DNA of 64,000 bases from contig JAWLHY010000005.1 in assembly GCA_041690135.1 (NCBI GenBank), forward strand, positions 1-64,000, in the 5' to 3' direction. The notes under the pieces are model-generated. The model made no database searches. It worked only from the letters and a program-made list of their open reading frames with translations, and had not been told where the DNA came from. Origin of the DNA: Armatimonadota bacterium (GTDB taxonomy: Bacteria > Armatimonadota > SYMT01). Below are positions 1-64,000 of this stretch, piece by piece. Each line of letters opens with the position of its first letter. Within the stretch, counting starts at the first letter, position 1. The translations under genes were made by a program, and so were the position numbers.

Positions 1-383
1 CATAGAGAGCGGCCTCCCTTCGGAACGCTAGGCTGGTTAACCACGCGTTACCCGCAGGAGGTTGCTCTCTATTCCTCTCAAAATTCGGGGTGAATCATGC
101 TTCGTGCGCAGTTGCACTGCGCCGTGCTCGTCTTGCCATTGACAATTGCGATCTGGGTCCATCCGAAAAATCCTCTGGACCACAGGCCTCCGTAGTGCAA
201 CCGAGACAAGACGTTGGTCTGCGCGCACCCCCTCCACTTCGCGGGTACTCGGCGCGGGCAGTGCAAACCCTTTCGGCTATCCCTGCCCACGATCGAATTT
301 GCTTACAACCTGAAGCGAAAAGGACTGGGTACTGGCCGGCCCACCTCATCCTCATCCTCGTCCTAATCTTAATCCGTAAAGCC

Positions 384-1820
384 TCACAGCCCAATGGACA
401 CGTACTTCGTCTCCAGGTACGCTTCCAGGCCTTCCTGCCCCCCTTCGCGACCGACTCCGCTCTCCTTCAAACCACCGAACGGGCACTGGGCCGTGGCGGG
501 CACGGTATCGTTAATGCCGATGATGCCGTACTCCAGGCCCTCGGCCATGCGGATCGCTGTGCTGAGGTCGTTGGTCATCACGTAGGCCGCCAGGCCGTAG
601 GTGGGGTGGTTGGCCGCCCGGATCACCTCGTCGAGGTTGTCGAAGTTCAAGATAGGCATGATGGGCCCGAACGTTTCCTCGCAGGTGAGGCGCATGCTGG
701 GTTGGATGTCCGTCAGGATCGTGGGCTCCCACCAGTAGCCGCGGTCGAAGCCGTCCGGCCGCTTGCCCCCGGCGAGCACCCTGGCCCCCTTGCTCCGGGC
801 GTCCTCGATGAAACCGGTAGTGTTCTCAAGCGAGCGCTTCTCGAAAAGGGGTCCGATGTCCGTGCCGGGCTCCCAGCCGGGGCCGATCTTCAACTTGCGG
901 CTGTGCTCGACCGCCGCCTCGGTGAACTCCTTGCGGATCCTGTCGTGGACGTAGATCCGGGTCGGCGAGATGCAGACCTGCCCGTTGTTCCGGAACTTCC
1001 CGATGGCCGTGACCTTGGCGGCCTGTTCCGGATCCACGTCGGGGAAGATGATGACCGGGGCGTGACCTCCCAGCTCCATGGAGATCCGCTTCATCTGTCC
1101 GGCTGCCTGGCGCATCAGCTCCTTGCCCACTTCCGTGGACCCGGTGAAGCTGATCTTGCGGATGATCGGGTTCTCCATCACCTCCGGCGTGAACTCCCCC
1201 GGCGGCACCGTCACCAGGTTGGCGACCCCGGCGGGGACCCCGGCGTCTTCCAGGCACTGGAACAGCAGCATGGTGGCGAGGGGCGTCTGGCTGGCCGGAC
1301 GGGCCACCACGGTGCACCCCGCCGCCAGCGCCGGGGCGATCTTCCGGGCCAGCAGCAACACGGGGAAGTTCCATGGCGCGATGGCGGCCACCGGACCCAC
1401 CGGGTGCTTGATGGTCCAATGACGCTTGTTCGGCAGCGTCTGCGGAATGATTTGCCCGTAGGCCCGCTTACTCTCCTCCGCCATCCACTCGAAGTTGTTG
1501 GCGCTCTGGGCGATTTCCGCGCGCGACTCGACCAGGGTCTTCCCCTGCTCCTGGGTCAGTTGCAGGGCCAGGTCCTCCTGGCGCTCGCGAAGGAGTTCGG
1601 CCACCCGCTTCAGGATGGCGGCGCGGTCATAAGCCGTCGTCCGCGACCAGCTTTGAAAAGCCTCCCCCGCCGCCACCACGGCCGCCTGCACGTCTTCGCG
1701 CGTGCCGGAGGGGACTTCCCGCAGGATTTCTTCCGTGGCGGGGTTGATGATCCCGAGGGTCTTCCCAGAGCGGGTGCCCCGCCACTCACCATTGATGTAC
1801 ATCTGCATCCGATCGGACAT
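384..1820 (-). CDS. gabD: NAD(P)-dependent succinate-semialdehyde dehydrogenase (aldehyde dehydrogenase family)
   Basis: ALDH motifs PWNFP, SFTGSTEVG, MELGGHAP, catalytic GQVC, EETFGP, PFGGLKESGVGREGG. Confidence 0.85.
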   Translation of the reverse strand: MSDRMQMYINGEWRGTRSGKTLGIINPATEEILREVPSGTREDVQAAVVAAGEAFQSWSRTTAYDRAAILKRVAELLRERQEDLALQLTQEQGKTLVESRAEIAQSANNFEWMAEESKRAYGQIIPQTLPNKRHWTIKHPVGPVAAIAPWNFPVLLLARKIAPALAAGCTVVARPASQTPLATMLLFQCLEDAGVPAGVANLVTVPPGEFTPEVMENPIIRKISFTGSTEVGKELMRQAAGQMKRISMELGGHAPVIIFPDVDPEQAAKVTAIGKFRNNGQVCISPTRIYVHDRIRKEFTEAAVEHSRKLKIGPGWEPGTDIGPLFEKRSLENTTGFIEDARSKGARVLAGGKRPDGFDRGYWWEPTILTDIQPSMRLTCEETFGPIMPILNFDNLDEVIRAANHPTYGLAAYVMTNDLSTAIRMAEGLEYGIIGINDTVPATAQCPFGGLKESGVGREGGQEGLEAYLETKYVSIGL

Positions 1821-1871
1821 CGTTGCGCCTCCTCGATTGATTTTGCCTCGGCTCTCATCCGGGCCGTAGGC

Positions 1872-2258
1872 CTATCCCGCTGCGAAAGCCGACGCGTCAT
1901 CCACCTGCTGGTCATCCGGTTCTTCGGATAGAGCCGACAGGGAAATCGGCAATTCCTGACCGTCTATCACTGCAACGAGCTTCAACTCTCCCCCCAGAGC
2001 CTCGATGTACTGAGCCAGGGTGGAAAGGTACATATCGGTCTGATTCTCTAATCGACTGATTTGCGCCTGGCTCACGGAGAGTTGCCGCGCCAAGTCTTGC
2101 TGTGTCATCGCCTTCGCTTTACGGAGGTCAGGTAGGCGCCTCTTGTACGCCTCGTACTCGGCGATGATCTTCTCGCGGCGTTGGGCACGCTTCGTGTTCC
2201 ACGTCGGGTCCCGTTCCGCCTGTGCGGCCTGGAGGTCTTCCCATTTTGTCCTTGGCAT
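1872..2258 (-). CDS. XRE-family HTH antitoxin (HigA-like)
   Basis: Start trimmed to MPRTKW; HTH LRKAKAMTQQDLARQLSVSQAQISRLEN and STLAQYIEALGGEL; lies downstream of a RelE-like toxin. Confidence 0.85.
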   Translation of the reverse strand: MPRTKWEDLQAAQAERDPTWNTKRAQRREKIIAEYEAYKRRLPDLRKAKAMTQQDLARQLSVSQAQISRLENQTDMYLSTLAQYIEALGGELKLVAVIDGQELPISLSALSEEPDDQQVDDASAFAAG

Positions 2259-2301
2259 AGTACCACCGCCTTCTAACTGGATGCCGAAGCAGAGAAGCGT
2301 C

Positions 2302-2661
2302 TCAGAGCAGCCCTTCCTCTTCCAGTTCCCGCAGATACTGGGCGTAGATCGCTTCCGCCTTCGGGATGTTCTCGGCATACCATTCAGTCCACTGTCCCGT
2401 CTTGTCTCCTCCCAGTAGAAGGATTGCAGTCCGGCGTGGGTCAAAGAGGAACAGCACTCGGAGTGATCCCTGCTTGTCGCAACGGAGTTCTTTGAGGTTG
2501 TGGAGTCGGGAACCGTGGATTCGGTCAGCATAGGGGCGTTTCAGTTGCGGACCAAACTCCACCAGCAAGTCCACCACTTCGGTTACGTTTGCAGCTTGCT
2601 CGCCTGCCAGCGTTCCATACCACTCAACGAACTCGTCCGTTGCCTCCACTTTCCAGGGCAT
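2302..2661 (-). CDS. RelE/HigB-like (Gp49-type) type II toxin
   Basis: GPQLKRPYADRIHGSRLHNLKELR...LRVLFLFDPRRTAILLLGGDK signature; toxin-first gene order. Confidence 0.88.
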   Translation of the reverse strand: MPWKVEATDEFVEWYGTLAGEQAANVTEVVDLLVEFGPQLKRPYADRIHGSRLHNLKELRCDKQGSLRVLFLFDPRRTAILLLGGDKTGQWTEWYAENIPKAEAIYAQYLRELEEEGLL

Positions 2662-2689
2662 CGGCTGCTCCTCAACAGGGATTTCTTCT

Positions 2690-2716
2690 CTGGATATACG
2701 TCATGCAGTATACCAG
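2690..2716 (-). promoter_or_regulatory. Extended -10 (TGgTATACT) inside an imperfect inverted repeat; probable TA autoregulatory operator
   Basis: CTGGTATAC-N8-GTATATCCAG on the minus strand, about 30 nt upstream of the toxin start. Confidence 0.55.
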
Positions 2717-2823
2717 ATGGCGCATCGACGTCGGAACAGAATCAACACACAAGGAATGCTCGCAACAAACGGGGAACCCTCTGTTCCGGACACCGCGGCC
2801 CGCAGTGCGCTCAGGACCCGCGA

Positions 2824-2852
2824 TTGACGCCCCTGGGACCCCCTCCTATAAT
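2824..2852 (+). promoter_or_regulatory. sigma70 promoter of topA
   Basis: TTGACG-N17-TATAAT. Confidence 0.8.
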
Positions 2853-2970
2853 TACGCGACCTGGGAGGCCCCTCGGATTGCAGCCGGCGTGTGACCACCT
2901 CTATCTTGTGGAACACTGATCACAGGCCAGCCTTGACGCCTTGGGCCCGACGCTCGCCGGGAGTGATGTA

Positions 2971-5412
2971 ATGCCAAGGAACAAAGACCTCATCATCGTA
3001 GAGTCGCCCGCGAAGACGAAGACTCTCTCCTCTTTTCTGGGAGGACAGTACGACGTCCGCGCGTCGATGGGGCATGTCCGCGACCTACCGAAGAGCAAGC
3101 TAGGGGTCGATCCGGAACAGGACTTCCAGCCTACCTATGTGACGATCCCGGAGCGGAAGTCCGTTATCTCCGACCTGAAGAAGGCTGCCAAGGATGCCCG
3201 GACGGTCTACCTGGCTTCCGACCCGGACCGCGAAGGGGAAGCGATCGCCTGGCACCTGGCGGAGGTGTTGGGGGCCGAGAACATTCAGCGGATCGAGTTC
3301 AACGAGATTACGAAGCGCGCTGTGCAGGACGCGCTTTCGCATCCGCGTCCCATCAATATGCCGCGGGTGGACGCGCAGCAGACCCGTCGCGTGCTGGACC
3401 GCCTGGTCGGCTATAAGATCAGTCCACTCCTCTGGAAGAAGGTTCAGAAGAACCTATCCGCCGGCCGTGTCCAGAGCGTGGCCGTGCGCCTGGTGGTCGA
3501 GCGCGAGCGCGAGATTCAGGCGTTCGTGCCTACCGAATACTGGTCGCTTACGGCCCGACTGACCCAGGAAGGCGCCGATTTCCCGTTCGATGCCAAGCTG
3601 GTACAGCTTGGCGGCAAGAAGGCGGAACTGGGCAAGAGTGAAGAGGTCGCCGGCGTGCTGGAGCGGCTCGGCTATCAACTGGCCCCGCGCGAGGACGGCA
3701 AGTGGGAGGCGCAGGCTCTCGAAGCGGCTCCTTCGCCCGAGTGGAAGGTCACGGATGTCCGCAAGCGGGAGCAGAAGCGCAATCCGTCGCCGCCATTCAT
3801 TACCAGCACCCTGCAGCAGGAAGCCGCGCGGAAACTAGGCTTTAACGCGCGCCGGACGATGCAGACCGCCCAGGCACTCTACGAAGGGGTGGACCTGGGG
3901 GCGGATGGTCACGTCGGGCTGATCACCTACATGCGAACCGACTCGGTCACCATCTCGCAGGATGCCCAAACGGAAGCGCGCCAGTTCATCCACCAGCAGT
4001 ATGGGGCCGACTATGCGCCTCCGACCCCACGGCAGTATAAGGCGCGGAAGGGTGCCCAGGAAGCGCACGAGGCGATTCGCCCAACCTCGGTTTACCGCAC
4101 GCCGGACCAAATGAAGCGGCACCTTTCGTCGGACCAGTACCGCCTGTACCAGCTCATCTGGCAGCGGTTTCTGGCGAGCCAGATGGCCTCCGCGGTCTAC
4201 GATGTCACGTCGGTGGATATCGAAGTCCTCGACATGCTCTTCCGCGCCACGGGACGCGTCGTGAAGTTCGACGGCTTTATGACCCTCTACATGGAAGGCC
4301 GCGACGACCGCTCCGCGGAAGAGCAGGAAGAGGATGCGGAAGAAGGCCGCCGCCTGCCCCTGCTAACGGCCGGCGAGCGTCTGCGGTTGCTGGGGCTGCT
4401 GCCTGGCCAGCACTTTACGGAGCCGCCGCCGCGCTTCACGGAAGCGACGCTGGTCCGCGCGCTGGAAGAAAAGGGCATCGGCCGCCCGAGTACCTACGCA
4501 CAGATCATGTCCACCATTGTGGACCGCGGCTACGTGCTGCTGGAAGACAAACGGTTCCGGCCCACGGACCTGGGGTGCGTGGTGAACGACCAGTTGGTCC
4601 GTCACTTCCCCAATATCGTGAGCGTGGACTTTACAGCGGAAGTCGAACAGCGCCTGGACGACATCGCCGACGGCGAGCGCCCCTGGGTGGACGTGATGCG
4701 GGAGTTCTATGGCCCTTTCGCGCATGCCCTGGAGCGCGCCGAAACGGAGATGGAGCGCATCAAGCCGGAAGCCGTTCCCACGGACATCAACTGCCCGCAG
4801 TGCGGCAAGCAGATGCTGCTTCGCTCCAGTCGCTACGGCAAGTTCCTGGGCTGCTCCGGATTTCCGGAATGCCGGCACATCATGCAGCCGCCCGCGGAAC
4901 TGGGCGGAGAGGCTGCCGATGGCGCAGGTGAGAACGCGGAACCCCAGGAAACGATGGAGTGCCCGGATTGCGGTAAGCCGATGCAACTGCGCAAGGGCCG
5001 GTTCGGTGACTTCTGGGGCTGCACCGGTTATCCCGAGTGCAAGAAGATCATCGATCCGAAGAAGAAGGACCAGGCCCCGCCGGACCCCGACTTCTCCATG
5101 CCCTGCCCTCGCCCCGGCTGCGACGGTACGGTGACGGCCAAGCGGTCTTGGCGCGGGACGGTCTTCTACGGCTGTTCCAACTACAACGCCAAGCCGAAGT
5201 GCGAGTACGTGGCGTGGAACCGCCCGGATCCGGAGCGGCGCTGCGAGGAGTGCGGCTATCCCATGGCCGAGAAGATCTTCCGGAAAGTGAGCCAGGGCTT
5301 CAAGTGCACCAACGCGGAGTGCTCCACAAATCCCGCTCCGACCAAGAAGAAGGCTCCCGCCAAAAAAGCCACCGCTGCCGCCTCCAGCCGCTCCCGCGCG
5401 AAGAAGAGCTAG
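2971..5412 (+). CDS. topA: DNA topoisomerase I with C-terminal zinc ribbons
   Basis: LIIVESPAK, ASDPDREGEAIAWH, SAGRVQS, LITYMRTDS, GIGRPSTYA, several C4 zinc fingers, Lys-rich tail. Confidence 0.97.
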   Translation: MPRNKDLIIVESPAKTKTLSSFLGGQYDVRASMGHVRDLPKSKLGVDPEQDFQPTYVTIPERKSVISDLKKAAKDARTVYLASDPDREGEAIAWHLAEVLGAENIQRIEFNEITKRAVQDALSHPRPINMPRVDAQQTRRVLDRLVGYKISPLLWKKVQKNLSAGRVQSVAVRLVVEREREIQAFVPTEYWSLTARLTQEGADFPFDAKLVQLGGKKAELGKSEEVAGVLERLGYQLAPREDGKWEAQALEAAPSPEWKVTDVRKREQKRNPSPPFITSTLQQEAARKLGFNARRTMQTAQALYEGVDLGADGHVGLITYMRTDSVTISQDAQTEARQFIHQQYGADYAPPTPRQYKARKGAQEAHEAIRPTSVYRTPDQMKRHLSSDQYRLYQLIWQRFLASQMASAVYDVTSVDIEVLDMLFRATGRVVKFDGFMTLYMEGRDDRSAEEQEEDAEEGRRLPLLTAGERLRLLGLLPGQHFTEPPPRFTEATLVRALEEKGIGRPSTYAQIMSTIVDRGYVLLEDKRFRPTDLGCVVNDQLVRHFPNIVSVDFTAEVEQRLDDIADGERPWVDVMREFYGPFAHALERAETEMERIKPEAVPTDINCPQCGKQMLLRSSRYGKFLGCSGFPECRHIMQPPAELGGEAADGAGENAEPQETMECPDCGKPMQLRKGRFGDFWGCTGYPECKKIIDPKKKDQAPPDPDFSMPCPRPGCDGTVTAKRSWRGTVFYGCSNYNAKPKCEYVAWNRPDPERRCEECGYPMAEKIFRKVSQGFKCTNAECSTNPAPTKKKAPAKKATAAASSRSRAKKS

Positions 5413-5443
5413 TATCTTCTCTCGGCGGCGACCCAACTAACGA

Positions 5444-5483
5444 GACACAGCCCTCTCCCGCACCTGCGGGAGAGGGCTGTGTC
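5444..5483. terminator. Perfect 19-bp hairpin after topA (CCCTCTCCC/GGGAGAGGG REP-like type)
   Basis: GACACAGCCCTCTCCCGCA-CC-TGCGGGAGAGGGCTGTGTC. Confidence 0.6.
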
Positions 5484-5943
5484 GGTTCGGACCTCATCCT
5501 GTCACACCATCGTTGCGGTCGAAGCTCCAGCAGGAACAGCCGTCCTCCGCCAGGATCCATCACGGCGGTCTGTGCCCGAGCCGGCGAGGCTTGCCTCCGC
5601 TACCTGGACTGATCACCAGCAGCAGTCCCGCCCCATGCGGGAGTCCCGACAACAGTCGGGCCCTTGCGAGCCCGACAACGGACTCACGGCATGGATTGAC
5701 CGCCAGCAGGTCCTGTCCCAGACCTCATCCTAATCCTTGTCGTAATCCTAATCCGCGCAGCCCGCGTCTGAAAGGGCGGGAGGACGCCTCCACTCTCCGA
5801 GAAAAGTGCTTGCGCAGAAGTGAGCACTTTCCCCCAGGATTGGGGGGCAGGGGGCCGAAGAGGCAGAAGGTCGCACTCTTTCCTGGTAAAGGGAAACAAA
5901 TCTCGCCCCAGTCCTCCTTATCGTTATCTTTATCCGCGAAGCC

Positions 5944-6348
5944 TCAGTAGGGCCGCAGCACCTCCAGCCCCTCGATGTTCCGGTAAGCCTCTTCATGCCG
6001 GGTGACCAGGGGGATTTCGTGCGCCAGGGCGGTGGCCGCCGTCAACGCCTGCAGCGCCGTCAATCCGTCCGGCAGGCTGTGCTCCAGCACCAGGGCCACG
6101 GCCCGGGACGAAGCCATCGGTCCCAGCGAGAGCACCGCGTACGGCTGCACGAACCGTTTCCAACGCCTCTGCTCCTCCGGAGTGCGGCAGGCCTGGAGCA
6201 GTTCCAGGTAGGTAGCCGTGGCCAGGCGGACCTCCACGGGCGGCTTTTGGAAGAACTCAACCGCCTCCGGTACGCCGAGCGCAAGGTCGAAGCAGACGTC
6301 GGTCGCCACCACGGCGGGTTGGCGGAAAGTGCCGAGTTGAATGCTCAT
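5944..6348 (-). CDS. PIN-domain (VapC-like) protein, degenerate active site
   Basis: ATYLELLQ...ALTAATALAHEIPLVTRH...YRNIEGLEVLRPY matches the VapC pattern. Confidence 0.75.
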   Translation of the reverse strand: MSIQLGTFRQPAVVATDVCFDLALGVPEAVEFFQKPPVEVRLATATYLELLQACRTPEEQRRWKRFVQPYAVLSLGPMASSRAVALVLEHSLPDGLTALQALTAATALAHEIPLVTRHEEAYRNIEGLEVLRPY

Positions 6349-6623
6349 CCCTGGTCCTCCCGCATATCGGACCAGATCCCGATCACCGCTTCCGGTCCGG
6401 CCGGCAGGTCGCTCTCCGCGGGCGCGCTGTCGGTGGCCAGGACGGCATGACCGCGTTCTGCCTTGACCCAGGCCACCGAATGCGGGGCGGGCGGGCGTAC
6501 CGCCAGTGTATTCAACTGTGCCAGCGTGGGACGGGCGGTCAGCCCCAATTCACGGGCCAGGCGCTGCTGGTCATCCGGCGCCAACTGCCGCGCCTGCGTC
6601 AGCACTTCCTCAAAACTCGGCAT
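6345..6623 (-). CDS. Putative antitoxin partner of the PIN protein
   Basis: Small ORF with ATGA overlap onto the PIN gene; EEVLTQARQLAPDDQQRLA start and IGIWSD end resemble small antitoxins. Confidence 0.6.
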   Translation of the reverse strand: MPSFEEVLTQARQLAPDDQQRLARELGLTARPTLAQLNTLAVRPPAPHSVAWVKAERGHAVLATDSAPAESDLPAGPEAVIGIWSDMREDQG

Positions 6624-6830
6624 CGATTTCTCCGTTCATCCCTTAGCCGGCGTAGGTTTACGCCCCGAGGGGGGTGCCGGCTTCGCTTTTTGTAGGCGTG
6701 AGTTCACTCGCCTTCCCGAAGCGGTCCAATCTCAGCACTCCCTTAGTATCCCGCAGGGCGGCGGGCGTCACTCCCGGAGTTCATGGGTATAGCCAGCCAG
6801 GAACCATGCAAGGGTTCAGGAGGAGATAAG

Positions 6831-7229
6831 ATGTTGCACGTGCTGGTGCTGAAGGAAGACGAATGCGGGTCGTGTGAGGAGGTGCTCGACGAATTACGCA
6901 CCCTTAAGGGCCAGTTTCCGGAGATGCGAATCCGGGAGCGGTTGCTGGAGCAGGAGCCCGAAGTGGCCGGGCGGCTGGGAGTGGTGGCGGCCCCGGCGAT
7001 CATCGTGAATGATCAACTGGCATTCCAGGGGCACCCCGACCGCAGCTTCCTGTACACCTACTTCCGCAATGTCCAGGAAGGGCGGCACGACGATCCGTAC
7101 GCGTACCCGCCGGAAGATGAGCGCGACCGGGAAGCGCAGGGGCAGGAAGCAACGGGATCCATGGATACCACCTGGCGAGGCAGCGGCCGAACGCCCTCCT
7201 TTGGATCCAACCCCGGTGGTCGGCACTAG
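6831..7229 (+). CDS. Thioredoxin/glutaredoxin-fold protein
   Basis: RBS AGGAGGA; CGSC motif; GVVAAPAIIVND cis-Pro loop. Confidence 0.75.
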   Translation: MLHVLVLKEDECGSCEEVLDELRTLKGQFPEMRIRERLLEQEPEVAGRLGVVAAPAIIVNDQLAFQGHPDRSFLYTYFRNVQEGRHDDPYAYPPEDERDREAQGQEATGSMDTTWRGSGRTPSFGSNPGGRH

Positions 7230-7261
7230 CGAGTGGGGCTGACCCCGGTGTATTGGGAACG

Positions 7262-7302
7262 TGCCGAACGGTCCGAGAGAGCCTCTCTCGGACCGTTCGG
7301 CA
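7262..7302 (+). terminator. Strong hairpin downstream of the thioredoxin-like gene
   Basis: TGCCGAACGGTCCGAGAGA-GCC-TCTCTCGGACCGTTCGGCA, 19-bp perfect stem, no clear U-tract. Confidence 0.6.
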
Positions 7303-7405
7303 TCTCAGTTCCCTCTCTCAACTGACAGCCGCCGGCGACGTCGTATAGCATGAACGGGTCCGGAATCCGGCCCGAAGCATTCCCTGGCGTACCGGAGGTC
7401 CCTAC

Positions 7406-8002
7406 TTGAACCGAAATACAATCGTCGCCTTCACGCTGGCAATCGGCCTTTCTGGAGCGGCCGGGTTTTTCGGAGCCTGCGCGTTGGGCGCGGCGGAGAA
7501 GCCGGCCGGCTTCGAGAAAGATTCCCGCGAGTTGACGTTAACCGAGGAAATGGCCCGTCGCGACCTGGCGGTGGCGGTGGGTGAGCTCCGCCGGATCGCG
7601 CAAGAAACTACCCCGGAGAACTTCGAACCCGGTAAGGCTCGGCGAGAGCAGGCTTTTGAGACGGCCCTCAAGCCGCTCCAGGAAGATTCCGGGCTCCTGC
7701 TTCTCCAGGCGCATCTGCTCTCTCTGACGCACGTTGCGGAAGAAGCAGGAGCGCCGGCCGAGCAGCACCTTCAGCAAGCCATCTACGACCGGTTGCAGGT
7801 CCCCGCGGCCGAGGTGGCGAAGCGGAAAGAAGCGACCGGCCTCGGGCACGGCGGCTTGATTCTGGGTTACCTCACGGCGAAAGTGGCGAAGTTGTCGCCA
7901 GAAGAGGTTTTTGCCGAGAAGAAGAGTAAGTCATGGGCAGAATTGCTCCGCGCGCATAATATCTCCGCGTCGGAGCTCTTCGCGGCCGTGCAGAACCCTT
8001 AG
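7406..8002 (+). CDS. Hypothetical exported protein
   Basis: GGAGG RBS before TTG; N-terminal signal peptide; helical body. Confidence 0.65.
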   Translation: MNRNTIVAFTLAIGLSGAAGFFGACALGAAEKPAGFEKDSRELTLTEEMARRDLAVAVGELRRIAQETTPENFEPGKARREQAFETALKPLQEDSGLLLLQAHLLSLTHVAEEAGAPAEQHLQQAIYDRLQVPAAEVAKRKEATGLGHGGLILGYLTAKVAKLSPEEVFAEKKSKSWAELLRAHNISASELFAAVQNP

Positions 8003-8016
8003 GGTGGCCGAGTTTT

Positions 8017-8025
8017 TGGTATAAT
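8017..8025 (+). promoter_or_regulatory. Extended -10 element
   Basis: TGGTATAAT about 90 nt upstream of the HlyC/CorC gene. Confidence 0.5.
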
Positions 8026-8111
8026 CGCGCCGGAAGTCCCGGTGGGAGAGTGTCTCGTTCGGGCAAGGAGAAGAAGAGCCTGCAGTCCGGGAGGGGCTGG
8101 ACGGGCTTCGT

Positions 8112-9428
8112 ATGTCAAACCCTGGATTAGGTCTCATCATCGCCTTTTTCCTGGTGCTGCTCAACGGTTTCTTCGTGGCCGCGGAGTTTGCGCTGGTAAA
8201 AGTGCGATCCACGCGTATCGCCGAGCTCGCCAATGAGGGCAAGGGTTCGGCGCGGATGGCGATGCATGCCATCCACCATCTCGATGCGTACCTTTCGGCG
8301 ACGCAGCTCGGGATCACGCTCGCCAGCATTGGTCTTGGTTGGATCGGTGAACCGGCCTTTGAGGCGCTGCTGGAGCCGGTGTTCCACGCGCTCCACCTAC
8401 CACCGCAGGTGCACGGAGCGATTGCCTTCTTCGTGCCGTTCGCCATCATCTCGGCGCTCCACATCGTTCTAGGGGAGTTGGCGCCGAAGTCGTGGGCGAT
8501 TCAGGAAGCCGAGAAGGTGACGCTGCGGGTGGCGTACCCGCTCCACTGGTTCTACTGGCTATTCCGGCCGGCGATCGTGGTGTTGAACGGGATGGCGGGC
8601 TTCCTGCTCCGGCGGTTCGGTGTCAGCCCGGTCTCCGAACATGAATTGGCGCACTCCGAAGAGGAGTTGCGGATGATCCTCACGGCCTCCGGCGAAAGCG
8701 GCGTATTGAAGGACAGCGAGGTCGATCTCGTCAAGCACGTCTTCGAGTTCGCGGACAAGGTCGCCGGCGAGATCATGGTTCCGCGAGTCGACATGGTCTA
8801 CCTCGACGCGCAGTGGCCCCTGGAGCGGAACCTGGAGGTCGCGCGTTCGCATACTTTCACCCGCTATCCGCTGTGCGAAGGCGGCCCGGACCGGGTGCTG
8901 GGTATGATCCACATCCGCGACCTGGTGTTGCTGCCGGACGCGGGGGGCGATATCCGCGACATCCGCCGGGACATCGTTTTTGTGCCGGAGAGTAAGTCGA
9001 TCGACCAGTTGCTCCGCGAGTTCCAGCTTCGCAAGATGCACATGGCCGTCGTGGTGGATGAGTACGGCGGGACTTCCGGAATCGTGACCCTGGAGGACGT
9101 GCTCGAGCAGATCGTGGGCGAGATTCACGACGAGTTCGAGGAGCCGCTGCCGGAAGTCCAGCGCCTCGATGAGGACCGGCTGCTGGTGGACGGAAAGGTT
9201 CTGATTTCCGACCTGCGCGCCGAGTACGAGATCGAGATTCCACCGAATGGCTCGGAAACGATCGGCGGGTGGATGCTCGACAAGGTGGGCGCGATTCCCG
9301 AACCGGGAGCCACGGTGGATACCGAAAACTACCGGCTCGAGGTGAAGGAAATGGTCGGGCAGCGGGTGCTGAAAGTCCTCATCACCCGTTGTCCCGTGGA
9401 AGAGCCGCTGGAAGCCGTCCATCTGTAA
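8112..9428 (+). CDS. HlyC/CorC (CNNM + CBS) family transporter
   Basis: NGFFVAAEFALV, QLGITLASIGLGWIGEP, GELAPKS, VVDEYGGTSGIVTLEDVLEQIVGEIHDE. Confidence 0.93.
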   Translation: MSNPGLGLIIAFFLVLLNGFFVAAEFALVKVRSTRIAELANEGKGSARMAMHAIHHLDAYLSATQLGITLASIGLGWIGEPAFEALLEPVFHALHLPPQVHGAIAFFVPFAIISALHIVLGELAPKSWAIQEAEKVTLRVAYPLHWFYWLFRPAIVVLNGMAGFLLRRFGVSPVSEHELAHSEEELRMILTASGESGVLKDSEVDLVKHVFEFADKVAGEIMVPRVDMVYLDAQWPLERNLEVARSHTFTRYPLCEGGPDRVLGMIHIRDLVLLPDAGGDIRDIRRDIVFVPESKSIDQLLREFQLRKMHMAVVVDEYGGTSGIVTLEDVLEQIVGEIHDEFEEPLPEVQRLDEDRLLVDGKVLISDLRAEYEIEIPPNGSETIGGWMLDKVGAIPEPGATVDTENYRLEVKEMVGQRVLKVLITRCPVEEPLEAVHL

Positions 9429-9576
9429 CTGCGGGCGGGCGTTTCGCCCGCCCCCGTTCACCGTGTGCTTCGCGGCCGTTCTCGTCCCGCTCCCCTTCCT
9501 TTGATCGATCACTGGCGGGCGAGACGCCCGCGCTCCGAATTCGTTCTATTCGCGCAATTCGCGGATCGCCCGGGTC

Positions 9577-10680
9577 CTACCCGGTCCAGGACGCAACCGC
9601 TTCTTCGAACGCGCCGATCTCTTCGGCGGAGGTGAGCGCGCCGATCTCCAGGGTGTATTCACGGATCTCGCGGGGTTCCAGATAGGCCAGGCGTCCCGCT
9701 TCCCGCTCCTTTACGCGGCCAACGGGAAGGCAGTTTGCGGGCTCCATCCCCACCACGTAGTTCCGCTGCCCCAGCATCTTCCACTCGGTATAGAAGGGCA
9801 GTTCATTCCGGTTGAACCGGACATAGGCCCCAAACCCGAGGCCCCGGTTGACGATCGCCGTTCCCGTGCGGCCGGCGGCGTCCGCTCCCAGTTCATGGAA
9901 GTAGGCCTTTTCGGCGTACTGGTGGACCGGAGCGTCGAACTCGCGGGCCTGTTCCTGACCCTCTGCGGCGTCGGCATCGCGCGGAGTGATTTTTCGTGAG
10001 GGAGAAAGGAGTTGGGAACCGGCATCCACGGCCGGGAAGCCGATGTTGATGTGGTACAGCAACTGATGCTCCACGCGCTCGAACCCGGCGTTTTCCACGC
10101 GGTCCCGGACTACGAAATGGTTGCTGCCAAGGGTGGTGCTGATTTCCCGGTGGAGGATCAGGTTTTCCCCGAAGACCATGCTCTCCTGGCACTTGCCGCG
10201 GAGCCACATGCGGTACTCGTCCCCCTCCCAGGCGGCGTCCGCGTAGACGTTCTTACCCGGCGTGTGCGAGATGCGTCCGTGCAGGCCCAACTCCCGCGGT
10301 CCCAGACGGTCCGTACCCGCGCCCTGCTCGTCCCGGACGGGCGCTCCCGCCCAGTTGAGGCCACACGTCACCATCACCCCGCCGTAGAAGCTGCGGACCC
10401 ATCCCAACCCGGAGGGATCATAGTAGGCGGGGTGCACGTCCTCCGTCATGGAGCGCCAGTTCAGCGGCTTGCCTCCCCACTCGCAGTGGGAAATGTCGAG
10501 CCCGCGGTCGATCAGGGCCGTGAAGGCGAACCCGGTGCCGGTTCGGAACTCCGCGGCGCGTATCCCGCGCTCTTTGCCGTCCGCCAGCTCCACCAGCCGG
10601 ACCCCCGCAATCTGCTGCAAATCGCCGACGCGCTGCTCCAGCTCCCCACGGGTCCAATCCCTCCCCCATAGACGTGGCAT
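9577..10680 (-). CDS. Aldose 1-epimerase-like protein (DUF4432)
   Basis: DRGLDI, TCGL, GLHGRISH, LLYHINIGFP, VGMEPAN. Confidence 0.85.
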   Translation of the reverse strand: MPRLWGRDWTRGELEQRVGDLQQIAGVRLVELADGKERGIRAAEFRTGTGFAFTALIDRGLDISHCEWGGKPLNWRSMTEDVHPAYYDPSGLGWVRSFYGGVMVTCGLNWAGAPVRDEQGAGTDRLGPRELGLHGRISHTPGKNVYADAAWEGDEYRMWLRGKCQESMVFGENLILHREISTTLGSNHFVVRDRVENAGFERVEHQLLYHINIGFPAVDAGSQLLSPSRKITPRDADAAEGQEQAREFDAPVHQYAEKAYFHELGADAAGRTGTAIVNRGLGFGAYVRFNRNELPFYTEWKMLGQRNYVVGMEPANCLPVGRVKEREAGRLAYLEPREIREYTLEIGALTSAEEIGAFEEAVASWTG

Positions 10681-10829
10681 TTCCTCAACCCCCCGTTCGA
10701 AGTAGTAACCACAGATACTGCGGACTTAACTCGGCGTGCCTCAACCCTATAGCCGACGTAGGTCGGCTTCGCTGTTTGTAGCCGCGAGTTCACTCGCCCA
10801 GTGTTACCAGGCCTCCCAGCATCAAAGCA

Positions 10830-11402
10830 TCAACCGCCGTCCGCCTCCCCTGTTCCCCCGCGTCCGCTTCGCCTCCTGCGCGGTCGCGGCCGGCTCGCCG
10901 TCGCCTCACGCGCGGAACCAGGAGCAGTGGAACGAGTCTTCGGCGTTTTTCCGGGTGTGGGAGCGGCTCGCTTCGCGGCGGCCTCGGCGGCGATGGAGGC
11001 GGTCATCCCCGCCAGCGCCAGCCAGAGGAGGTTCACCGGAAACAACTGGTATCCGCCGTCCGCTGCGGGGACGAATAGGGTCAGCGTGAAGAGATGGACC
11101 AGGAACGCCCCGACGATCCGCTGCGGCCCCCCGGCTACTACCGGCCCGAAAGCCTGCAACCCGGCAATGGCCAGCGCCGCGCCTCCGACATAGGCCGCCA
11201 GGGTCAACAGCACCGGTTTCCGCACCTGGCCACCCACCGCGCCCCGTCCAATGAAAAAGGCCGGCGCACTGACCGCCAGGCACGTAAGGAGCAGGTTCAC
11301 GAACAGTACCGGCACCGCGAAGTACCAGGTCAGCCCCAGGACTACCGACCACGCCAGCACTCCCCCCAGCAGTAAACCGATCCAGTGCCGCTGTTGTGTC
11401 AT
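10830..11402 (-). CDS. Hypothetical membrane protein
   Basis: About five hydrophobic segments and a basic tail; follows hpnE by 12 nt. Confidence 0.65.
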   Translation of the reverse strand: MTQQRHWIGLLLGGVLAWSVVLGLTWYFAVPVLFVNLLLTCLAVSAPAFFIGRGAVGGQVRKPVLLTLAAYVGGAALAIAGLQAFGPVVAGGPQRIVGAFLVHLFTLTLFVPAADGGYQLFPVNLLWLALAGMTASIAAEAAAKRAAPTPGKTPKTRSTAPGSAREATASRPRPRRRRSGRGGTGEADGG

Positions 11403-11414
11403 GACGTCATCCGC

Positions 11415-12812
11415 TTAGCCCGGATTTCCGATGACCGCCTGCCACGGCAGATCCGGCGCCAGAAGCTTCTCCGGACGGGTCTCGGCGGCCAGCACCCGTT
11501 CCGCGGCCAGGTAGCCGCTGCGGACGGCCGCCTCCATGGTCGAAGGCCACCCGTTCTGCACCCAGTCACCGGCCAGAAACAGGTTCGGGATCGGTGTCTC
11601 CGGCGGTGGGCGCAGCGCGTCCACGCCAGGCGCGGGTGCGAAGGTCGCCAGCGCCTCTTTGATCACCGCCGATTTCACCACCTGCGCACCCTGAGTGCCG
11701 GGAAATGCCTCCCGGACTTCTCGCTCGGCGATCTCCAGGATCTCCCGGCGAGGACGTCGCAACCAGTCGTGACAGGCGCTGACGACCAGGCCCATATACG
11801 TGCCGCCTTCGGACCGGCGGAAATCTTCCGTCTTGTTGAACATCCACTGGACCTGCCGGTCCAGCATGGCGGCATGTCCCAGTTGCGTTACGGGGCGGTC
11901 CCACCAGAAATGTACGGCGCTGATGGGCGATGGCGCCATGCCGCTCCATCGCCGGAAAAACGGATGGTCGGCGGCGGCCGCGGGCAGGATCTCTCGGGCC
12001 GCCCCAAAGGCGACGGCGCTCACCACGTAGTCGGCCGGGATGGGGCCTTCCGCGGTCAGCACGGCACTGGCCCGCTCGCTGACACACTCGATCCGCTCGA
12101 CGCCACTGCGGAAACGGACGTCCACTCCCAGCTTGCGCAGCGCTTCCACGCACGGTGTGTAGAGCTCTCGCAGCGGGACGCGCGGCACCCCCATTTCGTA
12201 GGCGTGGGGATGGGAGAGGAAGCCCTGGCGGAATACCTGGAAAGCATACCGGGTGCTGCAGCGCTCCGGCTCCTCGTTGAGTGCGCTGACGACGATGGGT
12301 TGCCAGAACCGCGCGACCGCCCGCCGTGTCTGCCCGGTACTGGCGAGCCACTGACTGAACGGCTGGTCCTTGCGGGGGCCGGTCGAGAGCAACATCCGCA
12401 TCATGCCGTTGGCGATGGCCCACTTGTCCGCCGCGGAGAGGAAGCTCAGGCGGAAAAACGAGGGCATCACGTGGAACGGGGCGGGCAGCCTGCTGCCGCC
12501 CAGCCGGGAGACCCGTCCGTTCGGCTCCAGGAACTGGATCTGGTCGATCCACCGGATGTTCTCCTGCACGCCGGCCTGGCCGTAGAACTTCCACAGGTTC
12601 GTGCAGCAGCGCATCAGGATGTGCTGGCAGTTGTCGATGGTCTCGCCCGTATCCTGGGCATCGTAAGAGGATGCCCGGCCTCCGGGGATCGACTTGCGCT
12701 CGAGCAGGGTCACGCGGAAGCCGCGTTCCGCCAGGGAATGGGCCGCGGCAAGCCCGGCCAACCCGGCGCCGATAACCACTACGCGCTTGATAGCCGCTCC
12801 TCCCGCACCCAA
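11415..12812 (-). CDS. hpnE: Hydroxysqualene dehydroxylase (FAD-dependent); start uncertain
   Basis: VVVIGAGLAGL, GGRASS, IDNCQHILMRCCTN, LFLAGDW...WPSTMEAAVRSG; overlaps hpnD. Confidence 0.85.
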   Translation of the reverse strand: MGAGGAAIKRVVVIGAGLAGLAAAHSLAERGFRVTLLERKSIPGGRASSYDAQDTGETIDNCQHILMRCCTNLWKFYGQAGVQENIRWIDQIQFLEPNGRVSRLGGSRLPAPFHVMPSFFRLSFLSAADKWAIANGMMRMLLSTGPRKDQPFSQWLASTGQTRRAVARFWQPIVVSALNEEPERCSTRYAFQVFRQGFLSHPHAYEMGVPRVPLRELYTPCVEALRKLGVDVRFRSGVERIECVSERASAVLTAEGPIPADYVVSAVAFGAAREILPAAAADHPFFRRWSGMAPSPISAVHFWWDRPVTQLGHAAMLDRQVQWMFNKTEDFRRSEGGTYMGLVVSACHDWLRRPRREILEIAEREVREAFPGTQGAQVVKSAVIKEALATFAPAPGVDALRPPPETPIPNLFLAGDWVQNGWPSTMEAAVRSGYLAAERVLAAETRPEKLLAPDLPWQAVIGNPG

Positions 12813-13657
12813 CGCGACTGCCACCAGGCCTGCGTGGCAATGAGCATCTTCTGCCACGTGGGCACGCGTGCCCGGCGATGGTAGACGTCGTAGTTCTGTG
12901 CCACGATGGCGTCCAGAATACCCCGGTAAATCAGCCGCATGGCGCGAAGGCAGGGGCGGCTGTCCGGCGAAACCAGTTCCACCAGCGGCGCGGCTCGGTC
13001 GTAGTACTCCTGCGCGCGCTCCACTTCGAACCGCATCAGGGCGCGGAACGCCTCGTTGTCGACCCCGGTCTTCAACTCTTCCTCGGTGTAGCCGAACCGG
13101 GCCAGGTCCTCTGCCGGCAAATAGACCCGCCCCATCTGGGCGTCCTCACGCAGGTCCCGCAGGATATTGGTGAGCTGGAACGCGATGCCGTTGTACTCCG
13201 CCAACTCCATCGCGCGTGGGTCCTCGAACTCGAATATGTGGATGCAGACCAGCCCCACCACGGAGGCTACGTGGTAGCAGTACCGGTACGTCTCCGCGAA
13301 CGTCTCGTAGCGCCGCGGCGTGAGGTCCATCTCGGTGCCGTCGATCAGCTCGTGGAAGTATTTCCGGGGAATGGAGTACCGCTGCACGGCGTCGTGGAAA
13401 GCCGGAAAAATCGGGCTGTCGCCGTAGTCGCCCTCAAAAGCCCGGTCCAGCGCCGCCCGCCACTCCGCCATGCGCGCTTCGCGGTTGCCGGTCCCGTCGT
13501 CGGACACGTCGTCCGAGTGCCGCATGAACGCATAGATCGCGCACATGGCGTCGCGCTTTGGCTTCGGCAGGCAGATGAACGAGTAGTAGAAGTTCCGGGC
13601 CTGGGTGCGCGCGAGCCGGATGCAGTATTCGTAGCTTTCCGGAGCGGAGATCGGCAT
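12779..13657 (-). CDS. hpnD: Squalene/phytoene synthase family, HpnD-like
   Basis: NFYYSF, YAFMRHSDDVSD, YCYHVASVVG, AFQLTNILRDLREDA, GRVYLP. Confidence 0.75.
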   Translation of the reverse strand: MPISAPESYEYCIRLARTQARNFYYSFICLPKPKRDAMCAIYAFMRHSDDVSDDGTGNREARMAEWRAALDRAFEGDYGDSPIFPAFHDAVQRYSIPRKYFHELIDGTEMDLTPRRYETFAETYRYCYHVASVVGLVCIHIFEFEDPRAMELAEYNGIAFQLTNILRDLREDAQMGRVYLPAEDLARFGYTEEELKTGVDNEAFRALMRFEVERAQEYYDRAAPLVELVSPDSRPCLRAMRLIYRGILDAIVAQNYDVYHRRARVPTWQKMLIATQAWWQSRWVREERLSSA

Positions 13658-13836
13658 CGGGGAGACCTGGAACTGTACGGATTCAGGGCCGGACGGTAAA
13701 CGGGGGACGAGGAAGCCACACCGAAGGCGCGGAAGTCACTCCAACTATATCCCGACGCGGGTCTCCGGCGGTCAGAAGTAGGACCGGCTCCTCTCTCCCG
13801 TGAACTGTTGTCAAAGACATTCCACGAGAGGTACAG

Positions 13837-14856
13837 ATGAGCGCCGTCAAGACCATCCACACGTTTTCGGAGATCGACTTCAACCGCTCCGGGAAGGCGC
13901 ACTACGAGATCGCCTTCCACCACGACGGCACCTGGGGCAATGTGCTGGTGCCGCTCACCGTGATCAACGGCTATCGTGGGCGGGGTAAAACAGTCGCCTG
14001 CTTCGGCGGCACCCACGGCAACGAGTACGAAGGCCAGGTGGGCGTGTGGCAGATGGCGCTGGAGCTCGATCCGGAGCAGATCGCCGGGCGAGTGCTGCTG
14101 ATGCCGCGCCTCTGCACCCCTGCGTGCGATGCCGGCACGCGGGAGTCGCCGCTGGACGGCGTGAACATGAACCGGGCCTTTCCAGGCAACCCGCAGGGTA
14201 GTATCACCTACCGGATCGCTCACTTCGTGACGCAGGAGATCTTGCACCGGGCGGACGTTGTGCTGGACATCCACTCCGGTGGCCGCATTCTGCGCTTCCC
14301 GATGGTTTCCTCTTTCCACGAAGTGCCGGACCCCCATCAACAGCGGGAGATGGCAGTGGTAGCCCGTCTCTTCGATACCCCCTTTGTCATGGTCTACGCG
14401 AAGGCCATGGCGCGCGGCTTGCTTACGGATGAAGCCGAGGCGATGGGGAAGATCACAATCGGGACCGAACTGGGTTGGGGAGACGCCACCATCCGGGAAG
14501 GCGTCGCCTACGCCCGGGCAGGCATCCTCAACACGCTGCGGCATTACGGGCTATTGGAAGGAGCCACAGAGCGGGTGCGGCCCGTGGATGCGCCGCCGCC
14601 GCGGATCATCCGCGCGGTCCGGCTGGAAGATTACATCCCCGCGCCGATTTCCGGGATCTACGAACCCACGACGGAGCCGGGGCAATGGGTGGAAGCGGGG
14701 GATCTCATCGGTCGTCTCTACGACTTCGATTATGCGGGGAGAGCTCCCCTGGAGATGCGGGCTCCGCGCTCGGGTTGGCTGCTGGTGGTCCCATTCGCCG
14801 CCGCCGTTCCCAAGGGGCAGACGGTGATCGTGGTAGCGGAAGAAGTTGAATACTAA
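13837..14856 (+). CDS. Succinylglutamate desuccinylase/aspartoacylase family protein
   Basis: GGTHGNEYEG, NMNRAFPG, LDIHSGG, TELG; C-terminal barrel-sandwich segment. Confidence 0.88.
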   Translation: MSAVKTIHTFSEIDFNRSGKAHYEIAFHHDGTWGNVLVPLTVINGYRGRGKTVACFGGTHGNEYEGQVGVWQMALELDPEQIAGRVLLMPRLCTPACDAGTRESPLDGVNMNRAFPGNPQGSITYRIAHFVTQEILHRADVVLDIHSGGRILRFPMVSSFHEVPDPHQQREMAVVARLFDTPFVMVYAKAMARGLLTDEAEAMGKITIGTELGWGDATIREGVAYARAGILNTLRHYGLLEGATERVRPVDAPPPRIIRAVRLEDYIPAPISGIYEPTTEPGQWVEAGDLIGRLYDFDYAGRAPLEMRAPRSGWLLVVPFAAAVPKGQTVIVVAEEVEY

Positions 14857-14961
14857 ACCAGCACTAAAGTCGATCATCGGTGTTATGATCGCGGGCCTCC
14901 GGTGGGTATACTCCATGGAAGAGGCGCCGGTGAACCAGGGCTCGGCGCCCAGAGGAACAAG

Positions 14962-15186
14962 ATGCCGCTCGGGGTTTGTGCTCGCTGTCGCCGTGCTTTG
15001 ATATTGGAAGTCCACCCGGATGCCGGGGTGGCGGATTGTCCCGACTGCGGGAACTCCCTCGACCTTCAGAGCATCCGTACCCTTCAGGACCTCCCCCGCC
15101 TGCCCCTCTCTCTGGCACGCCCGGAACAGCCCCAGGTTCCTCTGCGCCGCCGAACCAGCGATTTTCCCACCGAGCCAAAGGTATAA
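14962..15186 (+). CDS. Small zinc-ribbon-like protein
   Basis: AGAGGA RBS; CARC...CPDC motifs; TATACT upstream. Confidence 0.5.
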   Translation: MPLGVCARCRRALILEVHPDAGVADCPDCGNSLDLQSIRTLQDLPRLPLSLARPEQPQVPLRRRTSDFPTEPKV

Positions 15187-15241
15187 TCAGTAGCCGGTCT
15201 CCCATCGCGCCATCACGCCAACCCGCACCGTTCCCCTCTCC

Positions 15242-16645
15242 TTATCCCCGCGCCCGTTCCCGTGCAGTGTAAAGCTCTTCCATGGCTTCGCGGATCTTTT
15301 GCCCTTCCAGGTTCGGCTCTGCGGCCATGAGCGCGCGGACCTTCTCCCGCGAGCGGCGATAGGCCGGCCACGACTCTTCCCGGGACATGCGGAGCACCAA
15401 CCGGGCGGCCACGGCCGCGGCCTCGCGCAGGTCGCCGATGCGGATCTTGTCCAGCGTGTCCCAGGCGGTGTGGTCGAACCCACGGCCGGTGTTGACCTGA
15501 CCGGGATCGCCCATCATCGCCGTGGCCACCCCCTCCAGGAAAAAGGGGAAGTGGTCGGAGAAGGCGCTCGTCTTCTGGCCTACCGGCAACTCCGCCGCCA
15601 TCTCTTCGCGGCATCGGTCGAAGAACGGTACCAGCTCGGGCCAGCGGTTCACCACCAGACCCTTGCGACCAGCTCCCCCCGCTGCGTCCAGGTTCAGCAT
15701 GAATCGGAGCCGGTCCAGTTCGTCGCGGTGGTGCGCGACGTACCGCCGCGCACCGATCAGGCCGGTCTCCTCGACTCCGAACAGCACGAACCGGATCCCG
15801 CAGCCCAGTTCCGAGGCGGCGTGCCGGGATAGTACCCGGGCAGCCTCCACCACCGCCACTGCCCCGGAAGCCGGGTCGTGGGCGCCCTGGGAAATGTCGT
15901 GACCGTCATAGTGGCAGCCGAGCAGCACCCATTCGTCCGGATGCGTTCGTCCGGGCAACTCCCCCACCACGTTCCAGGAGGTCATGCTCCGGCTGGCGTC
16001 GGTGGTCTCCAGGCTCAGGGTAAGGGGTCCGTGCCGCCGCTCCAGGCGGAGCAGCAGTTCCCCATCCTCCTTGCTGATCCCCACCCCGGGAATCAGGGCC
16101 TCGCGGTCGTTCGCGATGCTGCCGGTTTCCGGACCGTATCCCTCGTACTGGTTGACGTAGAGAAAGGCCCGCGCACCGGCCAGGGCACTGCGCTGGTACT
16201 TCTCGGAACGGTGGACCGTCCGGCTCAGCCCCCGCGGAGGTCGACTGCCGACCATCGCCAGCGCACCCCGCAGCCGTTCACCCGCGGCCTCGAACTCCGC
16301 CGGAGCCCCGTCCCCCACAGAGACCAGCGGTCCCTGCACCTGAGCGGGCGGGCACATCGGCAGCGAAATACAGGGGATCTGCCGCTCTACCGGCGCCACC
16401 ACCCGCAGCACCGCCGGGCCCCGCTGCCACCCCACGTATTCGAACGGCTCCGCGTGGACGTTGGCCAGCCCGTACCCGGCCAGCTTGCGCTCCAGGAACG
16501 TCGCCGCCAGCCGCTCCCCTTCGGTTCCCGCCCAGCGGGAACCGAAGTCGTCGCAGAGCACCTCCAGGTTATCCATCACCTCCCGCGAGGTGTAGACATC
16601 CCCGACGAGGTTTCTCTCAATAACTTTAGTGGTTACGGTGTCCAG
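15242..16645 (-). CDS. M28 family peptidase with PA domain (possible CTG start at 16645; ORF track start is 16579)
   Basis: LCDDFGSRWAGT, LGCHYDGHD, GAHDPASG, FGVEETGLIG, NLD, SDHFPF, HTAWDTLD. Confidence 0.85.
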   Translation of the reverse strand: MDTVTTKVIERNLVGDVYTSREVMDNLEVLCDDFGSRWAGTEGERLAATFLERKLAGYGLANVHAEPFEYVGWQRGPAVLRVVAPVERQIPCISLPMCPPAQVQGPLVSVGDGAPAEFEAAGERLRGALAMVGSRPPRGLSRTVHRSEKYQRSALAGARAFLYVNQYEGYGPETGSIANDREALIPGVGISKEDGELLLRLERRHGPLTLSLETTDASRSMTSWNVVGELPGRTHPDEWVLLGCHYDGHDISQGAHDPASGAVAVVEAARVLSRHAASELGCGIRFVLFGVEETGLIGARRYVAHHRDELDRLRFMLNLDAAGGAGRKGLVVNRWPELVPFFDRCREEMAAELPVGQKTSAFSDHFPFFLEGVATAMMGDPGQVNTGRGFDHTAWDTLDKIRIGDLREAAAVAARLVLRMSREESWPAYRRSREKVRALMAAEPNLEGQKIREAMEELYTARERARG

Positions 16646-16995
16646 AGAGCCCTCACCCCTACCCCTCTCCCACGCTGCGGGAGAGGGGAAACCCGTGCGC
16701 AGGAAAGCAAGTTTCGTCCCTGGTCGGAGTGGCAGCCACGGTCATTTCGCCGTAAGTCAATGCGCATGGGGTGGCGGGGTGAGGTTACTGCGGCCGCCGC
16801 AGTCGCCAATGTTAATGCAACTGGGGTCGGGCGCATGTCAGGGAGATTTACGGTGAGGTCGTAAGGCGACCTCACCGCCAGAACCCACGCGCCGTGGGAT
16901 CTGCTTCTCCCCAGATCTTTCGCCTTTCCCGACCCTTTCCGCGTGCTTCCGTGTGTTCCGCGGGCGAAAGAGGTTCCCCACTTCCGCAGGACAGT

Positions 16996-17649
16996 CTAAA
17001 GCTCCCGCACCTCGACCTTGCGGAAGTCCACCAGGCTGTTATGGTTCTGCAGCCCGATCAGCCCCTTGCGCGGCCGCTTGGCAAGCACGACCTTGCCCTT
17101 GCCCAGCGAGTTCCCGAAGTCATCCAGGTTGATGTTCTGGATTTCCACGCCGTTGAGCTTCACCAGCACCTGCGGTCCCTGGCAGCGGATATACATCTCG
17201 TTCCACTCGCCCGCCGGCTTGTGGGCCCGGGCCTTGGGCGCGCTGTGAGTGTAGATTGAACCGTTGCGGTGATCGTCCTTGAGCTTGGCGTAGTTCGGAT
17301 GGTCGTCATCCAGGATCTGGATCTCCATCGCGTCGGTGGAGGGCCAGCCACCGCGCGGGAACCGGAGACCGACCCCGCTGTTGCCGCCCGGCCCGATCTT
17401 GTACTGGAGACGCAGTTCGAAGTCGCCGTACTCCTTATCCGTGGCGAGGTAGCCGCCACCGCCTCCCGTGCAGGAGATCAACTCTCCGTTGGCTTTCCAC
17501 GCTTCGAGCTTGCCGCGCTCCACGTGCCAGCCGTTCAGGTCGGCTCCGTTGTAGAGGGTCACCCAGCCGGCGGCCTGCGCGGCATTGCCCGCCAGGCCCA
17601 CCGTCACCAGGCCCGCCACTCCCCCGACGATCAATTCGCGACGATTCAT
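16996..17649 (-). CDS. DUF1080 (3-keto-disaccharide hydrolase family) protein, Tat signal
   Basis: MNRRELI; LYNGADLNGW, YGDFELRLQY, GGNSGVG, EIQILDD, GEWN, GLIGLQNH. Confidence 0.9.
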   Translation of the reverse strand: MNRRELIVGGVAGLVTVGLAGNAAQAAGWVTLYNGADLNGWHVERGKLEAWKANGELISCTGGGGGYLATDKEYGDFELRLQYKIGPGGNSGVGLRFPRGGWPSTDAMEIQILDDDHPNYAKLKDDHRNGSIYTHSAPKARAHKPAGEWNEMYIRCQGPQVLVKLNGVEIQNINLDDFGNSLGKGKVVLAKRPRKGLIGLQNHNSLVDFRKVEVREL

Positions 17650-17666
17650 GGATTTCGGCTCCCGCT

Positions 17667-18320
17667 CTAGTTCAGTTCACGGATCTCGATGTTGCGGAAA
17701 TCCACCGGGTCGCCGTGGCTCTGCACCCCGACATGGCCCTTGCGCGGCCGTTCCACGAGCGCTTTGTGCCCGCCCTGGCCCACGGTGAACTCTTCCACGT
17801 TGACGTCCTGGATGACGACGCCGTTCAACTTGACCCGGATCTTTGGCCCTTCGCAGCGCACCACGTAACGGTTCCATTCGCCCGGCTTCTTCGCGGCCTT
17901 CGCCTTGGGCGCGGCCTGGTAATAGAGGCCGCCGGTGTACTGGGCATCCTTCAGCTTGCCCTTGTACTGTGGGGCATCATCGTCCAGCATCTGGATTTCG
18001 ATGCCCGCGTGCGCAGGGTCGCCCGTCCCCGGGTAGCGGATGCCGAGGCCGCTGTTCCCGCCCGGCGGGACGCGCCACTCGATGCGCATCTCGAAGTCGC
18101 CGTACTCCTTATCGGAGGTGAGCCAGCCCCCGCCCGGCGCCACGCAGGAGATCATCTCCCCGTTGGCCTTCCAGCACTCCATCTTGCCGTTCTGCACATG
18201 CCAGCCGGTCAGGTCTTTGCCGTTGTACAGCTTCTCCCATTTGCCTTTGCCGAACGCCGAAGGGCTCAGCGTGAGAACCGCCAGGGTGGCGGCGCCGGTG
18301 ATCAAAAACCGTCGATTCAT
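17667..18320 (-). CDS. DUF1080 protein, tandem paralog
   Basis: Start trimmed to MNRRFLI; LYNGKDLTGW, GGNSGLG, EIQMLDD, GHVGVQSHG. Confidence 0.9.
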   Translation of the reverse strand: MNRRFLITGAATLAVLTLSPSAFGKGKWEKLYNGKDLTGWHVQNGKMECWKANGEMISCVAPGGGWLTSDKEYGDFEMRIEWRVPPGGNSGLGIRYPGTGDPAHAGIEIQMLDDDAPQYKGKLKDAQYTGGLYYQAAPKAKAAKKPGEWNRYVVRCEGPKIRVKLNGVVIQDVNVEEFTVGQGGHKALVERPRKGHVGVQSHGDPVDFRNIEIRELN

Positions 18321-18504
18321 GAGGTCACTCCGAGGATCAAAGAGAATAGCAGCTTTAACTTTCGCCATCTCGAGGCCACTTCCCTGTCGCCTGCGGCGGT
18401 GCGCAGAAATGCAACAACGCCGGTAGCTTCGCGAATTAGGACGAGGATTACGATGAGGATAAAGAGGGCCTGCTGCGGAAACCTGAAGACGAAAGGAGCC
18501 CCCT

Positions 18505-19314
18505 ATGCGCGTGTTGATCATGTCCGATATGGAAGGCGTGTCCGGGATCGTCGATTGGAACCAGGTGAATGGCGGCGCTTCCATGTACGAGGAAGGCCGG
18601 CGGCTGTACACGGAAGAGATCAACGCCGCGGTGCGCGGCGCCCGGGCCGGAGGGGCGACGGAGATCGTGGTGGTCGACTGTCACGGCGCGGGTGGGGCCT
18701 GGCAGTTCAACTCACTCGTACCGGAGTTGCTCGACCCGAACTGTGAGTGGGTCGCCCACCATACCTGGACCGGCTACACGGAGCTTCTGGAGAAAGGATG
18801 CGACGCGGCCCTCTTCGTGGGCATGCACGCGAAGGCGGGCACGGCGGACGGCGTGCTCTCTCACACCGTCTCCAGCGAAGCCTGGCACAACCTCTGGTTC
18901 AACGGGACCCTGGTCGGGGAGACCGGTATCAACGCGGCGCTCTGCGGGAATTGGGGCTGCCCCGTGCTGCTGGTCACCGGCGACGAGGCGACATGCACCG
19001 AGGCACGGGACCTGCTGGGCGAGGGCTTGACCACCGTCGCCGTGAAGCGGGGCCTCACCCGGTTCAGCGCCCGCCAGATCCCGCCCGCTCGTGCCCGGCA
19101 GATGATCGAGGCCGGCGCGCAGCAGGCCCTGCAAAACCTGAAAGCCGTTTCCCCCTACGATCCGGGCCGACCCGCCGAGATCATCGTGGAAGTCGCCTCT
19201 CCGGATAAAGCCGAGCGCTTCATCCACAAGCACGGCGTGGAATCGCTCGACTCGCGGCGGGTGGTGTCACGGGGACCGGAATGGTGGTCCGCCTGGAAGC
19301 AATTCTGGTTCTAA
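18505..19314 (+). CDS. M55 family D-aminopeptidase (DppA-like)
   Basis: SDMEGVSG, VVDCHG, FVGMHAKAG, GVLSHT, VGETGINA, LVTGD. Confidence 0.9.
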   Translation: MRVLIMSDMEGVSGIVDWNQVNGGASMYEEGRRLYTEEINAAVRGARAGGATEIVVVDCHGAGGAWQFNSLVPELLDPNCEWVAHHTWTGYTELLEKGCDAALFVGMHAKAGTADGVLSHTVSSEAWHNLWFNGTLVGETGINAALCGNWGCPVLLVTGDEATCTEARDLLGEGLTTVAVKRGLTRFSARQIPPARARQMIEAGAQQALQNLKAVSPYDPGRPAEIIVEVASPDKAERFIHKHGVESLDSRRVVSRGPEWWSAWKQFWF

Positions 19315-19476
19315 TCTCGCCCTGTACGGGGTTTCCTCTCGACACGGAGGGACACAGACGGAACAAGAGGGCACACAGAGGGTTGTGAGAATCCGCTGTT
19401 CCCAGCCCGTGCGGGCTTCGCTGTTTGGTGCGCGAGCGTACTCACCCGACGGTAGCGTCGGGTTCTTGGCAGGCCC

Positions 19477-20343
19477 TTAGCTCAACTGTGAGCTGACTTC
19501 TTGCAGGCTCCGGGCGAGTTCGGCCTCTTCCGCTTCCGGCAGATTTCCGAACGGAAGCCGGGTAGGTCCGAAGTCGAACCCGCGCGTGCGAAGCAGCGCC
19601 TTGAGGCCGCCGATCCCGCCGTAGCCCTTCACCGCCGTGCGCACCCGGTCGATGGCGGCCTGGGCCTCAGCGTCGCCGTTCCAGATCCGGACGAACGTCT
19701 GCGGGTAGATGTTCGCGAGCGCGGAGATGAACCCGTCCACTCCCATCTGGCGAGCCTTCAGGGCAAAGGAGTCGCTGGCGCCGTACACCGCAATGCGCCC
19801 CTGCGTGATGTCGAGCAACTCCTGGATGCGGTCCGCTTTGCCGGTGGAGTCCTTGATCCCCTGGATGGTGCCCTCGTCCATCAGGCGGCGCACCACCTCG
19901 CCGCTCACCTTATTGACGGCATACTGCGGGATGCTGTAGGCGAAGAGCGGTAGGCTCGTGCGCTCCCGGACCGCCCGGTACCACTGGACGATTGCCTCGT
20001 CGGCGGCCGGGTAGTAGATGGGTGGCGTCAGGAATACCGCATCGGCTCCCGCCTCCTCGGCGGCCTGGGCCAGCCGGCCGACGGTTTCGATGTCGAGGGC
20101 CCAGATCCCGGCGATCACCTGCAGCCGGCCCCGAGCCGCTGCCACGGAGGCCCGGATCGCCGCAGCCTTCTCCGCCTCGGACAGGTAGAGCGACTCTCCC
20201 GTGGTCCCCACCGGCGCGATGGCCGGGATGCCCCCTTCGGCCAGGAACTCCACATGCCGGCCGATCATCTCTTCGTTCAGCCGCCCCTCTGCGGTAAAGG
20301 GGGTCAAGGTCGCCGGAATGATGCCTGTAATTCGTGTTGCCAT
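19477..20343 (-). CDS. Dihydrodipicolinate synthase family aldolase
   Basis: GIIPATLTPF, GTTGES, TPPIYY, YSIP, GIKDSTG. Confidence 0.88.
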   Translation of the reverse strand: MATRITGIIPATLTPFTAEGRLNEEMIGRHVEFLAEGGIPAIAPVGTTGESLYLSEAEKAAAIRASVAAARGRLQVIAGIWALDIETVGRLAQAAEEAGADAVFLTPPIYYPAADEAIVQWYRAVRERTSLPLFAYSIPQYAVNKVSGEVVRRLMDEGTIQGIKDSTGKADRIQELLDITQGRIAVYGASDSFALKARQMGVDGFISALANIYPQTFVRIWNGDAEAQAAIDRVRTAVKGYGGIGGLKALLRTRGFDFGPTRLPFGNLPEAEEAELARSLQEVSSQLS

Positions 20344-20455
20344 GATGAGTTTGGGCCGGATGCCAGAGGGGATTGGACGGCGTGTCGCCATCACCCGGGA
20401 AACAATAGTGCTGTCTCAGTTTATCGCGCCCTGCCTCTTCATCTGCTCCACTCCT

Positions 20456-21445
20456 CTACCCCTCTCCGTGGCCTTCTCCGTGTCTCAGTGCCTCTGTGGT
20501 GAAATCCCCGCGGCAGCGAAGTCCGGCGGCCCAGGCGGCGATTTCCGCGGCCGGCGCCATGCCGGTGACCGCCCCCACGGCCGTCACCGCTCGGGCACCG
20601 CAGGCGTTGGCGAAGTGCAGGCTGCGTTCCAGCTCCCAGCCTTGCGAGCGGCCGTAGAGGAACCCGGCGATGAAGCAATCGCCCGCGCCGGTGGTTTCCC
20701 GGACCGGCACCTCGTAGGCCGGGAGGAAGATCTCCCGCTCGGCATCCTGATAGAGACAGCCCCGGTCTCCCAGCTTAATCACCACGGCGCGAGAGCCCGC
20801 TTCGCGCAGGACCCGGGCCATAGCCGCGGGCTCCGCCTGGCCGGAGAGATGGCTCGCCTCCTCTTCGCTGGGCATGAAGAAGTCGACGTGGGGTAGGCAG
20901 GGACCGAGGTTCTCCAGCCAGCGTCCTTCGCGGTCCCAGCAGACGTCTACTGAGGTCGTCATCCCCCGCCGGTGCGCTTCGGAAAGGACTTCGGCAGCCG
21001 TCGCGCCGTCCAGGGCGGGAAGCACGAAGAAGCTGGCCAGGTGGAGATGCCGCGCCCCCGCGATCCGGTCCCACGGAATGTCCGCCGGTCCGAACCGGGC
21101 GTTGGCCCCGTAGTGATGGATGAAGCTGCGCTCGCCGGTGGAGTCGATGGGGACGAGGGTCACGCCGGTAGTGGCCTCCGGATCGCGGACCACCGGTCCT
21201 GTATCAACCCCCCACCCTTCCAGGGTCTCCAGCATGAAGCGGCCGTAGAGATCGTTCCCGACCCGTCCCCCGACCGCCACACTCGCCCCCAGCTTTCCCA
21301 GGGCCCCCGCGGTGTTCGGTCCGTTGCCGCCCACGTGGGTCTCCAGCGTGTCGATCAGGAGTAGCCGCCCCCGCTCCGGCAACCGGTCTATCGGCTTGCC
21401 GATCAAATCCACCACGAAGTTGCCGAGTACGAAGATATCAGACAT
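20456..21445 (-). CDS. PfkB family carbohydrate kinase
   Basis: GGNGPNTA...GRVGNDLYG, GERSF, ETTGAGDCFIAGF. Confidence 0.92.
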   Translation of the reverse strand: MSDIFVLGNFVVDLIGKPIDRLPERGRLLLIDTLETHVGGNGPNTAGALGKLGASVAVGGRVGNDLYGRFMLETLEGWGVDTGPVVRDPEATTGVTLVPIDSTGERSFIHHYGANARFGPADIPWDRIAGARHLHLASFFVLPALDGATAAEVLSEAHRRGMTTSVDVCWDREGRWLENLGPCLPHVDFFMPSEEEASHLSGQAEPAAMARVLREAGSRAVVIKLGDRGCLYQDAEREIFLPAYEVPVRETTGAGDCFIAGFLYGRSQGWELERSLHFANACGARAVTAVGAVTGMAPAAEIAAWAAGLRCRGDFTTEALRHGEGHGEG

Positions 21446-21572
21446 TTGCCATTATAGGATAAGTCGTGTTGCAGCCTCCGCAGTTCGTCTGTCCGCGAGG
21501 CCTGGGTGCGTTTGCAGTTTTTCGATTTGTGTGCCTAGAACTCTCCCATCCTAGTATCTCGTACATCATTCG

Positions 21573-22179
21573 TTCTAATACCCGACCTGCCGTATGGAAG
21601 TCCCCCCAGCCCTAGCCTTGGGACCCCACCCTCCCGCGTGCCGGGCCTCCGCTCGGCCTTTCACGCTCGTCCCTCGCTAGCGGCCGGCTGCGGCGTGCAC
21701 TCCATTCGCTCTGCCCGCGCTGCGGCCGGGCGCAGTTCCTTCCGCCTAGCGTACACGGGTGGGGTTCCGGCGTCTTCGAGCTATCCCCCCTCTGGGGGAT
21801 CACAAATGCCGGCTGTACCGGCACAAGGTCAGGACGAACCGGCCCATTGGGGCGGATGGTAGGTCACGGACCTGTCAGATCCATGTTGGTTGGAGATGAT
21901 GGCCTATCTCCAAAGGGGGCCTGTCGGACGCCCTCACTTGTGACCTCCCCGGAGGGGGGAGGTCGCTCGAAGAGGTGCCGAAGTTCCCGTCCACCGCCCT
22001 TCTGGGCCATGCCGTCGGCAGTGGCGCGGGAAGTCAACCGTGGTGTTCACGCCGCAGCCGGCCGTTAGCCGGGGTCCCCTTTGGGGTGGCGTGAAAGGCC
22101 GAGCGGAGGCCCGGCACGCGGGAGGGAGCTTCGGCGGCTAGGGCGCGGGGGGGACCAATTGGTAGTCGAGATGGTAGAA
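21573..22179 (+). ncRNA. Candidate large structured RNA (or palindromic non-autonomous element), family not recognised
   Basis: Nested helices: 21609-21617/22136-22144, perfect 38-bp 21629-21666/22089-22126, 21676-21697/22047-22069, 21714-21723/22021-22030, TCTTCGAGC/GCTCGAAGA; multibranched tip; G-U pairs on the + strand; no credible ORF. Confidence 0.6.
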
Positions 22180-22251
22180 GAAGGGTCTCCGTCTCGGCTC
22201 TCACGTTCCCCGTCGCACGGTTCATACAGTAGTCCGAGCTAACTCTCCTGG

Positions 22252-22516
22252 CCCCGCACATGGGCTTACGCATCACGCACTACGCATCACGCGCACCTGT
22301 CCGAGGCAGCCCTCTGCCCCTGCAACCACCTTCGCAGGTAGCCGCACGCATTACGCATCACGTCTCACCTGAACACGAGGCACCCATTTCGCCTCCGCAA
22401 CCACCTTCGCACGTAGCCTCACGCATTACGCATTACGCATCACGCGCACTCACGTTCGAGGCACCTGCCCTGCCCGCTGCAGCCACCCCGCACGCATGCT
22501 TACGCATCACGCATTG
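22252..22516. repeat. Degenerate ~75-80 bp tandem array (about 3.5 units) with nested ACGCATY heptamers
   Basis: Recurrent ACGCATTACGCATCACG...CGAGGCA...GCAACCACCTTCGCA blocks. Confidence 0.8.
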
Positions 22517-22581
22517 CGGAGCCCCTGAACGAGCGCCCACCCAGGGCTCTCCATCAGAGGGTGTGAACGAGAGCCCCAGAG

Positions 22582-23346
22582 CTACACCGGATTGGGAATG
22601 TCGATAAACTCGTGCTCGACCCCGAACACCGTGGACAGGTGCTCGCCTACGGCTCGGATGCCGATCCGCTCGGTGTTATAATGCCCCGCGCCGAGGAAGT
22701 GGATGGCTCCCTCTCGCGCCGTTTGCATCACGAATTCGGATGCTTCGCCGGTGATGAAGAGGTCCAGGCCCTCTTCAATCGCCTGGCGAACCTCCCCCTG
22801 CGCCCCGCCGCTGATGATTCCCACGGAGTGGATTGGGTCTGGACCGTAGAGGAACGAGAGCGCGTTCGTTTCATAGAGGGAGTTCACGCGCTGCACGGCT
22901 TCTTGGGGAGAGAGACCGGCCCACTCGCCTCGAAAGCCGATCGGCTTGCCGTTGTATTCGGCCCAAGGACGAATGTTCTCCAGTCCGAGGCCCTGCGCGG
23001 CGAGGAAGTTATTACCCACCTCGGGATGCGCGTCCAGGCAGAGGTGATAGGCCGCCAGCGTGAGCTCGTTTTCCAACAGCAGCTCGAGGCGCCGCTTGAG
23101 CCCTCCCCTGACCACCCGCGACTCCCGGTCCCAGAAGATCCCGTGGTGCACGATCACCATGTCGGCGCTCGCTTCCACCGCGGCCTCGAACAGGGCCACG
23201 CTGCCGGAGACCCCGCTCACCACCTTGCGGACTTCCGCCTTCCCTTCGACCTGGAGGCCCTGCGGACCGTAGTCCCGGAAATCTCCCACCCGGAGGTAAT
23301 CGTGGAGGTAAGTCAGGATCTCATTGCGGGAAGCCAATTCAGCCAT
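22582..23346 (-). CDS. Nif3-like dinuclear metal centre protein (DUF34)
   Basis: DYGPQGLQVEG, IVHHGIFW, YHLCLDAHPEVGNN, FITGE, AGHYNTE. Confidence 0.93.
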   Translation of the reverse strand: MAELASRNEILTYLHDYLRVGDFRDYGPQGLQVEGKAEVRKVVSGVSGSVALFEAAVEASADMVIVHHGIFWDRESRVVRGGLKRRLELLLENELTLAAYHLCLDAHPEVGNNFLAAQGLGLENIRPWAEYNGKPIGFRGEWAGLSPQEAVQRVNSLYETNALSFLYGPDPIHSVGIISGGAQGEVRQAIEEGLDLFITGEASEFVMQTAREGAIHFLGAGHYNTERIGIRAVGEHLSTVFGVEHEFIDIPNPV

Positions 23347-23649
23347 GGGAGTTATCTCTGCCTATCCTTCAAGACCGGAATAAGGTGCCTGCACGCCACT
23401 TCGCCGAAAGCGCCCGCCATCCTGCTCCAAAAACCGAAAGCCCCCTTCTCTGCGTCGGAGAAGGGGGTTGGGAGATGAGGTACCGGGGTCAAAGTGTGCG
23501 GGGCTCTGAATGCGCGCAAGCCGAGAACCAAGCTTCGTAGAAACGAAACTAGGTGACGGTTACCTCATCGATGCGAGAAGTCTCCAGGTTCAAAGAGCGC
23601 GAGGTGGAACGTTCGCGCAAACTCTGTCGCCGTGACCGAGCAAGCCAGC

Positions 23650-24015
23650 TCAGGCTTTGCCGGTTTTCCGGGCCTGGATTCCCGCGAGAACTTCATCCAT
23701 CTTGACCAGCGTCTCGTAAAGCTTGGGGTTCCGGTTCCAGAAGTCTTCAATGTTGCGGGTGCCGGACTTCTGAAAGGCATCCTCGATCTCCCGGGTGAAA
23801 CCCTGGATGACGACCAGCTCCAGTGGCATGGCCGCGGAGATCAACGAGTGGCGGTCGACGGGTCCGCCCAGCACCTTGAACTGGAAGTCCGGATGCGGCG
23901 GGATCGTGTCGAGCGGGCTGCGCCGCCGGGGCGGGCCTCCCTGAAATCCGCCGGTAGGCGGTCCGGAGGGTCGCCTCCGTGGGGGCGGCTGGCTGGGTCG
24001 CTTCGGTCGGTTCAT
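23650..24015 (-). CDS. Hypothetical protein with Pro/Arg-rich N-terminus
   Basis: Start MNRPKR; extended -10 TGGTATACT at 24057-24065; host-like codon use. Confidence 0.6.
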   Translation of the reverse strand: MNRPKRPSQPPPRRRPSGPPTGGFQGGPPRRRSPLDTIPPHPDFQFKVLGGPVDRHSLISAAMPLELVVIQGFTREIEDAFQKSGTRNIEDFWNRNPKLYETLVKMDEVLAGIQARKTGKA

Positions 24016-24161
24016 GCGCCTCGCTTTCGGCTGGAAAGGGTGTACTCTACCCGCGGAGTATACCATGTCGGCCGAACGGGGAGCAACGCCGGAGCGGAAG
24101 CTGTTGATCGGAATTTGGGAGAATCTTGTAAGAACCGCGTGCCCGCGCATCTTTACTCTAT

Positions 24162-24767
24162 GTGAACCACGTGTCTACTCCCTCGTTGACCAGCACGCCT
24201 ACGGAGCGCCTTTCGTGTGAGGCGCGAGACGCAGCGTGTGGGGATGAATCGCTCCTCCAGGCGGCGCGGCACGGCGACGTGGGCGCCATGGAGCGCCTGT
24301 TGTCGGGCCACGAGCGCCCCCTTTATCTTCTCTGTTACGGCATCCTCGGTCGTCGTGAGGATGCGGAAGACGCCGTGCAGGAAACCTTCTTGCGAGCGGT
24401 GCGTGGACTGCGGGGCTTCCGGGGCGAGATGGGGATCAAGGCGTGGTTGACTCGTATTGGCGTCAACGTCTGCCTCGAACAGAAGCGTCGCCATCGGAGG
24501 CGTCCGGAGACCGAATGCCTCGATCTCGGGAGTGAGCCCCAGTGTGCGTCTCCCGAAGCGGAGATACTGGAGCGATTGAGCGTCTTCGAAGCCCTCGCCG
24601 CACTCCCGCCTCGTGGGCGGGCCGTTTTGTTACTGAAAGAGCGCGAAGGTTGGACCACCAGTGAAATCGCTCGCGCGACGCGGCGTACCGAGCGACAGGT
24701 GTACTACGAGCTGCAGAAGGCCTACCGCGCCCTCGCCGATTGGCGCAGTTCGCATCCGGAGGAGTAG
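24162..24767 (+). CDS. ECF RNA polymerase sigma factor
   Basis: DAEDAVQETFLRA, KAWLTRIGVNVC, ALAALPPRGRAVLLL...EIA region 4. Confidence 0.9.
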   Translation: MNHVSTPSLTSTPTERLSCEARDAACGDESLLQAARHGDVGAMERLLSGHERPLYLLCYGILGRREDAEDAVQETFLRAVRGLRGFRGEMGIKAWLTRIGVNVCLEQKRRHRRRPETECLDLGSEPQCASPEAEILERLSVFEALAALPPRGRAVLLLKEREGWTTSEIARATRRTERQVYYELQKAYRALADWRSSHPEE

Positions 24768-24769
24768 CA

Positions 24770-27502
24770 ATGGTGATGACCTGTCGAAAAGCCGAATCCC
24801 TGTTGGTGCGGAGGCTCTGCAGCGCGCTGTCCGACCGCCAGAACGCTGCGTTGGAACTCCACCTGGAAGCTTGTGGCGTATGCCGGGATCGCCTGGAGGG
24901 CCTTCGGTCGGGAACTTCACTGCTGGCGCAGATCGAGGAACTGCCTACTCCCTCCGGATTGGCACACCGGGCGTTGGAGCGCTACTCGACTTGCAAACCG
25001 GATCGGCAGCCGGTATTTGCCGGGATCTTCGGCGTCCGACTCGCCGTCGCGGCTCTGGCGGGTGCGATACTGGTGGGGACTGCGGCCCTCCAAGCCGTCC
25101 GCCGGCCGGAAATCGACCTTGTCCAGGAGCCTTCACCCCGGCGCGACACCGCGAAGTCCCCCGAAGCGAGGGGCATCCGCGAGTCTCCCAGCCCGATCGC
25201 CGGTGCGGTGAAAGTGTCCCCTCGCGTGCCGGAGTTGGCCCGGCTCCGGCACACGGTGCCCGTTGAAAACGCTTCCGGGGGGCAGGACCGTCGCTCCGGC
25301 GTCCAGCGTGCCGTGCGAATGAGGGAGCCCGAGAAACCGGTCGTCGACGATCTCCAGTACCTCGATGGCTATGCCCCCGCCCTGGCGTCACGGTGGCTGG
25401 GTGGGGACGACGAGCGCCAGGAAATCCACGAACTCCTGACTCGCCAGCTCTCCCGGATCTCTGTCAAAGATGACTTTGTCGAGATCCCCTACCCGCAGAT
25501 CGCGGATGCGGCCCGGAAGAGCGAGGCCGTGGAAGCTGCTGTCCGGAAGTACGACCGCGAAGCGCAAATCGTGGATGCTCGCCTGTTCCGCAAGGTCACC
25601 CTCCGCCTCCGGCATACGCCGCTCACGGAGTTCTGCAGGGTCCTCCAGCAGCAGACCGGAGTGAAATTCGCGGCCTCCCGCACGGTGGGCGACGAGAACG
25701 TCACCGTTTTCGTGAAAGATATGGCGGCGCGCGACGTGATGCGCGCGGTGGCGCGGCTATTCGACTACAAATGGGGTCGTTCCGGCGAGGAGCTGGCGTA
25801 CCGTTACGAGTTCCGCCAGGATCTCCGGGCGCAGATCGCCGAGGAAGAGCTGCGCAGCCGCCAGGTAAACCAGATGCTCCTGGCGCTGGATGAGCAGGTT
25901 GCCGCATACCTCCCCTACCTGAACCTGAGCCCGGAGCAGATTCAGGGTCGGATGGAGCGCGCACAGGGAGCGGAGAAATACCGGCTCCAGGACCTGGCAG
26001 GGTGGAAATGGGGCCCCATTCAGTTGTACCACCGGCTCTCTGCCGCGCAGCGTCAGGCCCTAGCCGAAGGAGGGTCTCTCCAGTTCCGTACGGATGCGCG
26101 GTCTCCCGAACTGCGCTTACCCGGCGAGTGGCGGAGCCTCCTGCTCCCGCGGACGAACCTCGTGCTCGGCACGATCGGCGGCCAACCGTGGATCGCCTCT
26201 CCCTTGTTCTTCAACGGGCGGCCGACTTCACCGCTTGCGGGGCAGCCGGGAGCGGAGGTGGGAGTCAGCCTGGAGCTCAAGGGCCGGCAGGAGGGACAGC
26301 TCTCTCTGTTGGTTTACATCACAGCCTATGTCCTCGATGCGGATGGGCGCGAATTAGCGCTGCCTGGCTCCAAGGGGGGCGGCCTGGGGGTAGCACAGGA
26401 ACCCCCGGGGACGAAGCCGAATAATGCGGCACTCAACGCGAAACTGCGTGAAACCGAACCCTACCGGCGGACCGTCACCATTGAGCCGAAGGTTAACTGT
26501 CCCTGGTTCGCTCTCGGGGACGGGGCTATGGAGCGCAGCGGCTTCCAGGTGGAGCTCGACGACGGCCGTCGCAAATACTACCTCGATCTGGACGGACAGT
26601 TGCGGGAGGGTGAGGAGCCGCCTCACGTCACCTCCTCCGAGGTGTGGGAAGCCATCCACGACACGACCGGCATGCCGGTCGTCGCCGACGCTTATTCCCG
26701 GCTGTTCGACGCGCGCAAGCTAAAAGCCAGGAAGGTGAGCCAGTTCGACGCGCTCTGCCGACTGGGCGACGAGATGGGCGTGCGCTGGCAGCAAGATGGC
26801 GCGTTCCTGATGGGCCGCACGGTCACCTACCTCTGGGCCAAGATCAAGGAAGTGCCGGCCCGGCACCTTCGCCGGTGGCGGGAAGCCCGGGAGAAGCACG
26901 GTTTTATGCCCCTGGAAGACCTGCTGGAGGCCTCCACTCTTTCGGACCGGCAGTTGGAAGCGCGCACGGTAGGTCATGTGATCGGTCACTGCTGGGGGTT
27001 GGAGGACTGGATCATCGTAGGTGAAGGAGCAACGGTGCCCATCGGCCTGACGGGACCCCGGGGCTCCCGCCCTTATGCGCGGTTCCTCGCCCTCCTCTCA
27101 TCCGGGCAGCGAGTGCGTGCCCAGCGCCAGGGACTCACCTTTGAAGAACTGCTTCCGGCACAGCAGGAGGCGCTCATCCAACTCCTGGTGAAAGACCGTC
27201 GTTCCCCACGGGACACCGTTGGCGTACGCTTCCGGGTCGATTACGCGCCGGCCGGGTCGTATGTCTGGAACCCCTCCGTTGCAACCAGGGCCGAGGCAGA
27301 CCAGTTAGAGCGAACGGCTCCGTTCGTCTGGGGCAAAACCGCTGAAGCCACCCTGGCGGCGGCGCGGCGCGTCTACCCACGGGCGCAGTCGCCGCAGGTC
27401 GCTCGATCGCGGGGGATTCTGACCTTCACCTTCACCAACCCCCACACGGGAGCATCCTGGAAGGCGGGCTGGATCGGTGTAAGCATCAGCAACCGGGAGT
27501 GA
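24770..27502 (+). CDS. Large zinc-binding anti-sigma factor (zf-HC2, TM helix, extended extracytoplasmic region)
   Basis: MTC...HLEACGVC ZAS motif; TM LAVAALAGAILVG; starts 2 nt after the sigma stop. Confidence 0.75.
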   Translation: MVMTCRKAESLLVRRLCSALSDRQNAALELHLEACGVCRDRLEGLRSGTSLLAQIEELPTPSGLAHRALERYSTCKPDRQPVFAGIFGVRLAVAALAGAILVGTAALQAVRRPEIDLVQEPSPRRDTAKSPEARGIRESPSPIAGAVKVSPRVPELARLRHTVPVENASGGQDRRSGVQRAVRMREPEKPVVDDLQYLDGYAPALASRWLGGDDERQEIHELLTRQLSRISVKDDFVEIPYPQIADAARKSEAVEAAVRKYDREAQIVDARLFRKVTLRLRHTPLTEFCRVLQQQTGVKFAASRTVGDENVTVFVKDMAARDVMRAVARLFDYKWGRSGEELAYRYEFRQDLRAQIAEEELRSRQVNQMLLALDEQVAAYLPYLNLSPEQIQGRMERAQGAEKYRLQDLAGWKWGPIQLYHRLSAAQRQALAEGGSLQFRTDARSPELRLPGEWRSLLLPRTNLVLGTIGGQPWIASPLFFNGRPTSPLAGQPGAEVGVSLELKGRQEGQLSLLVYITAYVLDADGRELALPGSKGGGLGVAQEPPGTKPNNAALNAKLRETEPYRRTVTIEPKVNCPWFALGDGAMERSGFQVELDDGRRKYYLDLDGQLREGEEPPHVTSSEVWEAIHDTTGMPVVADAYSRLFDARKLKARKVSQFDALCRLGDEMGVRWQQDGAFLMGRTVTYLWAKIKEVPARHLRRWREAREKHGFMPLEDLLEASTLSDRQLEARTVGHVIGHCWGLEDWIIVGEGATVPIGLTGPRGSRPYARFLALLSSGQRVRAQRQGLTFEELLPAQQEALIQLLVKDRRSPRDTVGVRFRVDYAPAGSYVWNPSVATRAEADQLERTAPFVWGKTAEATLAAARRVYPRAQSPQVARSRGILTFTFTNPHTGASWKAGWIGVSISNRE

Positions 27503-27517
27503 ACCTCCACGCACGGC

Positions 27518-27874
27518 TTACTCGCTTTCGATCACGTCCCCGGCGAATACGCTTTCTGCCTCACCAGACCGTAACTCCAGCACGCTCCGGGTGCCCCTCG
27601 GCGCGAAGACCATTTTCCACGGTGAGACACACCGGGCCACCCGGAGCACGGTCCGGTCGGCGGAGAGAAACAGCACGTCGATGTCATAGCGCATCCCCCA
27701 GGTGTGGATCCCTCCGCAGGGATCGAGCCACAGTGCCTCTTCATCCTTAAGCGGTGGCCGGACCAGCAGACCCAGCATCCGCCGGCGGAGGTCCCGCGGC
27801 CGATCCACCCGCGCCGCCAGCACCCTGAACCTTACCCCTTCCCGCCATACGACAAGCCCGGATCTATCCGTCAT
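27518..27874 (-). CDS. DUF192 family protein
   Basis: RMLGLL, IHTWGMRYDIDVLFL, SVLELRSG. Confidence 0.85.
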   Translation of the reverse strand: MTDRSGLVVWREGVRFRVLAARVDRPRDLRRRMLGLLVRPPLKDEEALWLDPCGGIHTWGMRYDIDVLFLSADRTVLRVARCVSPWKMVFAPRGTRSVLELRSGEAESVFAGDVIESE

Positions 27875-27908
27875 CCGCCGACCCCCTTACCGCAGTGTAC
27901 CTTCCCAG

Positions 27909-27954
27909 CCAGGTCTCCATGGGTTGCGGGGACCCGCAACCCATGGAGACCTGG
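27909..27954. repeat. Perfect 22-bp inverted repeat with a 2-nt spacer
   Basis: CCAGGTCTCCATGGGTTGCGGG-GA-CCCGCAACCCATGGAGACCTGG. Confidence 0.85.
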
Positions 27955-28208
27955 GTCTGTACCTCAACATGGATTCCGCAGTCAATGTGGGACATGCTCT
28001 TCCCCCAGCCGGGCACCCCTTGGGTGGCGGGGTCAGGGGGCCGAAAGCGCGGAAGGTGGTATCTCCACTAGCCAAACCGTACCCGCCGAAGGGCTCCGTT
28101 GTTCCAACCTTCAACCTTCAAACGCCGATCAGCTTCGGGGTCCAACCGTACCTGTCCATGAAACTAAGCCGCAATCATGTTGTCAAACCGTCGAGGTGAC
28201 TTTGCAGC

Positions 28209-30710
28209 ATGAAACCGCTCTTCCAACACTGGGTCCTGCTCGGCTCTTTACCGGCTCTTTTAACGGCCGGCGGCGTGCTGGCGCGCGAGGCACATACTTT
28301 CACCCCCAGCCAGCGCGGCCACTGGGCCTGGAAGAAGCCGGTCACCCCGCCGCTCCCACGCGTGCGGCGCCAGGCATGGGTGCTCAACCCGATCGACGCC
28401 TTCGTCCTCTTCCGGTTGGAAGAGCGTGGCCTCCAGCCGGCCCCGGCCGCATCCCGCGAGGTGCTGATTCGTCGGGTGGCCCTGGACCTGACCGGTCTTC
28501 CCCCGACCGTGGCCGAGATCGATGCCTTCCTTGCCGATGCGGCTCCGGGCGCCTACGAGCGGATGGTGGACCGCTATCTCGCCTCCCCGCATTATGGGGA
28601 GCGCTGGGCGCGCCACTGGCTCGACCTTGCCCGTTATGCCGACACCAACGGTTACGAGCACGACGAGATCCGGCCCGATGCCTGGCGTTATCGGGACTAC
28701 GTCGTACGCTCGTTCAACGAGGACAAGCCGTACAACCGGTTCGTGCAGGAGCAGATCGCCGGCGATGAGCTCGACCCCGAAAACCCGGATTGTCTCATCG
28801 CGACCGGTTTCAATCTCCTCGGGCCGGATATGACGGACGCCGCGGACCAGGCTGCCCGCCGCCAGAATACGCTGAATGACATGACGGACACCGCGGGCCT
28901 GGTCTTCCTGGGCCTCACGATGGGTTGCGCTCGCTGCCACGACCACAAGTACGAGCCCCTGCTGCTGAAGGATTACTATCAACTTCAGGCGTTCTTTACC
29001 CCGGCCCGTTTCCGCATCGATCTTCCGGCGGGGACTCCGGAGGAAGAGAAAGCTTACCGCCGGCGGTTAGCGGAACATGAGCGCAAGGTCGAAGAGGTGC
29101 GCGGCCGGATGGAAGCAGTGGCAGGGCCGGTGCTGCGGGAGTTGCGGAAGAAAGCGCTCGCCGGCCTGCTCGAGGACGTCCGCACCGCCTTTGCCACACC
29201 GGAAACGGCACGCACTCCCGCCCAACAGAAGCTGGTCGAGAACCACTCCCGGCGGATCGAACCCCCGGCGAAGGAGGTGCTTTCCCGTCTTGCGGGAGAG
29301 CGCCAGGACCGCTTTGAAAAGCTGGCGGCCGAGCTGAAGACCCTCAACGACCGGAAGCCGGCGCCCCCGCGAGCGATGGGCCTCTGGGAAGACGGCAAAG
29401 TAACCCCCACCTATGTCCTGGAACGGGGCGAGCTTGAGAATCGCGGTCCCGAAGTCCGGCCCGGCTATCCCGTCATCCTGGCGTCCCAGGGAGTACCCCC
29501 CGCCGCGGCGGAAGCTGTTCCAATGCAGAGCAGTGGACGCCGCCTGGCCCTGGCGCGCTGGATCACGCACCCCGATAACCCGCTCGCGGCCCGAGTCATC
29601 GTCAACCGCGCCTGGCAGCATCACTTCGGCCGTGGCCTCGTCCCCACCCCCAGCGACTTCGGCCTCCGCGGCGAAAACCCCACGCACCCGGAGTTGCTGG
29701 ATTTCCTGGCCTCCGTGTTTTCCAGCACGGGTACGGTTACCGAAATGCAGGGGGACAAGGGTGCAGGGAGCAAGGGGGAAAGGAGACCAGTTGCCCCGCA
29801 CGGCTACGGCCTGACCGAAGGCAAGGGCGCAAAGGCGCAGGGCGCAGGGGAGAAGAGAACCCCGGTAACCGCAGCAGCCTCTGCTCTCCGGGGTTCCCCT
29901 TACGCAATACGCAATACGCAATACGCATCCAATGTCGCCCCCACTGCCCCCCAGCCCCGGACCCCCGGCCCCGCCGAAGGCTTGGGTTGGTCGATCAAAA
30001 AGCTCCACCGCCTCATTCTCACGTCGAATGCCTACAAACAGTCGAGTCGCCCTTCAGCGAGGACTCTGGCGACGGATCCCGAGAACGAGGTCTTCTCGCG
30101 GATGAATCGGGTGCGCCTCGAAGCCGAGGCGATCCGGGACGCGACCCTGCTGGTGAGCGGTCGCCTGAACCCGAGGATGGGCGGGCCGGGCGTGTTCCCG
30201 CCGGTGCCGCGGGATCCTTCCACCAAGGGCGCGGAGTGGCCGGTATCGCGAAACCCGGCCGATCACACCCGCCGCAGCCTCTACGTCTTCGTCCGGCGCA
30301 ATCTCCCCTTCCCTGCGTTCGAGGTGCTGGACACGCCCGACACGAACCAAAGCTGTCCGGTCCGCGAGACCAGTACCACGGCACCCCAGGCGCTGTCGTT
30401 GCTGAACGATTCCGAAATGCTGCTCACCGCCCAGCACTTCGCCGGCCGGTTGCTAAGGGAAGCTCCGGATACGGCCTCCCGGATCACCCTGGCCTACCGC
30501 CTGGCACTCGCACGGCGCCCCACCGCCCGCGAGTTGACCACCGGGGAAGAGTTCCTGAAAGCGCAGGCGGAACTGATCGGCGAGCGCCCCCGGCAGGAGC
30601 TCGCGCTTCCTGTTCCGTGTCCGGAAGATCTCCCCAGCGCGCAGGGCGCCGCCCTGACCGACTACTGTCTCGCGCTTTTGAATCTGAACGAGTTCGTTTA
30701 CGTGGACTAG
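28209..30710 (+). CDS. DUF1549/DUF1553 (PSD1) domain protein
   Basis: NPIDAFV, LIRRVALDLTGLPP, YGERWARHWLDLARYADT, CARCHDHKYEP, NPLAARVIVNRAWQHHFGRG, PQALSLLN. Confidence 0.93.
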   Translation: MKPLFQHWVLLGSLPALLTAGGVLAREAHTFTPSQRGHWAWKKPVTPPLPRVRRQAWVLNPIDAFVLFRLEERGLQPAPAASREVLIRRVALDLTGLPPTVAEIDAFLADAAPGAYERMVDRYLASPHYGERWARHWLDLARYADTNGYEHDEIRPDAWRYRDYVVRSFNEDKPYNRFVQEQIAGDELDPENPDCLIATGFNLLGPDMTDAADQAARRQNTLNDMTDTAGLVFLGLTMGCARCHDHKYEPLLLKDYYQLQAFFTPARFRIDLPAGTPEEEKAYRRRLAEHERKVEEVRGRMEAVAGPVLRELRKKALAGLLEDVRTAFATPETARTPAQQKLVENHSRRIEPPAKEVLSRLAGERQDRFEKLAAELKTLNDRKPAPPRAMGLWEDGKVTPTYVLERGELENRGPEVRPGYPVILASQGVPPAAAEAVPMQSSGRRLALARWITHPDNPLAARVIVNRAWQHHFGRGLVPTPSDFGLRGENPTHPELLDFLASVFSSTGTVTEMQGDKGAGSKGERRPVAPHGYGLTEGKGAKAQGAGEKRTPVTAAASALRGSPYAIRNTQYASNVAPTAPQPRTPGPAEGLGWSIKKLHRLILTSNAYKQSSRPSARTLATDPENEVFSRMNRVRLEAEAIRDATLLVSGRLNPRMGGPGVFPPVPRDPSTKGAEWPVSRNPADHTRRSLYVFVRRNLPFPAFEVLDTPDTNQSCPVRETSTTAPQALSLLNDSEMLLTAQHFAGRLLREAPDTASRITLAYRLALARRPTARELTTGEEFLKAQAELIGERPRQELALPVPCPEDLPSAQGAALTDYCLALLNLNEFVYVD

Positions 30711-30731
30711 GGAGCACCCCATTGAATAGGT

Positions 30732-30828
30732 GTCCGGTAGTTGCACTGCCGGACCGGATGGCCCACTGTGAGGATGTCCGGCAGTTGCACTGCCGGACCG
30801 GATGGGCATTGGCGCAGTTGTACTGCGC
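30732..30828. repeat. Three REP-like palindromes with a GCAGTTGCACTGC core
   Basis: GTCCGG(T/C)AGTTGCACTGCCGGACCGGATGG twice at 44-bp spacing, plus GCGCAGTTGTACTGCGC; another copy at 106-122. Confidence 0.8.
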
Positions 30829-30862
30829 ACCTTTTCCAACCTGCCTACGGTGAATACAACTG

Positions 30863-32359
30863 ATGCTGGACAACCCAAGCAACACTCCCAACACTGCCTG
30901 CAGTCAGTGTGGCGGCCCGAATGGCCCGGAGACCCTGCGTCCCACGACGCGTCGCGATCTCCTGTCCCGTGCCGGGTTCGGGTTCGGGATGCTCGCTCTC
31001 AGCGCGATCCTCTCGGAAGAGGGACTGTTGGCCGCCGAAGCGGAAGGCCCCGCTGCCACGCCCAATCCGCTGGCGCCGCGGCAGCCGCACTTTTCGGCAA
31101 AGGCGAAGTCCGTCATCTTCCTCTTTATGTCCGGCGGGCCCAGCCATCTGGAGACTTTCGACCCCAAACCCGAGTTGCAGCGCCTGGCGGGCCAGAAGCT
31201 ACCCGAAAGCTTCGGCCCGGTGAAGACCCGGCGCGGCGTTGATAAGAATGTCCTGCTGCCGACCCGGCGCACCTTTCAGCGCTATGGGCAATCCGGCATC
31301 GAGGTGTCCGATTACCTCCCGCACTCGGCTACCGTCGTCGATGAGCTGGCGGTGCTGCGGGGCTGCTACGGCGACAGCGTCACCCACCCAGAGTCCGTAT
31401 ACCTGATGAACACCGGTTCGATCCGGATGGGGCGTCCCAGCCTGGGTGCCTGGGTCAGCTATGGGCTCGGTACCGTCAACCAGAACATGCCGTCTTTCGT
31501 CTGTATGCCGGACCCGGGCGGCTACGTCAAAGGCGGGGCGCCGGCCTGGGGCAACGGGTTCCTCCCCGCCGCCTTCCAGGGGACCGTCGTTCGCGGCGGC
31601 AACCCACCCATTCTCAACCTCAAGACCCCTCGGGAGATCAGCGGTACCCAGCAGCGCAGCACGCTCGACCTGATCCGCCGCCTCAACCGGGAACATCTAG
31701 AGCAGCGGGAAGCCGACTCGGCTCTCGCCGCGCGGATCGCCGCTTATGAGCTGGCCTTCCGGATGCAGGCCCACGCTCCTGAAGTGCTGGACGTTTCTGG
31801 GGAATCGGAAGCGACGAAGGCCATGTATGGCCTGGACCGTCCGGAATGCGCGGAGTTCGGGTTACGGTGCCTGCTGGCCCGCCGGATGGTGGAGCGCGGT
31901 GTGCGCTTTGTGCAGCTTTACTGCGGCGACACCAATGGCTGGGACGCGCACAGCGATATCGAGCAGAACCACCGGATCCACTGCGCCCGGACCGACCGCC
32001 CCGCTGCGGCACTCATCAAAGACCTAAAGCAGCGCGGCATGCTGGAGAACACCCTTGTTGTCTGGGGAGGTGAGTTCGGCCGCACCCCCATGACCGAAGG
32101 CAAAACGGGCCGCGATCACAACCCCTACGGCTTCACGATCTGGATGGCGGGCGCCGGGGTGAAGGGCGGTATCACCTACGGCAACACCGACCCCGTGGGT
32201 CTCCGGGCCGTGGAAGACCGCACACACGTCCACGACATCCACGCCACCATCCTGCACCTGCTTGGGATGGACCACACCAAACTGACCCACCTCCACAACG
32301 GCCGCGCCGAACGTCTCACGGACGTAGCCGGCAACGTGATCCAAAAGATCCTGGCGTGA
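30863..32359 (+). CDS. DUF1501 family protein
   Basis: TRRDLL Tat-like motif; AKSVIFLFMSGGPSHLETFDPKP, GWDAH, WGGEFGRTP, GRDHNP. Confidence 0.93.
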   Translation: MLDNPSNTPNTACSQCGGPNGPETLRPTTRRDLLSRAGFGFGMLALSAILSEEGLLAAEAEGPAATPNPLAPRQPHFSAKAKSVIFLFMSGGPSHLETFDPKPELQRLAGQKLPESFGPVKTRRGVDKNVLLPTRRTFQRYGQSGIEVSDYLPHSATVVDELAVLRGCYGDSVTHPESVYLMNTGSIRMGRPSLGAWVSYGLGTVNQNMPSFVCMPDPGGYVKGGAPAWGNGFLPAAFQGTVVRGGNPPILNLKTPREISGTQQRSTLDLIRRLNREHLEQREADSALAARIAAYELAFRMQAHAPEVLDVSGESEATKAMYGLDRPECAEFGLRCLLARRMVERGVRFVQLYCGDTNGWDAHSDIEQNHRIHCARTDRPAAALIKDLKQRGMLENTLVVWGGEFGRTPMTEGKTGRDHNPYGFTIWMAGAGVKGGITYGNTDPVGLRAVEDRTHVHDIHATILHLLGMDHTKLTHLHNGRAERLTDVAGNVIQKILA

Positions 32360-32379
32360 GATTGGACCCCGCTGTAGCG

Positions 32380-33480
32380 TTAGAACGCGAAGCTGGTCCC
32401 CAGTAACGAGTCCCCGTCGGCCGCGTAGGCGAGAGACAACTGCCGGTAGCCCACGCCGACCGCCAATCCACGCGTGGTGATCGCGCCGCGCACCGTCACA
32501 TGCTTCCTGACGGCGTACTCGGCCCCCACGGATAGCCGCGCCGGAATTCGGTTGCCTCCCAGGTTCAAAAGGTCCCCGACCATGGTGACCCGCGGGTGGG
32601 GCTTGAAGGCTGCTCCAAGATCGATTCCTCTCCCCTGGCGCAGCCGTCCGCTGCCCGCTTGCGCGATTCCGCGGACTACCATACCTAACTGGACGGGCCG
32701 ACGCCCGGAGAGCGTGTGTTGAAGCCCGAGATCCAGACCGAAGGAGACCCCCTCTTCCTCTGCCGTCTTCCGGTGCAGGATGTCGCCGCTACGGTTGACC
32801 TGCAGCACTTCTCTTTCATACCTTCCCAGAACCGGGACGAAGCGAAGTCCGACATCGACTGGCGAACTACTCTTCCCTCCGGTAGGGACGCGCCAGGCGT
32901 AGGCGATGGGAAGGCTGGCAAGATATCCCAGTTCAACCCGGAAGCGGGCAGCGGGTGGAGGTATCCCGAAATGACCCTGCCGCGCCCAGCGGGCGAGCGC
33001 TTCGTTGGGAGTTCCGGCCAACCGGCCCGAAGTAGCAAACCCGATCTCCAACCGCCGATGCCGGACGGCTAACCCCACGTCCGTCCAGAGAGTGTTCCGG
33101 TGGTCCACCAGCCCGATGCCGATTTCTTCCAGGTGGTCGAAGTCGCGGTGTTCGATCAGGTTATCGAGGATCTCGCGGTTAAGCGGTCCCTGACCCGCGA
33201 GTTGGATGTGGGGCACGCGCACGCGGGTGTCCGTCGAAGTCGCCAGAGCAGCCGGATTGATCCGGCTGCTGGCTTCAGAGTCTTGCAAGGCGACACCCCC
33301 GCCTCCCAGGCCGACGTGCCGTGCCGCTTCTCCGGCCGCGAATGATTGACCCGCGGCCGGAGTAACGCTGCCTGCCAGGAGCAGAATTGCGGTGGCTAGT
33401 TGTGTGGCGCTCCCCGTTGCCAGGCGCACAGTCAAAGGGGAACGGATGGTCCGATCTGGCCGTCTCCGGCGGCGGAGCAT
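32380..33480 (-). CDS. Outer-membrane beta-barrel protein (TraF/PorV/FadL-like)
   Basis: AARHVGLGGGGVAL...INPAAL N-terminal motif; FGLDLG, IDLGAAF, SVGAEY strands; terminal Phe. Confidence 0.65.
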   Translation of the reverse strand: MLRRRRRPDRTIRSPLTVRLATGSATQLATAILLLAGSVTPAAGQSFAAGEAARHVGLGGGGVALQDSEASSRINPAALATSTDTRVRVPHIQLAGQGPLNREILDNLIEHRDFDHLEEIGIGLVDHRNTLWTDVGLAVRHRRLEIGFATSGRLAGTPNEALARWARQGHFGIPPPAARFRVELGYLASLPIAYAWRVPTGGKSSSPVDVGLRFVPVLGRYEREVLQVNRSGDILHRKTAEEEGVSFGLDLGLQHTLSGRRPVQLGMVVRGIAQAGSGRLRQGRGIDLGAAFKPHPRVTMVGDLLNLGGNRIPARLSVGAEYAVRKHVTVRGAITTRGLAVGVGYRQLSLAYAADGDSLLGTSFAF

Positions 33481-33508
33481 CTGGGAGGTAGATTCCTCAT
33501 GCACCGCC

Positions 33509-34267
33509 TTATTTGCGTCGGAAGTGAGCGACGACGCGGCTGCGGATCGGTTCTCGGACCGAGAACCCACTCTCGTTTTCTTCGAGAGAGAGGGCGAAAG
33601 GTGCGCGGAACTTGAGAGTGAACTCAAAGAAGCTGTTGTTGCCACGGAGAGAGACAGGGAGAACCCAGAGTTGGCCATCGGGCGTGATCAGCCAGCCTCC
33701 GATTGCCCGGAAAATCTCCTCTCCGAAGGCATTGCCGCTGAGGACAAAGGTGCCTTTGCGGCTCAGGCTCAGCTGCAAATCCCCCGCGTCCGTTTCACCT
33801 TCGTACAGCCCGGCATATTCCTGCATCTCGGGCAGGTCCGCATCCTGCAGCGTGGCACTGAAGGTCCCCTGTCGCCCGGCCATGGTGAACGTACCGGTGA
33901 TGGTATTGCCCGAAATGGTGCCGGTCAGTTTTCCAATAGTGGAACGCCGGTTGCGAGCCACGATCGGATAAACCTTGAGGGTCACCTTGTTGCGTTTGAT
34001 CCGGCCTTCCATCCGGGCGCCGATCAAAGCATCATCCGGTGCGGGACCGCCGGTCCCATAGGTCAGGCCGAGAACCTGCGACCCCGAGCGGCCCAGCCAG
34101 AGAGTCCAGTCAACGATATCGTCGCCGTCCAGCGCGCCTTCATAAAAGTTGGTGGCGGCAGTCCCTGCCGCATTCGCGGGGCGGGCTTGAAATCCGAGAA
34201 CGAAGGTCAGGAGTAACAGCAAGCAGCCGACGATTCGCGATCCCCGGTACACCTTTGGGTTCATCAT
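33509..34267 (-). CDS. Hypothetical exported beta-rich protein
   Basis: GGAGG RBS; signal peptide; GTISGNTITGTF type strands. Confidence 0.65.
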   Translation of the reverse strand: MMNPKVYRGSRIVGCLLLLLTFVLGFQARPANAAGTAATNFYEGALDGDDIVDWTLWLGRSGSQVLGLTYGTGGPAPDDALIGARMEGRIKRNKVTLKVYPIVARNRRSTIGKLTGTISGNTITGTFTMAGRQGTFSATLQDADLPEMQEYAGLYEGETDAGDLQLSLSRKGTFVLSGNAFGEEIFRAIGGWLITPDGQLWVLPVSLRGNNSFFEFTLKFRAPFALSLEENESGFSVREPIRSRVVAHFRRK

Positions 34268-34369
34268 TCCTCCAATAACAAAGCCAACAGCTCGGTGAAG
34301 CACCGAACAGAATGCCTTCGTGCAGCTCGCCCTTTCGAACTGCTGGAGGATGCGGCTGCCTGTTTGTTG

Positions 34370-35785
34370 TTATAGCAGCCCTTCGATCGGCTTGCCCATA
34401 TTAACGTACATTGGACGGTCCTGGATGTCGCGGACCTCGTACTCGTGCCGGATGCCGAGTGATTCATAGATGGTGGCGGTCACTTCGCTCGGCATATAGC
34501 CTTTCGTCACCGGGTGTCCGGCCCATTCGTCCGTCTCACCGAGGACTGTGCCGCCGCGCACGCCCGCGCCGGCGAACACGCCGCTCCACACCCACTGCCA
34601 GTGGTTGCGGCCGTCGGGGTCGGCGGCATTGGCGGCCGCTCCCGCCACCGATCGACCGAGGATCGGGTTGCGGCCCATCTCACTGGTACAGAACACGAGC
34701 GTCTCATCCAGCATTCCGGAATCGTGCATATCCTGCAGGAAGGCGCTGAACGCCTGATCGAACGGCGGCATGTGAGCGTCCATCAGCTTGTCTTCGCGCC
34801 GGTGGTAGTCCCAGTGGTTCAGGTTGCCGATGTTGACCTGGATGTACTTGACCCCGGACTGCGCGAGGCGCCGTGCGAGCAAAAGGGACTGCCCCCAGGT
34901 GGTGCGGCCGTACCGGTCGCGCAGGTTGACCGGCTCCTTCTCCAGGTCGAACGCCTTCCGTACCCCGGCCGAAGTGGCAACCTCGAAGGCTTTCTTCTGG
35001 TTCTCCGAAAGCTGCTGCACGCCCAGATCGCGGTCCAGATCGCTGCGGAGATCATCCACCTGCGCCAGCAGCCGCTGCCGGTTGCTCAGCCGGTCTACTG
35101 TCATGCCGGGTACGGGCAGCAGGTCGGGAATCCGGAAATTCGGCTTGTTGGGGTCCCCCTCGATGATCCACGGATCGTACCGGCTCCCCATCCAGCCAGC
35201 ATCCTCTCCGGGAACGGGCGCGCCCTGGAACCGGATGCGGTACGGCAGGTGGATGGCGGAAGGCAAACCCGTCTGGCTGGGATACCTGTGGGTGATCACC
35301 GAGCCCATCGATGGATAGTCGTTCCGGGTGGCGAAGCTTTTAAAGGTCGATGGGCGGCGGTCGACACCGGCGAGGATTTCCTGGTGACCCGGAATGTGAT
35401 TCTCATCCTCGGCGTTCAGGGTGAGGGTGCGCACGATGCAGCACCGGTGCATCTGTTTCGCCGTAAGCGGGAGTCGGCTGCCGATCTCCACCCCCGGTGC
35501 GCTGGTCTTGATCGGCGTGGCGGTCCCGCGGCACTCGCGCGGCGAATTCGGCTTGAGATCCCACAACTGCATCTGGGGTGGCCCGCCGGGCATCCAGACG
35601 ATGATCACGCTCTTGGCGCGAGCCTTTGAGCCGTCTGCGCGCGCCTCTCGCGGTTGGAAGGCCCCGTCCATCGTCAGCCCAAAGGAGCCGAGAAAACCTA
35701 CCTGGAGCAGTTCGCGCCGCAGGATGCCGGAGCGGTGAATATGCGGAATGACCTGACCGTTTTCGTTCATCTGATTCCCATGCAC
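34370..35785 (-). CDS. DUF1501 family protein
   Basis: RRELLQVG, VWMPGGPPQMQLWDLKP, RDRYG...GQSLLLARRL, WDYH, SEMGRNP. Confidence 0.9.
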   Translation of the reverse strand: MHGNQMNENGQVIPHIHRSGILRRELLQVGFLGSFGLTMDGAFQPREARADGSKARAKSVIIVWMPGGPPQMQLWDLKPNSPRECRGTATPIKTSAPGVEIGSRLPLTAKQMHRCCIVRTLTLNAEDENHIPGHQEILAGVDRRPSTFKSFATRNDYPSMGSVITHRYPSQTGLPSAIHLPYRIRFQGAPVPGEDAGWMGSRYDPWIIEGDPNKPNFRIPDLLPVPGMTVDRLSNRQRLLAQVDDLRSDLDRDLGVQQLSENQKKAFEVATSAGVRKAFDLEKEPVNLRDRYGRTTWGQSLLLARRLAQSGVKYIQVNIGNLNHWDYHRREDKLMDAHMPPFDQAFSAFLQDMHDSGMLDETLVFCTSEMGRNPILGRSVAGAAANAADPDGRNHWQWVWSGVFAGAGVRGGTVLGETDEWAGHPVTKGYMPSEVTATIYESLGIRHEYEVRDIQDRPMYVNMGKPIEGLL

Positions 35786-36140
35786 AGTCCCGAGAAATCC
35801 AACTCGTAGGACAGCCAGCCGGGGAGAAGGTTTCGCTAAAGCGTCCTTGACAGGTTTGAAGGTTTGTTGCGGAACGATGCTGTGAGCCCTCGTGATCCTG
35901 AATGAATGCCTGCCCGAATGGGTGCGGGATCTCCTTGCGACCCGGCCTCCTCACCCTGCTTCGCAAATCTCACCCGTTCTGCCCCAACCCTTCCCGTATT
36001 ACGTTTCGCGCCCCCATGCGACCGAGGTCATTGCACTGCCATTCCACCCGCTCGCGCACGTCAAGCACGCATCACGGTTCCTGACCAGGAATGCTCCCCC
36101 ATCCCGGATAAGCTATAGCTCTTGAAGGAGAGAAACGTAG

Positions 36141-36908
36141 ATGGCTCGTTGGATAAAAGGCTGTGCGCTGGGCTGCGTGACGCTGGTATTGTTGATCGTG
36201 TTTGCCGGAGTGGCAGCGGTGAAGTGGGCCGGTGCGCCTCCGCCGACGGCGCCAAAGATCGGCTCGGTGGTGGCGCTGCGTCCCCTCTTCCTGCGCAAGC
36301 AGGGGGAGCCCTTCAGCGCCGGGACCGCCGTTGCCGTGCGGGTACAGCCCCAATCGGCGCCGATCCTCCTAACGGCGCTCCATCTCTTCGGCCCGTCCGG
36401 CGGGCTGGAGAAAGACCTGGCTCCCGCGGAGCTGGACCAGCAGATCCGGGAGGTGTGGCTCGCCCCCATTAGCGGTAAACGCAGAGTCGTCGCACGCGCC
36501 CGCGGCGCCCTTCGCAAGAGCGGTCCCGCCCTCTCCGAAAACCTGCCGGGGGTCTCCGAAGATGTGGCGGCGTTCAAGCTCCAGCCGAAGAGCGCGGTCA
36601 ACGCCCTCCCCCTCGCCGCCGCGAACCCGAAGTTTGGCGACTGGGTATGGCTGGTCGGTGACGTGTTCGACCACGAGCCGCAGACGCAGCGCCTCTTCGC
36701 CGGACGCGTGTGGCGCTCCCACGATGAGGGTACGATGATCCGCCTCCAGGAGCGCTTCCCCCTCCGCGCCTTCTCCGGCGCCCCCGTCATCAACGAGCGG
36801 AAAGAGGTGGTCGGCCTCCTCATCAGCGGCGGCGAAGGCGGCGGCATCGGCATCATCAACCCCGCCGGCAACATCCGCCGGAAGTTAGCAGTGGGCGGAG
36901 TGGATTAG
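36141..36908 (+). CDS. Membrane-anchored trypsin-like serine protease
   Basis: LLTALH, EDVAAF, FSGAPVIN...VVGL catalytic triad pattern. Confidence 0.75.
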   Translation: MARWIKGCALGCVTLVLLIVFAGVAAVKWAGAPPPTAPKIGSVVALRPLFLRKQGEPFSAGTAVAVRVQPQSAPILLTALHLFGPSGGLEKDLAPAELDQQIREVWLAPISGKRRVVARARGALRKSGPALSENLPGVSEDVAAFKLQPKSAVNALPLAAANPKFGDWVWLVGDVFDHEPQTQRLFAGRVWRSHDEGTMIRLQERFPLRAFSGAPVINERKEVVGLLISGGEGGGIGIINPAGNIRRKLAVGGVD

Positions 36909-37253
36909 GACCAGGATAAGGATAAAGAGGCCCGCTCCAGGACGGGTGCCCTGACCAGGGGCGGGATGGATTAGGACCTGGAATAGGATCAGGATCCGGT
37001 TAAGGACGACTTCCCTGACCAGGGCGATGGCCACGCCTGCCCGGCGGAGCTAGGGTCATTCATGGTTTCTGGCGCAGACGGTTGGGCGCTTCGACGGGAG
37101 ACTCATCAAAGTGGGTGAAGTTGCTGCTGATCTATCGCTCCTCGCCATGACAAGCGTCTACATTGACTGATAATGAGCGTGGCCATTGCCTGAAAGCCTG
37201 CATGCCTGAAAGCCTGCATGCCCGAACGCCGAACGCCGAACGCCGAACGCCCG

Positions 37254-38684
37254 TCAAAGGAGGCCCTGGATCACTTCACCCTCGTTGATAACGAATGGCC
37301 GGTCCTGGATATCCCGCAGCTCCGCGCGGGGATCGATGCCCATCCGGGTGTAGATCGTCGCTCCGAGATCCGCGGGGGTGTAGGCTTCGCCCTCCGGGTA
37401 GCCTGCCCACTCGTCACTCTCGCCGACCGCCGTCCCGCCGCGGACTCCCCCACCCGCGAATACGGCCGTCCAACACCATTGCCAGTGGTTCCGACCATCC
37501 GGCTCCGCGGCGTTCATCGCCGCGCCGGTCACCGCCCGGCCCAGCACCGGGTTGCGGCCCATTTCCCCCATACACAGGACCAGCGTTTCCTCCAACATGC
37601 CGCGGTCGTGCAGGTCCTCGATCAGGGCGCTGAACCCCTGGTCGAACGGCGGCATCAGGCGCTTCATGTAGCCGATCTCGTCCCGGTGGGCGTCCCACTG
37701 GTTCATATAGCCCATGTTCGCCTGGATGAAGGGCACCCCGGCCTCGGCCAGCCGCCGCGCGAGGAGTAGCGACTGGCCGAAGGAGTGCCTTCCGTACCGG
37801 TCGCGCAGCGCCGCCGGCTCTTGCGAGAGGTCGAAGGCGGTGCGGGTAGCCGGGGCGACCGCCGCGCGGAAGGCGCTTGCCTGGGCATCGTGAAGCTGTC
37901 GCACGGAAAGATGGTCGTCCAGGTCGCGGCGCATACCGTCCACCGCCTCCAGGAGCTTCCGCCGGTGGTCGATGCGCTCCACCGTAAATCCGGGAAGCGG
38001 GGCCAGGTCCGGCACCTGGAAGTTCGGCTCGTTCGGGTCCTGGTTCACCCACCACGGATCGTAGCGGCTGCCGAGCCATCCGGCCGTCTGCCCCGGGTCC
38101 GGACGGCCGCCGTCGAGCATGGTCAATGGAAGGTGGATAGCCGAGGGAAGGCCGGTGCGGTTCGGTGCGAAGTAGTTGATGACCGAACCCATCGAGGGCC
38201 AGTCGTTCCGGCTGGCGTAGTCGCCCGAGCCCACCGGCTTGAAGTTCACGGCCGAGAGCAGCTTGTGGTGACCGAGGTTATGGTTGTCGTCCTCGGCATT
38301 CAGCGTCAGGGTGCGGACCAGGCCCAGGTGGTGCGCCTGCCAGGCGGTGCGCGGCAGGTAGTGGCCGAACATCAGGTCCTTTGCCGAGGTCTGGATCGGC
38401 TGGGCGCTCCCGCGGCACTGGGAGGGAGAGTCCGGCTTGAGGTCCCACAGCAGCATCTGCGGCGGACCCCCCGGCATCCATACGAGGATCACGTGCTTGA
38501 CCCGAGGTTTCGATCCCGCCGCGGCGGGCCGCCCCTTCGCGTCCGCTCTCTCCGCCGCGTACCCCTTACGGGTTGCGAATACGTCGACCATCGACGCGCC
38601 GAACGCGCCCAGGAACCCCACCTGCAGGAATTCCCGGCGGCAGATCCCCACCCGATGCCGATGCGCACCCAGGCCCTGACTCAC
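37254..38684 (-). CDS. DUF1501 family protein (paralog of 34370-35785)
   Basis: GGAGGA RBS before GTG; RREFLQVG, WMPGGPPQM, WDAH, GEMGRNP, GRNHW. Confidence 0.9.
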   Translation of the reverse strand: MSQGLGAHRHRVGICRREFLQVGFLGAFGASMVDVFATRKGYAAERADAKGRPAAAGSKPRVKHVILVWMPGGPPQMLLWDLKPDSPSQCRGSAQPIQTSAKDLMFGHYLPRTAWQAHHLGLVRTLTLNAEDDNHNLGHHKLLSAVNFKPVGSGDYASRNDWPSMGSVINYFAPNRTGLPSAIHLPLTMLDGGRPDPGQTAGWLGSRYDPWWVNQDPNEPNFQVPDLAPLPGFTVERIDHRRKLLEAVDGMRRDLDDHLSVRQLHDAQASAFRAAVAPATRTAFDLSQEPAALRDRYGRHSFGQSLLLARRLAEAGVPFIQANMGYMNQWDAHRDEIGYMKRLMPPFDQGFSALIEDLHDRGMLEETLVLCMGEMGRNPVLGRAVTGAAMNAAEPDGRNHWQWCWTAVFAGGGVRGGTAVGESDEWAGYPEGEAYTPADLGATIYTRMGIDPRAELRDIQDRPFVINEGEVIQGLL

Positions 38685-38763
38685 GACGTCCTCCCGCCAC
38701 GCTCGCCCGCAACGGCGAGTGTCCCACCTCCTGCGACACGGGCGCGTAGCGGAGGTTTCCAGG

Positions 38764-39177
38764 TCACCCCTCGAGATCGTGCGTGTGGATCTCCTGTTCG
38801 GGGCCATCCTCGGGATCAAGACAAAGTGCCGAATGGGCGCTGATCCAGTCCGGGTACAATGGCAGCCCTGCGGTCCACTGCAACAGGTCTAAGACTCGGT
38901 GCACCCACCGGTTTCCGCCCGATATCATTCCCCACTCGTGCCCGCGGGACAGCGCCGTGTGCCCCATCCACAGGAGGGCTCGTGCTCCGGCGGCATCCAG
39001 GAACGTAACGGCCGCCAGGTCGATCAGGAGAACTCCCGGCTCCTGGCCGTCCAACAGCGAGGGGAATCGCGCGCGGAGTGCCGCCGCTGCGCACAGGTCG
39101 CAGTCGCCGGTGACGGTAACGACCAGCACCCGGGTTGCCAACACAGCTCTCGTTTCTTGATCCGGAAAGGGAGTCAA
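38764..39177 (-). CDS. STAS-domain anti-sigma factor antagonist
   Basis: VVTVTGDCD...IDLAAVTFLDAAG...RVLDL. Confidence 0.75.
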   Translation of the reverse strand: MTPFPDQETRAVLATRVLVVTVTGDCDLCAAAALRARFPSLLDGQEPGVLLIDLAAVTFLDAAGARALLWMGHTALSRGHEWGMISGGNRWVHRVLDLLQWTAGLPLYPDWISAHSALCLDPEDGPEQEIHTHDLEG

Positions 39178-39500
39178 CTCACTGACACGACTGCCGTTTC
39201 CCGATGCTCCAGGAGAAGTAGCGACCGGCGGTCGCTTTAGGCGCCTTCATCCCAGCTGGAGTTTCGTGAGATCCTTGACTAGTGTTGGCAATCAGCGGAA
39301 GATATCCTTCCGTACAAGGATAAAGATTATGTAAAGACCCATGCTTCCGTCGCTTGCTCGACGTTGCAGGGGTTATGGGGTGGGCGTCTACCCCACTCGG
39401 AAGGAGTCGGCTTAACAGGCTGTTTGGCTGGCGCTTCTATGTTTCTCGCGAAACTTCGGGCGCTTTCTAGGCATCCCAGCCTGAAAGGCTACCGCGAGAT

Positions 39501-39965
39501 ATGTCCCTTCTTCAAATCGTTGTTTTCCTCATCGAACACCGGCCTTACGGTTTGCCGCTTGAGGCGGTGGAGCGGGTTCTGCCGATGGTGGATATCTCGC
39601 CGCTGCCCTGTGCACCCCCGGTGCTGTTGGGGGTGGTGGACTATCACGGTGAGATCCTGCCGGTGATGGACCTTCGCGTCCGGTTGGGGCTTCCCTCGCG
39701 CGACGAGCCCGTGCTTACGGAACGCCTTCTGGTGGTCACCACACCTCGGCGCAGGCTGGCGATCGCCACGGACGAAGTGGCCGGCATCCGGGCCGTGGAG
39801 CCCGCGCAGATGCACTCTCCGGCCGGCCTCCCCCTGGGGCTTCCGCAGGTGGCGGGGATCGCCGTGCTAGATGAAGGCCTGGTCGTCATCCAGGATCTGG
39901 AGACACTCTTGTCAGCGGAAGAGGACCGGGAATTGCAGCACGCGCTGCGGGAGACGCGGTCGTGA
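39501..39965 (+). CDS. cheW: CheW family scaffold protein
   Basis: YGLPLEAVERV, LPCAPPVLLGVVDYHGEILPVMDL. Confidence 0.88.
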   Translation: MSLLQIVVFLIEHRPYGLPLEAVERVLPMVDISPLPCAPPVLLGVVDYHGEILPVMDLRVRLGLPSRDEPVLTERLLVVTTPRRRLAIATDEVAGIRAVEPAQMHSPAGLPLGLPQVAGIAVLDEGLVVIQDLETLLSAEEDRELQHALRETRS

Positions 39966-41425
39966 GTCCTGATCCACTCGTCGAGGCCCAGGAGTTGGTG
40001 GGGCGGCGTCTGGGCCTCGACTTCTCGGATTGCCGCGGAGAGGCGGTCCGCCGCAGGCTGCAGCGGGCACTCCAGAGCACCGCTTCCGGAGATATTCCCG
40101 CGGCACTCACTCGGCTCGCGCACCTGGCTCCGGAGAGCCCGGAATTGCTGCGCTTTGCCGGCCGCCTCACCGTAGGGGAAACCTACTTTTTCCGGGACCG
40201 CGCCAGCTTCCTGGCGCTCGAGCACCAGGTGCTCCCGTCGCTGATTGCCGCGCGCCGCGCCGCCGGGTTGCTCCAGCTTCGCATTTGGAGTGCCGGCTGC
40301 TCCACCGGTGAGGAGCCTTATTCCCTCGCCCTCCTTCTCGACCGGCTGCTCCCGGATGCGGCGAACTGGCGTTTGACGATCCTCGCCACGGATATCAACC
40401 CGGATTCTCTCGCACGCGCCCGTGAGGGCCGGTTCAGCGAATGGTCGTTTCGCGCCACCCCCGGATGGGTTCGCGAAAAGTACTTCCGGCGGTTCGATGC
40501 GCGGACTTATGAACTGGCGCCGCGCATTCGTGACCGGGTCCGCTTCCAACCCTTGAATCTGGCTGAGGGCGCCTATCCCGCGACGCACAGCAACACGACG
40601 GCCATGGACCTGATCCTTTGCCGGAACGTCTTGATGTACTTCACGGATCCCGCTCGCCGGGCAACGGTCGAGCGCCTGCAGCGATCGTTGGTTCCGGGAG
40701 GTTGGCTGGTGGTCGCACCCCCGGAAGCCTCCGCGGCGTTGCTCGCTCCCCTCCAGCCCGTAAACATGCCCGGGACCATCCTGTTCCAGAAGGTGGAGCC
40801 GGCATCTTCCACCTCTTCGCGGGAGCAGCCCGGGCGGTGGCCCGAATGGGATTCGCGCCGGTCGCGGGGAGTGGGTGCGGCGCATGGGATGGACGTACCG
40901 GTTTCGAGTAGAGCGTGCCCACGGGTGGACCTCACTCGCCCCTCGGAAAGTCCTCTCGAGCAGCCCCGTCCCAGCAGGCCCGCCTTCGCGGCCATGGCGC
41001 CCTTGGGGACGGGAGATGCGGAAGAGGGAAAACAAGAGTTGCTGATTCGGCGTGCGCGGGAGCTTGCCGACCGGGGAGAGGTGGCGGAAGCACGGGCGCT
41101 CTGCGAAGCGGCTGTCCGGCAGGATCCGCTCGCTGTTGAGCCGCTCTTACTGCTCGCGACGCTCTGTGACCTGTCCGGCGAGGTCGGTGCTGCCCAGGTA
41201 GCGCTCCGGCGGGCGCTCTTTCTTGACCCCGACGGTCCGGTGGCCCAGTTCGCCCTGGGAACGCTGCTGATACGCCAGGGGGAAAACCCTCGGGGCAAGC
41301 GCTTGCTGGAACGGGTCGCCCGCTTGCTGGAGACTCTACCCCCGTCCGCGCCGCTGGAATTTGGCGCTGGGATTACGGCCGGGGACCTCCTGGGAAGGGC
41401 ATTGCGGTGGTTGGAGACCAACTAA
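39962..41425 (+). CDS. cheR: CheR methyltransferase with C-terminal TPR (WspC-like)
   Basis: LTVGETYFFRD, RIWSAGCSTGEEPYS, DLILCRNVLMYF, TPR ALRRALFLDP. Confidence 0.92.
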   Translation: MSPDPLVEAQELVGRRLGLDFSDCRGEAVRRRLQRALQSTASGDIPAALTRLAHLAPESPELLRFAGRLTVGETYFFRDRASFLALEHQVLPSLIAARRAAGLLQLRIWSAGCSTGEEPYSLALLLDRLLPDAANWRLTILATDINPDSLARAREGRFSEWSFRATPGWVREKYFRRFDARTYELAPRIRDRVRFQPLNLAEGAYPATHSNTTAMDLILCRNVLMYFTDPARRATVERLQRSLVPGGWLVVAPPEASAALLAPLQPVNMPGTILFQKVEPASSTSSREQPGRWPEWDSRRSRGVGAAHGMDVPVSSRACPRVDLTRPSESPLEQPRPSRPAFAAMAPLGTGDAEEGKQELLIRRARELADRGEVAEARALCEAAVRQDPLAVEPLLLLATLCDLSGEVGAAQVALRRALFLDPDGPVAQFALGTLLIRQGENPRGKRLLERVARLLETLPPSAPLEFGAGITAGDLLGRALRWLETN

Positions 41426-41526
41426 CCCGTTATCGCACGAGGAGGCTGGGTCCGGCTCGGAAGCGGCTCGGGCTGCGGCCAGGTACTGCGGCTGTGGGTC
41501 GCGACTGGGTGGAGGCGGAGTGAGAG

Positions 41527-42078
41527 ATGGAAGACGCCGATAAGAATGCTGTGGAGCGGACCCGCCGAATTCTGCGGGAGCGGGCGAGGCTGCTTTCCCT
41601 TCCCATTGAGGAGGCGCGCCCTTTAGCCGAAGAGGAGTGGGTAGTATTCTCTCTCGGCGCCGGACGGTACGGGATCGAGCTCCCATCCGTTCGGGAAGTT
41701 CTTCCCCTCCCGGAACTGGTTCCCGTGCCTCACACCCCGGCGTGGGTAGCCGGAGTGATGAGCTATCGGGGGCGAGTTCTGTCCGTGGTCGACCTGGCCG
41801 AATTCCTCGCCCTTCCCGGGATTCCGGCCGCCTCCCGGGGAAACGCGGGAGCCGCCGGCCGTCGGCTGCTGGTGTTGGAACTGCCGGAGATGCTCTTCGG
41901 GGTGTTGGTGGACCACCTGGAGGGAGTGGTGTCGTCCGAGACGGCGCTGGCGCCTTCTCCTCTGAGTGCAGATGCCGAGGGGCGCTCGGGTTTCATACTG
42001 GGCATCGCCCCCGGGGGGATTGCCGTGTTGGATGTGCCGGCGCTGGCGCATCATCCCCGGTTTCAGGTGAGTGGCTAA
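41527..42078 (+). CDS. cheW: Second CheW (WspD-like)
   Basis: LRERARLLS, YGIELPSVREV, VPHTPAWVAGVMSYRGRVLSVVDL. Confidence 0.88.
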   Translation: MEDADKNAVERTRRILRERARLLSLPIEEARPLAEEEWVVFSLGAGRYGIELPSVREVLPLPELVPVPHTPAWVAGVMSYRGRVLSVVDLAEFLALPGIPAASRGNAGAAGRRLLVLELPEMLFGVLVDHLEGVVSSETALAPSPLSADAEGRSGFILGIAPGGIAVLDVPALAHHPRFQVSG

Positions 42079-42104
42079 CTCGCTGTTTTAGCTTAAAGGA
42101 GCCG

Positions 42105-43559
42105 ATGGTGAAATGGACGGTGGGGCGAAGAGTCGCCGCGGGATACGCGGTAGTGCTGGCCCTTTTGGCGATATTGGCCGTGGTCGCGACGGATCGTCTC
42201 TCCCGCACGGCTGCGGGGTTCCTGCAGGCGATTGAGATCCAGGACCGAATGCGCCAGGATACGCGCACGCTAGAAGATGGGTTAGCCCAGGCGCAAGTCG
42301 CGTCGCTACGCTACCTGCTCACGGGGGACCGGCGCTTTTTGGAAACCTGGCGCCGCCAGGTGCGGGAAAGCACTCAGAGCCTCCAGCGCCTGGCAGAGGA
42401 GAGCCCGACTTCCGAATTGAGAGCCGGATGGCGCCAGGCGGTGGACCTCCTCCAGATCTGGAATCAGGAAGTCACCTCCGCGATGGCGGCGCGGACCGCC
42501 GGGCGGCAAAGTGAAGCGCTTCAACTCCTCGAGCAACAGGTCATCCCGGCACGGGACCGGCAGCAGGCTGCCATCGATCAGTTGGTGGATGCGTATCGGA
42601 CCCACGCCCGTGCGAACACCGAGGCGGTCGGCACCGCTGCCACGCGCACCATCTGGCTGGCAATCGCTCTCGCCGTTTCGGCCATCGTCGTGGGGTGCAT
42701 CATTGCCGTGGCGTTGACCCGGTCGGTAACCGGCGCCCTGCGAGAAACGGTTTCTGTGTTGACCAGTTCTTCCGCGCAGATCCTGGCGGCGGCCACGCAG
42801 CAGTCATCCGGTATCGCGGAGGAGGCCACCGCGGTCCAGGAGACCACCACCACGGTCGATGAGCTGCGACAGACTTCCGAGTTGGCGACGCAGAAGGCGC
42901 AAGCCGTGGCGACGGCAGCGGCGCGGACCGTGGAAATCTCCAACCAGGGTCGGGAAGCGGTGGAAGAGACGCTCCAGAGCATGCGGGAGACCGGCAGCCG
43001 GATGGAGGCGATTGCCGAGCGCATGCTCGCGCTCAACGAGCGGGGGCAGGCCATTGGGGAGATCATCGCAACGGTAGAGGATGTGGCCGAGCAGTCGAGT
43101 ATCCTCGCGGTCAATGCCGCGATCGAGGCTGCGAAGGCGGGAGAGGCCGGGCGCGGCTTTGCCGTGGTCGCGACGGAGGTCAAGGCGCTCGCGGAGCAAT
43201 CGAAGCAGGGCACTGCGCAGGTCCGCTCGATCCTGGGGGAAATCCAGCGCGCCACCCAGGCAGCTGTGCTGGCTACGGAGCAGGGAGTCAAAGCGGGTGA
43301 AACGGCGGAGAAAGTCGCCGCCAGATCCGGAGAAGCCATCCGCCTCCTGGCGCAAAGCCAGGCGGAGGCGGCCCAGTCCGCACGCCAGATTCTGGTAACC
43401 ACGCAGCAGCAATTGGTGGGGGTCGATCAAATCACCACGGCCATGCAGCACATTCAACAATCCTCCACGGCGAACATGGCGGCGACCGACCAGGTGACCC
43501 GCGCGGCACACGATCTCAACCAGGTAGCGGGCCGGCTCAAAGCGATGGTCACCGGATGA
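42105..43559 (+). CDS. Methyl-accepting chemotaxis protein
   Basis: Two TM helices around a four-helix sensor; VAEQSSILAVNAAIEAAKAGEAGRGFAVVA. Confidence 0.93.
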   Translation: MVKWTVGRRVAAGYAVVLALLAILAVVATDRLSRTAAGFLQAIEIQDRMRQDTRTLEDGLAQAQVASLRYLLTGDRRFLETWRRQVRESTQSLQRLAEESPTSELRAGWRQAVDLLQIWNQEVTSAMAARTAGRQSEALQLLEQQVIPARDRQQAAIDQLVDAYRTHARANTEAVGTAATRTIWLAIALAVSAIVVGCIIAVALTRSVTGALRETVSVLTSSSAQILAAATQQSSGIAEEATAVQETTTTVDELRQTSELATQKAQAVATAAARTVEISNQGREAVEETLQSMRETGSRMEAIAERMLALNERGQAIGEIIATVEDVAEQSSILAVNAAIEAAKAGEAGRGFAVVATEVKALAEQSKQGTAQVRSILGEIQRATQAAVLATEQGVKAGETAEKVAARSGEAIRLLAQSQAEAAQSARQILVTTQQQLVGVDQITTAMQHIQQSSTANMAATDQVTRAAHDLNQVAGRLKAMVTG

Positions 43560-43596
43560 GTGGCGGCAGCGCGCCAGGCGGGAGAAGCGGCCCGCG

Positions 43597-45810
43597 ATGA
43601 GACGGCGTAGCGAGGAAACCCGTGCCCGGTTGCTGGCCACCTTCCGCCTGGAAGCGGAAGAGCACTTGCAGGCGATCCATGCCTCTCTGGCCTCCCTCCG
43701 GACCGGCGAAGGAGAGGGTGGAGAATCCCCGGCGGCGCTGGCGCTCTTCCGGTCCGTTCACACGCTGAAAGGGGCCGCCCGGTCGGTGGGACTCCTGCAA
43801 GTCGAGACTGTCTGCCAGTCGGTGGAAGCGCTGCTGCGCCGGGTCACTCAAGGGGAGTTGCGGCCCACACCCGAGCTTCTCAACTGCCTTCAGGAGACGG
43901 CGGATGACCTGGGGAAGTTGGTGGATGGCAGCCCGGCGCGGTCTCCGGTGGAAGCCATCGTACGCATTCTGGAGGAAGCCGCGTCGGGGGACGTTGGCGA
44001 AGGCCCGGAGCGTGAGGCGGATCCGGCTGTCGGATTGGCTTCGGCGGCTCCCGATCCTTCCCTGGTACCCGAAGGTCCGTCGCACCCTCCCGGCACGTCC
44101 GGTCCCACGGAAGCCGGAAAGCCGGCAAGAGTGCGTAAGAAGGGTGGCACCATCCGCGTGGCCACGGCCCAACTCGACTCTCTGTTACTGCAACTGGAGG
44201 ACCTCCTCCTCCCGAAGCTGGCTGCCCGGCAACGCGTGCGGGAACTCGAGGCATTTGGCGCCTCCCTGGCCGCCCACCGCCGGGAGAGTGCGGGGATGAC
44301 GGGAGCCGATCTGCGTCCGCTGGAAGCGGATTTCCGGCAGTTGCTGCGGCGGATGCGGGAAGACGAGCGGCGCCTGGCGCGTATTCACGAGCAACTGCAA
44401 ACAGAGGTGCTCCGGCTCAGGACCTCGCCGGTGTCTACTGTGGTCGACGCGTTCCCGGGCATGGTGCGAGACCTGGCGCGCGAAGCGGGAAAAGAGATCG
44501 AGTTGACCCTCGCGGGTGCCGAGTTGCAGTTGGACCGGCGGGTGCTGGAGCGGATTAAGGACCCGTTGATTCACCTGGTTCGGAATGCGGTCGACCACGG
44601 AATCGAAGTGCCGACAGTGCGAGAGCGGACCGGAAAGCCGCGCCGGGGCCGAATTGCGATTACCTTCACTCCCGCCGAGAACCGGAAGATTGAAGTGTTG
44701 GTGCAGGATGACGGCGAGGGAGTGCGTCTGGAAGAGGTCCGGGCCGCCGCGACGCGCTCCCGCCTTCTCACCGCGGAAGAGAGCCATGCTCTGGATGAAC
44801 GCGCGGCGGTGGACCTCCTGTTCCACTCCGGTTTCAGTACCAGCCCGGTGGTAACGCGAGTGTCGGGCCACGGCCTGGGTTTGCCCATTGTGCGGGAGCG
44901 GGTCGAGAATCTCGGCGGCACGCTGCAACTGGAGTCCATCGTTTCCAAGGGAACCACCGTGCGGATGCTGCTCCCGGCCACGGTCGCTACCTTCACCGGC
45001 CTGCTGGTAGGCGCGGGCGGACAGTCCTTTCTCCTCCCACTGGATGCGGTGGAGCACGTCCTGCGCGTCACCCCCGCCGACGTGGGAAACGTCGAAGGGC
45101 GGGCCGTGATCCGGTTGAACGGGCAGTACATTCGGGCGGCGCCGCTGAACGCGCTCCTAGACCTTCCCCCGATGGCGGATCCATCACGAGCGGACCGCCT
45201 CCCCTGCGTGATCGTGGGTGTCGGAAATGACCGCCTCGGCCTGCTCGTGGACGAGGTCCGCGGCGAGCAGGAGATGCTGGTCAAGGAGTTGGAGCCGCCA
45301 TTGAATCGCATTCGGCACGTGGCAGGGGCAGGGTTACTCGGGACCGGTAGTCTGGTGTTGATCCTGCGTCCGGCGGACCTGCTTCGCACCGCCGTCTCCA
45401 CGCGGGTTTCCCACCTCCCTCCCGAGGGCGCCGCCCAGCGGGAGCGGGCGCCTGTGGTTCTGGTGGTGGACGATTCCATCACGACCCGTACGATGGAGAA
45501 GAACCTCCTCGAGAGCGCCGGCTATACGGTGAAGACCGCGGTCGACGGGCTGGAAGCCTGGGCTCTCTTGCAGAGCGAGGCATGTGACCTGGTGGTGTCC
45601 GACGTGGATATGCCGCGGATGGATGGGTTTGAGTTGACGACCCGCATTCGCGACGATGCTACCCTGAGGGATCTCCCGGTCATCCTGGTGACCGCTATGG
45701 AGTCCCGGGAATACCGTGAGCGGGGCGTGCTCGCCGGCGCCAACGCCTACGTCATCAAGTCCAGCTTTGAAGAATCCAACCTCCTGGAGATCATTCAACG
45801 GCTAGTGTGA
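43597..45810 (+). CDS. cheA: CheA-REC hybrid kinase (WspE-like)
   Basis: Hpt HTLKGAA, HLVRNAVDHGIE, DDGEG, VSGHGLGL, CheW domain, REC VVDDSITTR. Confidence 0.93.
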   Translation: MRRRSEETRARLLATFRLEAEEHLQAIHASLASLRTGEGEGGESPAALALFRSVHTLKGAARSVGLLQVETVCQSVEALLRRVTQGELRPTPELLNCLQETADDLGKLVDGSPARSPVEAIVRILEEAASGDVGEGPEREADPAVGLASAAPDPSLVPEGPSHPPGTSGPTEAGKPARVRKKGGTIRVATAQLDSLLLQLEDLLLPKLAARQRVRELEAFGASLAAHRRESAGMTGADLRPLEADFRQLLRRMREDERRLARIHEQLQTEVLRLRTSPVSTVVDAFPGMVRDLAREAGKEIELTLAGAELQLDRRVLERIKDPLIHLVRNAVDHGIEVPTVRERTGKPRRGRIAITFTPAENRKIEVLVQDDGEGVRLEEVRAAATRSRLLTAEESHALDERAAVDLLFHSGFSTSPVVTRVSGHGLGLPIVRERVENLGGTLQLESIVSKGTTVRMLLPATVATFTGLLVGAGGQSFLLPLDAVEHVLRVTPADVGNVEGRAVIRLNGQYIRAAPLNALLDLPPMADPSRADRLPCVIVGVGNDRLGLLVDEVRGEQEMLVKELEPPLNRIRHVAGAGLLGTGSLVLILRPADLLRTAVSTRVSHLPPEGAAQRERAPVVLVVDDSITTRTMEKNLLESAGYTVKTAVDGLEAWALLQSEACDLVVSDVDMPRMDGFELTTRIRDDATLRDLPVILVTAMESREYRERGVLAGANAYVIKSSFEESNLLEIIQRLV

Positions 45811-45821
45811 CGTGAAGATCG

Positions 45822-46895
45822 ATGGAGGCGAAAGTGGTGCGTGTACTGGTGGCGGAGGATTCCCCCGTAGTCCGAGAGCACCTGCGGCTCTTGTTGGAAG
45901 AGGATCCGCAAATCTCGGTGGTGGCTATGGCGCGGGACGGATTGGAAGCGGTGGAGAAGACCCGCAAGTTTCGTCCCGATGTGGTTTTGATGGATGTGAC
46001 CATGCCCCGCATGGATGGATACGAGGCGACCCGCGAGATTATGGCCACCACGCCGGTGCCGATCGTGATGATTAGCAGTGGGTTCGATACCGGGGGCGTG
46101 GCAACCACCTTCGAAGCCCTCAAAGCGGGTGCGGTGGCCGTCGTGGAAAAGCCGGACGGCGGCCAGACTGGGGACCAAGATCCCTCCACGGGCTCGCTCC
46201 ATGAAACGGTGAAGTTGATGGCGGAGGTGAAGGTGGTCCGGCGGTGGCCGAAACGCTCCGGACTTGCGCCCGACCGGCTTCCGGAGCCGGTGGGAGCCGC
46301 TACCCCGGTGAAGATCATCGGGGACCGCCCGGTAGGAGTCATCGTTATCGGCGCATCTACGGGGGGGCCGGCGGTCCTGGCCGAAATACTCGGGGCCCAA
46401 CCCGCGAGCCTGGCGGTTCCGATCCTCCTGGTGCAGCACATATCGCCCGGGTTCGGGCAGGGCCTCACCCGGTGGCTGAATGAGCAGACGCCGCTGCGGG
46501 TGAAGCTGGCGGAGCCCTATGAACGGGTTGAACCGGGCACCGTCTATCTGGCACCGGACGACCGCCAGATGGGAATGGCGGTGGGAAACCGGATTCATCT
46601 CACCGAGGAACCGGCCGAATCAGGGTTCCGACCTTCCATCTCCTATACCTTTCGCTCGGTGGCCGGTCGCTATCAACATGCGGCGCTCGCTGTCTTGCTA
46701 ACCGGCATGGGAAGTGATGGGTCGGCGGGTTTGCTTGCGGTCCGGAAGGCGGGCGGAATCACGATCGTCCAGGACCAGTCCAGTAGTGTGATCTTCGGCA
46801 TGGCCGAACGCGCGATCCGGTTGGGAGCCGCCGAGTATGTGCTTTCCCCCTCTGAAATCGCACGTGCCATTCACCGGGTCGTTCCGGCCTTCTAA
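45822..46895 (+). CDS. cheB: CheB methylesterase with REC domain
   Basis: REC domain, then IGASTGGP, VQHI, LTGMGSDG. Confidence 0.93.
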   Translation: MEAKVVRVLVAEDSPVVREHLRLLLEEDPQISVVAMARDGLEAVEKTRKFRPDVVLMDVTMPRMDGYEATREIMATTPVPIVMISSGFDTGGVATTFEALKAGAVAVVEKPDGGQTGDQDPSTGSLHETVKLMAEVKVVRRWPKRSGLAPDRLPEPVGAATPVKIIGDRPVGVIVIGASTGGPAVLAEILGAQPASLAVPILLVQHISPGFGQGLTRWLNEQTPLRVKLAEPYERVEPGTVYLAPDDRQMGMAVGNRIHLTEEPAESGFRPSISYTFRSVAGRYQHAALAVLLTGMGSDGSAGLLAVRKAGGITIVQDQSSSVIFGMAERAIRLGAAEYVLSPSEIARAIHRVVPAF

Positions 46896-47045
46896 AGGAA
46901 GTGTGGCCAGGTGCCTATAGCCACCATGTAAACGAAGCATGTAAATGGGGTGCCAATATCTCTCACGCATGTCTCTCTTACATGAGAGGTATGCAAGAGA
47001 GACATGGAGAATTCGCTAGAGTTAGGTCATGGAAAGGAACGCGCC

Positions 47046-49511
47046 GTGGCAATTCGTGTGCTTATCGCCGAGGACAGTCGCACCCAGGCGGAAGACCTGC
47101 GAAGTTTGCTCGAAGAAGAAGGCTTTGAGACTGAAGTTGCTGTGAATGGTCGTGAGGCGCTGGAAAAGGTCCGGATGATTCGCCCGGATCTGATCCTTAG
47201 TGATCTTTTCATGCCGGAGATGGATGGCTTTGCCTTTTGCCAGGCCATCAAAAATGATGCCGAAGCCCGCACCATCCCGTTCATTCTCCTCACGCAACTC
47301 AACACTCCGGGCGGAATCGCCATTGGTTTGCAGCATGGCGCGGACGAGTTTATTGCCAAGCCCTACGACGAGGGGATTCTGCTCGAGCGGATTCGTGCCC
47401 TGCTGGCCACTGCCTCCGGCTCGGCGGCGCGCCCGGAACCGGGGCTCGAAAAGCTACCGCTGGAACGTGCCAGCCTGCTTCTGGACCGCCGGGAGCAGGC
47501 TCTGCGGGCCTCGCACGACTTCCTGGAGCAGTTAATCGCTGCCAGTCCGGGCATCGTGGTAAGAGGAGAAGCCCGCACACAGGCGCTCAGTTACGTCAGC
47601 CCGAATATCGAGCCGGTGCTGGGATACCGCGTCGAAGAAGTGTTGAACACCCCCAACTTCTTCCTGGATCGCATGCCTCTCGATGAGCGGGATGTAGTGC
47701 TGAATTCCGTTTGCCAGGCCCATGCCGACGGCCTCGAACAATGGGACTCCGAGTGCCGTTTCCGGCACCAGGATGGGAATTACCGCTGGTTCTATCTATC
47801 CGTTCGGTTCGAGCACAACTTACGGGAGCAGCAGGTGCCCCTGGTAGCGCATCTCCTGGACATCACCCCCCGTAAGGATGCGGAAGCGCGGCTCCAGCAA
47901 CTCAACGAATCGCTGGAACGCCAGGTAGCCGAGCGGACCGCGGCAGCCGAAGAGCGCGCCCGGGAGTTGGCACGTTCCGAGACCGCCCTCCGCCAAACGA
48001 ATGCAATGTTGCGCACGCTCATCGCGAGTGCGCCGCTGGCGATCTTGGGCACGGATATGGAGGGCCGGGTGACCCTCTGGAATCCGGCGGCGGAGCGGAT
48101 TCTGGAATGGCGCGAGGAAGAAGTGCTCGGCGGTCCGCTTCCCTCGTTGGCGGAAACGGCTGCGGATGAATTCGAGCGGATGTTCTCGGCGGCTCGTCAG
48201 GGAGAGCGGCTCTACAACCTGGAACTCCGGTGCCGCAAGAAAGATGGGACGCCGGTGGACGTAAGGTTGTGGACCGCACCGCTCTACGCGGACGCGGGCC
48301 AGATCACCGGCGCGATTGCCATGGTGGAGGACATAACGCTCCACAAGCAACTGGAAGCCCAGCTCCGGCAAGCGCAAAAGATGGAAGCGGTCGGCCAGCT
48401 TGCCGGCGGAGTCGCGCACGATTTCAACAACATGCTCGCGGTGATCAACGGTTACACCGAGCTGCTCCTTATGAAACCGGATCTGGCACCCTCGGTGCGA
48501 TCCTATCTCGAGGAGATCCAGCGGGCCGGCGAGCGTTCCGGTGGGCTCACGCGGCAGTTGCTTGCGTTCAGTCGCCAGCAAGTGCTGGAGCCCAAAATCG
48601 TGGATCTCTCCGCGATTGCGGAAGGCGCGGCGAGCATGCTGCGTCGGTTGATCGGAGAGGACATCGAATTGACTACCCGGTTGGAACCGGATTTGGGTCC
48701 GGTGATGGTGGATCCGGGGCAGATCGAACAGGTGTTGATGAACCTGGCGGTGAATGCGCGAGATGCCATGCCGGGAGGAGGCTCCCTCATCATTGAGACG
48801 CGGAATGCGTCGATTACGGATACTTTTGAGCTGCCGGAAGCGGTACCACCCGGAAATTATGTATTGCTTTCGGTTGCGGACAGCGGTTGCGGAATGACGG
48901 AGGAAGTCCGGGCTCGTCTTTTTGAGCCTTTCTTTACCACCAAAGAGGTTGGGAAAGGTACCGGCCTGGGCCTCGCGACTGTCTACGGAATCATCACCCA
49001 GAGTGAGGGGCGTATCGCCGTGGATAGCGAGTTAGGCCGTGGCACTACCTTCCGAATTTATCTGCCTTGCGTCTCGGCAGAGGCGGGCGGAGGGGACGAG
49101 CCCTTCATCCCCAGTATCCCCCACGGGTCGAGAACCGTCCTGTTGGTTGAGGATGAGCCGATGGTGCGCGAACTCGTGCGGACCATGCTGAAGTCGTGCG
49201 GCTATAATGTTATAGAAGCAACTAACCCCGGCGAGGCGCTCCATCTCTGCCATCGGTACTCCGGGCATATCGACATACTACTCACCGACGTGGTGATGCC
49301 GGGCTTGAGCGGCCGTGAACTGTTCGAGCGCATGAAGGTGTTTCGCCCGCACACGAAAGTGCTCTTCATGTCGGGCTACACCGATGATACCGTGCTCCGT
49401 CACGGCATCTTCCATGAGGAAGTAGCCTTCATCCAGAAGCCATTTACAGCCGCTGCGGTGATGCAGAAAATATTTGAAATAACATGCGAGCCGGGGAGTG
49501 ACGGCTCGTAA
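47046..49511 (+). CDS. Hybrid histidine kinase REC-PAS-PAS-HisKA-HATPase-REC (alternative start 47004)
   Basis: [38 protein letters not shown]...GTGLGL; two REC domains. Confidence 0.93.
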
Positions 49512-49517
49512 AGCCGC

Positions 49518-50954
49518 TCAGTTTGCGCTGTACACCCCCACCAACGTATCGGCCGACGTGGGCGGCGGTCCCGGCAACTCCGAGCTCCGAATGCTCTTCA
49601 GGCGGTTGCGGATGGCGTACTCGAACCGGAAGCGGGACACCAGCGAGCGCACTTTTTCCGCCAGCGCCTTCAGCTCCGCGGCCATCGCGGCCGGAGCCAG
49701 GGCGCCGATGCGCTCGGGCGTGGTGGCCGTCAGCAGGTCGTTGAAGCCGTAATGCATGGTGTCGCGGCGGAAGCTCACCACCATCCGGTAGTTCGCCTCC
49801 ATCAGGGCCTGCTCCAGTGCTCCCCGCGCGGTCGCCAGGGAGGGGCCCGCGGCCACCTTGTCCGCATTCCCGTTTTCGGCGGCGGCCGCGGCCCGTTCCA
49901 GGGCGGTCGCGGCGCTATCCGCATGTTCCACGATGTTGGCCCGGGCGTCCGCGTCACGGATGGAGAGGTCGAGGATCTCCCCCTCCAGGGTATGCCACCG
50001 CGCCGTATCCGGGATGTTGCGGACGATCCGGGCGTGGACCAGCGCCCACTCCAGCCGGGAAACGTTCCCTTCGTGGACCTTCCGATCGATCAGCGCGGCC
50101 TGGCTCTGCGGCGACCGGAGCACGTCCGAGAGGCGCACCCCATCCGCCTGCGCCTGGAGCGCGGGGGAGGCGTAGTCGCGGATCGCCGCTTCCACCTGCC
50201 GCTGCTTCACCTCCGGATGCCGGCCGGCCCGGATGAAAAGCGCGATCACGAGGGGGTCATCCCCGAACGCCTGTTCCGCCGCGTCTCCTCGCAGGACCTG
50301 TCCCGATTTCGGGTCCACGTAGACCGGTTCCGGAGCGCCGTCCGGACCCGGCAGTACGTCGACGCCGTAGTCCGCCAGCAGGCTCTGAAATAGGGCGGGG
50401 CTGCGCTGTTTGAAGAGGGCCAGGGCGGGACGGAAGCCCCGGCCGGCCCCCCCGGCGAACTGGATGAAGCCCCAGCTGAAGCGGGCGCGGTCCCAGGTGT
50501 TGATGGCGTCGAAGCCGCCCTCATGCCGCGAGACGTACCGCAAAGCCTGGATGGCGACCGGCGATAGCCCCGCCGTCTTGCCGGCAGCCTCGAACGTCGT
50601 GTCCGGCTCGCGATTGGCGCTGGCGGTGCCGACATAGGCGACCACCTGCTCGCGCTGGGCCTGGTCGCGCATCCGCTTCGGGCGCGTGGGGAACTCCACG
50701 GTCGCACCGTCCGCAAAGGTGAACCGGTACCGCTTCCCTCCGTTCTCCCCCGGCAACTCCTCTCGCTTCACCGCGGCGCGTGCTCGAGCCGCCGCCGCAG
50801 CCTCCACCGGCGGCTTCGCATAGTCCGGCCCGGTGGGCTGCGCCTGCTGGGCCGCCACGACCAGGCGCACCGGTTCGGCAGCCGGCTTCGGTGCTTCCGC
50901 TTTCTTACCGGGCGAGAAGAACGAGAGAAAGAGTGATACGAGGAAGTGCTTCAT
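49518..50954 (-). CDS. Exported protein with putative lysozyme-like domain
   Basis: Hydrophobic N-terminus; SRHEGGFDAINTWDRARFSWGFIQF. Confidence 0.55.
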   Translation of the reverse strand: MKHFLVSLFLSFFSPGKKAEAPKPAAEPVRLVVAAQQAQPTGPDYAKPPVEAAAAARARAAVKREELPGENGGKRYRFTFADGATVEFPTRPKRMRDQAQREQVVAYVGTASANREPDTTFEAAGKTAGLSPVAIQALRYVSRHEGGFDAINTWDRARFSWGFIQFAGGAGRGFRPALALFKQRSPALFQSLLADYGVDVLPGPDGAPEPVYVDPKSGQVLRGDAAEQAFGDDPLVIALFIRAGRHPEVKQRQVEAAIRDYASPALQAQADGVRLSDVLRSPQSQAALIDRKVHEGNVSRLEWALVHARIVRNIPDTARWHTLEGEILDLSIRDADARANIVEHADSAATALERAAAAAENGNADKVAAGPSLATARGALEQALMEANYRMVVSFRRDTMHYGFNDLLTATTPERIGALAPAAMAAELKALAEKVRSLVSRFRFEYAIRNRLKSIRSSELPGPPPTSADTLVGVYSAN

Positions 50955-51514
50955 GATCCAGCGATCCCCCAGTCCGCCAACACGGACCGCATCCCATCGA
51001 GCTGCTTGTGAGCAAATGAATCAAGAGGTAGGGAAAAGTACCTGCGCAGATTTGAACCGGTCGTGTTTCGCGCCAACCCCGCAGGGGTTTCACTCCGCAG
51101 TAGCCGCGCGCATGCGCCGGGTACCCACAGAGTGGGTGTTGGGAAATTCCATTCCGTGGCGGGCGACAGTGACTCGCAGTCGTTCCGGTTCCTGAAACTG
51201 CTCAGTATCTCCCACGCACCGCCCGGAGTACCGGGGCGGATAGGGCAGCACGGCTCGGTTGCTCGGGCACAACCGTCCACAAGCCGCGCACAAATGCCTG
51301 GCCCGCCGCTCCCTCACCTCTTCCTCACCGTGACCTACTCCGTGTCTCCCATACGGGCAAGCTCGTGACTCCGTGGTGAGGATCGGCCCGGTGCACACCG
51401 TCATATACGAGAACCGCACCGCCCTCAGCACAGAGCGACCGGGCCCCCGGACCGGGAGCGCCCGGTGCGAATTCGCGCTCCTTCTGGGTAACACCTGCGC
51501 CGGGAGGAGCCATC

Positions 51515-51979
51515 ATGGACAAAGTTTTTCCAGCACTCTATGCCGGTCGGACGGGACTGGCGCTGTTGATCCTGCGCGTGGTGATTGGCTGGGCGTTCAT
51601 TCTGCACGGGTTGCCCAAGATTCGGGACATTGATGCTGTCGCCGGCATGTTTCAGATCCCGTGGGCCCTGGCCGCGGTAGCCGCCTGGACGGAGGTGCTC
51701 GGCGGCACGCTCCTGATTCTGGGCTTCCTCACCCCCGTGGCCGCCTTCTTCCTGACGATCCAGATGCTGGTGGCGCTCTTCAGCGTGCACCTCCCCGCGG
51801 GTGACCCCTTCGTCAACTCCGGCGGCCGTAGTTTCGAACTGGCCCTGGTCTACCTGGCGGCCATGATAGCGTTCCTGCTCGCCGGCCCCGGTCTCTATAG
51901 CCTGGACGCCTGGCTCGCCCGCCGCGCCGAAACCGGTGCAACCACACCCGCCTACGGCCGCCGCAGAGGTACTGCCTGA
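51515..51979 (+). CDS. DoxX family membrane protein
   Basis: LILRVVIGWAFILHGLPK, EVLGG, FELAL, GPGLYSLD. Confidence 0.9.
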   Translation: MDKVFPALYAGRTGLALLILRVVIGWAFILHGLPKIRDIDAVAGMFQIPWALAAVAAWTEVLGGTLLILGFLTPVAAFFLTIQMLVALFSVHLPAGDPFVNSGGRSFELALVYLAAMIAFLLAGPGLYSLDAWLARRAETGATTPAYGRRRGTA

Positions 51980-52452
51980 CCAAGGTGGACGGAACCAAAG
52001 GCGAAGGTGCACGAACTCACGCACGCTCATTGCCCTGATACACCGGGGATTCCAACACAACCCAGAGGCATAGGTATGACTGGCCGAAGTACGCACCTAC
52101 TCCCGAGCTCTGCTGTCGAGTCGGATTCTTGTTCCCCCAGCCGGGTACCGGGTACCCCGAAGGGGTGTGGGTGGCGCGGACAGGGGGCCGAAGAGGCAGA
52201 AGTCCGTTCATCCTCCAGGCCACCTCCAACCAGCCCTAAAGGGTGTGTGCAAGTAACTGTGCAGGTACGGTAATCCAGAGGGAGGCCGCGCAAGCGCCGT
52301 CACTCCGGCAAGGCTCGCTGACCTACGCGGAGAAACAGGTTCGTAGCCAGTGGTCAAGATCCGCTCTGATACTTCCCCCAACCTCCTTAGATCCCTGACC
52401 TCTTTATCCTTATCCTTATCCGCGAAGCCGCTTCTTAATCCGCAAAGCGCCG

Positions 52453-53124
52453 CTACCTCTCCCGCGCCTTGCTGAGGCGGTCCGCCAGATGCACCGGTTC
52501 CGGCAGGCGGTGGCCTCGGACGCAGACCATGGCCAGGTCCCCCACCGCCTCCGGGGCCACCCGGTGACCCGGAGAGACATAGACCGGCTTCGAGCCCCGC
52601 CGGGTCCGCAGCAGCACGCCGATCTGGCGACCGTTCGGGAGCAGTAGCGGCGTGCGGTCCCCCGGTTCTGGACCGGGTTCCTCGGCCCGGCCGGTCAGCC
52701 GCGTCTTGCCGATGCCGATCGTCGGGCGGTCCAGCAGCACGCCCACGTGGGCGGCGATCCCCAAGCCGCGTGGGTGCGCGATGCCCTGGCCGTCGAACAA
52801 CAGCAGGTCCGGCTCGCTTTGCACCTTCCGCAGGGCGGCCTCCACCAGGGGGCCTTCGCGGAATGCCAGGAGGCCGGGAATGTAGGGGATGGTGATCGGC
52901 ATCTCGACCACCGCCTCCTCGACCACGGCGCCGTCCTCCAGTCGCCAGACGACCACCACGCCCCGTCCCAGTTCGTCCTCCCGACCCAGGGCCAGGTCTA
53001 CACCGGCGACCAGCCGGACCTCCCGAAGGCTAGTCTCCAGCGAGACGAGTGGGGCCATCTCCTTTTGGGCCGCAATCATCTCGGCCACGGAAAGATCCCA
53101 GAGTGGAGTGCGTGCAAACTCCAT
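52453..53124 (-). CDS. nfi: Endonuclease V
   Basis: VAGVD, PYIPGLLAFRE, FDGQGIAHPRGLGIAAH, KPVYVSPGH, RLPEP. Confidence 0.95.
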   Translation of the reverse strand: MEFARTPLWDLSVAEMIAAQKEMAPLVSLETSLREVRLVAGVDLALGREDELGRGVVVVWRLEDGAVVEEAVVEMPITIPYIPGLLAFREGPLVEAALRKVQSEPDLLLFDGQGIAHPRGLGIAAHVGVLLDRPTIGIGKTRLTGRAEEPGPEPGDRTPLLLPNGRQIGVLLRTRRGSKPVYVSPGHRVAPEAVGDLAMVCVRGHRLPEPVHLADRLSKARER

Positions 53125-53286
53125 TGCGTCAACCTACCCTTGCCTGACGTGCCATCGACTCCGTTCAAGAACCGGCAACATGCCCCCCATCCATCCGTGT
53201 CTAAACACCGGGGGCGCACCCTCTACCGTACTTGCCAATCCTTACTTCCCCGCCCTCTCCGTAGCTTCTTCAACTCCGAGGAAATC

Positions 53287-54555
53287 ATGAAACCCTGGCA
53301 CTATTGTGGAGCCGTTCTGGCCGGCGCTACCACGTTGATTGCGGGTGGGTTAAGCCAACCGGCGGCTCGCGCCCAGCAAACGGTCAACTGGCTCTCCGAT
53401 TTTGAGGCGGCCCGCACCGTCTCCCGGCAGACCGGCAAGCCGCTCTTCGTGGCGTTCCGCTGCGAGCGTTGAGCGACCTGCAAGAATCTCGACTCACAGG
53501 TGGTGAGTCCTCAAGACCCGGAGTTGGCCCAGCTTCTCAACCGGTACGTGCCGGTGCGGATCGTTAACTTCAAAGGCGTGGACCTGAACCTTTTCAAGTT
53601 CGACTACGATCTCACCTTTGCCGCCCTGCTCATGAACCCGGATGGGCGGACCTACGCCCGCTTCGGCACCAACGATTGGAAGGCTGACGCCAGCCGCATG
53701 TCCATCCCCGGTCTCAAGCAGGTGATGCGGGAGGTGCTGGCGAAGCACGGACGCGAGTCCCGGAACCCGGCCTCTCCGGCCCCCGCCCCGCGGCGGACAC
53801 TGGCGGACGTACCCGCCTTCACGGCGATGAAGCAGTCGAAGGACGCTTGCTATCACTGCCACTACGCCAATAACGCGCGCTTCCGGCAGTTGGAACTGGA
53901 CGGCAGGTTCGTCAAGGAACTGCTCTATCAGCACCCACACCCGGAGAATATCGGCATCACGCTGGAGGTGGATGCCAATAACGTGGTCCATTCCGTGGTG
54001 CCGGGCTCCCCCGCCGCTCAGGCCGGGATTCGCCCGAGGGACGTCATTCGCCGGGCCGGCAAGATAGAGGTTTATTCCAGTGCGGATCTCCAGTTCGCCC
54101 TGGATGAGGTTGCGGACCCGGGCCGCATCACACTGGAAGTCAATCGCCAGGAGAAGCTGCTCCCGCCACTGGCGCTGAACCTGCCGAAGGGATGGCGACG
54201 CTCCGACATCAGTTGGCGGCCGTCGCAGGGGGATATCCCGCCGACGGTGGGGATGTGGGCCCGGCCCTTAACCGCCGCGGAGAAGCAGAAGCGAGGGATT
54301 GCCGCGGACCGGCTGGCGTTGCAGGTGAACTTCTTTTTCCCCGGCCCCAAATGGGCCCGCACCCGCGGCGACCTCCGGAACGGCGACATTCTCCTGGGCG
54401 TGGACGGCAAGGAACTGCCGGAGATGACCACGCGTCAGTTTCACAGCCACTTCCGCCTCACCCACAACGTGGGCGATACCGCTACTCTCACGGTCCTGCG
54501 AGGCTCCCAGCGCCTGGAGATCCGGGTTCCCGGCCTGGATCCCGGCGAAGCCTGA
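53287..54555 (+). CDS. Thioredoxin-like/CxxCH/PDZ protein with an in-frame UGA (probable selenoprotein, 422 aa)
   Basis: Signal peptide, W-x-x-DFEAA...GKPLFVAFRCER-UGA(53470)-ATC, same frame continues; CYHCH; two PDZ-like domains; hairpin at 53491-53509. Confidence 0.85.
53491..53509 (+). promoter_or_regulatory. Candidate bacterial SECIS hairpin
   Basis: GACTCAC-AGGTG-GTGAGTC starting 18 nt after the UGA; G-containing apical loop. Confidence 0.65.
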
Positions 54556-54574
54556 CCGTGCGGATTGAAAACCG

Positions 54575-54605
54575 CCGAGGCTCGTGGCCTGCCACGAGCC
54601 TCGGC
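54575..54605. terminator. Hairpin between convergent genes
   Basis: GCCGAGGCTCGTGGC-CT-GCCACGAGCCTCGGC. Confidence 0.6.
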
Positions 54606-54639
54606 TGGAATTCAACCATCCTGTGGTTATGAGGAACGA

Positions 54640-55308
54640 CTAGTTGACCAGCACGTTCCGCTCGCCGTTGTAGATCTTGTTCTGGTTGAACCACTTTACA
54701 TGGCCGTCCAGGAACGAGACGTTGGCGCCTTCGTTGTGCCGGTTGCGATAGCCGTTGCCCGGCACGTACCACGTCGGGTTCGTGGGAATGGTGCCGTCCT
54801 CATTGATCTGCGTCCATGCATAGACCAGCCCGGCTTCCATCAGCATGAACTGGCTGGACACCTGGTTGATCTGCGCGACCGCTCCGCCGTGCCGGACCAG
54901 GTTGAAGCCATAGTTGGCCCGGTGTCCCTGGAAGTTAGTGGGCAGGTTCGGCCGTCCGCCGCCGCAGGGGTGAGCACCGCCCGGCTGGATGTCCGCGCCC
55001 GCCGTGGGGGTTTGGGACGGACACTTGAGAATGCCGACGTTCTTCATATAGGGCTGGCAGGAGATGTTCCAGGCCATACCGTAGGTCATGCCGTCGCAGT
55101 TGGCCCACGGCAGCACTTCGTCGTAGTCCTGGACGTACATCAGGACGGCGGTGGAAATCTGGCGGACGTTACTGGCGCAGCTCGACTGGCGAGCGGCCTC
55201 GCGAGCGCGAGCGAAGACGGGGAAGAGGATAGCGGCGAGGATGGCGATGATGGCTATCACCACGAGTAGTTCGATGAGGGTGAAGCCGCGACGAGGATTC
55301 CGTGACAT
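54640..55308 (-). CDS. Prepilin-type DUF1559 / H-X9-DG-CTERM protein
   Basis: [33 protein letters not shown]...C; YVQDYDE; [16 protein letters not shown]. Confidence 0.93.
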
Positions 55309-55450
55309 GAGTTCTCCGTAGTGCCGGACAAATGGCACACGGACTGTTTATAGCGGGTTGCCGCCTCCCTGGATAAGCTCTGAAGATTGTGGTTCCTAGC
55401 TTCCAGTATTGCGTTTTACAAGAAACCGTAGGGCGTCTAGACATCCAGCT

Positions 55451-56383
55451 ATGCGACTACTCTTTTGCACCGATCCCTTCGATCCGGGTGCCCCGGATGC
55501 GGAATACCAGGTGGAAGCCAGCGCGGCCGGAGCCGCCGGCTTCGCAACGCACCTGGTCGACTTCGAAGCGCTGCAGGGGAACGATCCGGAACGTTCGGTC
55601 CGCCGCGTGCCGCCCGCGGATCCGCCCTGCCCTGCGCTCTACCGCGGCTGGATGATGACGGTGGATCGGTATGCGCGCCTGTACGCCGCTTTGCGGTCGC
55701 GAGGGGTGTATCTCCTCAACGACCCCGAGGCGTATCGCCACTGTCATCACCTGCCCGCTGCGTATTCCCTCATCCGGCCCTACACCCCGCGGACGGTCTG
55801 GCTGGAGATTGGTCCGGAGGTCGACTTCGATCGGGTGGTGGCGCTGCTTTCCGGGTTTGGCGATGCGCCACTGATCATCAAAGACTTTGTCAAGTCGCAG
55901 AAGCACTACTGGCATGAGGCCTGTTTCATCCCGTCCGCGTCGGACCGGGGAGCCGTGGAGCGGGTCGTCCGCAGGTTCGTGGAGCTTCAGGGTGAAGATC
56001 TTTGTGGCGGCCTCGTCTTCCGGGAATATGAGGAGTTCGAGCCGGTCGGAATGCACCCCAGGAGTGGTCTCCCGCTCACTCGCGAATACCGGGTGTTCTA
56101 CTTCGATGGTGTGCCGTTCTTCACCACGCGCTACTGGGAGGAAGGCACCTATGGTACAATTGAGCTACCCTTTGCCCGGTTCCAGAGTGTTGCGAGGGAG
56201 ATCCGGAGCCGCTTCTTCACGATGGACCTGGCCCTCCGTAAGGATGGCGAGTGGCGGATCGTCGAGCTCGGAGATGCCCAGGTGGCGGGGCTCCCCGAGC
56301 ATGTGGACCGCGGCGAGTTCTACCGGGCGCTGGCGGCCGTTTCCGGCAACGTGGCCTGGGCAGCGGACTCTCCCGCCACGTAG
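55451..56383 (+). CDS. ATP-grasp protein (R2K/DUF4343-like)
   Basis: YRGWMM, CHHLP, IKDFVKSQKHYWHEACFI, GGLVFRE, EYRVF, WRIVELGDAQVAGL. Confidence 0.8.
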   Translation: MRLLFCTDPFDPGAPDAEYQVEASAAGAAGFATHLVDFEALQGNDPERSVRRVPPADPPCPALYRGWMMTVDRYARLYAALRSRGVYLLNDPEAYRHCHHLPAAYSLIRPYTPRTVWLEIGPEVDFDRVVALLSGFGDAPLIIKDFVKSQKHYWHEACFIPSASDRGAVERVVRRFVELQGEDLCGGLVFREYEEFEPVGMHPRSGLPLTREYRVFYFDGVPFFTTRYWEEGTYGTIELPFARFQSVAREIRSRFFTMDLALRKDGEWRIVELGDAQVAGLPEHVDRGEFYRALAAVSGNVAWAADSPAT

Positions 56384-57585
56384 CCGGTGGAAAAGGCGGC
56401 CTGCAGGTTGTAGCCCCCCACCGGGCCGGCCAGGTCGAGGATTTCGCCGCACAGGTAAAGGCCCGCGATCTTCCTGCTGGCCATCGTGCGCGGATCGACT
56501 TCTTCCAACGCCACTCCGCCGGCGGTGACCTCGCCGCGTTCCAGGGGTACCGCGCGCACTGAGCCGAACTCCCACCGCTTGAGGATCTCTACCAAACGGT
56601 TCCGACCCTTCCGCGGTAGCTGGTGGAGCGGGGTCGCCGGCTCCAGCCCGGCGCGCTCCAGCGCTTCCGGGACGAGGCGATCCGGGAGCCACTCCCCCAC
56701 CAGCGTCTTGATCGTCCGGCGACCCTGGCTGCCGTGGACTTCCGCGATCCGTTCCGACAGGACTTCGTGCGGCACGTCCGGGAGAAGGTCCGCATCGAGG
56801 GTGACCGTTCCCTTTTCCAGGGCCAGGGTTACGACGCGGCTCACACCCAGCGCCGTGGGGCCCGAGATCCCCTGGTGCGTATAGAGCAGGTCCCCGCGCC
56901 ACCGCGCGAGTTCCTTGCCGTTCTGGCGGCCCTTGAGGATGCAGTCCCGCAGCGCCACTCCGCTGTAATCCGGACGGCACCCTTCGGCCAGGTAGATCGG
57001 CGCCAGGGCCGCCCGCAGCGGCACGAGGGAGTGGCCCGCTTCCCGCATCCAGCGGAAGCCGTCGCCCGTGGTGCCGGTCTTCGGATAACTGCTGCCTCCC
57101 ACCGCCACTACGACGGTGCGCGCGGGATACCGCCGGCCCTCCGCCTCCACGCCGAGGATTCGGCCCCCTTCGATCCAGAGCGAACCGACGGGCACCTTCT
57201 GCTCGATCTTCACCCCGGCCTGGTGGAGATACCAGGCGATGCCGTCCACCACGTCATCCGCGCGCCCGCTGTCGGGGAACACTCTCCCGTCCGGTCGGGT
57301 GTGGACCGTTACGCCGCGGCGCCGGAGGAGGGACAGCACGTCCTCGTTTGTGAACCGGCGGAACGCGTGGCTCAAGAAGCGGGCCTCCTCCGGCACGAAG
57401 GCGCGGCGGACACTCTCCATTTCGCCGGCGTGGGTGATGTTGCACTTACCGCCACCGCTGATGTGGATCTTCAATCCCAGCCGGTCGTTCTTCTCCAGCA
57501 GCCGGGTCCGGGCACCCAGGGTCGCCGCCCGCCACGCCGCGAACATGCCCGCGGCTCCCCCACCGATAACCAGTACGTCGTCCAT
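56320..57585 (-). CDS. HI0933/BaiN family flavoprotein
   Basis: IGGGAAG, KIHISGGGKCNITH, GGSSYPKTGTTGDG, VTAGGV, GEILD...GGYNLQAAFSTG. Confidence 0.93.
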   Translation of the reverse strand: MDDVLVIGGGAAGMFAAWRAATLGARTRLLEKNDRLGLKIHISGGGKCNITHAGEMESVRRAFVPEEARFLSHAFRRFTNEDVLSLLRRRGVTVHTRPDGRVFPDSGRADDVVDGIAWYLHQAGVKIEQKVPVGSLWIEGGRILGVEAEGRRYPARTVVVAVGGSSYPKTGTTGDGFRWMREAGHSLVPLRAALAPIYLAEGCRPDYSGVALRDCILKGRQNGKELARWRGDLLYTHQGISGPTALGVSRVVTLALEKGTVTLDADLLPDVPHEVLSERIAEVHGSQGRRTIKTLVGEWLPDRLVPEALERAGLEPATPLHQLPRKGRNRLVEILKRWEFGSVRAVPLERGEVTAGGVALEEVDPRTMASRKIAGLYLCGEILDLAGPVGGYNLQAAFSTGYVAGESAAQATLPETAASAR

Positions 57586-57725
57586 GCCTCAACCAGCTCT
57601 CCGTGGGCCCCTCGGACCCTTTTCCCCGCGCGATCCCTGGGTGAACCATAGCACTTACCACCGGACCGCTGCGACCCAGGAATCGGGTTGCGTCTGGTTC
57701 CCCTTCAGGCGGAAAAGGGCTCGCG

Positions 57726-57754
57726 TTGACGCTCTCACCCCATCCTCTTATAAT
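57726..57754 (+). promoter_or_regulatory. sigma70 promoter of the rimO-gltX operon
   Basis: TTGACG-N17-TATAAT. Confidence 0.8.
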
Positions 57755-57823
57755 GTTGCCGCTCGGGAGGGGCCAACCGGCAAATTGCGTCCGGCGTCGT
57801 ACGCCTCTCGAACGCCGGAGCTC

Positions 57824-59227
57824 ATGTCGGAAAAAGTCGCGCTTATCAATCTCGGTTGTCCCAAAAACCTCGTCGATTCGGAGGTAATGCTGGGCCACCT
57901 GCGCGCGGAAGGCTACGAGTTGACCACCGACGTGAATGCGGCGGATGTCGTGGTGGTGAACACCTGCGGGTTTCTCGAAGCTTCCGCCCAGGAGTCGGTC
58001 GATACGCTTCTCGCCGCTGCCCAGCGCAAGAAGGAAGGGCACCTCCGCGCGGTGATTGCCGCCGGCTGCATGACCCAACGCTACGGCGAGGATGTTGCCG
58101 AGGCCATGCCGGAGGTCGACGGCTTCCTCGGGGTAGGCCAGGCCCACTCGCTGCCGGAAGTCGTACGCCGCGTGCTCACCGGCGAGCGCGCCTCGATCCT
58201 CACCGGGCCCAGTGCCGGCTTTGAGGGCTACGGCCTGCGCCTTCAGGCGACCGCCGGCCACACGGCCTACCTCAAGATCTCCGAAGGCTGCGACCGGAAG
58301 TGTGCCTTCTGCATCATCCCGCAGATTCGCGGAGGCATGGTCAGCCGCTCCGTCCCGGACCTGGTTCGCGAAGCGCGTCTTCTGGCGGCCCAGGGCACTC
58401 GCGAATTGATCCTCATCGGACAGGACCCCACCCGGTACGGCGTCGATCTGGGCGGGCACCAGCTGGCGGATCTTCTGGCCCAGCTCAACGAGATCGAGGA
58501 ACTGCGCTGGATCCGGGTGATGTACCTTTTCCCCGATCGCCACGTGGAGCCGGTGCTGGAGGCGGTCGCCTCCCTGCCGAAGGTTTGCAAGTACCTCGAT
58601 ATGCCGTTCCAGCACGCTTCCGCGGAGGTGCTGAGAACGATGAACCGGCCGGGAGGCGGGCAGGACTACCTGCGCCTTCTGACGAAACTACGCGAAACCT
58701 GTCCCGATATCTCTATCCGTTCGACGTTCATTGTCGGATTCCCCGGAGAAACGGACGAGCACTGCCGCGAGTTGGCCGCCTTCCTGCGGGAAGCGCAGCT
58801 CGATTGGGTGGGAATGTTCCGTTATTCCCGCGAGGAAGGCACCCCGGCGGCCGAAAGAGCCCGCCAGGTGCCGCGTCGCGTCAGCCGCCAGCGGTACGAC
58901 CGGCTGATGCAGTTGCAGCAGAAGATCAGTGAACGGCGATTGAAGCGCTGGTTGGGCCGCACCGTCGAGGTGGTTGTCGAGGCGGTGAACGGCGCTTCCG
59001 GAGTCGGTAGAACCTCGGGCCAGGCACCGGAGATCGACGGGGAAACACGGCTCGACCTGACCGGGCTGCCGGAGACGCGCGTGGGAGACTTCGTTCTGGC
59101 CGAGGTGACCGGTTCCGGCACCTACGACCTCGAGGCCCGCGCGCTGTCGCTCGCGCACCGGCCCCCGCTCCGCAACCCCGGGTTGATCCAGATCGGATTG
59201 CCCGCCGGACCCAATGGATGGAAGTGA
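57824..59227 (+). CDS. rimO: Ribosomal protein S12 methylthiotransferase
   Basis: LGCPKNLVDSE, NTCGF, YLKISEGCDRKCAFC, GQAPEIDG TRAM domain. Confidence 0.95.
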   Translation: MSEKVALINLGCPKNLVDSEVMLGHLRAEGYELTTDVNAADVVVVNTCGFLEASAQESVDTLLAAAQRKKEGHLRAVIAAGCMTQRYGEDVAEAMPEVDGFLGVGQAHSLPEVVRRVLTGERASILTGPSAGFEGYGLRLQATAGHTAYLKISEGCDRKCAFCIIPQIRGGMVSRSVPDLVREARLLAAQGTRELILIGQDPTRYGVDLGGHQLADLLAQLNEIEELRWIRVMYLFPDRHVEPVLEAVASLPKVCKYLDMPFQHASAEVLRTMNRPGGGQDYLRLLTKLRETCPDISIRSTFIVGFPGETDEHCRELAAFLREAQLDWVGMFRYSREEGTPAAERARQVPRRVSRQRYDRLMQLQQKISERRLKRWLGRTVEVVVEAVNGASGVGRTSGQAPEIDGETRLDLTGLPETRVGDFVLAEVTGSGTYDLEARALSLAHRPPLRNPGLIQIGLPAGPNGWK

Positions 59228-59239
59228 GTAACGAACACC

Positions 59240-61189
59240 ATGACCGTGGAAGCCACGCTTTCGCCTGACCGGAATAGCGAAGACAACCTGCGCGCGCGCG
59301 CACTCGACGCAGTTCGCGGTGAGGCGCTGCTGACAATCCTGGAGTCGGATGAGCCGCTGCGGACGGCGGACGTCGCCCGGTCCGTAGCCGAGCGCCTGGA
59401 CCTGGAGTTGGGGGAAGAGGAACTGGGAGGTTTGGCGCAGATCGTGCGCATGGTCCTCGACAGCGATCCCCTCTTTTCGCAGGCGAACCGCCAGTGGGAT
59501 CTGGCCCTCCGCATGGGACGCGCGGAAGGCGACCGGCGGAAGCCCGTAGAGCGCGCTCTGATGGACTTCATCGATCTGGTGGGCCACCCGACCTATCCCC
59601 ACCCCATCGCCGTACTGGCCGCCGCCGTCTACGGTCGCCAGGCCGACTACTACGAGTCGATGCTCGACCGCCTGGTGGAAGCCGACCGGCACTTTTTCGA
59701 TGTTTCCGGCGGCCTGATCGGCCCAAGCCGGTGGCTCCTGGATATCACCGCGGGCGATTTGGAAGATGTCGAATGGGACAACTTCGAAGACGACACGCAA
59801 CTGCGTGCGCTCCGGGAAGTGGCCCGCGGGCTGGATGCGGGAGACCCCGCCGGGTATGCCCGGGCGATTGTGGAGAAGGCCGGCGTGGCCGACAACATCG
59901 CGCTGCAGTTCCTGATCTGGAGCAAGTTCTCGGATCTGGCCCCGGCGGAGATCTTCCGTCGCCTTTACCGGGATGCAGGGCTGGCCCTGGAGCGGGGACC
60001 GGTATGGGTCGTCGGCTCGGAACGGGAGCAGGTCCTCGATACAGTGCGGAGGATGACTCGGGAGACCGAAGAGCTCACCGAGCTCGTGGCCGCAACGGCG
60101 CCGGCCGAAGAAGAAGAGATCGGAATCCTGGCGCCCACGGCGGTCCGTGTCTCGGATGACGACCTGGACCAGGTCTATGAATACATGACCGACGAAGTGC
60201 GGAGCTACCGCGCCACGGAACTCTGCCAGCAGGCACTGGAGGCGTTCCCCGGCAGTCGCACCTACGCCGGCGTCCACGAGTCGCTCATCTCCCGGCTGAA
60301 AGAGGACCCTCGCTTCGTGTGGGTGGGCGCGGAGCGGTTCCGCCTGGATGGCTCGATCCCGCCGGAGGTGGAAGCCCTCCCCGAAGGTCTTACCTTCGAC
60401 GAGCGGGCCTACCGCGTGGATGAAGAAGGCGAGACGGAGCGGGTGCTCGACGTTCAGGATTGGAAATTCAACCTGGACGAGCAGGTCCAGCACTATCTCG
60501 TGCAGGATATCGGCGACGACAGCAGCCCCCGTCCCACCTCCACCCCGACCAGCCTGGTCACCAGCCCGCCGCTGCACCATTATGTGGCCGGTACGCTCTA
60601 CCTGCGGAACTCGGACCGGGGTTTCTTCCCGGCGCAGCCCGACGTGGTGCAGGTGACGCTGAACGTGGGTGAGAACCGGTTCGACGTGTGGGTGAACAAC
60701 CGGTTGGGCCTGGTGTTCGGTCTGAAGGAGTGGTATGAGGCGAACCTGCCGTGGGTCGGTGGTCGTCTCACTTTTGGACGCGGGGAGCAACCCGACGAGT
60801 ACCAGCTGAGTTACGGCGGCGATACGGAGCCGCTGATGGATATCCCGCTGGAGCGGCTTCAGCAGCTCCTCGCGCTGCGCGCGGAAGCGGAGTCCGCGGC
60901 CATCTCCATGTCCGACCTGGTGCAGCGTCTGCTGAAAGACCGGCCTGAAGGTGCCCACTTCGTGACGCTGTTCACCGAGCTCAACATCGTCCGGAGATCG
61001 CGGCGTGCCCAGTTGGCCAGCGCCCTCTCGGCCCAGCGCTACTTCACGCAGAATCCGCAGGAGCCGGGAATCTGGCACTACGACGAGAAGCGTGCCCAGA
61101 AGACGAAGGGCAAGAAGAAGGGTGGTCCTCGCCGGCCGATGCGCGAAATGTACGAAGAGGACGAGGACGAAGAGTTCGAGTACGAATAA
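59240..61189 (+). CDS. Large acidic hypothetical protein
   Basis: Co-oriented between rimO and gltX; host-like codons; Lys-rich then acidic C-terminus. Confidence 0.8.
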   Translation: MTVEATLSPDRNSEDNLRARALDAVRGEALLTILESDEPLRTADVARSVAERLDLELGEEELGGLAQIVRMVLDSDPLFSQANRQWDLALRMGRAEGDRRKPVERALMDFIDLVGHPTYPHPIAVLAAAVYGRQADYYESMLDRLVEADRHFFDVSGGLIGPSRWLLDITAGDLEDVEWDNFEDDTQLRALREVARGLDAGDPAGYARAIVEKAGVADNIALQFLIWSKFSDLAPAEIFRRLYRDAGLALERGPVWVVGSEREQVLDTVRRMTRETEELTELVAATAPAEEEEIGILAPTAVRVSDDDLDQVYEYMTDEVRSYRATELCQQALEAFPGSRTYAGVHESLISRLKEDPRFVWVGAERFRLDGSIPPEVEALPEGLTFDERAYRVDEEGETERVLDVQDWKFNLDEQVQHYLVQDIGDDSSPRPTSTPTSLVTSPPLHHYVAGTLYLRNSDRGFFPAQPDVVQVTLNVGENRFDVWVNNRLGLVFGLKEWYEANLPWVGGRLTFGRGEQPDEYQLSYGGDTEPLMDIPLERLQQLLALRAEAESAAISMSDLVQRLLKDRPEGAHFVTLFTELNIVRRSRRAQLASALSAQRYFTQNPQEPGIWHYDEKRAQKTKGKKKGGPRRPMREMYEEDEDEEFEYE

Positions 61190-61211
61190 GCCGTACGCGA
61201 GTAAACGCTTG

Positions 61212-62717
61212 ATGAGTGAAGCAACCAACCGGCCGGTGCGGACGCGGTTCGCACCCAGTCCCACCGGCCTGCCCCATATCGGAAATATCCGGACAGCTCT
61301 CTACAGCTGGCTTTTTGCCCGCCACCATGGCGGGCAGTTCGTCTTTCGGCTGGAAGATACGGACCGCGAACGGTACGACTCCCAGGCGGAAGAGGCTCTC
61401 TACAGCGCGTTCCGATGGCTCGGCCTGGATTATGATGAAGGTCCGAACATCGGCGGGCCGTATGGTCCCTATGTCCAGTCCGAACGGCTTCACCATTACC
61501 GGGAAGCGGCGGACCGGCTCATCGCCTCCGGGCATGCTTACAAGTGCTGGTGCAGCCGCGAGCGTATAGCCGAAGTGCGGGAGGCCCGGCAGAAGGCGAA
61601 TATCCATCCCCATGGCTATGACCGGCACTGCCGCGGCTTGAGCGAGGATGAGCGGCGCCGGCACGAAGAGTCCGGCGCGCCTTACGTGGTCCGCTTCGCC
61701 ATTCCGCTCGAGGGAGAGACCTCGTTCGAGGACGCAGTCCGTGGCCGGGTCACTTACCAGAACCGCGAGCTGGACGACCACGTGATCCTGAAGAGCGATG
61801 GGTTCCCCACCTATCAGCTCGCCAACGTGGTGGACGATCACCTGATGGCGATCACCCACGTTATCCGTTCCGAGGAGTGGATCCCGAGTACACCCCGCCA
61901 CGTGCTGGAGTATCAGGCCCTGGGTTGGGAGCCGCCGGTGTTTGCCCATCCGTCCCTCATCATGGGGCGCGACCCCAAGTCGGGTAAGGTGGTCAAGCTC
62001 AGCAAGCGGCATGGGGCGGTTTTCGTGGGCGAGTACGCGGACCAGGGTTTCTTGCCGGAGGCGCTGCTCAATTTCATTGCCCTGCTCGGCTGGGCTCCCG
62101 GCGGCGACCGCGAACTGATGAGCCGCGAGGAACTGGTGGAGCTCTTCTCGCTCGGCGGGCTCAGCAGTAGTCCCTCCGTGTTCGACTACGACAAGCTCCT
62201 CTGGATGAACGGCGTCTACCTTCGGCAGCTCAGCCGGGAGGAGCTGGTTGAGCGGGTCCTCCCCTATCTGCAGCAGGCGGGCTTGGTAGGTCAGGAACCG
62301 ACCGATGAAGAACTGGCTTATGTGACCCAGGTCCTGGCTCTCGAACAAGAGCGCCTGAAGACCCTGACCGAGGCCCCGGCCCTGACCGATTTCTTCTTCC
62401 AGGAGGAGCTAGCGTACGACGAAGCGGCGGTCAACAAGTGGCTGCGTCGTCCCTCGGCCGCCGGAGTGCTCGACGAGGTCATTTCGGGTCTCGAAACGCT
62501 CACTGACTGGAACCTGGAAGGGGTGGAGCGCGTGGTCCGAGGGGTGATTGAAAGCCGGGGCGTCAAGCCGGGTGAAGTCATCCACCCTACTCGCGTCGCC
62601 GCCACCGGCCGCACCGTGGGGCCAGGCCTTTTTGAGGCGCTGTGGGTGCTGGGTCGCGAGCGGGTGCTGCGACGTCTGCGCCATGCCCGCGAAACCTACG
62701 CGAGCACAGGAGAATAG
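61212..62717 (+). CDS. gltX: Glutamate--tRNA ligase
   Basis: RTRFAPSPTG-PHIG, EDTD, KSDGFPTY, KLSKRHG. Confidence 0.97.
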   Translation: MSEATNRPVRTRFAPSPTGLPHIGNIRTALYSWLFARHHGGQFVFRLEDTDRERYDSQAEEALYSAFRWLGLDYDEGPNIGGPYGPYVQSERLHHYREAADRLIASGHAYKCWCSRERIAEVREARQKANIHPHGYDRHCRGLSEDERRRHEESGAPYVVRFAIPLEGETSFEDAVRGRVTYQNRELDDHVILKSDGFPTYQLANVVDDHLMAITHVIRSEEWIPSTPRHVLEYQALGWEPPVFAHPSLIMGRDPKSGKVVKLSKRHGAVFVGEYADQGFLPEALLNFIALLGWAPGGDRELMSREELVELFSLGGLSSSPSVFDYDKLLWMNGVYLRQLSREELVERVLPYLQQAGLVGQEPTDEELAYVTQVLALEQERLKTLTEAPALTDFFFQEELAYDEAAVNKWLRRPSAAGVLDEVISGLETLTDWNLEGVERVVRGVIESRGVKPGEVIHPTRVAATGRTVGPGLFEALWVLGRERVLRRLRHARETYASTGE

Positions 62718-62719
62718 CC

Positions 62720-63436
62720 GTGCCGATTATCGATGCACACACACTGGTGGGAGCCTGGCCGCAGGCGGAAGTCGACCTTTCCCTAGAAGCCCTGGCTGCC
62801 GGGATGCAGTCGCGAGGGATCGGCCGTAGCCTGGTGACCCACGCCTCCGCCATGTTTTACGACATGGTCCAGGGCAACGATGAGCTCGTCAGGCTGTGTG
62901 GCCAGCACGAGCCGTTGGAGCCGGTGGCCGTACTGAACCCGCTTCAGTATCCGGCCTGCCTGGAAGAAGCTGATCGGCGTCGATCCGCTGGAGTGAAAGT
63001 CTTCCGGCTCTGCCCGCGGGAGCACGGTTATCCTTTCGCCGGGACGGTAGGGCCGCTTCGGGAGCTCTTGCGGCGGCTGGAGGGAACCAGGTTGCTGTTG
63101 GTGGACCTGGTAGGCCTGCCGGTGCCCCAGTTGGGTGCGGAAATGGAAGAGTTGCTTCCCGCTCCCACGGCGTTCACGGTGGAAAGCGATGCGTTGGGTC
63201 TCATCTTCCATGCCGCGAAGGAAGGCCCGAATGTGTGGGTGGAGACGTCGCGCCTGCAGGCGGGTGGGGCGATTGAGGCCGCCGTCCGGCACCTGGGAGC
63301 GGAGAGGGTCATCTTCGGTTCCGGCGCGCCCCTGCGTTCGCTGGGCGCCGCGATTACCACGCTACAGTTCGCGGAACTACCAGACGCCGACCGCGCCGCA
63401 ATCTTCGAGGGCAACGTCCAGCGCGTGCTGGCGTAG
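62720..63436 (+). CDS. Amidohydrolase-fold protein (degenerate)
   Basis: IIDAH, GNDEL, NVWVETS, LGAERVIFGSGAP, IFEGNVQRVL. Confidence 0.75.
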   Translation: MPIIDAHTLVGAWPQAEVDLSLEALAAGMQSRGIGRSLVTHASAMFYDMVQGNDELVRLCGQHEPLEPVAVLNPLQYPACLEEADRRRSAGVKVFRLCPREHGYPFAGTVGPLRELLRRLEGTRLLLVDLVGLPVPQLGAEMEELLPAPTAFTVESDALGLIFHAAKEGPNVWVETSRLQAGGAIEAAVRHLGAERVIFGSGAPLRSLGAAITTLQFAELPDADRAAIFEGNVQRVLA

Positions 63437-63447
63437 GAGAATAGCCG

Positions 63448-64000
63448 ATGCCGGGAGTGGATATCCTGATGCAGTTGGGCGCTTCGCCCTGGATGGACGT
63501 GGATGCCGCGCGGGTCCAGCGGGTGATGCAGCGAGCCCGCTTCGACCTGGTGGGTGTCGCCTCCCGGCGGGCGCTTGCCGGAGACATCGCGGCGGGAAAT
63601 GCCGAGACGAAGGGTCTACTGTCTTCCGTTCCGCAGGCGCGCGGTTGGGTGGTGGTGAACCCCACGTATCCTGAGCGGTCTGCCGAGGAGATGCGCCGGC
63701 ATCTCTCCAGTTCGCGCTGGCTGGGGGCGGTCATTCACCCGGGGATTGCCCGGGAGATGCTCACGTCGGCCTCCACACGGGAAGTGCTCAATGCCTATCG
63801 TCGTTATACGCGGCCGCTTTTGGTTCACATCCCCAATGGTGCGGCGGTTCGAGACTTGGAGGTTCTGGCGGCAGAATTCACGACCCTCAAGTTCATCGCC
63901 GCAGGCGCGGGTGGTGATGACTGGCAGGACTGCATGTACGCCGCGAAACGCTACGTGAACATCCACCTGGAACCTTTGTCGGGAGGCTCGCACCGCGGCA
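63448..64000 (+). CDS. Second amidohydrolase-like protein, truncated at the window edge
   Basis: Own translation: MPGVDILMQLG...GNAET...GWVVVNPTYPERSAEEM...PLLVH...NIHLE, open to the end of the window. Confidence 0.65.
   Translation, partial: MPGVDILMQLGASPWMDVDAARVQRVMQRARFDLVGVASRRALAGDIAAGNAETKGLLSSVPQARGWVVVNPTYPERSAEEMRRHLSSSRWLGAVIHPGIAREMLTSASTREVLNAYRRYTRPLLVHIPNGAAVRDLEVLAAEFTTLKFIAAGAGGDDWQDCMYAAKRYVNIHLEPLSGGSHRG

Follow-up and report, generated by a model that had tools for sequence, protein, structure and literature searches.

The 607-nt non-coding element that lies between a pfkB-family kinase gene and a NIF3/DUF34 gene in an Armatimonadota genome is composed of two convergent, inverted copies of a self-folding module of about 260 nt (about 260-290 nt), here called L and R. 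The sequence is chromosomal and exists as DNA in multiple copies. We are moderately inclined to read the region as one copy of a dispersed non-coding repeat, that is, a non-autonomous mobile element of REPIN/MITE-like type, unusually large and structured.

Two inverted modules in the pfkB-NIF3 spacer

An initial annotation of the window (the whole 64,000-nt stretch of DNA that was analysed) described an unannotated, RNA-like structured element of about 610 nt that pairs end to end as a rod. The doublet is indeed unannotated, non-coding and very structured. It takes up 607 nt of a pfkB-NIF3 spacer of 1139 nt, and the remainder of this enlarged spacer is occupied by a 75-nt tandem repeat. Small ORFs across the spacer (six of six) show no Pfam family. 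All 15 motif pairs proposed for the rod were located within the doublet at matching places, the outermost being TTCTA at 21573 with TAGAA at 22175; position mapping also verified GCCCTAGCC at 21609 with GGCTAGGGC at 22136, and TCTTCGAGC at 21773 with GCTCGAAGA at 21965. The perfect 38-bp helix of that description corresponds to a 38-nt inverted repeat at 21629-21666 / 22089-22126 with no mismatch, and the arms of a second inverted pair, each 34 nt long, show 85% complementarity.

The end-to-end pairing arises because the two modules sit tail to tail in inverted orientation (Table 1). Each module has its own fold, in which a long-range helix of 13-15 bp, P1, closes a multi-helix core, and an 8-bp helix, P2, carries a conserved TTTCAC/GCTAGC internal loop. 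A side hairpin, P2a, varies from 0 to about 45 nt among copies at a single place between the P2 strands. Each module has two hairpins in its 3' tail with a conserved CACAA between them, and these are what had been seen as hairpins around a central junction. Both hairpins of the centre are copy-specific and are not kept by other doublets. As a functional unit the rod of about 610 nt finds no support: its arms are only about 64% identical, the pairing of P1 between modules is weak, and modules also occur singly.

Table 1. Features of the pfkB-NIF3 spacer and convergent pairs of the window genome (window positions unless a contig is named; arrows mark minus-strand reading)
Feature	Position	Strand	Basis or content
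pfkB-family kinase gene, downstream neighbour	20459..21445	-	Pfam PF00294, E 1.4e-59
Convergent doublet (the rod)	21573..22179	.	L module, short centre, inverted R module; folds, motif places, inverted repeats
L module	~21587..21818	+	nhmmer with module HMM, E 6e-53; CM R1, 122.8 bits; sense = C-rich strand
L module, covariance-model core	21601-21771	+	CM R1
L module helix P1, 5' strand	21617..21631	+	pairs with 21757-21771; column mapping, covariation
L module helix P2	21655..21685	+	21655-21666 with 21676-21685; closes a short loop
L module helix P1, 3' strand	21757..21771	+	column mapping, covariation
L module 3' tail	21783..21823	+	hairpin ATCCCCCC..GGGGGAT 21783-21800; CACAA 21801-21805; hairpin TGCCGG..CCGGCA 21807-21823
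Centre between tails	21858..21913	.	hairpins GGTAGGTC/GACCTGTC 21858-21876 and TTGGAGAT/ATCTCCAA 21890-21913
R module	~21913..22179	-	nhmmer, E 9e-52; CM R1, 114.7 bits
R module 3' tail	21915..21964	-	GGGGGC..GCCCTC 21915-21935; CACAA (TTGTG on +) 21938-21942; hairpin GACCTCCCC..GGGGAGGTC 21942-21964
R module, covariance-model core	22152->21974	-	CM R1
R module helix P1, 3' strand	21974..21988	-	pairs with 22124-22136; column mapping
R module helix P2	22060..22100	-	22100->22089 with 22069->22060; encloses CCCC-AAA-GGGG side hairpin P2a
R module helix P1, 5' strand	22124..22136	-	contains the annotated cUUCGg in + strand reading
75-nt tandem repeat	22274..22438	.	2.3 copies, ACGCATT-type heptamers abundant; outside the module family
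NIF3/DUF34 gene, upstream neighbour	22585..23346	-	Pfam PF01784, E 1.1e-55
Convergent pairs in window genome	window; C7:358386-359005; C2:1214645-1215261; C2:1221822-1222541	.	module profile

Fold, covariation and strand

Both strands of the doublet fold far more stably than dinucleotide-shuffled controls. For 21560-22190 the + strand reached -400.0 kcal/mol, with 20 shuffles averaging -300.3 (sd 6.7) and none of them as good (z -14.9), and the - strand, at -387.4 kcal/mol (z -14.6), was nearly equal to it. Folded at full length the doublet gives -393.6 kcal/mol, compared with -145.2 and -159.1 kcal/mol for the halves folded apart. As this is a gain of about 90 kcal/mol, a transcript crossing both modules would form the rod. 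The preference for the rod is a thermodynamic consequence of the module arrangement and no conserved feature.

Conservation was found instead within the module. An alignment of 29 module cores from two genera supports a structure of 23 pairs (P1 and P2) in which 92.8% of cells are paired against 71.2% after shuffling; none of 500 shuffles reached the observed pairing, 16 of the 23 pairs show double changes, and controls in which the partner was slid by 1-3 columns gave 30-51% pairing. A covariance model built from this alignment (CM R1) gathered 105 cores from loci of the window genome (G000) and of three relatives (G004, G005 and G006). In the resulting alignment (A3), which was fitted to CM R1 and so favours its structure, 94.2% of cells are paired against 72.4% shuffled and 28-50% in slid controls, and 18 of the 23 pairs carry double, compensatory changes. 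The covariation that the initial annotation had proposed to look for is present inside the module. RNAalifold's own prediction on the 105 cores contains 21 pairs, 19 of them with compensatory changes, and the first tail hairpin shows such changes as well. Within one genome, P1 occurs in at least six different sequences, and in each of them the two strands are complementary.

The pairing between modules behaves differently. Core identity between the two arms of 21 doublets averages 64% (range 0.58-0.78). In P1 of these doublets, 13.7 of 15 positions pair within the module, whereas 18.6 of 30 could pair between modules. With doublet arms only about 64% alike, it is the module fold that is conserved and not the rod. 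We therefore find it very improbable that the region encodes one rod-shaped RNA of about 610 nt, be it a new large ncRNA class or a chromosomally encoded viroid-like replicon. Such an RNA would be in keeping with the better energy of the full-length fold and with the lack of any Rfam match, but the inter-module pairing is not conserved, both strands fold alike, single modules and tandem arrays are common, the DNA copies are dispersed and diverged, and no self-cleaving ribozyme was detected at E up to 10.

The Rfam result holds at several levels of stringency. Rfam 15 (4227 models, among them OLE, ROOL, GOLLD, HEARO, RNase P and the ribozymes) gave no match at gathering score anywhere in the 64-kb window, in agreement with the earlier remark that the element could not be matched to RNase P, tmRNA, SRP, 6S or group I/II intron motifs. 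At E<=10, the region 21400-22700 returned only chance-level matches to sX15 (17.5 bits versus 55) and Ocean-VII (11.3 versus 53.5). Five loci of relatives, scanned at E up to 1, returned three chance-level matches, all outside modules. Self-cleaving ribozyme families were without a match in the window and in the region (E up to 10). The suggestion of a viroid-like or RNA-based mobile element thus finds no ribozyme or other Rfam match, nor any reverse-transcriptase domain (RVT_1) in the relative richest in modules, G005.

We also consider the reading in which each module is transcribed as its own small RNA of about 260 nt, from multi-copy genes of which a doublet would be two in convergent arrangement. 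The fold would then serve a host or element function, for instance as a protein scaffold, and the spread through the genome would be secondary. We regard this reading as a serious rival, though a doubtful one. It would account for the covarying multi-helix fold with a hairpin of variable length, and for the conserved stretch of about 110-130 nt that precedes each module type in G005. Some copies (on contig C3 of the window genome itself and in G006) show a GC-rich terminal hairpin followed by T-rich tracts. A U.G pair is kept on the C-rich strand in 95 of the 105 module copies. Close copies also point in its direction, since their stems are more conserved than their loops: in clusters of close copies, paired columns deviate in 42 of 1485 cells (2.8%) and unpaired columns in 271 of 3607 (7.5%), and the 23 changed pairs comprise 5 compensatory, 3 wobble and 15 broken ones. 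This steadiness of stems is compatible with selection for continued mobility or with function.

Against small RNA genes stands the absence of a strand asymmetry. G.U cells outnumber A.C cells by 45 to 25, but 25 of the G.U cells come from the single conserved U.G pair, leaving 20 against 25. A second tally, counted by hand from the RNAalifold table, gave 29 against 49. Wobble and mismatch counts give no strand asymmetry in variable pairs. The excess of G-U pairs on the + strand, which had been taken as a mark of selection on an RNA, is a property of the window copy (23 versus 15) and is absent from the three other doublets of the genome (18 versus 18, 13 versus 20, and 19 versus 21); the better-folding strand itself differs among the four. 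The cUUCGg tetraloop annotated at 22129-22134 turned out to be the antisense of the 5' strand of R module P1 (22136->22124) and forms no hairpin of its own. A consensus scan of 21300-22700 found no promoter-like and no terminator-like site, which leaves the weak -10 proposed near 21552 without support and counts against small RNA genes at the window copy. Single modules, moreover, do not favour any orientation with respect to the genes beside them (13, 8, 8 and 6 over the four arrangements, for 35 classifiable of 54), and 26 of 48 are co-oriented with the coding majority. Copy numbers that range from 0 to at least 136 between genera of a single family argue against small RNA genes too, as does the empty orthologous site in relatives.

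Distribution, probable insertion and the search for a mobilising enzyme

In the 9.1-Mb assembly to which the window belongs, BLAST and nhmmer detected about ten further loci with related sequence, and the module profile counts 16 full modules and 2 fragments there, arranged as four convergent inverted pairs and eight singles. Among eight genomes of the order, CM R1 detected 16 modules in the window genome, at least 136 among the 150 candidates scored in G005, 8 in G006 and 2 in G004, and none in G001, G002, G003 and G007. In 151 genomes sampled from the phylum, four gave matches, all from the window's family, and 147 gave none. A strict sequence pattern run over 185,579 species genomes returned 58 stretches, 57 of them in one Armatimonadota assembly; the remaining one, in another MAG, was rejected by the covariance model as chance. 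The same pattern returned eight stretches in metagenome contigs, all eight confirmed by the covariance model. One of them is a 268-nt head-to-tail module array, and in another, modules flank mutL on both sides. Phage and plasmid collections gave no module match. The search for other copies thus revealed a dispersed family that is lineage-restricted, with very different copy numbers between sister genera (0 to at least 136).

Within this family the convergent doublet is the commonest compound form. Of 26 neighbouring core pairs less than 1 kb apart, 21 are convergent, five tandem and none divergent, and the gap between the cores of convergent pairs is mostly 190-240 nt.

The window doublet looks like an insertion between NIF3 and pfkB, as judged from the gene order of relatives. 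The order DHDPS-pfkB-NIF3 is kept in G005, G006 and G001, where the pfkB-NIF3 spacers measure about 155, about 62 and about 0 nt. The orthologous site is therefore without the element in three relatives. Given these short spacers, the doublet and the 75-nt tandem repeat represent either a gain in the window lineage or a loss in the three others; the flanks of the window copy are too diverged for alignment with the empty sites. An attempt to find an empty site through a prophage portal gene of G005 failed, no orthologue being present in six other genomes of the family, and the pfkB-NIF3 synteny was used in its place. In G005, six gaps between the structural genes of a prophage-like cluster also contain copies.

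The extent of the element is best seen in G005, where the doublet lies within an A-B unit of about 810 nt whose ends, in eight aligned copies, are sharp and shared. These ends differ from each other and are not inverted copies, so the unit has no terminal inverted repeats. In the window doublet the arms are inverted, but they are whole modules. A BLAST census of G005 counted 12 full-length units with 77-100% identity (the query itself included), together with left-half and right-half copies that share a common break. Some right-half copies retain a stretch that resembles the far left terminus (three flanks judged by eye: L032, L034 and L036). By eye, a TCTGT-like motif recurs in the flanks of the eight copies, on both sides, with no clean target-site duplication.

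These ends bear on a cut-and-paste explanation, in which the doublet would be a MITE whose terminal inverted repeats are very long and have diverged, a DDE transposase encoded elsewhere would act on it in trans, and the helices would be repeated protein-binding sites. The inverted doublets, the intergenic dispersal and the internally deleted derivatives agree with it, as does an IS630-type DDE transposase gene that lies 2.3 kb from the C7 doublet. We nevertheless judge it unlikely. The G005 unit does not carry inverted repeats at its outer ends, modules often occur singly or in head-to-tail arrays, and in the Pfam-scanned loci no transposase gene was a repeated neighbour of modules. Nor can a single transposase binding site explain P1, because one genome has at least six versions of this helix, each with a matching partner strand; the nested helices and the variable-length hairpin are better explained by folding.

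Our preferred reading, a non-autonomous mobile DNA element, would have it copied through a single-stranded intermediate. We hypothesize that the module fold is what a mobilising enzyme would recognise, in a way perhaps akin to REPINs moved by RAYTs or to IS200/IS605 ends moved by a Y1 (HUH) transposase. The end-to-end rod is a by-product of the convergent arrangement, evolution keeping the fold of each module. The initial annotation had named a MITE/REPIN-type DNA element as the alternative that would overturn its RNA reading. The dispersed copies and the empty site agree with that alternative, while the covariation expected to be missing is present.

The orientation of single modules shows a trend of the kind that single-stranded copying might leave. 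Of 48 single modules, 32 are oriented in line with the local GC skew. Per locus, with a cluster of seven on G005:C40 counted once, the agreement with skew is 24 versus 14 (p 0.14). Where |skew|>0.03 it rises to 15 of 17 singles, and falls to 9 versus 3 loci (p 0.15) when the cluster of seven is counted once. In the window genome all four loci agree at windows of 5-50 kb. The orientation of A/B doublets (4 of 15) is uninformative, the skews being near zero. The bias with GC skew is a trend and is not significant.

No mobilising gene could be linked to the element. Full-length Y1 transposase genes are present in all four carrier genomes, with 9 matches over cut-off in the window genome, 5 in G005, 6 in G006 and 1 in G004, and Y1 transposase also occurs in module-free genomes (4 matches in G002, 1 in G001). 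At none of ten Y1 loci was a module found within 1.5 kb of the Y1_Tnp gene, and BLAST of the G005 unit against the Y1 loci gave at best E 0.006, for a 27-nt stretch that is not in the flanks of the gene. The Y1 genes bear REP-like inverted repeats of their own, unrelated to the modules. A RAYT link to the module was set aside on these two counts. TnpB (PF07282) is absent from the four carriers, while 8 of 14 control genomes were positive, and a TnpB/omega-RNA partner was likewise discarded; neither IscB nor TnpB was found as a partner. No transposase recurs beside modules in the loci scanned with Pfam, and no autonomous element, sought as two convergent modules that enclose an ORF at a distance of 1-6 kb, appears among the G005 matches listed.

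Copying through RNA is another way in which modules could have multiplied. In a SINE-like retroelement, module RNA would be reverse-transcribed and then inserted, and the structured module, its many copies and its 3' hairpins would be suitable for this. We give this reading hardly any weight, given that RVT_1 had no match in G004 or in G005, which is 98% complete and holds at least 136 copies, while RVT_1 is present in the module-free G001 and G002. Furthermore, the ends examined bear no A-rich tails or retro-insertion marks.

Two arrays on contig C3 of the window genome have modules at their cas-distal ends, four in all, placed between degenerate type I-E CRISPR repeats. A CRISPR-linked sequence (a leader or trailer module) scattered through the genome would explain this location, and we see next to no prospect for that idea. 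Only 4 of the 16 modules are near CRISPR repeats; a whole-genome scan for the repeat motif finds arrays on C3 only, and a third array there has no module; and neither the G006 tandem modules nor the metagenome copies checked have CRISPR repeats. The two arrays also share their flanks, so the association may be one event that was later duplicated. The reading as CRISPR leaders was dropped because of the 4 of 16 ratio, and the repeats, which match the type I-E consensus on the minus strand and are co-oriented with the cas genes, put the modules at the cas-distal (trailer) ends.

Significance and comparison with known systems

We know of no transposon end as elaborate as this 260-nt, multi-helix fold with variable-length hairpins. 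Functional RNAs typically have folds of this sort, and we count this elaboration against our preferred reading. The lower variability of stems in close copies is counted likewise, as it could mean a host-level function of many copies. With the same doubtful standing that we gave to small RNA genes, the module might be a novel kind of nucleic-acid machine that functions as a single strand, either a transcribed ncRNA family with up to more than 130 genes per genome in convergent pairs and head-to-tail arrays, or a large recognition fold for mobilisation, whose substrate would be large and multi-helix instead of a short hairpin. As the distal P1 differs among copies of one genome yet stays paired, it may be a specificity or identity element.

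If our preferred reading is true, the hairpin-forming non-autonomous repeats of bacteria (REPIN/MITE-like) include units of ten times the size whose multi-helix fold is conserved, in a phylum, Armatimonadota, that is poorly studied. The case is also useful to RNA-discovery pipelines: it shows strong thermodynamic and covariation signals that come from a repeat family and not from a single RNA gene. If the modules were expressed RNAs, they would form a new abundant ncRNA class, and their interest would be high in that case, as also if a new mobilisation system used them as its substrate. For the host, the 607-nt hairpin-prone insert and the tandem repeat separate NIF3 from pfkB, and for this reason the insert probably uncouples the transcription of these genes, which abut or lie at most about 155 nt apart in three relatives. 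At the level of titles and abstracts, we found no description of such an element in the literature.

The module family shares with the large ncRNAs of Rfam (OLE, ROOL, GOLLD, HEARO/IscB omega-RNA, RNase P, tmRNA and 6S) the size class, a GC-rich multi-helix fold and covariation, and HEARO too has many copies per genome. It differs from them in matching none of the 4227 models and in having no IscB/TnpB partner.

ERIC, BOX and Correia-type sequences are named intergenic repeat elements of bacteria. Bacterial MITEs and modular repeats are described as small, dispersed, non-coding repeats of intergenic location that form long stem-loops upon transcription (PMC3184786). The module family is alike in being small, non-coding, dispersed, intergenic and stem-loop forming. 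It is unlike them in that its unit lacks terminal inverted repeats at the true ends, no related autonomous IS was found, there is no defined target duplication, and covariation runs through nested helices inside the module.

The end hairpins of IS200/IS605 elements measure about 20-30 nt, and the module fold is far larger. None of the module copies contains or adjoins a tnpA or tnpB gene, and the orientation bias has p 0.14. The likenesses are nevertheless several: the G005 unit ends without terminal inverted repeats and with subterminal hairpins, a short motif recurs at both of its junctions (by eye), one folded strand would be the recognised form, and there is a weak orientation trend with GC skew. 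IS200/IS605 transposition is described as single-strand "peel and paste", coupled to the lagging strand (PMC5027513).

A close comparison is with REPINs, REP doublets that form hairpins and are associated with RAYT transposases (PMC3337134, PMC3116915), the REP palindrome being roughly 20-35 nt long (PMC3733652). A module of about 260 nt with several helices is about ten times longer than a REP. The arms of a module doublet are different subtypes, only about 64% alike, and modules flank none of the Y1 genes (0 of 10 loci), which have REP-like flanks of their own, unrelated to the modules. On the other side, both are non-coding and intergenic, occur as singlets and as a compound form of two inverted units that folds into a hairpin, keep their structure by compensatory change, are lineage-restricted with seemingly vertical inheritance, and reach tens to hundreds of copies. 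The arrangement of two inverted units with a short spacer was found in 21 of 26 adjacent pairs, which are convergent, and Y1-type transposase genes are present in all four module carriers. The module family, undescribed so far, is most likely one of small mobile DNA elements, REPIN/MITE-like in kind.

Modules in CRISPR arrays and a prophage-like cluster

Four copies of the module, the ~260-nt self-folding repeat, lie on the same strand in locus L022 of the window's own assembly (G000:C3:824000-843000). Each is flanked by degenerate type I-E CRISPR repeats, in the manner of a 'spacer' of ~325 nt. These modules are located at the cas-distal ends of two arrays that bracket cas1-cas2. Since the flanks are common to both arrays, module placement in the two may go back to a single old event, duplicated later. 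A third CRISPR array (G000 C3:848469-850135) carries no module.

In the related genome G005, six modules occupy intergenic gaps of a prophage- or GTA-like structural gene cluster (L092, G005:C40:12000-31999) with terminase, SPP1-type portal, capsid, head completion and tail completion genes, all six being oriented with the gene strand. A seventh lies farther along the same contig.

Tandem arrays and truncated copies

Modules also occur head to tail. In G006, another relative, such arrays comprise three full and two partial units with a spacing of 190-570 nt, and in the module tails a terminal GC hairpin precedes a T-rich tract. The array on metagenome contig L174 has a period of 268 nt (2.6 copies, 94%). 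Truncated fragments in G000 adjoin full copies or lie near them.

Coordinates of modules and other repeats (L loci in local coordinates)
Feature	Location	Detail
L022 modules	6555-7711; 12217-12955	four copies
L022 CRISPR arrays	7687-10490; 12985-14847	
G006 module arrays	L053 273-1752; L065 1437-2507	
Metagenome module array	L174 1-706	
Truncated fragments, G000	C7 ~358260-358310; C6:150265-150385; C11:179183-179268; C11 ~178060-178100	
Heptamer run, window	22274-22438 (also 22255-22530)	ACGCATT/ACGCATC
Further heptamer runs, window	347-383; 5726-5943; 18424-18459; 29889-29930; 36893-37006; 52393-52429	GGATTAG/GGATAAG-type, ACGCAAT-type
Heptamer run, outside window	L164 2440-2593	
Direct-repeat pair 1, window	34497-35200 vs 37381-38084	spacing 2884 nt
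Direct-repeat pair 2, window	17000-17565 vs 17674-18239	spacing 674 nt
Y1 transposase genes with flanking repeats	L095 1424-1995; L102 1341-2057; L094 1150-2500	

Other repeats and Y1 transposase genes

Several intergenic sites of the window hold runs of heptamers. The orthologous pfkB-NIF3 spacer of G005 contains CAGGTTN runs in a palindromic layout around a small hairpin, and TCTGTG-type runs are frequent in the flanks of G005 elements. The heptamer runs look like a separate class of short tandem repeats, widespread across these genomes. Diverged direct repeats (71-82% identical) also occur in the window as two pairs, the second corresponding to two neighbouring 3-keto-disaccharide hydrolase paralogues.

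Small Y1 (HUH) transposase genes were found at three loci, one of which (L094) also holds several copies of another repeat. The genes have inverted REP-like hairpins of their own, 47-56 nt long, on both sides, a layout like that of RAYTs, the Y1-type transposases tied to REP/REPIN repeats. These hairpins show no sequence relationship with the module family.
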